The position numbers were made by a program, and so were the translations under genes. Below, piece after piece: positions 1-64,000 of a DNA stretch of 64,000 nucleotides. Source of the stretch: Pristiophorus japonicus. Taxonomy: Eukaryota. Positions within the stretch are counted from its first letter, which is position 1. The number at the start of each line of letters is the position of its first letter. The stretch covers positions 186,001-250,000 of the forward strand of contig NW_027252090.1 in assembly GCF_044704955.1 (NCBI RefSeq), in the 5' to 3' direction. Below the pieces are notes generated by a model. That model was not told where the DNA came from and made no database searches. It saw only the letters and a program-made list of their open reading frames with translations.

Positions 1-3000
1 ACTAATCCCACTGCCCCGCTCTCTCCCCTTGGTCCTGTATCAAACTCCAAACTAATCCCACTGCCACACTCCCTCCCCATAGTCCTGTATCAATCCCCAA
101 ACTAATCCCACTGCCCCGCTCTCTCCCCATAGTCCTGTATCAATCCCCAAACTAATCCCACGGCCCTGCTCTCTCCCCATAGTCCTGCATCAATCCCCAA
201 ACTAATCCCACTGCCCCGCTCTCTCCCCATAGTCCTGTATCAGTCCCTAAACTAATCCCACTGTCCCGCTCTCTCCCCATAGTCCTGTAGCAAACCCCAA
301 ACTAATTCCACTGCACCGCTCTCTCCCCTTGGTCCAGTATCAAACCCCAAACTAATCCCACTGCCACACTCTCTCCCTATAGTCCTGTATCAATCTCCAA
401 ACTAATCCCACTGCCCCGCTCTCCCCCCATAGTCCTGTATCAATCTCCAAACTAATCCCACTGCCCCGATCTCTCCCCATAGTGCTGTATCCAACCCCAA
501 ACTAATCACTCTGCCCCGCTCTCTCCCCATAGTCCTGTATCAAACCCCAAACTAATCCCACTGCCCCGTTCTCTCCCCATAGTCCTGTATCAATCCCCAA
601 ACTAATCCCACTGCCCCGCTCTCTCCCCATAGTCCTGTCTCATTCCCCAAACTAATCCCACTGCCCGCTCTCTCCCCATAGTCCTGTATTAATCCCCAAA
701 CTAATCCCACTGCCCCGCTCTCTCCCCATAGTCCTGTATCAATCCCCAAACTAATCCCACTGCCCGCTCTCTCCCTATAGTCCTGTATCAATCTCGAAAC
801 TAATCCCACAGCCCCGCTCTCTCCCCATAGTCCTGTATCAATCCCTTAACTAATCCCACTGCCCCGCTCTCTCCCCATAGTCCTGTGTCAAACCCCAAAC
901 TAATCCCACTGCCCCGCTCTCTCCCCTTGGTCCTGTATCAAACCCCAAACTAATCCCACTGCCCCACTCTCTCCCCAGAGTCCTGTATTAATCTCGAAAC
1001 TTGTCCCACTGCCCAGCTCTCTTCCCATAGTCCTGTATCAATCCCTAAACTAATCCCACTGCCCCGCTCTCTCCCCATAGTCCTGTATCAAACCCCAAAC
1101 TAATCCCACTGCCCCACTCTCTCCCCTTGGTCCTGTATCAAACCCCAAACTAATCCCACTGCCCCATTCGCTCCCCATAGTCCTGTATCAATCCCGAAAC
1201 TAATCCCACTGCCCCACTCTCTCCCCATAGTCCTGTATCAATCTCCAAACTAATCCCACAGCCCCGCTCTCTTCCCTTGGTCCTGTATCAAACCCCAAAC
1301 TAATCCCACTGCTCCACTCTCTCCCCATAGTCCTGTATCAATCTCCAAACTAATCCCTCTGCCCCGAACTCTCCCCATAGTCCTGTATTAATCCCCAAAC
1401 TAATCCCACTGCCCCGCTCTCTCCCCTTGGTCCTGTATCAAACCCCAAACTAATCCCACTGCCCCACTCTCTCCCCATAGTCCTGTATCAATCTCGAAAT
1501 TTGTCCCACTGCCCAGCTCTCTTCCCATAGTCCTGTATCAATCCCTAAACTAATCCCACTGCCCCGCTCTCTCCCCATAGTCCTGTATCAAACCCCAATC
1601 TAATCCCACTGCCCCGCTCTCTCCCCTTGGCCCTGTATCAAACCGCAAACTAATCCCACTGCCCCATTCTCTCCCCATTGTCCTGTATCAATCTCCAAAC
1701 TAATCCCACTGCCCCGCTCTCTCCCCATAGTCCTGTATCAATCTCCAAACAAATCCAACTGCCCCGATCTCTCCCCATAGTGCTGTCTCAAACCTCAATC
1801 TAATCCCACTGCCCCGCTCTCTCCCCATAGTCCTGTATTAATCCCCAAACTAATCCCACTGCCCCGCTCTCTCCCCATAGCCCTGTATCAATCCCCAAAC
1901 TAATCCCACTGCCCCGCTCTCTCCCCATAGTCCTGTATCAATCCCCAAACTAATCCCACTGCCCCGCTCTCTCCTCATAGTCCTGTATCAATCCCCAAAC
2001 TAATCCCACTGCCCCGCTCTCTCCCCATAGTCCTGGATCAATCCCCAAACTAATCCCACTGCCCCGCTATCTCCCCATAGTCCTGTATCAATCCCCAAAC
2101 TAATCCCACGGCCCTGCTCTCTCCCCATAGTCCTGTATCAATCCCCAAACTAATCCCACTGCCCCGCTCTTTCCCCATAGTCCTGTATCAATCTCGAAAC
2201 TAATCCCACTGCCCCGCTCTCTCCCCACTGTCCTGTATCAAACCCCAAACTAATCCCACTGCCCCGCTCTCACCCCTTGGTCATGTATCAAACCCCAAAC
2301 TAATCCCACTGCCACACTCTCTCCTCTTGGTCCTGTATCAAACCCCAAACTAATCCCGCAGCCCCATTCTCTCCCCATTGTCCTGTATCAATCTCCAAAC
2401 CAATCCCACTGCCCCGCTCTCTCCCCATAGTCCTGTATCAATCTCCAAACAAATCCCACTGCCCCGATCTCTCCCCATAGTGCTGTATCAAACCCCAAAC
2501 TAATCCCACTGCCCCGCTCTCTCCCCATAGTCCTGTATTAATCCCAAAACTAATCCCACTGCCCCGCTCTATCCCCATAGCCCTGTATCAATCCCCAAAC
2601 TAATCCCAGTGCCCCGCTCTCTCCCCATAGCCCTGTATCAATCCCCAAACTAATCCCACTGCCCCGCTCTCTCCTCATAGTCCTGTATCAATCCCCAAAC
2701 TAATCCCACTGCCCCGCTCTCTCCCCATAGTCCTGGATCAATCCCCAAACTAATCCCACTGCCCCGCTCTCTACCCATAGTCATGTATCAATCCCCAAAC
2801 TAATCCCACGGCCCTGCTCTCTCCCCATAGTCCTGTATCAATCCCCAAACTAATCCCACTGCCCCGCTCTTTCCCCATAGTCCTGTATTAATCTCGAAAC
2901 TAATCCCACTGCCCCGCTCTCTCCCCACAGTCCTGTTTCAAACGCCAAACTAATCCCACTGCCCCGCTCTCTCCCCTTGGTCCTGTATCAAACCCCAAAC

Positions 3001-6000
3001 TAATCCCACTGCCACACTCCCTCCCCATAGTCCTGTATCAATCCCCAAACTAATCCCACTGCCCCGCTCTCTCCCCATAGTCCTGTATCAATCACCAAAC
3101 TAATCCCACGGCCCTGCTCTCTCCCCATAGTCCTGCATCAATCCCCAAACTAATCCCACTGCCCCGCTCTCTCCCCATAGTCCTGTATCAGTCCCGAAAC
3201 TAATCCCACTGTCCCGCTCTCTCCCCATAGTCCTGTAGCAAACCCCAAACTAATCCCACTGCACCGCTCTCTCCCCTTGGTCCAGTATCAAACCCCAAAC
3301 TAATCCCACTGCCACACTCTCTCCCTATAGTCCTGTATCAATCTCCAAACTAATCCCACTGCCCCGCTCTCCCCCCATAGTCCTGTATCAATCTCCAAAC
3401 TAATCCCACTGCCCCGATCTCTCCCCATAGTGCTGTATCCAACCCCAAACTAATCACTCTGCCCCGCACTCTCCCCATAGTCCTGTATCAAACCCCAAAC
3501 TAATCCCACTGCCCCGTTCTCTCCCCATAGTCCTGTATCAATCCCCAAGCTAATCCCACTGCCCCGCTCTCTCCCCATAGTCCTGTCTCATTCCCCAAAC
3601 TAATCCCACTGCCCGCTCTCTCCCCATAGTCCTGTATTAATCCCCAAACTAATCCCACTGCCCCGCTCTCTCCCCATAGTCCTGTATCAATCCCAAAACT
3701 AATCCCACTGCCCCGCTCTCTCCCTATAGTCCTGTATCAAACCCCAAACTAATCCCACTGCCCCGCTCTCTCCCCTTGGTCCTGTATCAAACCCCAAACT
3801 AATCCCACTGCCCCACTCTCTCCCCAGAGTCCTGTATTAATCTCGAAACTTGTCCCACTGCCCAGCTCTCTTCCCATAGTCCTGTATCAATCCCTAAACT
3901 AATCCCACTGCCCCGCTCTCTCCCCATAGTCCTGTATCAAACCCCAAACTAATCCCACTGCCCCACTCTCTTCCCTTGGTCCTGTATCAAACCCCAAACT
4001 AATCCCACTGCCCCATTCGCTCCCCATAGTCCTGTATCAATCCCGAAACTAATCCCACTGCCCCTCTCTCTCCCCATAGTCCTGTATCAATCTCCAAACT
4101 AATCCCACTGCCCCGCTCTCTTCCCTTGGTCCTGTATCAAACCCCAAACTAATCCCACTGCTCCACTTTCTCCCCATAGTCCTGTATCAATCTCCAAACT
4201 AATCCCTCTGCCCCGAACTCTCCCCATCGTCCTGTATTAATCCCCAAACTAATCCCACTGCCCCGCTCTCTCCCCTTGGTCCTGTATCAAACCCCAAACT
4301 AATCCCACTGCCCCACTCTCTCCCCATAGTCCTGTATCAATCTCGAAATTTGTCCCACTGCCCAGCTCTCTTCCCATAGTCCTGTATCAATCCCTAAACT
4401 AATCCCACTGCCCCGCTCTCTCCCCATAGTCCTGTATCAAACCCCAATCTAATCCCACTGCCCCGCTCTCTCCCCTTGGCCCTGTATCAAACCCCAAACT
4501 AATCCCACTGCCCCATTCTCTCCCCATTGTCCTGTATCAATCTCCAAACTAATCCCACTGCCCCGCTCTCTCCCCATAGTCCTGTATCAATCTCCAAACA
4601 AATCCAACTGCCCCGATCACTCCCCATAGTGCTGTCTCAAACCTCAATCTAATCCCACTGCCCCGCTCTCTCCCCATAGTCCTGTATTAATCCCCAAACT
4701 AATCCCACTGCCGCGCTCTCTCCCCATAGCCCTGTATCAATCCCCAAACTAATCCCACTGCCCCGCTCTCTCCCCATAGTCCTGTATCAATCCCCAAACT
4801 AATCCCACTGCCCCGCTCTCTCCTCATAGTCCTGTATCAATCCCCAAACTAATCCCACTGCCCCGCTCTCTCCCCATAGTCCTGGATCAATCCCCAAACT
4901 AATCCCACTGCCCCGCTCTCCCCCCATAGTCCTGTATCAATCTCCAAACTAATCCCACTGCCCCGATCTCTCCCCATAGTGCTGTATCCAACCCCAAACT
5001 AATCACTCTGCCCCGCACTCTCCCCATAGTCCTGTATCAAACCCCAAACTAATCCCACTGCCCCGTTCTCTCCCCATAGTCCTGTATCAATCCCCAAGCT
5101 AATCCCACTGCCCCGCTCTCTCCCCATAGTCCTGTCTCATTCCCCAAACTAATCCCACTGCCCGCTCTCTCCCCATAGTCCTGTATTAATCCCCAAACTA
5201 ATCCCACTGCCCCGCTCTCTCCCCATAGTCCTGTATCAATCCCAAAACTAATCCCACTGCCCCGCTCTCTCCCTATAGTCCTGTATCAAACCCCAAACTA
5301 ATCCCACTGCCCCGCTCTCTCCCCTTGGTCCTGTATCAAACCCCAAACTAATCCCACTGCCCCACTCTCTCCCCAGAGTCCTGTATTAATCTCGAAACTT
5401 GTCCCACTGCCCAGCTCTCTTCCCATAGTCCTGTATCAATCCCTAAACTAATCCCACTGCCCCGCTCTCTCCCCATAGTCCTGTATCAAACCCCAAACTA
5501 ATCCCACTGCCCCACTCTCTTCCCTTGGTCCTGTATCAAACCCCAAACTAATCCCACTGCCCCATTCGCTCCCCATAGTCCTGTATCAATCCCGAAACTA
5601 ATCCCACTGCCCCTCTCTCTCCCCATAGTCCTGTATCAATCTCCAAACTAATCCCACTGCCCCGCTCTCTTCCCTTGGTCCTGTATCAAACCCCAAACTA
5701 ATCCCACTGCTCCACTTTCTCCCCATAGTCCTGTATCAATCTCCAAACTAATCCCTCTGCCCCGAACTCTCCCCATCGTCCTGTATTAATCCCCAAACTA
5801 ATCCCACTGCCCCGCTCTCTCCCCTTGGTCCTGTATCAAACCCCAAACTAATCCCACTGCCCCACTCTCTCCCCATAGTCCTGTATCAATCTCGAAATTT
5901 GTCCCACTGCCCAGCTCTCTTCCCATAGTCCTGTATCAATCCCTAAACTAATCCCACTGCCCCGCTCTCTCCCCATAGTCCTGTATCAAACCCCAATCTA

Positions 6001-9000
6001 ATCCCACTGCCCCGCTCTCTCCCCTTGGCCCTGTATCAAACCCCAAACTAATCCCACTGCCCCATTCTCTCCCCATTGTCCTGTATCAATCTCCAAACTA
6101 ATCCCACTGCCCCGCTCTCTCCCCATAGTCCTGTATCAATCTCCAAACAAATCCAACTGCCCCGATCACTCCCCATAGTGCTGTCTCAAACCTCAATCTA
6201 ATCCCACTGCCCCGCTCTCTCCCCATAGTCCTGTATTAATCCCCAAACTAATCCCACTGCCGCGCTCTCTCCCCATAGCCCTGTATCAATCCCCAAACTA
6301 ATCCCACTGCCCCGCTCTCTCCCCATAGTCCTGTATCAATCCCCAAACTAATCCCACTGCCCCGCTCTCTCCTCATAGTCCTGTATCAATCCCCAAACTA
6401 ATCCCACTGCCCCGCTCTCTCCCCATAGTCCTGGATCAATCCCCAAACTAATCCCACGGCCCCGCTCTCTCCCCATAGTCCTGTATCAATCCCCAAACTA
6501 ATCCCACGGCCCTGCTCTCTCCCCATAGTCCTGTATCAATCCCCAAACTAATCCCACTGCCCCGCTCTTTCCCCATAGTCCTGTATCAATCTCGAAACTA
6601 ATCCCACTGCCCCGCTCTCTCCCCACAGTCCTGTATCAAACCCCAAACTAATCCCACTGCCCCGCTCTCACCCCTTGGTCCTGTATCAAACCCCAAACTA
6701 ATCCCACTGCCACACTCTCTCCTCTTGGTCCTGTATCAAACCCCAAACTAATCCCGCAGCCCCACTATCTCCCCATAGTCCTGGATCAATCCCCAAACTA
6801 ATCCCACTGCCCCGCTCTCTCCCCATAGTCCTGTATCAATCTCCAAACTAATCCTACGGCCCTGATCTCTCCCCATAGTCCTGTATCAATCCCCACACTA
6901 ATCCCACTGCCCCGCTCTATCCCCATAGTCCTGTATCAATCCCCAAACTAATCCCACTGCCTCTTTCTCTCCCCATAGTCCTGTATCAATCTCCAAACTA
7001 ATCCCACTGCCCCGCTCTCTTCCCTTGGTCCTGTATCAAACCCCAAACTAATCCCAGTGCTCCACTCTCTCCCTATAGTCCTGTATCAATCTCCACACTA
7101 ATCCCTCTGCCCCGATCTCTCCCCATAGTCCTGTATTAATCCCCAAACTAATCCCACTGCCCCGCTCTCTCCCCTTGGTCCTGTATCAAACCCCAAACTA
7201 ATCCCACTGCCCCACTCTCTCCCCATAGTCCTGCATCAATCTCGAAATTTGTCCCACTGCCCAGCTCTCTTCCCACAGTCCTGTATCAATCCCTAAACTA
7301 ATCCCACTGCACCGGTCTCTCCCCATAGTCCTGTATCAAACCCCAATCTAATCCCACTGCCCCGCTCTCTCCCATTGGCCATGTATCAAACCCCAAACTA
7401 ATCCCACTGCCCCATTCTCTCCCCATTGTCCTGTATCAATCTCCAAACTAATCCCACTTCCCCGCTCTCTCCCCATAGTCCTGTATCAATCTCCAAACAA
7501 ATCCCACTGCCCCGATCTCTCCCCATAGTGCTGTATCAAACCCCAAACTAATCCCACTGCCCCGCTCTCTCCCCATAGTCCTGTATTAATCCCAAAACTA
7601 ATCCCACTGCCCCGCTCTCTCCTCATAGCCCTGTTTCAATCCCCAAACTAATCCCACTGCCCCGCTCTCTCCCCATAGTGCTGTATCAATCCCCAAACTA
7701 ATCCCACTGCCCCGCTCTCTCCCCATAGTCCTGGATCAATCCCCAAACTAATCCCACTGCCCCGCTCTCTCCCCATAGTCATGTATCAATCCCCAAACTA
7801 ATCCCACGGCCCTGCTCTCTCCCCATAGTCCTGTATCAATCCCCAAACTAATCCCACTGCCCCGCTCTTTCCCCATAGTCCTGTATCAATCTCGAAACTA
7901 ATCCCACTGCCCCGCTCTCTCCCCACAGTCCTGTTTCAAACGCCAAACTAATCCCACTGCCCCGCTCTCTCCCCTTGGTCCTGTATCAAACCCCAAACTA
8001 ATCCCACTGCCACACTCCCTCCCCATCGTCCTGTATCAATCCCCAAACTAATCCCACTGCCCCGCTCTCTCCCCATAGTCCTGTATCAATCCCCAAACTA
8101 ATCCCACGGCCCTGCTCTCTCCCCATAGTCCTGCATCAATCCCCAAACTAATCCCACTGCCCCGCTCTCTCCCCATAGTCCTGTATCAGTCCCTAAACTA
8201 ATCCCACTGTCCCGCTCTCTCCCCATAGTCCTGTTGCAAACCCCAAACTAATCCCACTGCACCGCTCTCTCCCCTTGGTCCTGTATCAAACCCCAAACTA
8301 ATCCCACTGCCACACTCTCTCCCTATAGTCCTGTATCAATCTCCAAACTAATCCCACTGCCCCGCTCTCCCCCCATAGTCCTGTATCAATCTCCAAACTA
8401 ATCCCACTGCCCCGATCTCTCACCATAGTGCTGTATCCAACCCCAAACTAATCACTCTGCCCCGCTCTATCCCCATAGTCCTGTATCAAACCCCAAACTA
8501 ATCCCACTGCCCCGTTCTCTCCCCATAGTCCTGTATCAATCCCCAAACTAATCCCACTGCCCCGCTCTCTCCCCATAGTCCTGTATCATTCCCCAAACTA
8601 ATCCCACTGCCCCGCTCTCTCCCCATAGTCCTGTATCAATCCCCAAACTAATCCCACTGCCCCGCTCTCTCCCCATAGTCCTGTATCAATCCCCAAACTA
8701 ATCCCAATGCCCCGCTCTCTCCCTATAGTCCTGTATCAATCTCGAAACTAATCCCACAGCCCCGCTCTCTCCCCATAGTCCTGTATCAATCCCTTAACTA
8801 ATCCCACTGCCCCGCTCTCTCCCCATAGTCCTGTATCAAACCCCAAACTAATCCCACTGCCCCGCTCTCTCCCCTTGGTCCTGTATCAAACCCCAAACTA
8901 ATCCCACTGCCCCGCTCTCTCCCCAGAGTCCTGTATTAATCTCGAAACTTGTCCCACTGCCCAGCTCTCTTCCCATAGTCCTGTATCAATCCCTAAACTA

Positions 9001-12000
9001 ATCCCACTGCCCCGCTCTCTCCCCATAGTCCTGTATCAATCCCTAAACTAATCCCACTGCCCCGCTCTCTACCCATAGTCCTGTATCAAACCCCAAACTA
9101 ATCACACTGCCCCGCTCTCTCCCCTTGGTCCTGTATCAAACCCCAAACTAATCCCACTGCTCCACTCTCTCCCCATAGTCCTGTATCAATCTCCAAACTA
9201 ATCCCTCTGCCCCGCTCTCTCCCCATAGTCCTGTATTAATCCCCAAACTAATCCCACTGCCCCACTCTCTCCCCTTGGTCCTGTATCAAACCCCAAACTA
9301 ATCCCACTGCCCCACTCTCTCCCCATAGTCCTGTATCAATCTCGTAATTTGTCCCACTGCCCAGCTATCTTCCCATAGTCCTGTATCAATCCCAAAACTA
9401 ATCCCACTGCCCCGCTCTCTCCCCATAGTTCTGTGTCAAACCCCAAACTAATCCCACTGCCCCGCTCTCTCCCCTTGGTCCTGTATCAAACCCCAAACTA
9501 ATCCCACTGCCCCATTCTCTCCCCATTGTCCTGTATCAATCTCCAAACTGATCCCACTGCCCCGCTCTCTCCCCATAGTCCTGTATCAATCTCCAAACAA
9601 ATCCCACTGCCCCGATCTCTCCCCATAGTGCTGTATCAAACCCCAAACTAATCGCACTGCCCCGCTCTCTCCCCATAGTCCTGTATTAATCCCCAAACTA
9701 ATCCCACTGCCTCGCTCTCTCCCCATAGCCCGGTATTAATACCCAAACTAATCCCACTGCCCCGCTCTCTCCCCATTGTCCTGTATCAATCCTCAAACTA
9801 ATCCCACTGCCCCGCTCTCTCCTCATAGTCCTGTATCAATCCCCAAACTAATCCCACTGCCCCGCTCTCTCCCCATAGTCCTGGATCAATCCCCAAACTA
9901 ATCCCACTGCCCCGCTCTCTCCCCATAATCCTGTATCAATCCCCAAACTAATCCCACGGCCCTGCTCTCTCCCCATAGTCCTGTATCAAACCCCAAACTA
10001 ATCCCACTAACCCGCTCTTTCCCCATAGTCCTGTATCAATCTCGAAACTAATCCCACTGCCCCGCTCTCTCCCCACAGTCCTGTATCAACCCCCAAACTA
10101 ATCCCACTGCCCCGCTCTCTCCCCTTGGTCCTGTATCAAACCCCAAACTAATCCCACTGCTACACTCTCTCCCCATAGTCCTGTATCAATCCCCAAACTA
10201 ATCCCACTGCCCCGCTCTCTCCCCATAGTCCTGTATCAATCCCCAAACTAATCCCACTGCCCCGCTCTCTCCCCATAGTCCTGTATCAATCCCCAAACTA
10301 ATCCCACGGCCCTGCTCTCTCCCCATAGTCCTGCATCAATCCCCAAACTAATCCCACTGCCCCGCTCTCTCCCCATAGTCCTGTATCAGTCCCTAAACTA
10401 ATCCCACTGTCCCGCTCTCTCCCCATAGTCCTGTAGCAAACCCCAAACTAATCCCACTGCACCGCTCTCTCCCCTTGGTCCTGTATCAAACCCCAAACTA
10501 ATCCCAATGCCCTACTCTCTCCCTATAGTCCTGTATCAATCCCCAAACTAATCCCACTGCCCCGCTCTCACCCCATAGTCCTGTATCAATCTCCAAACTA
10601 ATCCCACTGCCCCGATCTCTCCCCATAGTGCTGTATCCAACCCCAAACTAATCACTCTGCCCCGCTCTCTCCCCATAGTCCTGTATCAAACCCCAAACTA
10701 ATCCCACTGCCCCGTTCTCTCCCCATAGTCCTGTATCAATCCCCAAACTAATCCCACTGCCCCGCTCTCTCCCCATAGTCCTGTATCATTCCCCAAACTA
10801 ATCCCACTGCCCCGCTCTCTCCCCATAGTCCTGTATCAATCTCCAAACAAATCCCACTGCCCCGATCTCTCCCCATAGTGCTGTATCAAACCCCAAACTA
10901 ATCCCACTGCCCCGCTCTCTCCCCATAGTCCTGTATCAATCCCCAAACTAATCCCACTGCCCCGCTCTCTCCCTATAGTCCTGTATCAATCTCGAAACTA
11001 ATCCCACAGCCCCGCTCTCTCCCCATAGTCCTGTATCAATCCCTTAACTAATCCCACTGCCCCGCTCTCTCCCCATAGTCCTGTATCAAACCCCAAACTA
11101 ATCCCACTGCCCCGCTCTCTCCCCTTGGTCCTGTATCAAACCCCAAACTAATCCCACTGCCCCGCTCTCTCCCCAGAGTCCTGTATTAATCTCGAAACTT
11201 GTCCCACTGCCCAGCTCTCTTCCCATAGTCCTGTATCAATCCCTAAACTAATCCCACTGCCCCGCTCTCTCCCCATAGTCCTGTATCAATCCCTAAACTA
11301 ATCCCACTGCCCCGCTCTCTACCCATAGTCCTGTATCAAACCCCAAACTAATCACACTGCCCCGCTCTCTCCCCTTGGTCCTGTATCAAACCCCAAACTA
11401 ATCCCACTGCTCCACTCTCTCCCCATAGTCCTGTATCAATCTCCAAACTAATCCCTCTGCCCCGCTCTCTCCCCATAGTCCTGTATTAATCCCCAAACTA
11501 ATCCCACTGCCCCACTCTCTCCCCTTGGTCCTGTATCAAACCCCAAACTAATCCCACTGCCCCACTCTCTCCCCATAGTCCTGTATCAATCTCGTAATTT
11601 GTCCCACTGCCCAGCTATCTTCCCATAGTCCTGTATCAATCCCAAAACTAATCCCACTGCCCCGCTCTCTCCCCATAGTTCTGTGTCAAACCCCAAACTA
11701 ATCCCACTGCCCCGCTCTCTCCCCTTGGTCCTGTATCAAACCCCAAACTAATCCCACTGCCCCATTCTCTCCCCATTGTCCTGTATCAATCTCCAAACTG
11801 ATCCCACTGCCCCGCTCTCTCCCCATAGTCCTGTATCAATCTCCAAACAAATCCCACTGCCCCGATCTCTCCCCATAGTGCTGTATCAAACCCCAAACTA
11901 ATCGCACTGCCCCGCTCTCTCCCCATAGTCCTGTATTAATCCCCAAACTAATCCCACTGCCTCGCTCTCTCCCCATAGCCCGGTATTAATACCCAAACTA

Positions 12001-14600
12001 ATCCCACTGCCCCGCTCTCTCCCCATTGTCCTGTATCAATCCTCAAACTAATCCCACTGCCCCGCTCTCTCCTCATAGTCCTGTATCAATCCCCAAACTA
12101 ATCCCACTGCCCCGCTCTCTCCCCATAGTCCTGGATCAATCCCCAAACTAATCCCACTGCCCCGCTCTCTCCCCATAATCCTGTATCAATCCCCAAACTA
12201 ATCCCACGGCCCTGCTCTCTCCCCATAGTCCTGTATCAAACCCCAAACTAATCCCACTAACCCGCTCTTTCCCCATAGTCCTGTATCAATCTCGAAACTA
12301 ATCCCACTGCCCCGCTCTCTCCCCACAGTCCTGTATCAACCCCCAAACTAATCCCACTGCCCCGCTCTCTCCCCTTGGTCCTGTATCAAACCCCAAACTA
12401 ATCCCACTGCTACACTCTCTCCCCATAGTCCTGTATCAATCCCCAAACTAATCCCACTGCCCCGCTCTCTCCCCATAGTCCTGTATCAATCCCCAAACTA
12501 ATCCCACTGCCCCGCTCTCTCCCCATAGTCCTGTATCAATCCCCAAACTAATCCCACGGCCCTGCTCTCTCCCCATAGTCCTGCATCAATCCCCAAACTA
12601 ATCCCACTGCCCCGCTCTCTCCCCATAGTCCTGTATCAGTCCCTAAACTAATCCCACTGTCCCGCTCTCTCCCCATAGTCCTGTAGCAAACCCCAAACTA
12701 ATCCCACTGCACCGCTCTCTCCCCTTGGTCCTGTATCAAACCCCAAACTAATCCCAATGCCCTACTCTCTCCCTATAGTCCTGTATCAATCTCCAAACTA
12801 ATCCCACTGCCCCGCTCTCACCCCATAGTCCTGTATCAATCTCCAAACTAATCCCACTGCCCCGATCTCTCCCCATAGTGCTGTATCCAACCCCAAACTA
12901 ATCACTCTGCCCCGCTCTCTCCCCATAGTCCTGTATCAAACCCCAAACTAATCCCACTGCCCCGTTCTCTCCCCATAGTCCTGTATCAATCCCCAAACTA
13001 ATCCCACTGCCCCGCTCTCTCCCCATAGTCCTGTATCATTCCCCAAACTAATCCCACTGCCCCGCTCTCTCCCCATAGTCCTGTATCAATCTCCAAACAA
13101 ATCCCACTGCCCCGATCTCTCCCCATAGTGCTGTATCAAACCCCAAACTAATCCCACTGCCCCGCTCTCTCCCCATAGTCCTGTATTAATCCCCAAACGA
13201 ATCCCACTGCCACGCTCTCTCCCCATAGCCCAGTATCAATCCCCAAACTAATCCCACTGCCCCGCTCTCTCCCCATAGACCTGTATCAATCCCCAAACTA
13301 ATCCTACTGCCCCGCTCTCTCCCCATCGTCCTGTATCAATCCCCAAACTAATCCCACTGCTCCGCTCTCTCACCATAATCTTGTATCAATCCCCAAACTA
13401 ATCCCACTGCCCCGCTCTCTCCCCATAGTCCTGTATCAATCCCCAAACTAATCCCACTGCCCCGCTCTCTCCCCATAGTCCTGTATCAATCCTCAAACTA
13501 ATCCCACTGCCCCGCTCTCTCCCCATAGTCCTGTATCAATCCCCAAACTAATCCCACTGCCCCGCTCTCTCCCCATAGTCCTGTATCATTCCCCAAGGTA
13601 ATCCCACTGCCCCGCTCTCTCCCCATAGTCCTGTATCAATCTCCAAACAAATCCCACTGCCCCGATCGCTCCCCATAGTGCTGTATCAAACCCCAAACTA
13701 ATCCCACTGCCCCGCTCTCTCCCCATAGTCCTGTATTAATCCCCAAACTAATCCCACTGCCACGCTCTCTCCCCATAGCCCAGTATCAATCCCCAAACTA
13801 ATCCCACTGCCCCGCTCTCTCCCCATAGACCTGTATCAATCCCCAAACTAATCCTACTGCCCCGCTCTCTCCCCATCGTCCTGTATCAATCCCCAAACTA
13901 ATCCCACTGCCCCGCTCTCTCCCCATAGCCCTGTAAAAATCCCCAAACTAATCCCACTGCCCCGCTCTCTCCCCATCGTCCTGTATCAATCCCCAAACTA
14001 ATCCCACTGCCCCGCTCTCTCCCCATAGCCCTGTAAAAATCCCCAAACTAATCCCACTGCCCCGCTCTCTCCCCATCGTCCTGTATCAATCCCCAAACTA
14101 ATCCCACTGCCCCGCTCTCTCCCCATAGTCCTGTATCAATCCCCAAAATAATCCTACTGCCCCGCTCTCTCCCCATAGTCCTGTATCAATCCCCAAACTA
14201 ATCCCACTGCCCCGCTCTCTCCCCATCGTCCTGTATCAATCCCCAAACTAATCCCACTGCCCCGATCTCTCCCCATAGTCCTGTATCAATCCCCAAACTA
14301 ATCCCACTGCCCCGCTCTCTCCCCATAGTCCTGTATCAATCCCCAAACTAATCCCACTGCTCCGCTCTCTCAACATAATCCTGTATCAATCCCCAAACTA
14401 ATCCCACTGCCCCGCTCTCTCCCCATAGTCCTGTATCAATCCCCAAACTAATCCCACTGCCCCGATCTCTCCCCTGATAGTCCTGTATCAATCCTCAAAC
14501 TAATCCCACTGCCCCGCTCTCTCCCCATAGTCCTGTATCAATCCCCAAACTAATCCCACTGCCCCGCTCTCTCCCCATAGTCCTGTATCAATCCCCAAAC
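1..14600. repeat. 50-bp tandem satellite (~290 monomers), running off the left edge of the window
   Basis: Unit ACTAATCCCACTGCCCCGCTCTCTCCCCATAGTCCTGTATCAATCCCCAA repeats continuously; diagnostic variant monomers recur in the same order. Confidence 0.98.
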
Positions 14601-16490
14601 TCGCTCTTTCTCTGTCTCTCTCAGTCTCTCTCTCTCTTTTTCTCTTTCACTCTCTATATATCTCTATGTCTCTATCTGTTTCTAGCTCTCTCTCTCACTC
14701 GCTCTNNNNNNNNNNNNNNNNNNNNNNNNNNNNNNNNNNNNNNNNNNNNNNNNNNNNNNNNNNNNNNNNNNNNNNNNNNNNNNNNNNNNNNNNNNNNNNN
14801 NNNNNNNNNNNNNNNNNNNNNNNNNNNNNNNNNNNNNNNNNNNNNNNNNNNNNNNNNNNNNNNNNNNNNNNNNNNNNNNNNNNNNNNNNNNNNNNNNNNN
14901 NNTCGCTCCCTGTCTTTCTCTGTCTAGCTCCCTCTCGCTCTCTCTCTCCCCGTCTCTGTTTCTCTCTCGTTCTATCTTTCCCTCTCTCTGCCTCCCTCTC
15001 CCTCTTGCTCTCTCTCTCTGTATCTCTCCCTGTCTTTATCTCTGTCGTTCCCTCTCTCTTTATCAATCTCTGTCTCTCTCTGACTATCTCGCAATCGCTC
15101 TCTTTCTGTCTCCCTGTGTTTCTATCTCTCTGTCTCAATTTCTGTGTTTCTCTCTCTCTGTATTTTTTCTCTCTATCTCTCTGTCTTTGTCTCTCATTCT
15201 NNNNNNNNNNNNNNNNNNNNNNNNNNNNNNNNNNNNNNNNNNNNNNNNNNNNNNNNNNNNNNNNNNNNNNNNNNNNNNNNNNNNNNNNNNNNNNNNNNNN
15301 NNNNNNNNNNNNNNNNNNNNNNNNNNNNNTCTGCCTGTCTCCCTCTCTCTTTCTCTCTCTCTCGCTCTCTGTCTCTCTCTCGCTCTATCTAGCTGTCTCT
15401 ATCTCTCTCTATCTGTCTATCTGTCTCGCTGNNNNNNNNNNNNNNNNNNNNNNNNNNNNNNNNNNNNNNNNNNNNNNNNNNNNNNNNNNNNNNNNNNNNN
15501 NNNNNNNNNNNNNNNNNNNNNNNNNNNNNNNNNNNNNNNNNNNNNNNNNNNNNNNNNNNNNNNNNNNNNNNNNNNNNNNNNNNNNNNNNNNNNNNNNNNN
15601 NNNNNNNNNNNNNNNNNNNNNNNNTATGTCTCTGAGTTTCTCACTCTGTCTCTCTCTCCTGTCTCTTTTCATTTCTTTCTCACTCTCTGTCCCTCCCTCT
15701 GTGCCCCCTCTCTCCTGATCTCTCTCTCACTAACTCTGTCTCTCTCTCTGTCTCTCTCTCTCTCTCCGTATCTCTCTGTACCACTCTCTCGCCCTATCTC
15801 TCTCTATCCCTCTCTAACTTTGACTGTCTCTCTCTCCCTCTCGCTGAAACTCTCTGCCATTCTCACACTGTCACGCTCGCTCTCTCTCTCTCTATCTCTC
15901 TCTATCTCTTTCACTCGCTCTGTCACTGTCTCTTTCTCTCTGTCTCTCTCTCTCTCTGTCTCTCTGTCTGTCTCTCTCTCACTCTCTCTCTCTTTCTTTC
16001 ACAGACTCTCTCTGTCTGTCTCAACCTCTCTCTCTTTGTCTCTCTCTGTCTCACTCTCTCACCCTATCTCTCTCTATCCCTCCCTCTCTCTCTGACTCTC
16101 TCTGACTCTCTCTGTCTCTCTCCATCTCCCTGTCTGTCTCTCACTCTCTTGTCACTNNNNNNNNNNNNNNNNNNNNNNNNNNNNNNNNNNNNNNNNNNNN
16201 NNNNNNNNNNNNNNNNNNNNNNNNNNNNNNNNNNNNNNNNNNNNNNNNNNNNNNNNNNNNNNNNNNNNNNNNNNNNNNNNNNNNNNNNNNNNNNNNNNNN
16301 NNNNNNNNNNNNNNNNNNNNNNNNNNNNNNNNNNNNNNNNNTCTCTCTCTCTGTCATTCTCTCCCTGTCTCTGTTTCTCTCTGTCTGTATGTTTATCTCT
16401 TTCTCTGTATATCTCTCCCTCTCTTTCTCTGTCTGTATGTCAATCTCTTTATCTGTATATCTCTCCCTCTCTCTCTCTCTGTCTCTCTGA
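14601..16490. repeat. (CT)-rich low-complexity tract with N runs
   Basis: CT/CTGT microsatellite-like sequence; overlapping ORFs are Ser/Leu or Glu/Arg low-complexity artefacts. Confidence 0.95.
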
Positions 16491-16637
16491 AGCTCTCCCA
16501 GAACCACAGTGACAATGCACACACCGATCTTTAGTCATCCATTTTACATTTGTTAATGGTCGCCATTTGATGTTAACACTGGGAGATTGATTACAGAGAC
16601 CGACTACTTTCGAATTTAACGTTAGCTGCTTAAAGGT

Positions 16638-18240
16638 GTACCTGCCCTGGGAGTGTTTGATGGGACAGTGTAGAGGGAGATTTACTCTGTATCTAACCCC
16701 CTGTACCTGCCCTGGGAGTGTTTCATGGGACAGTGCAGAGGGAGCTTTACTCTGTATCTAACCCCCTGTACCTGCCCTGGGAGTGTTTGATGGGACAGTG
16801 TAGAGGGAGCTTTACTCTGTATCTAACACCCTGTAACTGCCCTGGGAGTGTTTGATGGGACAGTGTAGAGGGAGCTTTACTCTGTATCTTACCCCCTGAA
16901 CCAGCCCTGGGAGTGTTTGATGGGACAGTGTAGAGGAAGCTTTACTCTGTATCTAACCCCCTGTACCTGCCCTGGGAGTGTTTGATGGGACAGTGTAGAG
17001 AGAGCTTTATTCTGTATCTAACTCCCTGTACCTGCCCTGGGAGTGTTTGATGGGACAGTGTAGAGGGAGCTTTACTCTGTATCTAACCCCCGGTACCTGC
17101 CCTGGGAGTGTTTGATGGGACAGTTTAGAGGGAGATTCACTCTGTATCTAACCCCCTGTACCTGCCCTGGGAGTGTTTGATGGGACAGTGTAGAGAGAGC
17201 TTTATTCTGTATCTAACTCCCTGTACCTGCCCTGGGAGTGTTTGATGGGACAGTGTAGAGGGAGGTTTATTTTGTATCTAACATGTGTTGTACCTGTCCT
17301 GGGAGAGTTTGATGGGACAGTGTAGAGGGAGCTTTACACTGTATCTAACCCCATGTATCTGCCCTGGGAGTGTTTGATAGGACAGTGTAGAGGGAGCTTT
17401 ACTCTGTATCTAACCCCATGTACCTGCACTGGGAGTATTTGATGGAACAGTGTAGAGGGAGTTTTACCCTGTATCAAACCCCCTGTACCAGCCCTGGGAG
17501 TGTCTGATGGGACAGTGTAGAGGGAACTTAATCTGTATCTCACCCCGTGTACCTGCCCTGGGAGTGTTTGATGGGACAGTGTAGCGGGAGCTTTACTCTG
17601 TATCTAACCCCCTGTACCTGCCCTGGGAGTGTTTGATGGGACAGTGCAGAGGGAGCTTTACTCTGTATCTAACCCCGTGCTGCACCTGCCCTGGGAGTGT
17701 TTGATGGGACAGTGTAGAGGGACCTTTACTCTGTATCTAACCCCCTGTACCTGACCTGGGAGTGTTTGATGGGACAGTGTAGAGCGAGCTTTACTCTGTA
17801 TCTAACACCCTGTACCTGACCTGGGATTGTTTGATGGGACAGTGTAAAGGGAGCTTTACTCTGTATGTAACCCCCTGAACCTGCCCTGGGAGTGTTTGAT
17901 GGGACAGTGCAGAGGGAGCTTTACTCTGTATCTAAACCCGTGCTGTACCTGCCCTGGGAGTGTTTGCTGGGACAGTGTAGAGGGAGCTTTACTCTGTATC
18001 TAACCCCCTGTACCTGCCCTGGGAGTGTTTGATGGGACAGTGTAGAGGGAGCTTTACTCTGTATCGAACCACCTGTACCTGTCCTGGGAGTGTTTGATGG
18101 GACAGTGTAGAGGGAGCTTTACTCTGTATCTAACCCCCTGTACCTGCCCTGGGAGTGTTTGATGGGACAGTGTAGAGGGAGCTTTATTCTGTATCTAACC
18201 CCCTGTACCTGCCCTGGGAGTGTTTGATGGGACAGTGTAG
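16638..18240 (+). repeat. 65-bp minisatellite array (~25 units; some 68-bp variants)
   Basis: Unit GTACCTGCCCTGGGAGTGTTTGATGGGACAGTGTAGAGGGAGCTTTACTCTGTATCTAACCCCCT; first two starts at 16638 and 16703. Confidence 0.97.
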
Positions 18241-19844
18241 AGAGCGAGAGTGAGAGAGGAACAGAAAGAGAGAGAGACTGACAGAGAGACAGGGAGACTG
18301 AAAGATAGAGCGAGAGAGAGGGACTCTGTATCTAGCCCCCTGTACCTGCCTGGGGAGGTTTGATGGGACTGTGTGGTGGGAGATTAAATGCCCAACTCTC
18401 TCTGTCCCTCTCAGTTTCTCTCTATCAGTTTCTCTCTCTCTGTCTGTTCCTCTCTCTCTCTCGCTGTCTCTTTCAGGGTCACTGTCTCCCTCCCTCTTTG
18501 TATCTCTGTCCCTTTCTCTCTCTCGCTCTCTCTTTCAGTCTCACTGTGTCTCTCCCTCTCTGTCCCTTTCTCTCTCTCGCTCTCTGTCTGTCTCTCTGTC
18601 TCCCTCTCTCCGTCTTGCTCCCTCACTCTCTCCCTCGCTCCCAATTTCTATCCATCTATCTCTCTTTCACTTTTTCCTCTGTCTCTGCTGCTGTCCATTT
18701 CTGATCTCTCTATTTCTTTCCCTTTTCTCCCAACGCGCTCTCTCTATCCCTAATTCTCTCACTGCTTCTTCCTGTACACCTCTCTTTCTCTCTCTCCCTG
18801 TCTCTCATTCCCATTTTGATGTGTCCTTGATTGAAAAGTACCCTGACATATTGCAGCCTGACTGTTTAAACCCACAGCAAAAATCACATTTCTGGGACAT
18901 TTATGATTTGCTAACCATCCAATTGTGGCTTGGAATGTGTGGGTTAAATCTCGTTTCTCCATCTGAAAACTGTGAGTGTTTCAGATTGAGCAGTATATGG
19001 GATCAAAGGCTGATTCAGACAATGCTGTATTGTGGAACGGTGTGATATCTTCGCAGGGCAGGACATGGGGAACCAAGATTTATTGGTTTGAATAAGGTGT
19101 AAATTCGATTGTGTCACCCCCTCACAGATACACAGGATTGAAGCTGTTTACCATCAATGCCCTGAAAGAATGAAATGGTTCAACAAGGTGTGACTGACTT
19201 CAAACTCTTCAAACACATGATGACCCGTAGACTGGGACCAATACACAAAGCCCCGAGCCCAGGCAGGCAAACCAGATTTGTTCACAGATCCCATTTTGGT
19301 TTAGATTTCAAAAATATACTTTATTCCTCGAAAATGTTCACAATACATTGGAAAATAGTTCAGTAAATTGCGTTCAGCAATTCCATACAATTCATTTGGA
19401 TGCTGACAGCATTTCCATACAATATACGAGCGTACATTTAATTTCAAGGTGGAGTTTAGTCCAATCTGTAAATGCTGTTCCATGTAGCACTGTGTAAATT
19501 AGGGTATTACATGGAGCAGGTAAGGACAGGTTTACATTACATTCCAGGATACATTTCAATCCCAATCACCAATCACGTTACAGGTAGCACTGTGTCGATG
19601 GAAGCAGGACACGCAACGGATGAGAATACATTGAGATGTCTTTACAATTTACTAAACAGTGCAGAAACTGACATTATACATGACACAACACAGGTGTGTT
19701 TCAGTACATTGGGCTCGATGTATACAAGCAGATTAACAAGTACAGGCCGAGGGAGGTCTGATTCCATCCCCTGGCGATGTGACATTCTGTCAAACGTGTT
19801 CGACATTCTGCTCAGGGAACAGTCTGTTAGATAATCTCACTCTG

Positions 19845-20465
19845 CACTGTCCCATCAAACACTCCCAGGGCAGGTACAGGGGGTTAGATACAGAGTAAAG
19901 CTCCCTCTACACTGTCCCATCAAACACTCCCAGGGCAGGTACAGGGGGTTAGATACAGAGTAAAGCTCCCTCTACATTGTCCCATCAAACACTCCCAGGT
20001 CAGGTACAGGGGGTTAGATACAGAGTAAAGCTCCCTCTACACTGTCCTATCAAATACTCCCAGGGCAGGTACAGGGGGTTAGATACGGAGTAAAGCTCCC
20101 TCTACACTGTCCCATCAAACACTCCCAGGGCAGGTACAGCATTGGGTTAGATAAAGAGTAAAGCTCCCTCTACACTGTCCCATCAAACACTCCCAGGGCA
20201 GGTACAGGGGGGTACATACAGAGTAAAGCTCCCTTTACACTGTCCCATCAAACACTCCCAGGTCAGGTACAGGGGGTTAGATACAGAGTAAAGCTCCCTC
20301 TACACTGTCCCATGAAACACTCCCAGGTCAGGTACAGGGGGTTAGATACAGAGTAAAGCTCCCTCTTCACTGTCCCATCAAACACTCCCAGGGCAGGTAC
20401 AGGGGGTTAGATACAGAGTAAAGCTCCCTCTACACTGTCCCATCAAACACTCCCAGGGCAGGTAC
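19845..20465 (-). repeat. 65-bp minisatellite array in inverted orientation (~9-10 units)
   Basis: Reverse complement of the same unit (ACTGTCCCATCAAACACTCCCAGGGCAGGTACAGGGGGTTAGATACAGAGTAAAGCTCCCTCTAC). Confidence 0.97.
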
Positions 20466-20610
20466 ACCTTTAAGCAGCTAACGTTAAAATAGAGAGTAGT
20501 CGGTCTCTGTTATCAATCTCCCAGTGTTAACATAAAATGGTGACCATTAACAAATGTAAAATGGATGTGAAGATCGGTGTGTGCATTGTCACTGTGGTAC
20601 TGGGAGAGCT

Positions 20611-23425
20611 TCAGAAAGACAAAGAGACAGAGAGGGAGAGATATACAGAGAAAGAGACAGACATACAGATAGAGAGACAGAGAGGGAGAGACACAGAGAC
20701 AGGGAGAGAGAGACAGAAAGGGAGAGTGAGAGAGAGAGATAGCAAGTGGGAGAGGGACAGAGAGTGCGACAGACATACAGACAGAGAGAGACAGACAGGG
20801 AGANNNNNNNNNNNNNNNNNNNNNNNNNNNNNNNNNNNNNNNNNNNNNNNNNNNNNNNNNNNNNNNNNNNNNNNNNNNNNNNNNNNNNNNNNNNNNNNNN
20901 NNNNNNNNNNNNNNNNNNNNNNNNNNNNNNNNNNNNNNACAGCGAGAGTCAAAGAGAGAGAGGGAGAGACAGACAGGGAGAGACAGAGAAAGAGACATAG
21001 AGAGAGAGAGACCGAGAGAGACTGAGAGACATAGAGAGAGAGACAGAGAGAGAGAGACTGAGAGAGAGAGACAGACAGAGAGACAGAGAGAGAGAGACAG
21101 CGACAGGGAGAACGAGACAGAGAGACAGAGCGAGTGAACGAGACGGAGAGAGAGAGAGAGACAGAGTGAAATTGACAGAGTGAGAGTGGCAGAGAGTGTC
21201 AGAGAGAGGGAGAGACAGTCAAAGAGAGAGAGGGATGGGGAAAGATATGGCGAAAGAGTNNNNNNNNNNNNNNNNNNNNNNNNNNNNNNNNNNNNNNNNN
21301 NNNNNNNNNNNNNNNNNNNNNNNNNNNNNNNNNNNNNNNNNNNNNNNNNNNNNNNNNNNNNNNNNNNNNNNNNNNNNNNNNNNNNNNNNNNNNNNNNNNN
21401 NNNNNNNNNNNNNTAGACAGGGAGAGAGAGAGAGTGGGACAGAGTCAGCGAAAGAAAGAGAGAGAGAGCGAGACAGAGAGTCAGACAGAGAGAGAGAGAT
21501 ATAGAAAGAGTCAGAGAGTTAACGAGAGACAGAGATAGTCAATGGATTGACAGACAGGGAGAGACAGAGAAAGAGACATAGAGAGAGAGACACGGAGAGA
21601 CATAGAGGCAGAGACACAGAGAGAGAGACTGAGAGAGAGACACAGAGAGAGAGACACAGAGAGAGAGAGAGACAGAGAGACAGAGAGAGAGAGCGACAGG
21701 GAGAACGAGACAGAAAGACAGAGCGAGTGAACGAGACAGAGAGAGAGAGACAGAGAGAGTGAGTGTGACAGAGAGAGAGTGGCAGAGAGTGTCAGAGAGA
21801 GGGAGAGACAGTCAAAGAGAGAGAGGGATAGAGAGAGATAGGGAGAAAGAGAGTGATACAGAGAAATACAGAGAGAGAGAGAGAGACAGAGAGAGATAAT
21901 GTTAGTGAGAGAGAGATAAAGAGAGAGAGGGGCATAGAGGGAAGTACAGAGAGAGAGAAAGAGATGAAAAGAGACAGGAGAGAGACACAGAGAGACAGAG
22001 AGAGAAACTCAGAGACACAGAGAGANNNNNNNNNNNNNNNNNNNNNNNNNNNNNNNNNNNNNNNNNNNNNNNNNNNNNNNNNNNNNNNNNNNNNNNNNNN
22101 NNNNNNNNNNNNNNNNNNNNNNNNNNNNNNNNNNNNNNNNNNNNNNNNNNNNNNNNNNNNNNNNNNNNNNNNNNNNNNNNNNNNNNNNNNNNNNNNNNNN
22201 NNNNNNNNNNNNNNNNNNNNNNNNNNNNNNNNNNNNNNNNNNNNNNNNNNNNNNNNNNNNNNNNNNNNNNNNNNNNNNNNNNNNNNNNNNNNNNNNGNNN
22301 NNNNNNNNNNNNNNNNNNNNNNNNNNNNNNNNNNNNNNNNNNNNNNNNNNNNNNNNNNNNNNNNNNNNNNNNNNNNNNNNNNNNNNNNNNNNNNNNNNNN
22401 NNNNNNNNNNNNNNNNNNNNNNNNNNNNNNNNTACAGAGAGAGAGACACACAGAAATAAAGACAGAGAGAGAGAGACAGAGAGAGTGAGTGTGACAGAGA
22501 GAGAGTGGCAGAGAGTGTCAGAGAGAGGGAGAGACAGTCAAAGAGAGAGAGGGATAGAGAGAGATAGGGAGAAAGAGAGTGATACAGAGAAATACAGAGA
22601 GAGAGAGAGAGACAGAGAGAGATAATGTTAGTGAGAGAGAGATAAAGAGAGAGAGGGGCATAGAGGGAAGTACAGAGAGAGAGAAAGAGATGAAAAGAGA
22701 CAGGAGAGAGACACAGAGAGACAGAGAGAGAAACTCAGAGACACAGAGAGANNNNNNNNNNNNNNNNNNNNNNNNNNNNNNNNNNNNNNNNNNNNNNNNN
22801 NNNNNNNNNNNNNNNNNNNNNNNNNNNNNNNNNNNNNNNNNNNNNNNNNNNNNNNNNNNNNNNNNNNNNNNNNNNNNNNNNNNNNNNNNNNNNNNNNNNN
22901 NNNNNNNNNNNNNNNNNNNNNNNNNNNNNNNNNNNNNNNNNNNNNNNNNNNNNNNNNNNNNNNNNNNNNNNNNNNNNNNNNNNNNNNNNNNNNNNNNNNN
23001 NNNNNNNNNNNNNNNNNNNNNNGNNNNNNNNNNNNNNNNNNNNNNNNNNNNNNNNNNNNNNNNNNNNNNNNNNNNNNNNNNNNNNNNNNNNNNNNNNNNN
23101 NNNNNNNNNNNNNNNNNNNNNNNNNNNNNNNNNNNNNNNNNNNNNNNNNNNNNNNNNNTACAGAGAGAGAGACACACAGAAATAAAGACAGAGAGAGAAA
23201 CACAGAGTGACAGAGAAAGATAGTCAGAGAGAGACAGAGATTGATAGAGAGAGAGGGAAAGACAGAGATAAAGACAGGGAGAGATACAGAGAGAGAGAGA
23301 GACAGAGACAGAGGGAGAGGGAGACAGAGAGAAAGGGAAAGATAGAACGAGAGAGAAACAAAGACGGAGAGAGAGAGCGACAGGGAGAAAGACAGAGAAA
23401 GACAGAGAGAGAGCGAGAGAGCGAG
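20611..23425. repeat. (GA)-rich low-complexity tract; inverted counterpart of 14900-16490; includes a 726-bp tandem duplication
   Basis: GA/GACA tract; identical ORF translations at 21792/22518 and 21853/22579 are offset by 726 bp. Confidence 0.93.
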
Positions 23426-24122
23426 ACCTGGGAGGCATGGTGCATTTGTCATTGAAAGTTGGCAAGTGGTGAACAAGACAAATGGCATGTTCGTCTTCAT
23501 ATCTCGGGCATTTGAGTATTGGCGCAGGGAGGTATTACTGCAGTTGTACAGGGCCTTGGTGAGACATCACCTGGATTATTATGATCAGTTTTGTTGTCCT
23601 AATCTGAGGAAGGACGATCTTGCAATTGAGAGAGTGCAGCGAAGGTTCACCAGACTGATTCCCGGGATGCCATGGCTGGCCAATGAAAAGAGATTGGATC
23701 CACTGAGCCTGCATTCACTGGAGTTTAAATGAATGAGATGGAACCTCTTAGAAACATATACAATTCTGACGGGACTGGACAGTTTAGATGCTAAAAGAAT
23801 GTTTCCGATGTTGGGGAAGTCCAAAACTACTGGTCAGTCTAAGGATAATGCGTAAGCCATTTAGGACCGAGACGAGGAGAGTCCTTTTCACTCAGAGAGT
23901 TGTGAACCTGTGGAATTCACTACCACAGAGAGTTGTTGATGCCAATTCGTTAAATATATTCAAAATATGGCCCTTACAGATGGATCAATGGGTATGGAGA
24001 TAAAACAGGAACGGGGTACTGAGGTGAATGACCAGCCATGATCTGATTGAATGGTGGTGCAGTCTCGGAAGCCTGGATGGCTTACTCCTGCACCTATGTT
24101 CCATGTTTCTATGTTTCTATAT
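23425..24122 (+). mobile_element. CR1 LINE, 5'-truncated 3' fragment
   Basis: ORF2 C-terminal motifs (EVLLQLYRALVR, QRRFTRLIPG, FTQRVVNLWNSLP) and an (ATGTTTCT)n tail. Confidence 0.93.
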
Positions 24123-24311
24123 TTCGTGGGACTGCCTATGATGCTGGTGGTGATTCACCCGGACTGCCGACCCCTCATAGGGCGCCCGTTGTAGACAGTG
24201 TGTGAGTGAGAGTGTTATTATTCACGCGAATCACTGGTCACGCCGGGGAGAGCAGCTCGCTCACAATATCAGGACACAGGGAGGCTGATGCAGGAACGTT
24301 TCTGCGTCTTC

Positions 24312-25185
24312 TCATCTTTTAATTAATTTCAGAATCAGTGTGAAGGGATATTTCCCTACATTCTTCAACTGCTGTCTGAACTTAGTCTGGGTCACGGCAT
24401 AAATTGCCATGTTTGTGCAGAAACTCAGCAGCTGCAGCATGAATCCAATGTCCATTACATAAAAAGGTATATATACAGAATCATACCCCAAATAGTACAT
24501 CTGGATCCATATAGAATGCACCATAAACACCGCCCACAACAGGATGAAATTGCCGGAGATAACAAACAGTAAAATGATGGAATTCCTGCGGCTGGCCATC
24601 TCAGGGTCACTGGGACACTCCCCACTGCTGGCACCCAGGAGTTGCCTGCGGGCTCTGCTGGCCAATATAATATGTCTGGCGGTGACAGTATTGAGCAGCA
24701 GAATCAGAGCAAATGGGACACATGGGGTAAGAATATAATGAAGGAATGTGATTGCTGTCCAGACCGGTGAATACAGAACATCATACGTTGTATAGCAAAA
24801 CCAGGGTATGTTTGAAAGCGTATAGAAATTTGTCAACATAAAATACCAGAAAATGTTCTTCAACCCGCTCAGTAAAGTCACGGTTCCCAGAACCACAGCC
24901 GCCGTTCTCTTGGTGCAATATTTAGTTTTCAGATTCTGGCAACAAATGGCCACAAAGCGATCAAAGGTGAAACTGACAGTGAACCAGACAGAACAGTCTG
25001 TGGCTGCGTGAAGTAAGACGGCGTGAATATTACACACGTGGAAGGACCGCACGAAATGTAACTCAGTATCAGGTCGAGGATAATGACCAGGACATCCGTC
25101 ACTGCCATGGCCACCAGATAGCGAGTGACACATCTGGAGAGACCGCACTTTCCACGAGGCAAGATCACAATCGTCAGGATGTTAA
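24312..25185 (-). pseudogene. GPR139/GPR142-like class A GPCR, exon 2 (end of TM1 to TM7), frameshifted near 25061
   Basis: Acceptor ...TGACAG|TTAAC at 25186/25185. First frame VNILTIVILPRGKCGLSRCVTRYLVAMAVTDVLVIILDLIL, then a frame switch to VCNIHAVLLHAATDCSVWFTVSFTFDRFVAIC (DRF motif)...CTNMAIYAVTQTKFR (NPxxY-like)...stop at 24312. Confidence 0.9.
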
Positions 25186-25361
25186 CTGTCAGGCAGGGAA
25201 ATAAAGAGTTAAATTAAACATTAATTTGGGAGCAAGGAATAGACTCCAAACTAAAATAATTAGCAATCATTGACAAGGTAATCACCAACTAAATACATTT
25301 ATCTGCATTAAATCAGACGACACATCCCTCAGTCAATGAACCGCCAAATGCTGATGTAACA

Positions 25362-25700
25362 TCATCATCATAGGCAGCCCCTCGAAATCGAGAAAGACTT
25401 GCTTCCAAGCTAAAAGTGAGTTATCAGGTGACTGAACAGTCCAATATGGTAATAACAGTCTCTGTCACAGGCGGGACAGAGAGTGGTTGAAGAAAAGGGT
25501 GGGTGGGGAGTCTGGTTTGCCGCACGCTCATTCCGCAGCCCTCGCTTGGTTTCTACATGTTCTCGGCGACGACTCGAGGTGATCAGCGCCCTTCCGCATG
25601 CACTTTCTCCACTTCGGGTGGTCTTTGGCTAGGAACTACCATGTGTCGGTGGGGATGTTACATTTTAATATGGAGGCTTTGAGGGTGTCCTTGAAACGAA
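25362..25700 (-). mobile_element. RTE-clade LINE 3' fragment
   Basis: (CAT)n tail plus AGGCAGCCCCTCG; homologous to other RTE copies in the window. Confidence 0.8.
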
Positions 25701-25903
25701 TATTTAAAGTATTTGAACACAAATGGAAGAGATTAATTGCTGCGGTTTTTCACTTGTTGGTTTCCACTTGTGCAGAGAATATTAGACGAGAAAATATGAA
25801 AGTTTGTTCATATTCTAAGTACATAAGTTACAATCAGCTGGGGGTGTTTATCATGAAATACAACGATTTTTGATTTAAATTATATATGAATTGCTCCCTC
25901 ATT

Positions 25904-27240
25904 ATAGAAACATAGAAAATATAGAAAATAGTTGCAGGAGCAGGCCATTCGGCCCTTAAAGCCTGAACCGCCATTCAATGAATTCATGGTTGAACAAGCA
26001 ACTTCAGTACCACTTTCCTGCTTTCTCGCCATACCCCTTGATCCCCCTGTTAGTAAGGTCTATATTTAACTCCTTTTTGGATATATTTAGTAAATTGGCC
26101 TCAACAACTTTCTGTGGTAGAGAATTCCACAGGTTCACCACTCTCTGGGTGAAGAGGTTTCTCCTCATCTCAGTCCTAAATGGCTTACCCCTTATCGTTA
26201 GACTGTGACCCCTGGTTCTGGACTTTCCCAACATTGGGAACATTCTTGCTGCATCTAACCTGTCTAAACCCGTCAGAATTTTAAACATTTCTATGAGATC
26301 CCCTCTCTTTCTTCTGACTCCATTGAATACAAGCCCTGTTGATCCAGTCTTTCTTGATATGTCAGTCCCGCCATCCCGGGAATCAGTCTAGTGAACCTTT
26401 GCTGCACTCCCTCAATAGCAGGAATGTCCTTCCTCAAGTTAGGAGACCAAAACTGTACACAATACTCGAGGTGTGGCCTCACCAAGGCCCTGTACAATTG
26501 TAGCAATACCTCCCTGCCCCTTTCCTCAAATCTCCTTGCAATGAAGGCCAACATGCCATTTGCTTCCTTAACCGCCTGCTGTTCCTGCATGCCAACCTTC
26601 AATGACTGATGTACCATGACACCCAGGCCTCGTTGCACCTCCCCTTTTCCTAATCTGTCACCATTCAGATAATAGTCTGTCTCTCTGTTTTTATCACCAA
26701 AGTGGATAACCTCACATTTATCCACATTATACTTCATCTGCCATGCATTTGCCCGCTCACCTAACCTATCCAAGTCACTCTGCAGCCTCATAGCATCCTC
26801 CTCGCAGTTCACACGGCCACCGAACTTAGTGTCATCCGCAAATTTGGAGATACTACATTTAATCCCCTCGTCTAAATCATTAATGTACAGTGTAAACAGC
26901 TGGGACGACAGCACAGATCCACTAGTCGCTGCCTGCCATTCTGAAAAGTAGCCATTTACTCCTACTCTTTGCTTCCTGTCTGACAACCAGTTCTCAATCC
27001 ATGTCAGCACACTACCCCCAATCCGATGTGCTTTAACTTTGCACATTAATCTCTTGAGCGGGACCTTGTCGAAAGCCTTCTGAAAGTCCAAATATAGCAC
27101 ATCAACTGGTTCTCCCTTGTCCACTATACTGGAAACAACCTCAAAAAATTCCAAAAGATTTGTCAACCATGATTTCCCTTTCACAAATCCATGCTGACTT
27201 GGACCTATCATGGCACCTCATTCCAAATGCGCTGCGATGA
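25904..27240 (-). mobile_element. CR1 LINE, 5'-truncated, with RT domain and 3' end
   Basis: QHGFVKGKS, YLDFQKAFDKV, FADDTK, RPHLEYCVQFWSP; (AGAAACAT)-type tail at 25904. Confidence 0.96.
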
Positions 27241-27249
27241 CATATATGT

Positions 27250-27600
27250 GCAATAAAACCGATAACTCTAATCAAATTACACTTTTACCATTGAAGAATC
27301 AAATTAAATATGTTTGCCGGTGTTGTTGATGCACTTCAGTCCCTCGGGCACCCACCTCTCATGGAAGGCCGAGTACGTTCCGGTCGACACCGCGTGCTCC
27401 ATCTCCAGGGAAACCTTGGTTTGAACGTTTCCGCGGAAGAGAGGGAGGCAGCCGGGCTGAACGATCCTCTCGACCGTCCGCTGCCTGGACCAGCTGATGG
27501 TCCACTTGGCCATGTCCCGGAGCAGTCCGACGACGAGGATTCTAACCTCCCGCTCCGCTCCGTACGAGGGGCCCAAAGATCAGGAGTGTACAGCCGGAGG
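27250..27600 (-). mobile_element. Tx1/L1-clade LINE 3' fragment (same family as 40305-41239)
   Basis: VSLEMEHAVSTGT..FHERWVPEG matches the C-terminus of the 40523-41374 ORF. Confidence 0.8.
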
Positions 27601-28379
27601 CAACAGATTTTTCCACTCTGTTTCTCGCTGAGAGACGCACTGAACTGTGACAGATCGGCATGGGACCAAATTGCAAATTCAAATTAAAGATTGGAAATAA
27701 ATTAAAGAAATCTGGCTGAACGAACATTTTATTTGTGAATGTTAATGATGCTTGTAATCCTGTTCCACCCATCAGAAGCACTGCCATTAATGCAGAACTT
27801 GAGATGGTGACAAAGGAGACACTGACTGGAACTAAATGATCAGCGGATATTTAACCAGCGTGGACAGAACAGAGCGAACAGAGTTTCGCTTCCTCTATTC
27901 AACTCCAAGTGAGAACAAAAGAGGAGAAATTGGCTGATAAAAGGAAGGAATAAAATAATAAAAAATGGACGGAATCTTTTATGATTTCTGAATTATTGCA
28001 TCACAGAAAATAACGGTAAAACATTCACAATAAATAAATATTCATGAACTTCAGGATCTCTGAGATGATTCCAGTGATGCGATGATGGGACTTCCCAGAT
28101 AGGGCTCCCATCTCGCTTCAGGAGTTCACACCAACATCTCCCTAGATTACACTGCTCCCTCCCTCAGTCTAGATATTTAAGGACCAGGTTCGCCTACATT
28201 ACACTACACCCACCTCTGTCGAGAAATTTCATTCGCAGGTTCGCCTAACTTCCAGTGCTCTCACGTCGGTCCAGGGATTTCATTCCGAGAGCCAAATATT
28301 TTACTCCGCTCACGCCTCTGTGATTGGACCTGAGTCTTTGGAAAGAACGTCTGATCTTGGCCGCAACTCCACTTCCGTG

Positions 28380-29130
28380 CCCACTCCACATAACCCTGAA
28401 CTCCCTTCTCGTTTAAAAATCAGTCTATCTCCATTTAATAAGATTCATGGAAGCTGCCTCCACAGCTCTCTGTCGAAGAGAATTCGAAAGATTCACGCCC
28501 CCCTGAGAGAATAAATTGCTTCTCATTTGTGATTTAAATGGGCGATCCGTTTTTATGAACCTATGTCCCCTGTTTCTAGATTTCCCCCACTAGATGAAAC
28601 ATCATCTCTGCGTCTACCCCATCAAGCCCCTATAGAATCTTACACATTTAAATAAGATCACCTCGTAGTTTTCTAAACTCCAATATATACACACCCATCC
28701 TGCTCAACCTTTATTCTTATGACAACATTTTCATCCCAGTAATCAACGTCGTGAACATTCTCTGAACTGCTTCCAATGAAAGTACTCCTTCCTTAACTAA
28801 AGTGATCAAACCTGTACACAATACTCCAGCTTTAGTCTTATCGACAACCTGCATTGTTGTAGCAGGACGTCTATATTCTGTCCCACTTGAAATAAAGCCA
28901 GACATTCTGCTGCCTTTTCTAATTGCTAGCTGTACCTACATGCTAACCTTCTGTGTTTTATGTACAACAACCATTGACCAATCTGGACCACAGCAATTTG
29001 GAATCCCTCCCCATTTAATAATAATTTGCTTATTTATTTTTCATAACAAAGAAGATAACGTCACATTTTCCACATCATACCCCATCTGCCATTGTTGTAG
29101 CCCACCCACTTCGATTATCTATATGCCTTT
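28380..29130 (-). mobile_element. Degenerate CR1 fragment
   Basis: SLEAVQRMFTTLITGM and other decayed ORF2 C-terminal motifs. Confidence 0.75.
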
Positions 29131-29194
29131 GCATATTTTTGCGTCCTTCGCACAACATGCTTTCACACTTATCTTTGTATTATCAGTGCTTCGA

Positions 29195-29610
29195 TGCGCG
29201 TAAACCTGGACAGTTCCATTGGGCGGGCCACATCTTCCGGATGCCTGACACAAGACTCGCAAGCAAGTGCACTTCTCGGAACTCCTACACCGGTGGGCAG
29301 AGAAAACTTTTGATGAAACGATCAAAGCCTCCTTGATAAAATGCAACATTCCAACCAACAGCTGGAAGTCCCTGGCCCATAACTGCCTGAAGTGGAGGAA
29401 GAGCATCCCGGAGGGCGCTGAGCACCTCGAGTCTCGTCGCCGAGAGTATGCAGAGACCAAGCGCAGGAGTAAGAAGGAGCGTGTGGCAAACGAGCCCCAC
29501 GCACCCTTTCCTTCAACCACTCTCTGTCCCACGTGTGACAGAGATTGTATTTCCGTATTGGACTGTTCAGTTACATAAGAACTCATTTTAGAGGAAGCAA
29601 GCCTTCCTCT
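29195..29610 (+). mobile_element. RTE-clade LINE 3' fragment
   Basis: HWAGHIFRMPDTRL, IKASLIKCNIP..W.SLA..WRK and a terminal CxxC (CPTC) motif. Confidence 0.85.
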
Positions 29611-29619
29611 ATTTAAAGA

Positions 29620-30230
29620 TTTAACATTTAATTTAGATTTTCAAAATTATGATGGGTTTTAAGAGAGCGAGTAAGTCACAAATGTTTCCAGTTGCACAAT
29701 GGTGCAGAACCAGAGGAGACAGGTTTAAGGTAATTGACAAAGGAACCACAGGAGAGATGGGAAGAGTGTTCTTTATGCAGTGAGCTGTTGCGATCAGGAA
29801 TGCAATTTGTGAGAACACGGTGGAAGTAGATTCAATCGTTATTTTCGAAAGGGAATTGCTTTATTCGTGGAAGGAGATATATTTACATTTTTCTGGCTAA
29901 AGAGTTGTACATCTGAGAGAGTTCTATCCTAGTGACGGCATGGACACAATGGATCGAGTTGACTTTCTTTGCTGTATTAATCTAACCTTCTATGAGCAAG
30001 AGACAGAGAGAGTGAAATGTAGAGAGACAGAATGAAACTGACAGAGAGTCAGAGAGGAAGTGAGAAACTTACAAAGTGCCAGAATGAATGAGTAAAAGAG
30101 AATAGAGAGAGTATGGCTGGAGGACGAATAGAGGGAAGTAAATTAACATTTATTGGGCAATTGGATAAATACTTGAAGGGGAAAAAATTGCTGGACTATG
30201 GGAATAGAGCAGGGGAATGGGACTAATTGG
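29620..30230 (+). mobile_element. Highly degenerate CR1 3' fragments
   Basis: Remnants such as CAGAACCAGAGGAGACAGGTTTAAGG and GGACTATGGGAATAGAGCAGGGGAATGGGACTAATTGG. Confidence 0.6.
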
Positions 30231-30649
30231 AGGGGGAGAAACCATGGTGGGAGCTGAACACATGGATGAGAATAATAAAAATGAAGCATTATTTAATCGG
30301 GATCCAGTTTTGGTCGAAGAGCAGATTGTTAATGGGTGAACAGGACTTAGAGGAGTTAGGATATGATCAACAAATTATTTAACTGAGCTCTAATTTATAA
30401 TGGACTGTAACTGCGAGGTGGGCAAGGAAAGCATTGCAATGGTCAATTACTGTTCAACAAAGTCACTGGGCTATTGAGACGAAGGAATGAGTTGGGCAGT
30501 ATTATGGAGATGATAGTGGGCAGGACCAGTGATTCAAAGGAGAAGAGGTCAGCACTGAACTCAGGGTAAAACAGAATGCCGAATTTGCGAGCAATCTCGA
30601 TCAGCCTCAGACATTGGCCACAGAGGGGACTAAGTCAATAGATATACAA

Positions 30650-31000
30650 TGTGACGAAGACTTCCAAAGATTTAAGTGACATACTCAGTAATACAGTGAA
30701 ATATAGATTAGAGTTATATTGCTGGATATTGAGACTTACGAGGAACACCAACAACACCAAAGAGTGTGGAATAAATTAAAAGAACACTCGTACAATTAAC
30801 GTATGCACAGTTAATAGCTGGATGCAGAGATGTCCCGGGAACAACAACTGAAGCAAAGATGAGAAAGCAATTTACAAGTCTAGTAATACAGCGAAACATG
30901 GTTTGCAGAGTTAATAGTTGGATACAGAGACTACCAGGAAAAAAAAATGCAGCAAGATGGTGGGAGTAAAATATGAGATAAGTAATACATTGAACCATGG
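30650..31000 (-). other. Tandem diverged ~95-100 bp copies of the exon-1 TM1/donor segment
   Basis: Units end FFFPG|GTAGTC (30935), VVVPG|GGACAT (~30836) and VVGVP C|GTAAGTC (30740), each followed by TCTC..ATCCA(A/G)C..ATTAACT-like sequence; a partial further copy lies near 30650-30710. Confidence 0.7.
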
Positions 31001-31026
31001 TTACTGGAATAACGAGATAGACTTAC

Positions 31027-31186
31027 CAGCAAAACCAACAACAGCAAGGACGGGATAGTAAATGTATTGAATAATACGAAATGCAAAACGCATTCGCAAT
31101 ACGAATGGTAGTTCCTCATAATGTGCAACAAGATAGTTAAAATACAAGATGAAACTCTTGCCATTTGTTGTAACATTCCAATCCAT
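31027..31186 (-). pseudogene. GPR139-like GPCR exon 1 (N-terminus and TM1)
   Basis: ATG at 31186; MDWNVTT...IIQYIYYPVLAVVGFA; phase-1 donor G|GTAAGT at 31027/31026 joins exon 2 in frame (G+TT AAC = V-N). Confidence 0.85.
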
Positions 31187-31782
31187 TTTTTTCAGATTCT
31201 GATTATTGTTGTAACATTCGAATCTACTGTTCTCAGATTCCGACTCGCTCTCTATGGAGCAGTGCGATGATCGCTGTTCGTGCCAGAGGTAATGCTCTCA
31301 ACTGTGACTATGGGGCAACACATTGAAAGGAGTGCCTTATTAATATGAGCGAGAATCACTCCAGTGACACAATTCTGTAAATAGAGACTTATATTAATTA
31401 CAGTCACTGAACAACCTGCTTCTGTAAACCCGTGGAGACTGATATTAATTACAGTCCTGAACAAACATTTTCAATTAACCCCTTCAATCCAACACTTTAT
31501 GTACCACAATAAGTTAGATCTCCTGGAGTAGTTTTGATCACCTGGATAAGTCGGGGCGGAATGTTGCCAGATACTTTTCCCGAAATTGTCCTCGATTTTA
31601 AATAGTTTTTTGCCTCTGCCGGGAGATCACATGGCTCCGGTTGGTTTGGAGTGTAGAATATTTCAGTTTAAGGTGTGTCACAGTTGTGTGGGGCAGTCTG
31701 CTTGTGCTTGGTGATCTTTACGTTTCCTCCATTGTTAATGGTTCAAAAGATTACATGTAAGCTTCAGGGCTGCTGACCGATG

Positions 31783-32562
31783 GGACATCAGTCATTGAAG
31801 GTTGGCATGCAGGTACAGCAGGCGGTTAAGAAAGCAAATGGCATGTTGGCCTTCATAGCGAGGGGATTTGAGTACAGGGGCAGGGAGGTGTTGCTGCAGT
31901 TATACAGGGCCTTGGTGAGGCCACACCTGGAGTACTGTGTACAGTTTTGGTCTCCTAACCTGACGAAGGACATTCTTGCTATTGAGGGCGTGCAACGAAG
32001 GTTCACCAGACTGATTGCCTGGATGGCGGGACTGACCTATCAAGAAAGACTGGATCAACTGGGCTTGTATTCACTGGAGTTCAGAAGAATGAGAGGGGAC
32101 CTCAGAGAAATGTTTAAAATTCTGACGGGGTTAGACAGGTTAGATGCAGGAAGAATGTTCCCAATGTTGGGGAAGTCCAGAACCAGGGGACACAGTCTAA
32201 GGATAAGGGTTAAGCCATTTAGGACCGAGATGAGGAGTAAAGTCTTCACCCAGAGGGTGGTGAACCTGTGGAATGTTGTACCACAGAATGTTGTTGAGGC
32301 CAATTCACTAAATATATTCAAAAAGGAGTTAGATGAATCCTTACTACGAGGGGAATCAAGGGGTATGGTGAGAAAGCAGGAATGGGGTACTGAAGTTGCA
32401 TGTTCAGCCATGAACTCATTGAATGGTGGTGCAGGCTAGAAGGGCCGAATGGCCTACTCCTGCACGTATCTTCTATGTTTCTATGTGAGTCTTTGTCGGC
32501 CGTTGCGGACACGATGGGCCGGAAATGGCCTCCTGTGCTGTAAATTTCTATGTTTCTATGTT
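31783..32562 (+). mobile_element. CR1 LINE 3' fragment, followed by a second short CR1-type 3' end
   Basis: 219-aa ORF2 C-terminal ORF; two (TTCTATGT)n tails at ~32470 and ~32546. Confidence 0.93.
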
Positions 32563-32639
32563 TCCCTATTACTAGTGCGAATGGGATGTATGAGTGTTGC
32601 TGAGTGAAGGATTGATGGAAATAGCTCAGGCCAGAATCA

Positions 32640-33500
32640 TTAATCCTCCTTGGATATGTCAGTGGTGACAGAGGACTGGAGGTTCGCAAATGGTGCACCC
32701 TGTTCAAAAAAGGAAAGCGGGATAACATCTGTAGCTACAGGCCAGTCAGACTAACGTCTGTGGTGGGGAAACTTCTAGAGGCCATAATCCGGTATGAAAT
32801 TATCTGTCAGTTGGAAAAAACTGGATTAATAAATGACAACCGGCACAAATTGTGTTAATGTTGAAGTGTATCTGAAAAACCTGATTCAGTTTTTTGATGT
32901 AATAACCTAACGGTTTGATGAGAGGAGTGCAGCTGATGTTGTGAATAACGACTTTCCAATGGCGTTTGATAAAATGTCACTTCATCGACTTGATAGGGAA
33001 ACTGAACCTCATGGAATTAAAGGGAGAGTAGCTGTGTGGATACAACATTGGCACCGGAACAAATAACAGAGAGTAGTGGTGAAAAATTGGCGTTCAGACA
33101 GAAGGGAAGTATACAGTGTTGAAACCTAGAGTTCTATATTAGTAGCAGTGCTCTTTCTGATAGAGATTAATAGCCAGGACCTAAGTCTAAAGGCATAATT
33201 TCAAATTTGCAGATGTCACGAAACTCAGAAATGCAGTAAGCAGTGGGGAGCACAGCAGACTTCAGGAGCACAGCGATAGTCTGGTTAAATGGAGACACAT
33301 GGCAGGTAAAATTAAACATGTGTGAAGTGATACATTTTGGGAAGGAACATGACAAGAGGCAATACAAGTTAAAAAATAAATGTTTTAAATGGTGTGTTGG
33401 TGCAGAGACACCTGGGAGTCGATGTGCACAAATCTTTGAAGGTGCCAGGGCAAGTTAATAAAACTGTTAAAAACGCAGGAAGAATCTTTGACTTTATGAA
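32640..33500 (+). mobile_element. Old degenerate CR1 RT fragment
   Basis: GAGGACTGGAGG..GCAAAT, TACAGGCCAGTCAG, GACTTTCCAATGGCGTTTGATAA and WQVKLNMCEVIHFG. Confidence 0.75.
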
Positions 33501-33504
33501 TCAT

Positions 33505-33890
33505 CGCGTATGGTAGCAAAGTGATTGTGCTACTGTACTAATGATCCAGAGACCTGGAGTAAAGATCCAATGGCATGAGTTCAGATCGCACCAGCTTTGC
33601 AATTTAAGGTGAATTAAATAAATCTCGAATTAAAATATTGTGTCAGCAATGGTGACCGTGTGGATCTCGATTGTCATTACCCGTCCAGTTCAAAAACGTG
33701 TTTTCGGGATGTAAATCACCCGCCTTTACGTAGACTGGCATAAATATCACCCCAGTCCCACAGCAATATGGTTAACTCTAAATAGCCCTCTCGATGTATC
33801 GATGCATTCACCAGCAGCGTTAAGGTGCAATTTGGGATGGACAATAAATGCTGCCCACACCACCGATTCACACATAATGAAGGTACAATA
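33505..33890 (+). mobile_element. Degenerate tRNA-derived shark SINE
   Basis: A-box/B-box-like head (TGGTAGCAAAGTG...GAGTTCAGATC), body CCCACAGCAATATGGTTAACTCT, and GGGATGGACAATAAATGCTG near the 3' end; resembles a common elasmobranch SINE as recalled, not database-checked. Confidence 0.65.
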
Positions 33891-33979
33891 AAAATCTGTT
33901 AAACATCGGTTTATCTCTGCATGACGATTCGGCAGCACACATTAGGAAAGCCTTGGAGAAGGTGTGGAAGAGATTTAAT

Positions 33980-34692
33980 CACCATCATAGGCAGTACCTC
34001 GAAATCGGGGATTGCTTGCTTCAACTCTAAAAGTGAGTTCTTCGGTGATTGAACATATATGGGAATTACGGTCTCTGTACCAGGTCGGGTAGATAATGGT
34101 AGAGGGAAAGGATGGGTGGGACTGGTTTGCCGCACACTCCTTCCGCTCTCTGCGCTGGTTTGCTGCATGCTCTTGGCGACGAGACTCGAGGTGCTCAGCG
34201 ACCTCCTGGATGCTCTTCCTCCATTAGTGCAGTCTTTGGCCAGGGACTCCCAGCTGTGAGTGGGAATGTTGCTCTTTTTCAAGGAGGCTTTGAGGGTATC
34301 CTTGCAACGTTTGCTGTGCCCACGTGGCGCCTGTTTGTCTTGTAGGAGTTCCAAGTAGAGCGCTTGCTTTGCGAGTCTCGTTTCAGGCATGCGGACAATG
34401 TGGCCCGCCCAGCGGAGCTGATCAATTGTGCTCAGTGCTTCGCTGTGGGGATGCTGGCCTGATCAAGGGCGCTAACGTCTGACATCCCAAGGGATCTGCA
34501 GGATCTTGAGGAGCCATAGGTATTTATCCAGTAATTTGTGGTAACTACTTCATACTATCCACGTTTGTGATCCGTAAAGTAGGCTGGCTATGTCTACATT
34601 CCCGTAGACCATGTGCTTGGTGCCAGATTTTATGGCGTGATCTTCCAACACTCTCTTCCTCAGGTGACCGAAGGCTGCGCTGGTGCACTGGT
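33980..34692 (-). mobile_element. RTE-clade LINE 3' fragment
   Basis: MPETRLAKQALY.EL..KRCKDTLKASLKKSNIP..WESLA; CATCATAGGCAGT tail. Confidence 0.87.
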
Positions 34693-35004
34693 ACCCGCAG
34701 AGAGACTTATAAGGAGACATAAGCAACTGTGATTTTTCCCGTTCGATCAGAGAATATTAACGTGAGATTTAATAGAGGTTTTTAAGACTATGAGGGCTTT
34801 GGATAAAGTAATTGAATAGAAACTCTGCCAGTGGTAAAAGAGTTGTTTACCAGAGGGAAGAGTTTTACGAAAATTAGCAGAGGGTAGATGAGGAGAATTT
34901 GTCTTACACTGCGAGTTTGCATGACTTGGATTGTTCTCGATGAAAATGGGATGGAAGCAGATTTAACAATAACTTTTAAAATTTTCAGATGATATAAAGA
35001 TTAG

Positions 35005-35918
35005 TGGGAAATCGGTTTGTGGAGAGGACACAGAGAGGCTACAAAGAGATTTCGATAAGTTCAGCGAATGGGCTAAGGTTTGGCAAATGGAATACAATGT
35101 CGGAAAATGTGGGGTCATCCACCTTGGAAAAAAAAACAGTAAAAGGGAATATTATTTGAATGGGAAGAAATTATAACATGCTGCGGTAGAGAGGGACCTG
35201 GGGGTCCTTGTGCATGATTCTCAAAAAGTTAGTTTTCAGGTGCAGCAGGTAATCAGGAAGGCGAATGGCATGTTGGCCTTCATTACGAGAGGGATGGAAT
35301 ACAAATGCAGGGAGGTCCTGCTGCAACTGTACAGGGTATTGGCGAGGCCGCACCAGGAGTACTGCGTACAGTTCTGGTCACCTTACTTAAGGTAGGATAT
35401 ACTAGCTTTGGAAGGGGTGCAGAGACGATTCACTAGGCTGATCCCGGAGATGAGGGGGTTACCTTTTGATGATAGATTGAGTAGACTGGGTCTTTACTCG
35501 TTGGAGTTCGGAAGGATGAGGGGTGATCTTATGGAAAAATGTAAAATAATGAAAAGGATAGACAAGATAGAGGTAGAGATGTTGTTTCCACTGGTCGGGG
35601 TGACTAGAACTAGGGGGCACAGCCTCAAAATACGGGGGGTGCAATTTAAACGGAGTTGAGAAGGAATTTCTTCTCCCAGAGGTTTGTGAATCTGTGGAAT
35701 TATCTGCCCAAGGAAGCAGTTGAGGCTAGCTCATTGAATGAAATCAAATCACAGATAGATAGATTTTTAACCATTCAAGGAATTAAGGGTTATGGGGAGA
35801 GGATGGGTAAGTGGAGCTCAGTCCACAATCAGATCAGCCATGATATTGTTGATTGGTGGAGCAGGCTCGAGGGGCTAGATGGCGTACTCCTGTTCCTAAT
35901 TCTTATGTTCTTATGTTC
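35005..35918 (+). mobile_element. CR1 LINE 3' fragment (same subfamily as 39005-41950, uninterrupted at the Tx1 site)
   Basis: QVQQVIRKANGMLAFI, QRRFTRLIPEM; (TTCTTATG)n tail. Confidence 0.93.
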
Positions 35919-36989
35919 AACTGTAATTGGAATCAATACTGGAATTCCGGCATTTGAAGGGATCTGGGAACATAATAGGCCTGTGGGGCTGATTGAATAG
36001 CTCGATCACAGAGCCTGGAGCAGCATGATGAATCGAATGGTCTCTTCTGTGCTGTATGATTCTGTGGTCCTGTGTTAACAGAAGCCATTGACTCTTTGTC
36101 TCGTGTGTGGAATCGAGGCTGTGCTCTTTTTGAGCCTGTTTCTAATCGTTACTTGTGCTCTGATAAATGCAATAGCGGAAAACCAAGCACAGTTTGAAAA
36201 AGAGTTTAAAAAAACTGAAATCATGAAATTATTATGAGACCAAAAATCGGGCCATGATGATAAATTCGCCACCACTAAATCCAATGAGGATTTCAGGAGA
36301 AGCCTCTGTGCCCAGAGAGGTGAGAATGGGGAACCCATCACCAGAGGCAGTGGTTGAGGCGATTAGTACAGAACCATTTGATGGGAAGCGAGATAAACAA
36401 ATCAGGCAGAAAACATTAGAAGCTTCTGCTAATAGGGTAAGATGCAGAGTTGTGGGGATTGTGTGGGGGAAGGCTGGTGGTGTGTGTGCTGCATAAATGG
36501 AGCAGTCGGTCCGAATGTCTGCTTTGTGTGCTGTACGTGATATATCATTTGCTGAGCGGAGCATGAGCCCCGCTCTGATCACATCCCGCGCCGGGATTCA
36601 ATCCACGCATTATAAATCATTGCTCTGATTCCTATTACATTATTTGTATCTATTTCCTCTCAGTATATCAGGGATAAATGTAACTAAATCACAGATGAAG
36701 GTTGCAGCAGAAGAGAAGCTCGGGCAGGAGGGCAGACAGTCAAAGTTAAGAAGGTGCAAATCACGATGGAGACAGAATATGATGCCACCGATGCTTCAAT
36801 CGCAACACTCAGCGCAGAGGAGTGAAGGAAGTGCCTGAGGAACCCGAAACCCAGCCAGAGACAGAAACTACCAGGGTGAACAGAATGAGTTTTGTAATAA
36901 TACGACTGACCAACAAAAGTGCTGCACCTGTGTTAAATGCTCAGCAATTTGAGGCGTGGATAATGAGAACCAGTTCAGGTTAAATTGTT

Positions 36990-37590
36990 CCACCGGCAGG
37001 TACAGCACGGGATTAGATACACAGTAAATTTCTCTCTGCACCGTCCCATCAAACACACCCAGAGCAGGTACAGGGGGTTAGATACAGAGTAAATTTCTCT
37101 CTATACTGTCCCATCAAACACTCCCAGGGCAGATACAGGGGGATAGATACAGGGTAAAGCTCCCTCTACACTGTCCCATCAAACACTCCCAGGGCAGGTA
37201 CAGGGGATTGGACACAGAGTAAAGCTCCCTCTATACTGTCCCATCAAACACTCCCAGGGCAGGTACAGGGGGTTGGACACAGAGTAAATTTCTCTCTACA
37301 CTGGCCCATCAAACACGCCCAGGCCAGGAAAAGCACGGGATTAGATACAGAGTAAAGCTCCTTCTTCACCGTCCCATCAAACACTCCCAGGGCAGGTACA
37401 GCACAGGTTAGATAAAGATTAAAGCTCCCTCTATAATGCCCATCAAATACTTCCAGCGCAGGAACAGCACCGGTTACATTTAGAGTAAACTTCCCTCTAC
37501 ACTGTCCCGATCAAACACTCCCAGGTCAGGTACAGCGGGTTAGATACAAAGGTAATCTCCTGCACAATATCCAATCAAACATTCCTAGGA
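36990..37590 (-). repeat. 65/68-bp minisatellite array, diverged, minus orientation
   Basis: Repeated GTCCCATCAAACACTCCCAGGGCAGGTACAG...TTAGATACAGAGTAAA. Confidence 0.92.
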
Positions 37591-37594
37591 AAGG

Positions 37595-38740
37595 TGTACA
37601 GACTGATACAAAATATTTGTTCAGTGTTTTTGCATTCTCCATATTCCCCATTACTAATTCACCGGCTTGTCCTCTTAGGCACCAACATTTACTTTAGCCA
37701 TTCTTTTCCTTTTCATGTACATATTGAAAACTCTTGCTATCTGAGTTTTATAGATCGTGCTAGTTTACTTTCACAGTCTAACTTCCCTTTCTTCATCATT
37801 TTCAGTCGTTCTTTGCTGGCTTTTCAAAGATTCCCAGGCTTCTGTCCTTCCACTAGTTTTGGCCACTTTGTATGCCCCTGTTTTTAACAGGATACCATCC
37901 TTTATTTCTTTCGTTAGCCACGGATCGCTATCCTTTCTCTTAAACCTTTTCCTCCTCACTGGAATATATTTTTCTTGGAGTTGTGAAATATCTCCTTAAA
38001 TATAGACCACTGTTCATCAATCGTCCTAGAATTTAACTATATTCCCAGTCCACTTTGACCAATTTTGTCCTCATATCTTCATTGTCTATTTTATTTAATC
38101 TTAGTACGCTGGCTTGAGATCCAACTTTCTCACCCTCTATCTGAATTAGAATTTCAATCATGTGATGATCACTCATTCCAAGGGGATCCTTTACAAGGAG
38201 ATTGTTTGTTGACCCAGATCTAAGATAACCTGCCCCCTGGTTGGATCCGTTCTATACTGCTCAAGGAACCCTTCCCATATACACTCTGTGAACTCCTCCT
38301 CAAGGCAACCTGATCAATTTCATTTGTCCAAAGAATATGGAGGTTAAAATCACCCATGATTATTGTTGTTCCCATTTTACAAGCCCCCACTATTTCCTGC
38401 TTTATGTTCCGATCAACAGAGTTGCTACTGTTGGGGGGCCTATAGACTATGCCCACCTGTGACTTTTTCCCCTTATTGTTCCTTATCTCCAGCCAAACTC
38501 TTTCAACATCCTGATCGTTTGAGCCAGTATCGTTTCTTACTATTGCAGTGATTCCATCCTTCATCAATAGAGCTACCTCACCTCCGTTTCCTTTCTGTCT
38601 GTCCTTCAGGATTGTCAAGTACCCCTGAATATTTAATTCCCAGTCCTGGTCGCCTTGCAACCACTTCTCTGTAATGGCTATCAGATCATACCCATTTTCA
38701 TCTATTTTTGCAGTCAACTCATCTATTTTATTACAAATGC
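37595..38740 (-). mobile_element. CR1 ORF2 5' fragment (AP endonuclease and linker)
   Basis: YDLIAITEKWL, GEVALL, VYRPPNS, IMGDFN and PWLTKEIK motifs. Confidence 0.9.
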
Positions 38741-38879
38741 TTTACAAATGTTGTATTCCGCCCAGCAACAAACCCAGGACGCGAAGGTTGGAAAATACCC
38801 AGACTTACAGCGATGCCGGGAGATCCACAGGCGACAATTCCAGCAAGAATATCGGGAACATCCTCACATCTCCCACAAT

Positions 38880-39004
38880 TGTGTCCTGGTCACACCGGGT
38901 CTGAGCAACGCTCCCAACAATAAGGTCCTGATCATCCCGGGTCTGAGCGGGGCTCCTCACAATCAGGTCTTGATCATCCCGGGTCTGAGCCACCCTCCGC
39001 ACAA
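38880..39004. repeat. Three tandem 42-bp repeats
   Basis: GGTCCTGATCATCCCGGGTCTGAGC.....CTCC..ACAAT x3; translates as VLIIPGLSxxPHN. Confidence 0.85.
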
Positions 39005-41950
39005 TATAAATGCGTATAAGGTGGCCAAGGTTAGTGGGAAACTAGAGAATTGGGAAAATTTTAAGCAAAAGCAAAGAATGACTAAAAAAGTAATAAAGAA
39101 ATGGAAGATATATTATGAAGGGAAACTTGTGCAAAACATAAAAACAGATAGTAAAAGCTTTTACAGATATGCAAAACTGAAAAGAGTGACTAAAGTAAAT
39201 GTTGTTCCCTTAGAAGATGAAAAGGGGGATTTAATAATGGGAAATGTGGAAATGCCTGAGATCTTAAACAATTATTTTGCTTCCGTCTTCACAGTGGAAG
39301 ACACAAAAACCATGCCAAAAATTGCTGGTCATAGGAATTTGGGAAGGGAGGACCTTGAGATGATCACTATCATGAGGGAGGTAGTGCTGGGCAGACTAAT
39401 GGGACTCAAGTTAGACAAGTCCCCTAGTCCTGATGAAATGCATCCTAGGGTATTAAAAGTGATGGTGGAAGATATAGCAGCTGCATTTGTTATAATCCAC
39501 CAAAATTCTCTGGACTCTGGGGAGGTACCAGCAGATTGGAGAGCAGCTAATGTAACGCCTCTGTTTAAAAAAGGGGGCAGGCAAAAGGCAGGTAATTGTA
39601 GGCCGGTTAGTTTATCATCTGTAGTGGGGAAAATGCTTGAAACTATCATTAAGGAAGAAATAGCGGGACATCTGGATAGGAATAGTGCAATCAAGCAGAT
39701 GCAGCATGGATTCATGAAGGGGAAATCATGTTTAACTAATTTACTGGAATTCTTTGAGGATATAACGAGCATGGTGGATAGAGGTGTACCGATGGATGTG
39801 GTGTATTTGGATTTCCAAAAGGCATTCGATAAGGTGCCACACAAAAGGTTACTGCAGAAGATAAAGGTCCGTGGAGTCAGAGGAAATGTATTAGCATGGA
39901 TAGAGAATTGGCTGGCGAACAGAAAGCAGAGAGTCGGGATAAATGGGTCCTTTTGCGGTTGGAAATCAGTGGTTAGTGGTGTGCCACAGGGATCGGTGCT
40001 GGGACCACAACTGTTTCCAATATACGTAGATGACCTAGAAGAGGGGGCAGAGTGTAGTGCAACAAAATTTGCAGATGACACTAAGCTTAGTGGGAAAGCG
40101 GGTTGTGTAGAGGACTCAGAGAGGCTTCAAGGAGATTTGGATAGGTTAAGCGAATGGGCTAAGGTTTCGCAGATGGAATACAATGTCGGAAAGTATGAGG
40201 TCATCCACCTTGGGAAAAAAAACAGTAAAAGGGAATATTATTTGAATGGGGAGAAATTACAACATGCTATGGTGCAGAGGGACCTGGGGATCCTTGTGCA
40301 TGAAACTCTTTTTGGAGTTTACCTGTAAAACAAAAACATTAATCGGTGCCACCTGCCCTGGATGACACACCAGACATTTACAAGGCCCTCTTTTTTTTTT
40401 TCCTTTTTTTTTTTTTATGTGCACTACAATAACATTTTCCTTTTTCCAGTGCCCCCTATAAAAGGGGAGGGGGACACTAAAAGCACCGGCAATTAAAACA
40501 AATTAAACTTTAAAACGTAAAATCAAATTAAAATTTGGTTGCCGGGCGTGATGATGCACTCTCGTCCCTCCGGTGCCCACCTCTCGCGGAAGGCCGCGAG
40601 CGTACCGGTGGACACTGCGTGCTCCATCTCCAAGGACACCCTGGACTGGATGTAAGAGCGGAAGAGAGGCAGGCAGTCAGGTTGAACGACCCCCTCGACC
40701 GCCCGCTGCCTGGACCGGCTGATGGCACCCTTGGCCGTGCCCAGGAGCAGTCCTACGAGGAGGCCTTCGGACCTACCCGCTCCCCTCCGCACAGGGTGCC
40801 CAAAGATCAGGAGAGTGGGAATGAAGTGCAGCCAGAATTTCAGGAGCAGCCCCTTCATATAATGGAACAGGGGCTGCAACCTCGTGCACTCAATAAAAAC
40901 ATGGAACACGGTCTCCTCCAGACCGCAGAAATTGCAGGCGGCCTGGGAGTCCGTGAACCGGCTTAAAAATCTGTTGCACGGCACTGCTCCGTGCACCACC
41001 CTCCAGGCCAAGTCCCCGATGAATAGTGGGAGGACCCCTGCGTAGAGTGCCCTCCATCGGGGACCCCCGCCTCCTCCGGACGGCAAGATGGTATGCCATG
41101 GCGTGTCCGGACGGCAGGCGAGGATGGCAAAGTTGAGAGTGTGCAGGAGCAGCCCGTACAAGAAACCCCTCCGCGCCGAACTGAAAGGCACGGAGGGGAT
41201 TTCCCCGAGGCGCCTCAAGTTGGGAGGCGCCGGGCCCCGTCCCAAAAGTTTAGTTTGCAGGTGCAGCAGGTAATCAGGAAGGCAAATGGAATGTTGGCCT
41301 TCATTGCAAAAGGGATAGAGTACAAAAGCAGGGAGGTCCTGCTGCAACTGTAAAAGGTATTGGTAAGGCCGCACCTGGAGTACTGCGTGCAGTTTTGGTC
41401 ACCTTACTTAAGGAAGGATACACTAGCTGTGGAAGGGGTACAGGGACGATTCACTCGGCTGATTCGAGAAAAGAGGGGGTTACCTTATGATGATAGATTG
41501 AGTAGACTGAGTCTTTACTCCTTGGAGTTCAGAAGGATGAGGGGTGATCTTTTAGACATATTTCAAATCAGGAAATGGACAGACAAGATCGAGACAGAGA
41601 GGTTGTTTCCATTGTCGGGGGAGACTAGAACTCGGGGGCACAGCCTCAAAATACGGAGGAGCCAAATTAAAACCGAGTTGAGAAGGAATTTCTTCTCCCA
41701 GAGGGTTGTGAATCTCTGGAATTATCTGCCCATGGAAGCAGTTGAGGCTGGCTCATTGAATATTTTCAAGTCAAAGATAGATAGATTTTTAAGCAATAAG
41801 GGAATTAAGGGTTACGGGGCGAGCGCAGGTAATTGGAGCTGAGTCCACGACCAGATCAGCCATGATCTTATTGAATGGCGGAGCAGGCTCGAGGGGCTAG
41901 ATGGCCTAATCCTGTTCCTAATTCTTATGTTCTTATGTTCTTATGTTCTT
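39005..41950 (+). mobile_element. Relatively young CR1 LINE (linker, RT and 3' end), interrupted at 40304/41240
   Basis: About 430 open codons with KSPSPD, WRAANVTPLFKKG, QHGF, DFQKAFDKV, GVPQGSVLGP and FADD; resumes at 41240; (TTCTTATG)n tail. Confidence 0.96.
40305..41239 (-). mobile_element. Tx1/L1-clade non-LTR retrotransposon, 5'-truncated, nested antisense in CR1
   Basis: CCHC zinc knuckle CNFCGLEETVFHVFIEC preceded by DLAWRVVHGAV; stop at 40523, then ~220-nt 3' UTR; CR1 sequence is contiguous across the junctions (CATGAA|TCCCAAAAG). Confidence 0.88.
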
Positions 41951-42544
41951 AAGTGTTTTATTAATAATTAAATTGATGGTAAATTGAATTGTGCCAAGAG
42001 ATTAAGTTGATGGAGATTGGGTTGTATTTATATGCAGTCCCTCTTATGATGGTGTTGGTTTCGGCAGGGTTATTATTTTTGGGGTGGGGGTCTGTTTGTG
42101 TTTGTCGTTTAAAATTGGTTTTTATGTGGGTTGTTAGTTCCTTACTCTTTATCCAATTGGTGTCTGTAAGTTAGGGAACGTATTAATTGTAAGTAAGTCA
42201 ATAGTATTTTTTGGATTTATTAATAATATTATTCCCGGTGTTCTAAGTTATGGATGTTAATTGGGGAGTTATTGTTATTGTTTAAGCCGTTGAAGGATCC
42301 TGTGGAATCTGCCTGTGGGAAACGGAGGCTGTTGCTGCTGTTTGGCTGAATGTTGATTGGTCACAGCGTGGAGCCGTGTGGTCCTGAGTCTGTGTCTTCC
42401 CATTTTATTCATTTAAACATTTGTGGATTAAGTTTCAGTTACATGGGGGCGGGAGGGGGGAGGTGGGATTTGATGGGCTTGCTAATTTTTTAGGTTGTGG
42501 AGAGTGGGTCCGTTGATTATTTGTCTGGGTTGGAGAGAGCGGTG

Positions 42545-43247
42545 GCTGAGTGAAAGAGTGTTCGAAAATCAGTTGCTCAAATCTGCCAGCAAGCTCATGG
42601 TCTGCAGGGCTGCAGTGATACCCGCCCTCCAGTATATCTCAGAGACATGGACCATGTACAGTAGGCACCTCAAATCGCTGGCGAAATACTACCAATGATG
42701 ACTCCGCAAGATCCTACAAATCCCCTGGGAGTCAGATGCACCAACATCAGTGTCGTCGACCAGGCCAACATCCCCAGCATTGAAGCACCGACCACACTTG
42801 ATCAGCTCCGCTGGGTAGGCCTCATTGTCCGCACGTCAGACACAAGACTCACAAAGCAAGCACTCTACTCAGCACTCCTTCCCGGCAAACGAGCCAAAGA
42901 TGGGCAGAGGAAACGTTACAGGGGCACCCTCAAAGCCTCCCTGATAAAATGCAACATCCCCACTGACACCTTGGAGTCCCTGGCCAAAGTCCGCGCTAAG
43001 TGGAAGTGCATCCTGGAGGGTGCTGAGCACCTCTAGACTCATCACAGAGAGCATGCAGTAATCATGTGCAGGCAGTGGAAGGAGCATGCAGCAAACCAGA
43101 CTCCCCACCCCTTCCCTCAACCACTGTCTGTCCCACCGGTGACAGAGACTGTAATTCTCGTATTGGACTGTACAGTCACCTGAGAACTCATTTTTAGAGT
43201 GGAAGCAAGTCTTCCTTGATTCCGAGGGACTGCCTATGACGATGATG
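42545..43247 (+). mobile_element. RTE-clade LINE 3' fragment
   Basis: LQYISETWT, QLRWVG, KRYRGTLKASLIKCNIP; GAGGGACTGCCTATGACGATGATGA tail. Confidence 0.9.
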
Positions 43248-43379
43248 ACCTCCGTTTGTTGGGGCCTTTTGTTTTGCTGGGAACGCCGATTTTATTTTTT
43301 TGAAAACGAAATGTATTTCCGATTTTGTGCAAATGGACCTTGCTGTGGGATTTCGGATAGGTTGTGTGCGGGAAGGAGG

Positions 43380-46300
43380 GCTCTGGGTTAGCTTGTGTGT
43401 GGGGGGTCTCGCTTAGGTTTTGTGGGGGTCTCGGTTAGGTTGTGTGTGTGAGTGGGTCTCGGTTAAATTGTGTGTGTGGGGAGGGTCTCGGTTAAATTGT
43501 GTGGGGGTGTATCGGTCAGGTTATGTGTGGTGGGGCTCAGGTTATGTTGTGAAGGTGGGGGGGTTATCGGTTAGGTTGTGTGGGGGGTCTCTCGGTTAGG
43601 TTGTGCTTGTAGCGGGGGGGGGGTCTCGGTTAGGCTATGTGTGTCGAGGGTCTCGGTTAGGTTATGTCTGGGGGGGTGTCACGGTTATGTTGCGTGTAGG
43701 GGGGGACACGATTAGGTTGTGTATGTGGGGGCACTCCGTTAGGTTGTTTGGGGGAGTCTCGGTTAGGTTGTGTGTGTGGAAGATCTCAATTAGTTTGTTT
43801 GTGGGCGGGGTCTCGGTTAGGTTGTGTGTGAGGGGGTTTCTCGGTTAGGTTGTGTGTGGGGGGGTTACGGTTAGGTTGTGTGTGAGGGGGTTTCTCGGTT
43901 AGGTTGTGTGTGGGGGGGGTCTCGGTTAGGTTGTGTGTGGGCGGGGTCACGGTTAGGTTGTGTGTGGGGGGTGGTTCGGTTCAGTTGTGTGTGTGGGGTG
44001 GTCTCGGTTAGGTTGTGTGTGGGGGAGTCTCAGTTCGGTTGTGTGTGGGGGGGGGTCTCGGTTAGGTTGTGTGTGGGGGGTCACGGTTAGGTTGTGTGTG
44101 GGGGGTTTCGGTTAGGTTGTGTGTGTGGGGTTATCTCGGTTAGGTTGTGTGTGAGGGGTCACGGTTAGGTTGTGTGTGGGGTTTTCGGTTAGGTTGTGTG
44201 TGTGGGATTATCTCGGTTAGGTTGTGTGTGGGGGGTTTCGGTTAGGTTGTGTGTGTGGGGTTATCTCGGTTAGGTTGTGTGTGGGGGGTCACGGTTAGGT
44301 TGTGTGTGTGGGGGGGTGCTCGGTTAGGTTGTGTGTGTGGGGGGTCACGGTTAGGTTGTGTGTGGGGGGGTCACGGTTAGGTTGTGTGTGTGGGGGGTTT
44401 CGGTTAGGTTGTGTGTGTGGGGGGGGGGTCACGGTTAGGTTGTGTGTGTGGGGTTATCTCGGTTAGGTTGTGTGTGGGGTTATCTCGGTTAGGTTGTGTG
44501 TGTGTGGGGTTATCTCGGTTAGGTTGTGTGTGGGGTTATCTCGGTTAGGTTGTGTGTGGGGGGTCTCGGTTAGGTTGTGTGTGGGGTTATCTCGGTTAGG
44601 TTGTGTGTGTGGGGGGGTCTCGGTTAGGTTGTGGGTGTGGGTGGTCTCGGTTAGGTTGTGTGTGTGGGGGGTCACGGTTAGGTTGTGTGTGTGGGGGGTC
44701 TCGGTTAGGTTGTGTGTGTGGGTGGTCTCGGTTAGGTTGTGTGTGTGGGTGGTCTCATGTTAGGTTGTGTGTGTGGGGGGTCACGGTTAGGTAGTGTGTA
44801 TGGGTGGTCTCGGTTAGGTTGTGTGTGTGGGGGTCACGGTTAGGTTGTGAGTGGGGGGGGATCTCGGTTAGGTTGTGTGTGTGTGGGGGGGTCACGGTTA
44901 GGTTGTGTGTGGGGTGGTCACGGTTAGGTTGTGTGTGGGGGGGTCACGGTTAGGTTGTGTGTGGGGTGGTCACGGTTAGGTTGTGTGTGGGGGGGTCACG
45001 GTTAGGTTGTGAGTGGGGGGGGATCTCGGTTAGGTTGTGTGGGGTGGGGGTCTCGGTTAGGTTGTGTGGGGGTGGTCTCGGTTAGGTTGTGTGGAGGGGG
45101 GTCTCGGTTAGGTTGTGTGGGTGAGGGTCTCGGTTAGGTTGTGTGGGGGGGTCACGGTTAGGTTGTGTGGAGGGGGGTCTCGGTTAGGTTGTGTGGGTGG
45201 GGGTCTCGGTTAGGTTGTGTGGAGGGGGGTCTCGGTTAGGATGTGTGTGGGGGGGTGTCTCGGTTAGGTTGTGTGTGGGGGGGTCTCGGTTAGGTTGTGT
45301 GTGGAGGGGGGTCTCGGTTAGGTTGTGTGGAGGGGGGTCTCTGTTAGGTTGTGTGTGGGGGGGTCTCGGTTAGGTTGTGTGTGTGGGGGGTCTTGGTTAG
45401 GTTGTGTGTGTGGGGGGTCTCGGTTAGGTTGTGTTTGGGGGGGTCTCGGTTAGGTTGTGTGTGCGGGGGGGTTCTCGGTTAGGTTGTGTGTGTGGGGGGT
45501 CTCGGTTAGGTTGTGTTTGGGGGGGTCTCGGTTAGGTTGTGTGTGGGGGGGTTCTCGGTTAGGTTGTGTGTGTGGGGGGGTTACGGTTAGGTTGTGTGTG
45601 TGGGGGGGTCTCGGTTAGGTTGTGTGTGGGGGGGGTCTCGGTTAGGTTGTGTGTGGGGGGGTCTCGGTTAGGTTGTGTGTGGGGGGGTCTCGGTTAGGTT
45701 GTGTGTGGGGGGGGTCTCGGTTAGGTTGTGTGTGTGGGGGGGGTCACGGTTAGGTTGTGTGTGTGGGGGGGGTCACGGTTAGGTTGTGTGTGGGGGGTCT
45801 CGGTTAGGTTGTGTGTGGGGGGGGTCACGGTTAGGTTGTGTGTGGTTGGGGGGTCACGGTTAGATTGTGTGGGGGGGGGGTCACGGTTAGGTTGTGTGTG
45901 GTTGGGGGGTCACAGTTAGGTTGTGTGTGGTTGGGGGGTCACGGTTAGGTTGTGTGTGGTTGGGGGGTCACAGTTAGGTTGTGTGTGGTTGGGGGGTCAC
46001 GGTTAGGTTGTGTGTGGTTGGGGGGTCACGGTTAGATTGTGTGGGGGGGGGTCTCGGTTAGATTGTGTGGGGAGGGGTCACGGTTAGGTTGTGTGTGTGG
46101 GGGGTCTCGGTTAGGTTGTGTGTGTGGGGGGGTTTCGGTTAGGTTGTGTGTGTGGCTGGTGGTCTCGGTTAGGTTGTGTGGGGGTGGTCTCGGTTAGGTT
46201 GTGTGTGTGGGGGGTTTCGGTTAGGTTGTGTGTGTGGGAGGTCTCGGTTAGGTTGTGTGGGGAGGGGGTCTCGGTTATTTTGTGTGTGTGTGGTGGGGGG

Positions 46301-46440
46301 TCTCGTATAGTTTATGTGTGGGGGGGGTCCTCGGTTAGGTTGTGTGTGGGGTCTCTGTTATGTTGTGTGTTTGTGGGGGTGTCTCGGTTCGGTTGTGTGT
46401 GTGTGGGGTTTCGGTTATGTTGTGTGTGGGGGGTGGGCTC
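43380..46440. repeat. G/T-rich ~26-30 bp variable satellite (GGGGGTCTCGGTTAGGTTGTGTGTG)
   Basis: Conserved CGGTTAGGTTGTGT core with variable (GT)n and G-run lengths; degenerate at both edges. Confidence 0.96.
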
Positions 46441-46937
46441 TTTAATTTTTGTGGCTTTTATGGATCGAATAGTCGGGTCAATTCGTTGTTGGTTATTTTA
46501 GGTCCTAGTGCCGATTAAAATCCTCAGGCTGGAATTAAGGTTCGGCCGAGGGTGCAGTGTTGTTCCCGGCGAAGGGATTTGTCTCCGGATTTTGAAGGTG
46601 GTTGATTTTAAATTGCTATTACCTTCTTTCGGGAAGATATATTGATGTACGTTGATGTGCTGATTTGTATTTTGAAGATTTTAAATGTTATTAGTTGTTT
46701 TTTGTTATTTTTGTATTTATTTTAACAATGTCTGTATTTGGGTGAGGATTGTTTTAATAATTAATTCGGTTTTAGGATGGGGAAGGTGGGATTATTTTAA
46801 TTGTTAATAGTCTGAGCGGGTTGATCAGAGTCCATGCCACGTTGGAGGACCACGTGGGGGGAGGGGGAGGGAGAATTTAGGAAGCACTTTTTCCTTTGAT
46901 TGTTTTAAAATTTATTTTCTAAAATCATGTGTGTGTC

Positions 46938-47535
46938 ATCATCACAGGCAGTTCTGGGAATCGAGGAAGACTTGCTTCCATTCTAAAAGTGAATTCTCAG
47001 GTGACTGAACATTCGAGGATCCGCAAGATCCTGCAAATCCCCTGGGAGGACAGTGGCACCAACGTTAGCGTCCTCGACCAGACCAGCATCCCCAGGGTTG
47101 AAGCACTAACCACACTCGATCAGCTCCGCTGGGCAGGCCACATTGTTGGCCTGCCCGACAAGAGACTCCCAAAGCAAGCGCTCTACTCTGAACTTCTTCA
47201 CAGCAAACGAGCCAAAGTTGGGCAGAATAAACGTTGCAAGTACACCCTCAAAGCCTCCGTGATGAAGTGCAATATCTCCACTGACACCTGGGAGTCCCTG
47301 GCCAAAGACCGCCCTCAGGGCAGGAAGTGTATCGGGGAGGGCACTGAGCAGCTCGAGTCTCGTCGCCGAGAGCAAGCTGAAATCAAACGCAGGCAGAGGA
47401 AGGAGCGTGCGGCAAACCCGTTCCACCCATCCTTTCCCTCAACCACTGTCTGTTCCACCTGTGACAAGGACTGTGGTTCTCGGATTGGACTGTGCAGCCA
47501 CCTAAGGACTCATTTTACGAATGAATGCAAGTTTT
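46938..47535. mobile_element. Two abutting RTE fragments: a short minus-strand 3' end (46938-47010) and a plus-strand fragment (47015-47535)
   Basis: CATCATCACAGGCAG tail on minus; QLRWAGHI..PDKRLPKQALYSEL..CSTC..HLRTH on plus. Confidence 0.85.
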
Positions 47536-47661
47536 TCTGTTGGGTAGCGGGGGACGGGGAGCAGAGAAATATCAGTCCCGCACCAAACGCTTATCCTACT
47601 AGTTCTAAATAGCAGTACAATTAGAGCTTCTATGCAGAACATCTTTTGTTAAGAAGGGAAA

Positions 47662-47895
47662 TAAGAACATAAGAATTAGGAACAGGAGTAGGCCATCAAG
47701 CCCCTCGAGCCTGCTCCGCCATTCAATAAGATCATGGCTGATCTGGCCGTGGACTCAGCTCCAATTACCCGCCCTCTCCCCATAATCTTTAATTTCCTAA
47801 TTGGTTAAAAATCTATCTATCTGTGACTTGAATACATTCAATAAGCTAGCCTCTACTGCTTCCTTGGGCAGAGAATTCCACAGATTCAGAACAAC
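47662..47895 (-). mobile_element. CR1 3' end fragment
   Basis: ATAAGAACATAAGAA tail; LNLWNSLPKEAVEA. Confidence 0.88.
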
Positions 47896-48100
47896 TGGGA
47901 TAAAAAATTCCTTCTCAAATGAGAGAGAGGCTTTTTTTTCAAGAAAAAGACTGACACGGTGGGTTGGAAGTGTGGAGAGAGTGAGGGAGAAGTTTCCCAA
48001 GGGTTGGGGGAGAAAAGTAAGTTGGGGTTTTTGGTGGGGATGGGGTCGGGTTTACCCTCACTTCATGATCCATCGTCTTGATGGCTAATTATAGTCGAGA

Positions 48101-48140
48101 GGCCAAACGTTTCGCCCGTACTGGGGCTTCATCAGAGACC
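48101..48140 (-). ncRNA. Minimal type I hammerhead ribozyme motif, Penelope-like
   Basis: Minus strand reads GGTCT-CTGATGA-A-GCCC-CAGTAC-GGGC-GAAA-CGTT-TGGCC: both conserved core boxes, a 4-bp stem II, palindromic AAACGTTT stem III and an imperfect stem I. Confidence 0.65.
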
Positions 48141-48879
48141 AGGAAAAGCAAGCGGGTCGTGGGGCTCAAGGGTCAGAGGGTATCAGATCGAGAAACTTAC
48201 AGTGAGAGGTTATGGAGAGTTTAGAGCTCCACCTTCCACCAGGTCAGTCGGAACGAGAAGGTTTGGGAGGTGGGAAATAAACGATTTAAACCTCCTCCCT
48301 CACAGTGATAAGGTATTAATCCTGAGCTTTGTCTGGAGTTATGGTTCTTGTTTTTCTGTTGAGTCTGTGTGATCAGTGGTCTTCCCTGTTTGTTAGGTTA
48401 AAATGTGGAGTTCCTCCCCCTTTTTGTTCATGTTTGTGTGTAGTGTGTGATGCGTCACCTGTTTGAATGCCCGTGGTTCAGGGTTGGGATTTTTTGTGGG
48501 GGGTCTAATGTTTTGATTTCTGACAGTTTGCTTCTCTCTTTTAAGTTTTTTCTATCCCAGTTTCCCCTTACTTCCTGTAAAAATGTTTTTTTGATTTGAG
48601 TAAATCATTTTTAAAACATTTGTAAATTTATTTTTGTTTTGTACTTTTTTTGGTTTTGTTATAATTTGCGGGTTAGTTCTGTTCTGTTTTTGTTATAACT
48701 CTCTTCGTTCAGTCCAGTCTTTTGTTTTATTCCTGATTTGGTTCGCTGTGTCATCTATTGTTCCCGATTGTTGTGGGCCCTTCTGGTTCCTGGTCTACTC
48801 GGGGGAGGGCGGCTTGGCACTCTGTTTTACACACATTTCTGTTTAGCTCCTGCTTCCATGAGGCGGAGGCAAGGGGTGG

Positions 48880-49430
48880 GAGTAGATTTAGGGGCATTTA
48901 GAGAAAGGACTTGGGGTTAGGGTCTGCATTAATATATTTTAGGTTAGGGTTCAGTCTTGGGGATCTAGCGTCTGGGGTTAGGACTGAGTTTGGAAGCTGT
49001 GGTGTGGGCCGTGCAGCATTAGGTTAGGTTCGGTTTCAAGGGATTAGGATCCAGAGTAAGGGTTGGGGTTTTGGGTTGTGGTCTGCACTGTTATGTTTTA
49101 TGTTAGGGTTAGATTTTAGGGGGGTTCGGGTCCTGGGTTAGGGTTTGGTTTTGGGGTAGGAGTCTGTGTTTACAAGTTTTGTGTTTAGGTTTCTGAGGGT
49201 TAGGATTTAGTTTTAGGGTTAGGATTTGGGGCTGGGGGCTAGATTTTAAACTTCTGCTTAGGGTTCGTTCTTAGGGAGTTGGGGCCGAACTAGGTTTTGG
49301 GGCTGGAGTCTGGAAAAATGATTTCTTGGGTCTCGAGTTAATTTTATGGTCCTGGGTTAGGATTTGGTTTTGGGGCTGGGGTCTGTGTTTACAAGTTTTA
49401 CCTATAGGTTTATGAGGGATAGGGTCTGAA
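48880..49430 (+). repeat. Degenerate telomere-like (TTAGGG) repeat region
   Basis: Multiple GGTTAGGG/TTTAGGG/TTTGGGG units; a ~50-bp block recurs at ~49128 and ~49348. Confidence 0.6.
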
Positions 49431-49975
49431 GTTCGGGTCAGTTATTTTCATTATTTTAAATTATTTGAATTAAGAGTATGATTCTTTCTGTTCTGGTTAC
49501 TTCTTTTTTGTTATCGGATGCTCTGTTCATGTTTGGGATTATTTAGGGTTTATTGTTACAGTCTGGGAACTATAATTTGCTTCAGGTTTGGGCTCAGGCC
49601 TGAGAGTTCGGCTATTCTCTCACAGGGCCGCCCCTCACAGCGCCACTGCTCACAGTGCCGCCCATCACAGAGAAATGATCTGGGCTTGGGTATATGGGGC
49701 ACGTGACTGAAATCTCTAGGGAACGCCAGAAAGGTCCCATGGCCAATTGTGAAGTGGAGGTTAAGTGCTTTCATTGTCAATACACAGATTAGTAATTGGG
49801 GCAGGTAGATGTGAAATGAAATTTAATGCAGAGAAATGTGCTGTGATAGATTTTGGGTGGAAAGTAAAGGGAGGAAATGTACAATAAATGGTAAAACTTT
49901 CAATGGAGCCTGGGAACAAATAGATTTATGGTTGTAAGCTTCTAGTTAATTCCTTGTCTTACTGAATATCGAGAG

Positions 49976-50187
49976 TGTTAAATCGGTGTGCTTGTATTTA
50001 CTCTGTACAGCCACCAGAGGGCTCATCCCCTGGGGTTCCAAGGGATCCCATAATCCCTTGGGGTCACACTTATTTAAGGAGGCTTCACAGGTTTGATAGT
50101 CACTCTGGAGACCTGCAATAAAAGACTAAGGTCACACTTTACTTTGAGCTCACAGTGTTCAGTCTGACGCTTTCTCCATACACACCA
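49976..50187 (+). repeat. 5' LTR, followed by a degenerate primer-binding site
   Basis: TG...CA ends; internal AATAAA; followed by CCGGCCACAAG (TGGCGACGAG-like). Confidence 0.85.
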
Positions 50188-53100
50188 ACCGGCCACAAGA
50201 TACAAACAGCGAACCCAAAGATGCAGAGAACAGTGAGCATCCTGGAGAAATTCTCGGAGGGAGAAGTTTGGGAAACATTTGTGGAACGACTCGATCAATA
50301 CTTCGTGGCCAACGAGCTGAATGGGGAAGAGAGCACTGCCAAATGAAGGGCGATCCTCCTCACCGTCTGTGGGGCACCAACGTATGGCCTCATCAAGAAT
50401 CTGCTTTCTCCAGCGAAACCCACAGAGAAATCGTACGACGATTTGTGCACACTGGTCCGAGAGCATTTGAACCCGAAGGAAAGCGTTCTGATGGCGAGGT
50501 ACCGGCTCTATAACTACAAAAGGTCTGAAGGCCAGGAAATGGCGTGTTATTTCGCCGAGCTAAGAAGCCTTGCTGGACATTGCGAATTTGAAGGACATTT
50601 GGAACATATGCTCGGAGACTTATACATAATTGGCATTGGCCACGAGAATATACTTCGCAAACTTTTGACTGTAGAGACCCCAACCTTGAGAAAGGCCACA
50701 GCGATAACCCAGGCGTACATTGCCATCAGTGACAATACGAAGCAATCTCTCAACACACAAATACTGTGAACAAATTGATGTTGTTTTTGAATCATAATGT
50801 ACAGGGCAGGTCAAACATATCTGCAGCTGCACGTCCGCAGATGACTCAAAGTCCATCATCAAGGATGATGAAGGCAAGGCCATTAACATCTTGTTGGCGC
50901 TGACGTGGTAGTCATCGATTCCATTGATGCCGATTCAAAGAGTACGTTTACAAGGGCTGTGCAACAATGGGACATGTCCAACGAGTGTGCAGGCAAGCTG
51001 CAAAACTTCTTCAACCTGCAAACCACCATCTTGCAGAGGAGAACATATCCATAGAAGATCACGATTAACCAGAGCCTCGGACCGAGGAGGCAGAGATACA
51101 TGCAGTGCAAACATTCACCACGAATTGTCCACCGATAATGCTGAATGTTGAACTTGTTGAACTAAATGGACTCCCGGTGTCAATGGAGCTGGACACATGG
51201 GTGAGCCAGTCCATCATGGGCGAAAAGACTTTCGAAATTTTGTGGTGCAACAAGGCCTCAAGCCCAGTCAAAACTCCAGTTCGCACGAAACTAAGAACTT
51301 ACACGAAAGAACTGATTCCTGTAATAGGCAGTGCTACCATAAAGTTATCCTATGATGGAGCGGTGCACAAGCTACCACTCTGCTTGTTACCAGGCGATGG
51401 TCCCATGCTGCTCGGCAGGAGCTGGCTGGGAAAGATACGCTGGAACTTGGACGACATCCGAGAGCTATCGCCCGCTGACGACACTCCATGGGCACAGGTC
51501 TTAAACAAATTTCCTTCGCTGTTCGAATCAGGCATCGGGAAATACCAAGGAGCAAAAGTGCAGATCCACCTAATTCCGGGGGCACGACCCATCCATCACA
51601 AGGTGAAAGCAGTACTGCACATGATAGAGAAAAGGGTAGAAATCGAGCTCGACCAGCTACAAAGCGAGGGCCTCATCTCACCGATCAAGAGAGTGAGAGA
51701 GAGAGAGAAACAGAGAGAGAGAGAGAGAAGGCGAGAGAGAGATAGAAGGCGAGAGAGTTCCAGTCCTCAAGGGAGACAACAATGTCAGAATCTGTGGCGA
51801 TAACAAAGTAACTATCAATCGTTTCTCCCTGCAGGATCAATACCCACTTCCAAAAGCCGACGACCTCTTTGCAACGCTGACGTGAGGAAAGGCGTTCAAG
51901 AAGCTGGATCTGACCTCAGCCTACTTGAGGTAAGAACTGGAGAAATCATTGAAGGCTCTCACCGGCATCAACACGCACAAAAGTATTTTTGTTTGTAAGA
52001 GATGCCCGTTTGGAATTCGATCGGTGGCGACGATATTCCAGTGAAACATACAAACTTTACTGAAGTCGGTCCCGCATACCGTGGTCTTCTAGGACGACAA
52101 CTTGTACACAGGTCGGAACACAGACGAGCAGCTGCAGAATCTGGAGGAGGTTCTTAGTCGACTCAACCGCATGGGGCTCACCTTAAAATGTTCAAAGTGC
52201 GTTTTCCTGCCGCCTGAAGTGGACTTCTTGGGAAGGAGGAATGCGGCGGACCGCATCAGACCCATCAAAGCGAAGACGGAGGCAATCGAGAACGCACCGA
52301 GGCCACAGAACGTGGTGGAACTGCGGTCATTCCTGGGACTCTTGAATTACTTTGGTAACTTCTTACCGGCACTCAGCACCCTGCTAGAAGCACTCCATGT
52401 CTCACTAGAAAAGGGGCGAATGGGTTTGGGGCAAAATCCAAAAAAGGGCCTTTATAAAAGCGAGAAACTTGTGATGCTCGAACAAATTGCCTGTTATTGT
52501 ATGATCCATGTAAACGTTTGGTACGAGCATGTGATGCATCGTCATACGGTGTCGGGTGTGTATTGCAACAAGCTAATGATTTTAGGAAACTGCAACCGAT
52601 GGTTTATGCATCCAGGAGTCTGTCTAAGGAGTCTGTCTGCAGCATGACTGGAAACGAAGTGTTAGCGCGTGTCTATGGGGTAAAGAAAATGGATCAATAC
52701 CTGTTTGGGCTAAAATTTCGAATTAGAAACTGAACATAAGCCACTTATACCCCTGTTTTCCGAGAGTAAAGGGATAAATACAAACGCATCAGCCCGCATC
52801 CAGAGATGGCCGTTCATGTTGTCCGCATCCAACCATGCCATCCGCCACAGGCCAGGCACAGAAAACTGCGCCGATGCTCTCAGTAGGCTGCCATTGCCCA
52901 CCACGGGGGTGGCAATGGGCAGCCTGCAGATATAGCCAAGGTTATGGAAGCATTTGAGAGTGAGCAATCACCCATCACAGGACAAGCAGGACCTCTTATA
53001 TCCTTAGTCAAAAGCTGTGTGCTTCACGAGAGTTGTTCCAGTGTCCCAGTGGAAATGCAGGAAGATATAAAGCCATTCCAGTGGCGCAAAGATAAAATGT

Positions 53101-54339
53101 CTATATAGGCAGACTGCCTGCTGTGAGGCAATCGAGTAGTGGTCCCCAAGAAGGGCAGAGGCACCTTCATCAATTACCTCCAAGTATCTGCACAGGCATC
53201 ATAATGATGAAAGTGATAGGCAGATCCCACGTGTGGTGGCACAGTATCGATGCGGACTTAGAGTCCTGCATTCACAGATGTTACACATGCTCGCAGTTAA
53301 GCAATGTACCCAGGGAGGCGCCTCTATGTTTAAGGTCTTGGCCCTCCAAACCGTGGTCTAGGGTATACGTCGACTATGCCGGCCCAAGCTTGGTAAAATG
53401 TTCCTTGTGGTTGTAGACGCGTACTCCAAGTGGATTGAATGTGAGATAATGTCGGCTAGCAAGTCTGCTGCCACCACTGAAAGCCTGCGGGACATCTTTG
53501 CCACATACAGCTTACCCGATGTTCTGTTGAACGACAACGGGCCATGTTTTCCCAATGCTGAGTTCAAAGAATTCATGAACCATAACGGGATCAAGAATGT
53601 CAAATCTGCGCCGTGTCAACCAGCGTCCAATGGTCAGGCAGAGAGAGCAATGCAAACCATCAAGCAAGTCTTGAAGAGGGTCACTGAAGGCTCACCCCAG
53701 ACTCGCTTATCCCGAGTCCTGTTTAGCTATCGCACGAGACCCTGCTCGCTCACTGGGATCCCACCTGCTGAACTGCTCATGAAAAGAGCACTTAAGATAA
53801 GGCTCTTGTTAGTACACACTGAAATACATGAACAGGAAGAGAGCAGGCGGCTTCAACAAAGTGCGCACCATTACAGCACAAATGTGTCACGCGAGATTGA
53901 ATTCAATGATCCTGTATTTGTAATAAATTATGGACCAGGTCCCAAGTGGCATCACGGCACTATCGTGGCCAAAGAGGGGAGCAGGGTGTGTCGGGTCAAA
54001 CTTTCAAATGCACTCATTCACCGGAAACACTTGGACCAAATCAAACTCGGATTCACGGACTATCCTGAGCAACCCACATTGGACCCTACATTTTTTGATG
54101 CACCAACACACACACCAGTGGGAAATGACACCACGTTGACCACGAAGCAGAACCCATCACCCACAGCAGCCCTGCAGGGCACAACACACCAGGCAGCCCA
54201 GCAAGGCCAGCTGCACAGCAGCCCGGCGAGCGCCCAACAAATGATTCACCTACACCACCTTTCACACCGAGATGATCAACCAGGACAATAAGGGCCCCAG
54301 ATCGACTCCCATTGTCAATAGTTATACTGTGCGGGAGAA

Positions 54340-54550
54340 TGTTGTTAGAAATGTGGGCTTGTATTTACACTGTGCAGCCACCAGTAGGCGCATTCCCCGG
54401 AGTGCCAAGGGATCCCATAATCCCTTGGGAGCACAGACATTTCAGAAGGCTTCACAGGTTGGAGAGGCTCTCTGGAGACCTGCAATAAAAGATTCAGGTC
54501 ACACTTTACTTTGAGCTCACAGTGTTCAGTCTGACTCTTTCTCCATACAC
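54340..54550 (+). repeat. 3' LTR, preceded by a polypurine tract
   Basis: Direct repeat of 49976-50187; GCGGGAGAA immediately upstream. Confidence 0.87.
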
Positions 54551-54809
54551 TAGTCTGACATCACAATTGCAATTTTCCCGCCTATCACATTGCCTGTATC
54601 TTGCGGTGCTCACTGGGCAGAAGGCTGCAAATGTACCTGCAGACGCTGTGTGATCCCGAAACTCTCTCTCAAATAAAGTCTCTCCAACTTTAGTCTCTTT
54701 CTTTGCTTTCTGTGTGTGTACAGTATAAATGGAACCACTGTCTGTTTGTCACATAGGCCCCAGGCATTAGGTGTCACTCCCAGAGTTTGAGCTCCCTGGA
54801 CTTTCTGTG

Positions 54810-56135
54810 CCATATCTAATCCGTGCTGTAGCTGCCCTTGCATTGTGTGGTGGAACTGTGTAGATGGTGTTTTGCTCTGTATCTAACCCGTGCTGTACCT
54901 GCCCTGGGAGTGTGTTGGTACATTGTAGATGGGTCTGTACTCTCTGTATCTAACCCATGCTGCACATGCTCCGGGAGTGTTTGACGGGACAGTGTTGAGG
55001 GAGCTTTACTCTGTATCTAGCCCGTGCTGTAACTGCCCTGGGAATGTTTGATGACACAGTGCAGAGAGAGCTTTACTCTGTATCTAACCACCTGTACCTG
55101 CCCTGGGAGTGTTTGATGGGACAGTGTAGAGGGAGCTTTACTCTGTATCTAACTCCCTGTACCTGCACTGGGAGTGTTTGATGGGACAGTGCAGAGGGAG
55201 CTTTACTCTGTATCTAACCCCCTGTGCCTGCCCTGGGAGTGTTGATGGGAAAGTGTAGAGGGAGCTTTACTCTGTATCTAACTCCCTGTACCTGCCCTTG
55301 GAGTGTTTGATGGGACAGTGTAGCCGGAGATTTACTCTGTATCTAACCCCCTCTACCTGCCCTGGGAGTGTTTGATGGGACAGTGTAGAGGGAGCATAAC
55401 TCTATATCTAACCCCCTGTACCTGCCTTGGGAGTGTTTGATGGGACAGTGTAGAGGGAGCTTTACTCTGTATCGAACCCGTGCTGTACCTGCCCTGGGAG
55501 TGTTTGATGGGACAGTGTAGCCGGAGATTTACTCTGTATCTAACCCGTGTTGTACCTGCCCTGGGAGTGATTGATGGGACAGTGTAGCCGGAGATTTACT
55601 CTGGATCTAACCCGTGCTGTACCTGCCCTGTGAGTGTTTGATGGGATAGTGCAGAGAGAGCTTTAATTTGTATCGGACCCGTGCTGTACTTGCCTTGGTA
55701 GCGTTTCATGGGAAAGTGTAGAAGGAGCTTTTCTCTGTGTTTAACCAGTGCTGCACCTGCCCTGGGAGTGTTTGATGGGACAGTGTAGAGGGAGCTTAAC
55801 TCTGTATCTATCCCCGTGCTGTACTTGCCCTGGGAGTGTTTAATGGGACAGTGTCGAGGGAGCTTTACTCTGGGTCTCATCTGTGCTGTGCCTGCCCTGG
55901 GAGTGTTTGATGGGACAGTGTAGAGGCAGCTTTACTCTGTATCTAACCCCCTGTACCTGCCCTGGGAGTGTTTGATGGGACAGTGTCGAGGGAGCTTTAC
56001 TCTGTATCTAACCCCCTGTACCTTGCCCTGGGAGTGTTTGATGGGACAATGTAGAGGGAGCTTTACTCTGTATCTAACCCCCTGTACCTACCCTGGGAGT
56101 GTTTGATGGGACAGTTTAAAAGGAGATTTACTCTG
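54810..56135 (+). repeat. 65/68-bp minisatellite array (~20 units)
   Basis: Same unit as 16638-18240. Confidence 0.96.
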
Positions 56136-56499
56136 ACACGTTCTATAATCTATCAGACGTTGATGCATCAGAGTATTTCTCTTTAGCATCACCTGGCACG
56201 TGAAGGACCATAATATTAAAAGAGACTGCATGATCCGCCTGTTCGCTGTGCAGTCATTTCGCCTCTGCAGCACAACGTAAAAAGGCTGGGGGAATTGTGT
56301 CGTTACAATGATCGGACACTAGGTGGCGCAGCGGCTCCTTCACCGAAGGGACTTGGATTCAAACACAACTCAGACAGGACGGGTGATGAATAACTCTCAG
56401 GGGAATAAAACAAAGTGTGATAGGGAAAGGGAACGATGTGAATGAGCCTTGGAGAATGGAACTCAACAAAGTCCAACATATTCCATTTATCATTCATGA

Positions 56500-56505
56500 T
56501 TTATT
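56500..56505 (-). terminator. Probable poly(A) signal of the membrane-form IgM transcript
   Basis: AATAAA on the minus strand ~410 nt after the TM2 stop. Confidence 0.6.
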
Positions 56506-56917
56506 AACAATTTCACATCGAACAATTTACAGAGACGTTTTTAAAATGTTAACACAAATTGAATATAACAAATGAGCGTCACATTGAGCCTGGAACACAC
56601 GCGGCCTGAGCTGCCAGCTATCTGTACAACTGTTACAGACACCAGGGAGAGAGAAACAGTTCAACATAAAGGGAAGGGAATAATTGTGAATCATGAATGA
56701 GAAAAGTGACTTCGTTATACATGAGATATTCAAACAATTATGAAACTCAGAGATACATTTACATTATAGCAACGAATATCTCACTTCTCAAACACAGAGA
56801 CGAAAAATCTGAAGTCAATTGAATCCGGGAATCACCAAGAGGACCTAGTTTATTTTCAGGACACAGTGATGTTAATAACCAGATGAGGAAAATCCACGGC
56901 GGCCGAGATCCAGCCGA

Positions 56918-56926
56918 TCACTTGAC
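56918..56926 (-). CDS. IGHM: IgM heavy chain TM2 exon (V-K-stop)
   Basis: TCCCTCTTTTACAG|GTC AAG TGA completes the KVK cytoplasmic tail. Confidence 0.92.
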   Translation of the reverse strand, partial: VK

Positions 56927-57064
56927 CTGTAAAAGAGGGACAAAAGATTGAAGCAGGGATTTAGTGCTTTGGGGCAATTATCTCAGGGTTTTTATCAATG
57001 AAACGTTCAGAGATTTGGCAAACCGCTTCAGTCAGCTCGAAGCAAATGCACTGAATCTTCTCAC

Positions 57065-57192
57065 CTTCACCAGAGTGACGGCAGCGCTGTAGAACATGCT
57101 CAGGAAGAACAGGATGATGAATGTGGAAGCGGTTGTCCAGATGTTGCCGCTCTGGCCCTCGTAGTCTTCATCCCAGATGTGATCTGAGGAAT
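57065..57192 (-). CDS. IGHM: IgM heavy chain TM1 exon
   Basis: CCGCAG|(D)[42 protein letters not shown]|GTGAGA; CART motif with WTTASTF and YS; 128 nt, phase 1 to phase 0. Confidence 0.96.
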
Positions 57193-57829
57193 CTGCGGAG
57201 ATGTAGAGGAGGAAAATATTCAGATCGTTTGCTAATCCAAAATATCGTATTATTATTATATATTCTATTTTATTTCCTTAAGGTATTAGTTTGTTCTCTA
57301 ACTTGATGTTCAATGTATGCCCTGTGTTAAGTTAATCACTCTCAACAATCTATCTGTGTTCCTAATTCCACAGTCGCTCTTCCTTTATGATCCTCCTACG
57401 TCCGTGTTGGAAAATTTGACAGTTTTCCTTCAATGTGACACGCTCATTGATTTTGTATCAATTTCATAGGATTTACCGTTCGGGAATAGTATGATGTAAT
57501 ATCGAGGGAGGTTTACTGAGCGATACCGATTATTTTAACAATAGTTTTAGCGACCTAATTATTTGGAGACTGTCAAGGGGGCAGTGTAAGACGTCAGATG
57601 TGAGTTATAATCTTGATTAGTTTGTGACGGTCAGTGTTCTGAACTTAATTAACTTGCATCAGTTTCCAACTAAGAACGTTAATTCAGTGTGTGTGTAGGA
57701 CCAGAATAGAGGAATGTGAGATATTATGACATCAGAAATGATTTATTGAATATAATGGTTGGGAGACTGTTCCAAGAGTGTATTTTAATTCTATATTCAT
57801 CGATAGCCTGATGTATTTTGTGCACTTTA

Positions 57830-58500
57830 GTGTTTACATATATGTGCATGACGATCACTTGTTCTGGTTTAGTCTGTGTTTGTGTGTTGATGTGTGTTAA
57901 TGTAATGTTGATATGCAAGTTTGCGGGTGTTAATGTGCGATTCTATGTATCTATATTTAAGTGTAAGTGTGTGTTTATTTTCGTACGCTTGTGTACGTTT
58001 ACTTGTCGGTCTTTGTGTGTTTATATGAAATTTTGTGTATTTATGTTTAAATGTCTGTGTTTTGTATAAGTACGTTCATGTGTGTTTTTTTCATGTGTGT
58101 GTGTATGGTTATGTGTAAGTATTGTGTATGTTTAGGGGTAAGCATGTGTGCGCTTATGTGTAAATGTGTGTGTTCGCATGTAAATGTGTGTGTGTGTGTT
58201 ATGCGTTAGTGGGATTGTGTTGATGTGTGTGTTTATGCGAGTGTAAGTGCATGTGTGTGTGCGTGTGTGTGTGTGTATGTGTGTTAATGCGTGTGTTTTT
58301 GTCTGTTTAGTGTTAGGGTGCGTGTGTGTATTTTTGCTGTCATTCAAACTTTAAGAGAGTACTAATAACTGGTTCAGACAATAAAGGTGTGTATTATATT
58401 CTGGGCATGTGTAATATCCTGTGTAAGTGTGCCTATGTGCGTGTTTATGTGTAAGTCTCTGTGTGTTTATGTGTAAGCGTGAACTTTCACAAAAACACAC
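57830..58500. repeat. Degenerate (TG/TA)n tract in the CH4-TM1 intron
   Basis: Interrupted TGTG/TATG runs. Confidence 0.85.
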
Positions 58501-58599
58501 GCACTCACTTTTGCACGCATTCTTCCCCGCTCTGTGTAAATGTTTTCAGCGTGAGACGCCAGGTGACGTCAGGCGACGGAATGCAACAATTCAACGATG

Positions 58600-60045
58600 G
58601 GTATCTCTCTCTGGTGGGAATTGAGGGGTACAGTGGCTTAACAATTGCCGTTTCCCCTCACTGTGTTGGAGGATCGGAAACACAATCAGTTAACAATTGC
58701 CCTTTCGCCTCTCTCTGATGGGGCAGTGGGAGGTACAGGGGGTTAACAATTGCCCTTTCCCCTCTCTCTGGTGGGGCAGTGGGGGTACAGTGGTAAACAA
58801 TTGCCCTTTCCCCTCCCCCTGATGGGGCAGTGGGAGGTACAGGGGGTTAACAATTGCCCTTTCCCCTCCCCCTGATGGGGCAGTGTGAGGTACAGTGGGT
58901 TGACAATTGACCTTTCCACTCTCTCTCTGGTGGGGCAGTGTGAGGTACAGTGGGTTGACAATTGACCTTTCCCCTCTCTCTGGTGGGGCAGTGTGAGGTA
59001 CAGGGGGTTGACAATTGGCCTTTCCACTCTCTCTCTGGTGGGGCAGTGTGAGGTACAGTGGGTTGACAATTGACCTTCCCCCTCTCTCTGCTGGGGCAGT
59101 GTGAGGTACAGGGGGTTGACAATTGACCTTTCCCCTCCCTCTGTTGGGGCAGTGGTATTACAATGAGTTAACAGTTGACCTTTCCCCCCTCCCTAGTGCG
59201 GTAGTGGGAGTACAGTGGGTTAACGATTGAACTTTCCCCTCCCCCTGGTGGGGCAGTGGAGGGTACAGGGGGTTAACAATTGTCCTTTCCCCTCTGGTGG
59301 GGCAGTGGAGGGTACAGGGGGTTAACAATTGACCTTTCCCCTCTGGTGGGGCAGTGGGGGGGGGTACAGGGGGTTAGCAATTGACCTTTCCCCTCGCTCT
59401 GTTGGGGCAGTGGGAGTTGCAGGGGGTTAACAATTGACATTTCCCCTCTCTCAGGTGGGGTAGTGGGAGTACCGTGGGTTAACAATTGACATTTCCCCTC
59501 CCCCGGGTGGGTCAGTGGGTGGTACAGGGGGTTAACAATTGACCTTTCCCCTCTGGTGGGGCAGTGGGGGGTACAGGTGATTAACAATTGACCTTTCCCC
59601 TCTGGTGGGTCAGTGGTGGGTACAGGGGGTTAACAATTGACTTGTTCTCTCTCTCTGTTGGGTCAGTGGGGGGTACAGGGGGTTAACAATTGACTTGTTC
59701 TCTCTCTCTGGTGGGGCACTGGGGGTACAGGGGATTAACAATTGACTTGTTCTCTCTCTCTGTTGGGGCAGTGGGAGGTATAGGGGGTTAACAATTGACC
59801 TTTCCCCTCCCCCGGGTGGGTCAGTGGGGGGTACAGGTGATTAACAATTGACCTTTCCCCTCTGGTGGGTCAGTGGTGGGTACAGGGGGTTAACAATTGA
59901 CTTGTTCTCTCTCTCTGTTGGGTCAGTCGGTGGTACAGGGGGTTAACAATTGACTTCTTCTCTCTCTCTGGTGGGGCAGTGGGGGTACAGGGGTTTAACA
60001 ATTGACTTGTTCTCTCTCTCTGGTGGGGCAGTGGGAGGTACAGTT
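58600..60045. repeat. ~50-54 bp minisatellite in the CH4-TM1 intron
   Basis: Unit GGGGTTAACAATTGACCTTTCCCCTCTCTCTGGTGGGGCAGTGGGGGGTACA with variants. Confidence 0.94.
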
Positions 60046-60432
60046 CCTGTTCCCGTGTCGCCCTCATTTCAGATCCAAGAGCGTGCGATGCTGCCAATTA
60101 AAACCGGCCCCAAATCTGAAGGGATGGACAACACGAGAAACAATGACACATAGATCTAAATGTGCTGCATTTGTTTGTCGGAAAATGGAACTTTGCAGGT
60201 TCTGCCAGTGGGAAGAAAGTTGCTGAAATTACTTTGAGGAATCCTGTCATGAAAGAGCTTCACTCTGTCTCCAAACTGTGGTGTATCTGAGCTGGGAGCG
60301 CTGGCTGTACAAGCTTTGTGCCCAAGTCCGACAAATATTCTGCTTCACATTAACAGCCCGCCCCTTGGCAAAAATGGGAAACAAAATTAATTGAGCGGCT
60401 GTGTGTGTAACTCACGGTTGGAAGAAAAGGCC

Positions 60433-60448
60433 TTTATTGGTTTTTATT
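60433..60448 (-). terminator. Tandem poly(A) signals of the secreted-form IgM transcript
   Basis: Two AATAAA on the minus strand (60443-60448 and 60433-60438), ~30-45 nt after the tailpiece stop. Confidence 0.85.
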
Positions 60449-60476
60449 TAAGAACTGAAATGCAATCGAGAGATTC

Positions 60477-60868
60477 TCATTGACAAGCATTGACGGTGTC
60501 CATCAGACCAAGAGAAATGTTCACAAAACTGGGTTTACCGCTGGATTTATTGACTGTTCTGATGATGGTCTTCAAGGGGATGGCCTCATGTCCTACCACA
60601 CAGGAGTAAGAAGCACCGCTGGCCCACTCCTCGGCTGCAATGGATAACAGGCTGTACGTGAAGAAAGAGCTGCTGCTGTTCTCCGTCTTCACCTCGGTGT
60701 TCGTGTAGTTGCCCGAATTCACCGGCTTGTCATTGACGGTCCACTTGACGAAGATCTCTCGGGGGGAGAAACCTCTCACTAAGCAGGTGAGGCTGACAAA
60801 CCTCTGAGCGGAGATTTCTTCTGCCGAGGGCAGGAGGACAGACACGGCCGGTTCCCGCGGATCGTTAG
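60477..60868 (-). CDS. IGHM: IgM heavy chain CH4 exon with secretory tailpiece; internal donor at 60539/60538 for the membrane form
   Basis: CTGCAG|(A)[42 protein letters not shown]...[11 protein letters not shown]...[24 protein letters not shown]; tailpiece has an N-glycosylation site (NIS) and penultimate Cys; AGC G|GTAAA donor is in phase with TM1. Confidence 0.97.
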
Positions 60869-61059
60869 CTGCAGATCAATTACAATAAACATCAATAAAC
60901 TGGAGACTTCCAGAGACAATGACACCGGTGGTTAAATGCGCGAGATACGTGGTTTGCGCGGAATTTTAAAGGATTCCCTTTTTCGCCTCTGTGGCCTGTC
61001 CAGTTTTTCAGCCCAGAACAGAATGGAATAAAATCATTCTCTCTGGGAGCTTGAAGAGT

Positions 61060-61240
61060 TGTACTGGAAAATTACACAGGAATCACTGCTAGGAACCAGG
61101 CCATTCGGCCAACTGATTTATACCAACTTTTATGCTCCACACGAACCTTCTCCCAGCTCACCATCTAAACCACGTAACATGTCCTTCTATTGCTTTCTCC
61201 CTCCTGCAATTATCTAACTTCCCCTTAAATGCATCCTCAC
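61060..61240 (-). mobile_element. Short CR1-type 3' end in the CH3-CH4 intron
   Basis: AGGCCATTCGGCC and TTATCTAACTTCCCCTTAAATGCATC remnants. Confidence 0.55.
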
Positions 61241-61384
61241 ATATCCCAGAGTATTTAGTTCGTGGGATTACCATTTCAATTATCAAAGTAATCTATTAAT
61301 ATACTTATGTGAACGAATTGGCCCATGCACAAGCACCGGGAATAGTCACAGCCTCTCACGTGTTACTACAATCACGCCACTCAC

Positions 61385-61690
61385 CCATTTCCTTGTGGAT
61401 GGAACCTCTGATCGGAGTGTGCATATCCCGATGGCTCACCACGCAGTCAAACACATCCCCACTCAGCCAGTCTTGTGTCGAGATGTCTAACTTGCTGATC
61501 ACACTGTCGCCCTCTCCCGGTTCACCGTGATTCCCTGGTTTCAAAATGTCCTTTTTCCGCTCCCAGGACACGGTGACTCCAAAAGGAGCATTCGACACGA
61601 TGCAGGTTAAGGTCACTGTCGCCTCCATTAAGACCTGCTCGAGTGACGGCGGCGAAAGAGTGATTTTTGGATCGTTGCACGAGGAATCTT
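61385..61690 (-). CDS. IGHM: IgM heavy chain CH3 exon
   Basis: TTCACAG|(E)[42 protein letters not shown]...[13 protein letters not shown]...IHKEM G|GTGAGT; C1-set Cys-Trp-Cys; phase 1 at both ends. Confidence 0.96.
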
Positions 61691-62409
61691 CTGTGAAGCA
61701 GAAATGAAAGTCAAGCAAAGCTTCATCTCCAGAGTCAGGATAGCAGCATTCTGCTTAACTCCCAAAAGTAGAATAAATCATCTTTGGGATATTAACCTCT
61801 CGTTGTTGCTTAACAACCATCATTATTGGAAGGACAACGAATTGGCAACCATCCCGGGAGACGCTTTAACATTTCCTGTGTATTTGCACCCAGAGCCACC
61901 TGTGATCGGCTGTGAGGCAAAGACCCGGCATAAAACATTGAATAAAGTTGGGTGCAATTGTGTTATGCACTGAATAGCGCTCGTCCCGAAAATCCTTGCT
62001 CCTTTACGCCCGTCTATCGATCCTTCTGCCCGAACGCATTTGCGCTCAGTATAATGGCTTCACCCCCAGGTTGAAGAGCTCTACATGGAATTTACACTGG
62101 TTCAAAACGAGTGTCAAATCAAATCCAGGATTATAGTTGCAACAGGAAACAAAGTTAATTTTCTGGTGTCTTATGATTTTGGGGTTGATGAAAATGTGCA
62201 GGAACCAGTAGCCCCCCGCCCACCCCACCCCCCCGGCAGAGCAGAAGTAAAAGGTCGTGGTAAGGGAATTTGAAGGGGTCTTTTGTCATGGGGAATAAAT
62301 TGCAATACTGATGTGAAGTAGTTTTCTTTTAAATTTCTGTCATTAGTGAGCTTTTATCATGTCTAGTGAGAGAGAGTAAGGAGGGAATATAACCGCAGGA
62401 CAGTAATAG

Positions 62410-63665
62410 TGTCATAGGAACAGGAGAAGTCCATTCAGCCCATCCATCCTGTTCTGCCATTCAATCAGATCATGGCTGATATCTACCTCAACACCATCTA
62501 CCCGCTTTGGTTGTGCATCCCTTTACACCCTTGCCTAACAAAGATCTATCAATCTCAGTTTTGACATGTTCAATTGACCCCTACCCTCAACAGCTTTGGG
62601 AGGCCGGGGGTCGGGTGGGGGGGAGAGAGTTCCAGATGTACACGAGACTTTGTGTGAAATTATCCTTCCTGACATTACCCCTGAATGGTGTAGATCTACT
62701 TTTAAGGTTCTGTCCCTAGTTCTGAAGTACCGCACCAGAGGAAATATTTTCTCGCTATCTACCACATCAGTTCCATTTATCAACGTAAACACCTCAATTA
62801 CATCGCCTCTTCACATTCTACACAAAGGAATACAAGCCTAACCCGTCCTCATCATTTAGCCGTTTTAGCCCGAATTTGATTTGCACCCGCTCTAAAGCCA
62901 GTTTATCCATCCTGCGGTGCGGTGCCCAGAACTGAATGCTCTGTTCTAAAAAGGCAGATCATAAAATCATAGACATTTTCAGCATGGAAAGAGGCAATTT
63001 TGGCCCATCGTGTCCGCGCCGGCCAAATAAGAGCAATCCAGCCTAATCCCACTTTCCAGCTCTTGGTCCGCAGCCCTGTAGGTTCATTGCATATCCAATA
63101 TATTTGTTTAATGTGCTGAGGGTTTCAGCCTCTAACACCCTTTCAGGTAGTGATTTCGAGACCCACACTACGTTCTGGATGAAGACATTTCCTCTCATAT
63201 CTCCTCTAAACCTCGCCCCAATTACTTTAAATCTGTGTCCCCTGGTTGTTGACTCATCTGCCAAGGGTAACAGGTCCTTCCTATCCACTCCATCAAGGCC
63301 CCTCATAATCTTATACATCTCAATCAGGTCTCCTCTGTTGCAAACAAAATAGACCCAGCCTATCCAATCTTTCCTCATAGCCAAAATTCTCCAGTCCAGA
63401 CAACTTCCTGGTAAATCTCCTCTGCACCCGTTCCAGTACAATCGCATATTTCCTGTAACCTGGTGACCAGAAATGCACGTGCTACTCCAGCTGCGGCCTA
63501 ACAAGTGTTTTGTACAGTTCAAGCATAAGCTCCTTGCTATTTTATTCCATGCCTCGACTAATATAGGTAAATATTCCGTCTGCCTTCTTAACCCACTTAT
63601 CAAGCTGGTGTGCTACCTTTAGGGATTTGTGGACATGCACTCCAAGGTCACTTTATTTGTCTACA
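62410..63665 (-). mobile_element. Two tandem degenerate CR1 3' fragments in the intron upstream of CH3
   Basis: RGDLIEMYKIMRGLD..TRGHRFKV..LQGCGPRAGKWD (63043-63603); a second 3' end at ~62410. Confidence 0.87.
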
Positions 63666-64000
63666 CCCTTTCTAGCAATTTCTAGCAGTAGTCCTTACAG
63701 AGTAAAGGCCTGGAGACACCGACTGTCGCTCCCAATATGCTCAGGCAACTCAGGATAAAGCTGAGACTAAGGGCAAGCAGAGGGCAATCTTTGGCGAAGT
63801 GACGGAATCATGAACCGTGAGGAATCCTGAGTCAGGGCTTACACCGAAAGGAAAAACAAACTGTATGATTAGAAATTAGAAATAATTCAGTGCTTTTTTA
63901 CTAATTACGATTAAAGCCCTGACTGAGATCAGCGCTCAGAGTGATCCGGAACTTCCCGGGGCGATGTCTCTTACCCGGAGATCTGGTGATAGTTCGGTTT

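Follow-up and report, generated by a model that had tools for sequence, protein, structure and literature searches.

A two-exon receptor gene and the array behind its first exon

The window analysed here, a stretch of 64,000 nucleotides from Pristiophorus japonicus, carries a two-exon shark receptor gene followed, directly behind its first exon, by an array of tandem copies of the exon-1/intron-1 junction. The gene and all features of the array lie on the minus strand (Table 1). Exon 2 matches the 7tm_1 profile at 38.8 bits, against a curated cut-off of 30.5, which places the gene among the class A G-protein-coupled receptors (GPCRs). Because exon 2 contains a private, frameshifting deletion of 28 nt, seen in none of the other 98 loci of our close set, the window gene reads as a pseudogene in this assembly. 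A 21-nt tandem repeat (window positions 31165-31231) lies where exon 1 begins, and in database relatives the N-terminal repeats of the NLRTIDWNVTT type, with N-x-T sequons, vary in number; such repeats would be a second, repeat-driven source of N-terminal variation.

Table 1. The receptor gene and the array behind exon 1, in window coordinates; donor positions are those of the first intron base, with the slash marking the exon/intron boundary.
Feature	Position	Strand	Evidence and remarks
TATA-like box ATTAATAAGG upstream of exon 1, putative promoter element	31335..31344	-	Distant paralogues have the same motif ahead of their exon 1
Coding exon 1, 53 codons + 1 nt: N-terminus and first part of TM1	31027..31186	-	Matches database models; donor CTG/GTAAGT at 31026
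Unit 1, 92 nt: intron start, exon-1-frame stop, ATG 30998, copy 1 of exon-1 end	30935..31026	-	Weak donor CTG/GTAGTC at 30934
Unit 2, 99 nt: ATG 30899, copy 2	30836..30934	-	Donor dead, CCG/GGACAT (GG) at 30835
Unit 3, 96 nt here (99 in paralogues): copy 3	30740..30835	-	Acceptor-like CAG ending 30818; donor CTC/GTAAGT at 30739
Partial fourth unit, without donor	30674..30739	-	Shuffle-tested alignment
Open 94-codon frame spanning the three copies	30714..30998	-	ORF reading; ATG 30998, stop 30716-30714
Exon 2, end of TM1 to TM7	24312..25185	-	Pfam PF00001 7tm_1, E 9.8e-10; frameshifted by 28-nt deletion at 25064

Aligned with each other, the three copies reach z scores of 15.0, 10.6 and 7.9, and each aligned with the exon-1 junction reaches 4.9, 3.1 and 7.8 (500 shuffles each), with identities across the array units of about 60-72%. 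The partial fourth unit, running from 30739 to about 30674, scores higher against the unit before copy 2's donor than all 2000 shuffles. These alignments bear out an earlier note on this DNA, which had described three diverged copies of the exon-1 end and a partial fourth; the units measure 92-99 nt, with donor-to-donor spacings of 92, 99 and 96 nt. Tandem Repeats Finder, run on the window, did not report the array. The donors that the same note had called weakened, destroyed and perfect correspond to GTAGTC, GGACAT and GTAAGT, and the 94-codon frame that it had read from the ATG at 30998 is present, closed by the stop listed in Table 1.

Joined in silico from 30740 to exon 2 (25185), the cassette frame continues in frame as VGVP-LNILTIVIL, in agreement with the join proposed earlier. 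The frame of exon 1 is out of phase with that of the cassettes and stops 8 codons past its own donor. A Pfam search of the cassette frame gave no match above the cut-off. The proposal that each copy encodes a TM1-like stretch holds for the first part of TM1, the remainder of which is supplied by exon 2. The most family-typical TM1 end, which had been ascribed to the distal copy, instead belongs to exon 1, whose own IYYPVLAVVG is typical: among the 199 database models examined out of 213 (14 were skipped), a canonical YYP-type exon-1 end precedes exon 2 in 179. A doubled TM1 end occurs in none of these 199 models and a cassette-like start in one. A search for the cassette frame within longer proteins found it in none of 29 candidates, which is weak evidence.

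The copies among paralogous genes

The array was compared across a close set of 99 loci, including that of the window (L125 and L126 were left out as too distant), and a distant set of 29 paralogues fetched by exon 1 alone out of about 50 distant matches listed. All 29 distant paralogues carry one or two junction copies, and each of 9 further distant loci, picked by donor patterns, has at least one extra junction; among the sampled genes with a canonical exon 1, none was found without any copy. Copy number across the paralogues is one, two or three, and two copies are deleted in 8 close loci, 2 of which are intact genes. When pairs of perfect donors separated by 78-100 nt were sought by pattern, 19 matches were returned, fewer than in the control, one of them a family member. 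Across species, where the comparison was made on protein models, XP_067833419.1, predicted automatically in another shark, has a cassette-like peptide at its N-terminus, which suggests that the unit exists in that shark too.

When 30 units taken from 11 genes are placed on a tree, all cassettes group together, separate from every exon-1 junction (UFBoot 84), which speaks for a single old duplication after which units were gained and lost. The same tree leads us to reject concerted evolution of exon 1 with its own copies. Between distant clades, the cassettes differ by 0.13-0.37 and the fourfold sites of exon 2 by 0.22-0.29, p-distances that are near saturation (shuffled control 0.36). Since the two divergences are similar on this nearly saturated measure, persistence of the cassettes needs no selection.

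Three distant loci or groups show further variations. In one distant clade (L194-L218), the intron contains another partial copy of the junction, some 850-1500 nt from its start. At L209 (G000:C133:1936734-1938068), a single exon 2 is preceded by two tandem copies of promoter, exon 1 and cassette, 99.8% identical and repeating every 1182 nt, and both exon-1 donors read GTCAGT; this tandem would be either a very recent duplication or an assembly artefact. At L126 (G000:C4:160489955-160490339), the frame of exon 1 continues over 96 nt into its first cassette, whose end is a perfect CAG/GTAAGT donor, and no exon 2 was found in the 10 kb examined.

The donors of exon 1 and of the distal copy differ in how well they are kept. 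The exon-1 donor retains its GT in 98 of the 99 close loci, a level of retention shared by 3.7% of 323 intronic GTs; on the tree this amounts to a single change and is not exceptional (P 0.23). The distal donor retains its GT in 84 of the 99 loci and is dead in 15, below the intronic mean of 0.90 (n=323), having been lost three times on the tree, once in a clade with 6 intact genes. All 40 close loci in which exon 2 is intact have GTAAGT as their first donor, and 34 of them have the distal GT. The same difference is seen in 37 mostly distant loci, with GT[AG]AG at 34 exon-1 donors versus 20 terminal-cassette donors.

The long, 87-codon frame leading to the distal donor is open in 22 of the 99 close loci and broken in 77, and in most close loci it is a 98-nt unit that breaks it. 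The ATG of copy 2 is absent in 67 of 98 close loci, 58 of which read AAA at that position. Across the 37 mostly distant loci, the length from unit 0 to the last donor is a multiple of three in 12, a chance-like proportion. With exon 2 intact, the long frame is open in 14 of 40 close loci, compared with 7 of 47 where exon 2 is broken, a difference (p 0.043) that is confounded with clade. All three of frame, ATG and donor are retained in 8 of the 40. Of the features whose conservation in paralogues the earlier note had proposed to check, the cassettes are present, whereas the long frame is mostly closed and two copies are missing from the 8 deletion loci.

Parts of the array do remain open more often. 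Copy 1 keeps its ATG, frame and weak GT in 27 of the 40 loci with an intact exon 2, and copy 3 is open in 88 of 90 loci. Copies 2 and 3 together are open in 82 of 90 (0.91), a value reached by about 3% of 190 overlapping intron windows, or in 82 of 98 when the deletion loci are counted. Openness was compared with neutral simulation in the window's 29-gene subclade; results for the whole set were dropped, since a long outgroup branch makes the neutral expectation too low there. Within the subclade, the long frame is open in 21 genes against 14.2 expected (P 0.18) and copies 2 and 3 in 27 of 29 (P 0.057). Exon 1 is open in 28 against 15.5 (P 0.007), and exon 2 in 20 against 1.6, a number reached in 0 of 60 neutral runs.

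For substitution tests, trees were built from 80 of the 99 loci, the remainder having no exon 2 in the stretch or at least 30 gaps in the cassettes. The first codon-test set had been picked in part by similarity to the cassette peptide, and 20 of the 23 missing loci were added to it through the exon-1 search. A dN/dS of 0.53 (p 0.0006) for the TM parts of the cassettes, obtained with GY94/F1x4 on 72 loci, was rejected, as MG94 on 80 loci with two independent trees and an intron-rate simulation gave 0.93-0.94; a composition effect in T-rich sequence probably lies behind the lower value. Over the 87 cassette codons, total changes come to 0.99 of the neutral expectation, and dN/dS is 0.92-0.96, not significantly different from neutrality. 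The cassettes change at about the intron rate: 1.27 changes per site, against a mean of 1.45, falls in the lower part of the intron windows, a comparison of low power.

Across the close loci, exon 2 has a dN/dS of 0.81 (p 0.001-0.003) and exon 1 one of 0.95-1.0. Since the genuine exon 1 is itself close to 1, the codon test has low power and cannot separate a real TM1 exon from a relic. The terminal cassettes of distant genes give values of 0.61-0.75, which at p 0.07-0.17 are not significant, again with low power.

Probable decaying exon ends and alternative readings

The array is real and family-wide and is probably a relic: the copies are most likely non-functional leftovers of one old duplication, carried along with the gene and slowly decaying. 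A stretch of about 100 nt, comprising the last ~65 nt of exon 1 and ~33 nt of intron, would have undergone a single duplication ahead of the radiation of the subfamily; copies would then have been gained and lost by unequal exchange among units, while whole-gene and segmental duplications multiplied the block. The open frame of the window needs no other source, because the 99-nt units derive from coding sequence. The working mRNA would join the first donor to exon 2. Use of the distal donor in the window gene would place a stop upstream of the junction and would likely be unproductive, as a stop upstream of a splice junction is likely to lead to mRNA decay. Of the two inferences drawn in the earlier note, neutral duplication relics, offered there as the fallback, fit best, and alternative first exons or extra membrane segments mostly fail, given the 8 of 40 genes in which frame, ATG and donor survive together.

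In this respect, the array appears to work like the pseudogenic duplicated exons surveyed in mammals (PMC2718932), which are likewise copies of a parent exon within the same gene near its 5' end and disabled in many lineages; their near-neutral substitution may be shared by the array, for which the tests above have low power. The copies are homologous to the parent exon of their own gene, and they are often disabled among the close loci, while the window gene retains the open frame and two GTs. Unlike the mammalian exons, the array repeats only the 3' part of the exon together with the intron start, head to tail at intervals of about 100 nt, was inherited by a whole receptor subfamily, and still has an open frame in the window. 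A second parallel is offered by splice sites arising from intragenic tandem duplication (PMC3265369), where a duplication spanning a splice motif likewise yields candidate donors and acceptors in one step. In that case the new intron became functional, whereas the new sites of the array are candidate sites. As a relic, the array matters little beyond being a subfamily-defining marker and a trap for gene prediction.

If the copies were used, they would offer a compact means of varying the N-terminus and TM1 of a receptor family, or of rescuing them. We consider it unlikely, with some room for doubt, that the subfamily's spare exon-1 ends are in use, as a replacement first exon in one distant clade and possibly as an optional in-frame exon for the start of TM1; if they are, a 100-nt tandem unit would be providing exon turnover and N-terminal variation within hundreds of GPCR genes. 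The clearest hint of a spare junction standing in for exon 1 comes from this distant clade (L221-L226 and L250-L279, on G000 C23, C29, C30, C1684, C2056 and others; at least 40 matches), in which the first junction appears to have been cut by a dispersed repeat, presumably a CR1-type tail: the sequence just upstream of it matches the repeat in unrelated loci. In 31 loci of the 40 matches listed, the GT of the first junction is present in 8 and that of the distal junction in 21. At the distal junction, about 180 nt downstream, an ATG is present in 31 of 31, in frame in 28 and followed by an open frame in 25, often with a perfect donor. Of the 25 loci with a match (26 were given), 18 have an intact exon 2, against a neutral mean of 0.14 and a maximum of 6 in 200 runs.

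These observations, together with the cassette-like start of XP_067833419.1, are what would be expected if the copies were a reserve, idle in most genes and taking over as first coding exon once the original is damaged, a reading that is compatible with the array of the window being a relic. Against it, a usable distal exon is not enriched among genes with an intact exon 2 (12 of 18, versus 4 of 7 with a broken exon 2; paired by hand), and dN/dS in the clade is 2.8 for the distal exon and 0.94 for exon 2. In the unit tree, the distal junction groups beside the cassettes (support 75) with a long branch of its own, and it may be an independent copy. Furthermore, an exon further upstream could serve these genes instead, and the database models are automatic. 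On this evidence, we regard such a reserve as quite unlikely.

A different use would make copy 3 an optional internal exon of phase 1/phase 1, 81 nt long (78 nt here, 30817-30740), placed between exons 1 and 2 with the CAG of the duplicated intron start as its acceptor, which would swap the first part of TM1 and lengthen the N-terminus. Acceptor, frame and donor are present together in 69 of 99 loci and in 32 of the 40 with an intact exon 2; the acceptor AG shows no change on the 80-leaf tree, and copy 3 itself is, as described above, nearly always open. However, 9% of 385 intronic AGs are equally unchanged (P 0.09), the donor has suffered the three losses noted above, including that in a clade of intact genes, and there is no association with the state of exon 2 (p 0.16). 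In single-copy genes such an exon is impossible, as the intron would be about 18 nt long, and it is included in none of the 199 database models. The idea also arose after the fact, and we consider it very unlikely.

Clustered protocadherins and UGT1 are known variable-first-exon clusters. The clusters of chelicerate sDscam (PMC4835542) and Drosophila Gr39a (PMC2204066) resemble the array in having tandem 5' units that can be joined to one constant exon in the same phase. The units of such clusters are described there as complete exons under purifying selection, each with its own promoter in the case of sDscam. In the array, by contrast, the units are about 100 nt apart, and the ~30 nt from a donor to the following ATG position leave no room for separate promoters, whereas ~300 bp is reported to suffice as a Dscam cassette promoter (PMC4835542). 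A single TATA-like box lies upstream of exon 1. Start, long frame and donor are kept together in 8 of the 40 intact genes, the donor of copy 2 is dead, and the distal donor is lost in 6 of 40. On these points the array departs from a variable-first-exon cluster.

These differences bear directly on the proposal that the copies supply alternative first exons, or a read-through extension adding membrane segments, to a constant TM2-7 body. The open frame and in-frame join of the window would allow it, and a short exon running from ATG to donor is formally possible at copy 1 in the 27 close loci already mentioned; among the 37 mostly distant loci, the last copy could form such an exon in 12, and the exon-1 frame reads through in 6. 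However, the exon-1 frame stops ahead of the cassettes, the long frame is confined to one subclade, the start of copy 2 has mostly become AAA and the donor of copy 1 is weak (GTAGTC). As to extra membrane segments, ahead of the last copy a single 19-residue stretch reaches a hydropathy of 1.8, compared with 2.4 for the real TM1. We find this proposal harder still to credit. Least credible of all is that the extra donors code for nothing and adjust expression, either as decoys or by diverting transcripts into unproductive splicing and decay: every distant gene examined retains at least one copy, a stop lies upstream of any distal junction, and a regulatory role for decaying exons has been proposed (PMC2718932), but distal donors are no better kept than ordinary intronic GTs, and low neutral divergence predicts persistence anyway.

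The receptor family and its surroundings

Shark and ray models related to the window gene are labelled 'probable G-protein coupled receptor 139', a name assigned automatically to models by the database; 2490 proteins match at E<=1e-30, the best being 91-93% identical. The best match in the PDB is likewise GPR139 (7vug, 9m42), which is weak (E 3e-8), and a PDB search at E 1e-10 returned no match. Both GPR139 and the host family are class A seven-transmembrane receptors, but GPR139 is a conserved brain receptor, whereas the host family comprises hundreds of fast-turnover genes, and the likeness between them is that of the label and the weak match.

The genome contains about 100 close paralogues, and the family total is well over a hundred copies. 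The family is thus of interest in itself, as GPCRs in cartilaginous fishes are described as relatively few in PMC8455134. Exon 2 is broken in 47 of the 87 close loci in which it is in view, with a dN/dS of about 0.8, and the close paralogues appear to undergo fast birth and death. We found no paper on the family or the array, including in passages of PMC8455134, PMC11979771 and PMC12208981; supplements to shark genome papers may list it.

On the same strand of the window, 26-30 kb upstream of the receptor, lie immunoglobulin heavy-chain constant exons (57032-61754), which are of the C1-set and come with a tail of the secretory type and what is likely a membrane exon. Near-identical copies of the constant exon number 14, and for 10 of them a close paralogue of the receptor follows 20-31 kb downstream in the same orientation; this pairing makes it likely that the nearest receptor copies were multiplied within a larger segment containing both. 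The apparently co-amplified immunoglobulin copies lie on G000 contigs C3347, C3807, C90, C1937, C158, C687, C1198 and C2057, apart from the main group of related exons, which is on C23.

Much of the remaining window is repetitive. Long minisatellites occupy 1-14601 (period 50 nt), 16637-18242 (65), 19836-20466 (65), 43394-46433 (27), 54826-56135 (67) and 58605-60043 (53). Broken retroelement reading frames are found at 26004-27217, 31777-32439, 38220-40328 and 50347-54291, which from their translations we take to be pieces of LINE-like reverse transcriptases and of an LTR-type element with protease-, reverse transcriptase- and integrase-like parts.

Follow-up and report, generated by a model that had tools for sequence, protein, structure and literature searches.

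Antisense insertion of a Tx1-clade LINE at a single base of CR1 in Pristiophorus japonicus, with an E-box as the likely upstream site signal

The interrupted CR1 copy and the inserted family

The analysed window is a 64,000-nucleotide stretch of Pristiophorus japonicus DNA (contig NW_027252090.1, positions 186,001 to 250,000). In this window, a CR1 LINE copy spanning 39012-41940 on the plus strand is interrupted by a truncated Tx1-clade LINE, which lies antisense in CR1, between CATGAA (ending at 40304) and TCCCAAAAG (starting at 41240). The features are as follows, with signed positions counted from the nick.

39012..40304, plus strand: 5' portion of the interrupted CR1 LINE, with the reverse transcriptase region of ORF2 (Pfam RVT_1, E 7e-27)
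41240..41940, plus strand: CR1 LINE, 3' part of the interrupted copy (87% identical to 35219-35918)
40305..41239, minus strand: Tx1-clade LINE, 935 nt long, truncated at the 5' end (full element ~7,137 nt; sequence comparison and Pfam zf-RVT)
40523..41239, minus strand: C-terminal 238 codons and stop of Tx1 ORF2, including the CCHC zinc-knuckle region (translation, Pfam)
40305..40522, minus strand: Tx1 3' UTR, without poly(A), ending at GAGT (sequence)
40303..40320, minus strand: predicted terminal hairpin AAACUC-CAAAAA-GAGU(UU), the last two bases being target T's (predicted fold, stem conservation)
40321..40330, minus strand: U-tract/YAG-R-U motif (UUUUACAGGU), the second of the blocks in which the original prediction saw mimicry of the target (position counts in 334 termini; splice-acceptor-like variation)
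40291..40304, minus strand: target 14-mer TTCATGCACAAGGA, +1 to +14, usually duplicated, single here (sequence, duplication lengths)
41240..41249, plus strand: CR1 from -1 to -10 (TCCCAAAAGT), dispensable for insertion (CR1 variants, stray sites)
41258..41263, plus strand: E-box CAGGTG (CACCTG in element sense), -24 to -19, the likely upstream site signal (position; enrichment at stray sites)
34978..35918, plus strand: uninterrupted comparison CR1, whose site at 35218/35219 is degenerate, with A at +1 (sequence comparison)
27270..27589, minus strand: fragment of a second, more distant Tx1 family (79% identical), lacking the terminus described here, uninformative (sequence comparison)

The CR1 stretch at 40064-40303 is 88.8% identical to the CR1 at 34978-35217. 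The 3' UTR of the inserted copy ends UUUUACAGGUAAACUCCAAAAAGAGU; in RNA sense this end reads UUUUACAGGU-AAACUC-CAAAAA-GAGU, and the next two T's of the target could lengthen the stem. The original prediction had recognized a Tx1 fragment in CR1, which is indeed present, and its extent is corrected here from 40295-41265 to 40305-41239. The blunt joint that had been described, having no duplication, deletion or poly(A), is confirmed in the sequence. The CR1 at 35210-35240, which had served as the empty reference, reads CATGATTCTCAAAAAG and is a degenerate site. The insertion in the window is one event, amplified in a segmental repeat, as both joints are shared by 8 of 30 loci (window included). 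The fragment at 27270-27589 is uninformative, as had been claimed: the same joint is found in all 30 loci fetched, and it was dropped as a covariation test since all these loci are copies of one event.

Full-length units of the family are ~7,137 nt long and carry ORF1 and ORF2, and in these ~7.14-kb units a frame with a CX2CX4HX4C zinc knuckle (read by eye) lies upstream of ORF2. An uninterrupted ORF2 frame of 1,304-1,306 codons with YADD is present in at least nine fetched copies. The Pfam domains of a 1,299-residue ORF2 are Exo_endo_phos, RVT_1 and zf-RVT, the last of these below its curated cut-off (E 6e-5). ORF2 is 53% identical to Tx1L of Xenopus (YTX2_XENLA) over residues 1-800 (E 6e-275) and matches human L1 ORF2p with an E-value of only 6e-84, and the endonuclease is 46% identical to the endonuclease of Tx1L (Tx1L-EN) over 233 residues. 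The family is a young one and, judged by these comparisons, a member of the Tx1 clade. Its homologues and the CR1 content suggest that the DNA comes from a cartilaginous fish. It resembles Tx1L of Xenopus laevis in its APE-RT-zinc knuckle ORF2 and in having a fixed insertion site inside another transposon, but it differs in the target, which for Tx1L is Tx1D, a piggyBac (excerpts of PMC4494074 and PMC1950540), and here is a LINE (CR1 ORF2, antisense). The same excerpts mention no upstream E-box for Tx1L.

CR1 targeting and the 5' joints

In the genome, 12,130 3' ends of the element are matched by a flank-free pattern, and 8,936 of these (73.7%) are followed by exactly TTCATGCAC, reversed-pattern controls giving 0 matches. 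The pattern of the intact CR1 site has 30,786 genomic matches, some of which are regenerated 5' joints. The joints were sampled from the first 100 ends on one contig (C1), for which 78 regions were fetched: 88 of the 100 ends agree with the site in at least 11 of its 13 nt, as do the outermost flanks of 67 of the 78 regions. The original prediction had proposed a CR1-specific Tx1 hyperparasite, for which a high fraction of CR1 among the flanks of the 3' ends was to be expected; both the proposal and the expectation are borne out, and the targeting of CR1 by this Tx1 family is solid. Kojima 2015 uses as a criterion one sequence type in >20% of the flanks (excerpts of PMC4494074), and here one exact 9-mer is found in 73.7%.

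CR1 is located at the outer 5' joint in 54 of the 78 regions (23 have no anchor and one is out of range), five of these 54 joints being extra segmental copies. A duplication of ~14 nt is present in 40 of the 54 (apparent end at +14 to +24, with 38 at an apparent 14-18 nt), seven of the remaining joints end at -18 and seven between -11 and +2. The blunt joint of the window copy is thus an exception, and the norm of the family is a duplication of ~14 nt. A 47-nt insert found four times near the start of C1 was rejected as a set of independent events, as it looks like a segmental duplicate. A search of sequencing runs listed no RNA run containing the sequence. The contigs of four runs of unrecorded kind contain CR1, the Tx1 family and short 3'-joint pieces, none with 31 letters on both sides, and they were left out of the evidence.

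These joints are reminiscent of R1 of Drosophila and Bombyx, also an APE LINE, for which precise 3' joints, 14-bp duplications and tandem arrays growing at the 5' duplication are described; one R1 lineage moreover has a constant deletion upstream (-9), attributed to RNA that contains upstream target (excerpts of PMC2718515), and in this it resembles the -18 subfamily seen here. R1 differs in belonging to another clade and in targeting 28S rDNA.

An E-box at a fixed distance from the nick

The pre-insertion flanks of stray copies were aligned, with a discovery set of 45 sites (47 were found, of which one intra-Tx1 and one duplicate Harbinger-type site were dropped). CANNTG begins exactly at -24 in 20 of these 45 sites, and after de-duplication an E-box is present at -25 to -23 in 26 of 41. 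A fresh set was made from 40 further stray loci; the duplication is found in 31 of these, and 30 sites remain when one Harbinger-type site is dropped. The E-box occurs at -25 to -23 in 21 of these 30 sites, as compared with 68 of 15,144 background positions (0.45%), and in 17 of 25 after the removal by hand of two shifted CR1, two more Harbinger and one intra-Tx1 sites. The hexamers of the 71 stray sites are CAGCTG (21), CACCTG (14), CAGGTG (12), CAGATG (3), CACGTG (2) and CATTTG (1); the other 18 have no CANNTG at -27 to -22, which counts against the rule. At the CR1 site, CACCTG is found at -24 in 33 of 38 filled 5' joints. Empty CR1 sites encountered by chance numbered eight, too small a set for weighing their E-box status. 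Almost nothing else is conserved at the stray sites between -18 and -6 or beyond +4. Selection of the stray sets was by the bases at +1 to +6, so that the T(T/A)(C/A) in the logo comes in part from this choice and only the upstream signal is unbiased. An E-box rule or a CR1-targeting Tx1 was not found in a search of the open-licence literature.

The CAGCTG/CACCTG/CAGGTG motif is taken here to be an E-box, the binding motif of bHLH proteins. It is used in both orientations at one position, and the type of terminus does not predict the type of E-box (90 copies, 56 site contexts). Since the E-box is used both ways, whatever the RNA terminus, site choice is likely a matter of protein-DNA recognition, and the motif points to a reader with two-fold symmetry, which could be a host bHLH dimer or a dimer of an element protein.

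This can be compared with ordinary endonuclease specificity, in which the Tx1 endonuclease alone would read a long CR1 sequence, the E-box being the best-kept part of its footprint, without a host factor. The purified endonuclease of Tx1L nicks almost only its own target (excerpts of PMC1950540), and the endonuclease of the present family is 46% identical to it; CR1 is also far preferred over sites having only the motif. However, the motif that the stray sites keep, facing either way, is separated from the nick by two helical turns with little kept in between, for which a symmetric reader would be a better fit than one small endonuclease domain. Endonuclease reading alone is a tentative alternative, and it overlaps with the preferred explanation, of a protein reading the E-box, in that a dimer or another region of ORF1p or ORF2p could still read the motif. 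The stray sites of R1 share 4-9 bp around the cut (excerpts of PMC2718515), whereas a distant symmetric motif is shared here.

The start of the E-box at -24 ± 1 from the nick is a fixed distance, as with factor-tethered retrotransposons. Ty3, via TFIIIB, and DGLT-A, via TFIIIC, insert at a fixed distance from a factor-binding motif (excerpts of PMC6101501) and provide a model for a bHLH tether, although they are LTR elements using an integrase and Pol III factors, and the tether here is putative. In its most specific form, which is possible though less likely than not, a host bHLH factor at the E-box would tether the LINE machinery, with the nick 24 nt away; CR1 would be chosen for having its E-box suitably spaced from TTCA, and the tail of the element would be a captured, inverted copy of the site. 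About 4 million sites of the motif type are expected (an estimate from the 0.45% rate), and CR1 takes approximately three-quarters of the insertions, a share for which the E-box alone cannot account.

The 3' terminus, priming and arrays

When the termini are read from an upstream anchor, 223 of 229 keep the ACTC-loop-GAGT stem of the terminal hairpin, and in all 223 the base opposite the first flank T is A or G. The loops vary from 4 to 8 nt (CAAAAA in 104, AAAA in 54, TAAAA in 43, and others). No two-sided compensatory change in the stem is seen among the 229 termini, so that the pairing is likely but not proven. The original prediction of a stem-loop at the 3' end holds in that the fold is predicted and the stem is conserved, but the fold is no more stable than that of shuffled sequences (z -0.47, +0.82 and +0.07). 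Stubs of 10-12 nt occur, and tRNA or 5S-like pieces are found fused to stubs of 11-18 nt, which shows that copying begins on this end and places frequent abortive stops and template switches within the hairpin. The hairpin is probably a start signal for the reverse transcriptase and not a guide. A likely role of this kind is suggested by the stringent LINEs ZfL2-1 and ZfL2-2, whose 3' stem-loop is bound by ORF2p (excerpts of PMC4176376). These belong to the L2 clade, and their loop is read specifically, whereas the loop is free to vary here.

The block preceding the hairpin is conserved among 334 termini. Two positions of the tract are T in 334 and 333 termini, the free N is G in 208, A in 81 and T in 45, and it is followed by C/T (332), A (334), G (333) and G/A (333); TAAT lies 18-20 nt upstream in most of these termini. 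Such a U-tract-NYAG-RU block resembles the consensus of a 3' splice acceptor. It could be a splice acceptor or a site for a U2AF-type factor with a use in RNA processing, its likeness to the CR1 E-box being coincidental, and the position counts and the upstream TAAT are in agreement with this. However, only 13 ends have a non-T-rich upstream sequence, of which 0 are evident spliced copies (a pattern that misses T-rich donors), and an acceptor 18 nt from the end has no evident function, which makes a splicing role improbable.

According to the original prediction, two motifs of the terminus match CR1 in swapped order. In the window copy this match has a two-block score of 13, which is not significant, being reached by 36 of 916 background windows and 87 of 1000 shuffles; for the commonest terminus the score is 18, which is reached by none of the 916 windows and none of the 1000 shuffles, so that the resemblance stands for that terminus. 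When the best of 29 termini is taken, a score of at least 18 is attained by 18 of 2,734 background windows. Fourteen of them score 25-26 and are evidently unfiltered termini, and with these set aside the count is 4 of 2,720. A single local alignment of terminus and target scores 8, which is not significant, being reached by 38-43% of shuffles.

It had further been suggested, as a possibility, that pairing of the RNA with the target contributes to site choice; on this reading UCCAAAAAG and UUU(A/G)CAGGU would anneal to the CR1 strand on the upstream side of the nick and select the site. The 18-nt two-block match of the commonest terminus agrees with this, CAGGU(G) is complementary to the E-box of CR1, and short pairing of RNA with the target has been proposed for SART1 and R1 (excerpts of PMC7265360 and PMC2718515). 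Yet the 29 termini, with scores from 9 to 18, all use the same CR1 site, including those with AAAA and TAAAA loops, so that the terminus does not track the target as had been expected. No enrichment of matching termini at CR1 sites is seen among 246 termini: a matching loop is found in 32 on-target and 58 off-target cases, versus 62 and 94 without it (odds ratio 0.84), and a matching TTTGCAGGT in 43 and 90, versus 51 and 62 (odds ratio 0.58). The youngest termini, with AAAA loops, have lost the CCAAAAAG block; two of the three AAAA-loop termini have 1.1-1.4 private changes per kb, versus 2.4 for the best match. On the target side, CR1 variants without TTTTTGGGA, or carrying CTTCTGTCA or TTTTTGTGT upstream, are struck at the same base, and a T-run at -9 to -5 is absent from the stray sites. 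The E-box most often seen at stray sites is the palindrome CAGCTG, both orientations are in use, and elements of the CAGAUA type use CAGCTG in seven cases, CACCTG in four, CAGGTG in two and CAGATG in one. The swapped order of the blocks would also make their simultaneous pairing sterically implausible. Site choice guided by the RNA is thus very improbable and largely refuted; the resemblance to the target is real for some lineages and does not steer insertion. The above-chance resemblance of the commonest terminus is left unexplained by the model in which a protein reads the E-box.

The resemblance could instead be a matter of history and not of function, if the terminus is the relic of a captured CR1 target (27 nt, inverted and permuted) that later gained the ACTC/GAGT stem. 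By eye, the best terminus can be laid along two tandem units of the CR1 stretch if two mismatches and a 2-nt gap are allowed, and it is these mismatches and this gap that make the stem; target-derived rearrangements are also seen at R1 joints (excerpts of PMC2718515). Against this, the clade nearest the midpoint root, which has the most private changes, carries TTTCAGAT, a poorer match. The underlying tree, built on the last 1 kb of ORF2 (75 rows), is unrooted and gives no root for the termini, and the family recombines. Capture is a doubtful though conceivable origin, and it is compatible with a protein reading the E-box.

At the nick itself, only 27 ends are followed by a base other than T. 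In 10 of the 14 such ends with a clean duplication, a T of the target just upstream overlaps the last T of the element, and six of these 10 have the E-box at -25. One-T slips are common at the CR1 site. The off-target ends are followed by TTC in 888 cases, T[ACG] in 127 and TT[AGT] in 75 under the same filter, and by TAA in 156 unfiltered. Two classes of RNA, one with UUC read-through and one with U and poly(A), are one conceivable reading of these counts. There is some support here for a short U:A pairing with the end of the primer, probably via read-through RNA, as has been proposed for R1 and SART1 (excerpts of PMC2718515 and PMC7265360). The RNA:DNA pairing of the original prediction may in this way survive for a few priming U's, as the 10 T overlaps among the 14 ends suggest, but not for the selection of the site.

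The explanation that we prefer, with a probability of about 0.72, is that the element inserts antisense at one CR1 base, at a site likely chosen by a protein that reads the E-box 19-24 nt upstream together with T(T/A)(C/A) at the nick, the hairpin being likely a start signal for the reverse transcriptase and not a guide. The sequence of events would begin with the landings that are observed ~24 nt behind CAGCTG, CACCTG or CAGGTG, in CR1 and at stray sites, where ORF2p, acting by itself or anchored by a bHLH dimer of the host, would nick the bottom strand. Copying is seen to begin exactly at GAGT. The RNA may run on into U's (read-through UUCAUGC...) that pair with A's of the primer, and this pairing would make the joint sharper and may give CR1 an advantage over the other sites that have an E-box. 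The second cut, as observed, usually falls ~14 nt downstream, the window copy being a rare blunt case.

The E-box in the flank would survive insertion, so that the outer 5' joint could be re-cut, and this would let arrays grow upstream, at stray sites as well. If the new cDNA anneals to the 5' end of the resident copy, shared 5' breakpoints with different tails would result. Adjacent truncated pairs have a common 5' breakpoint in 70 of 98 cases, versus 11 of 2,194 unlinked pairs. The array pairs are often as divergent as unlinked copies and have different termini, and the identical run from the joint is longer in them than in unlinked pairs (mean quantile 0.82 for 40 pairs, those within one array not being independent). 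In 10 of 14 long pairs the upstream copy looks younger, having fewer private changes than its neighbour (two show the reverse and two are ties, p 0.039). Of the 40 array pairs, 11 are more similar than 95% of the unlinked ones, which indicates that part of the array units arose as plain duplications or as long chimeras. Foreign spacers occur within arrays (L187, L285), which indicates that the RNA ran through spacers.

A preference for other transposons is likewise known from crocodilian families: Tx1-Mar, Tx1-8_Crp, Tx1-4_AMi, Tx1-9_AMi and SINEU prefer Mariner, LTR elements and Harbinger, and tandem insertions of SINEU-3 occur with a 16-nt duplication between them (excerpts of PMC4494074). 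The crocodilian cases differ in that no non-LTR target, upstream motif or copied 5' breakpoints are described in these excerpts; SINEU has poly(A) tails, and the present Tx1 family has none. For R1, the excerpts of PMC2718515 do not mention that truncated members of an array have breakpoints in common.

Of these results, the E-box rule is the most surprising and the one best open to testing. Site-specific APE-type LINEs are usually thought to read the target with the endonuclease, around the cut. What the sites of this family share is a symmetric motif of six bases at a distance of two turns, and this raises the question of whether a host transcription factor or a dimer of the element's own protein aims the LINE. 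The ~12,000 ends, together with the many source lineages and the intact copies of ORF2, make the family a natural data set for first-strand priming and for second-strand joining, the latter being little understood. Since thousands of CR1 copies are broken by this LINE at the same base, it is also relevant to the shaping of CR1-rich shark-like genomes.

Recurrent and arrayed insertions outside CR1

Outside CR1, the Tx1 family shows a second target preference, for a site with a flank beginning TTCACAGCCAC (loci L251, L260, L263-L265, L298, L299, L304 and L307), and this site accounts for 5 of the 30 loci in one off-target set. An ORF of Myb/SANT-like type lies about 160-180 nt downstream of it (the Pfam match, at E = 2e-4, misses the cut-off), and the site probably belongs to a Harbinger-type transposon. 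A CAGCTG or CAGGTG hexamer is present here too at -24 (nucleotides upstream of the nick, element sense).

At four loci (L285, L274, L275 and L286), from 7 to more than 12 Tx1 copies are arrayed at a single non-CR1 site. The array at L285, which includes a foreign spacer of CR1 type, is located as follows.

G000:C1:122072500-122079500, array locus L285

The last L285 copy appears to start where TAAAAGAG pairs over 8 nt with the target. At L275 and L315, the target is the foot of another Tx1 copy's own hairpin (GCAGA/TAAACTC, the slash marking the insertion).

Pol III RNA pieces at insertion sites and joints

Pieces of tRNA (Gly, Asp, Lys, Val) and of what we take to be 5S RNA are observed at the Tx1 insertion site or joint, some of them ending in an 11-18-nt Tx1 stub.

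Loci with tRNA or 5S-like pieces
L070:1678-1751
L144:7633-7704
L295:228-300
L155:7384-7456
L365
L369

These pieces represent template switches to Pol III RNAs.

Segmental and tandem duplication

Window positions 27270-41940 form one unit of a segmental repeat that several small contigs carry (L001-L008, L091-L120), and both Tx1 pieces recur at about equal spacing across the units. Elsewhere, a 34-nt stub with a 13-14-nt duplication is found in CR1 (L122, L123, L125, L127); its four occurrences lie within the first 3.3 Mb of C1, and it has apparently been multiplied by segmental duplication. Self-comparison of the window also reveals large tandem arrays with periods of 50, ~65, ~27 and ~53 nt, the 50-nt array spanning 14.6 kb.

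Tandem arrays in the window
1-14601
16637-18385
43344-46454
54813-56135
58604-60044

A subfamily joined to CR1 at -18

One Tx1 subfamily has a distinct 5' region, which is about 10% diverged (L121, L124, L126, L144, L176, L177, L186). As all its full-length copies (five independent loci) join CR1 at -18, it is suggested that its RNA carries upstream CR1 sequence. The subfamily would in this respect resemble the -9 lineage of R1 (PMC2718515).
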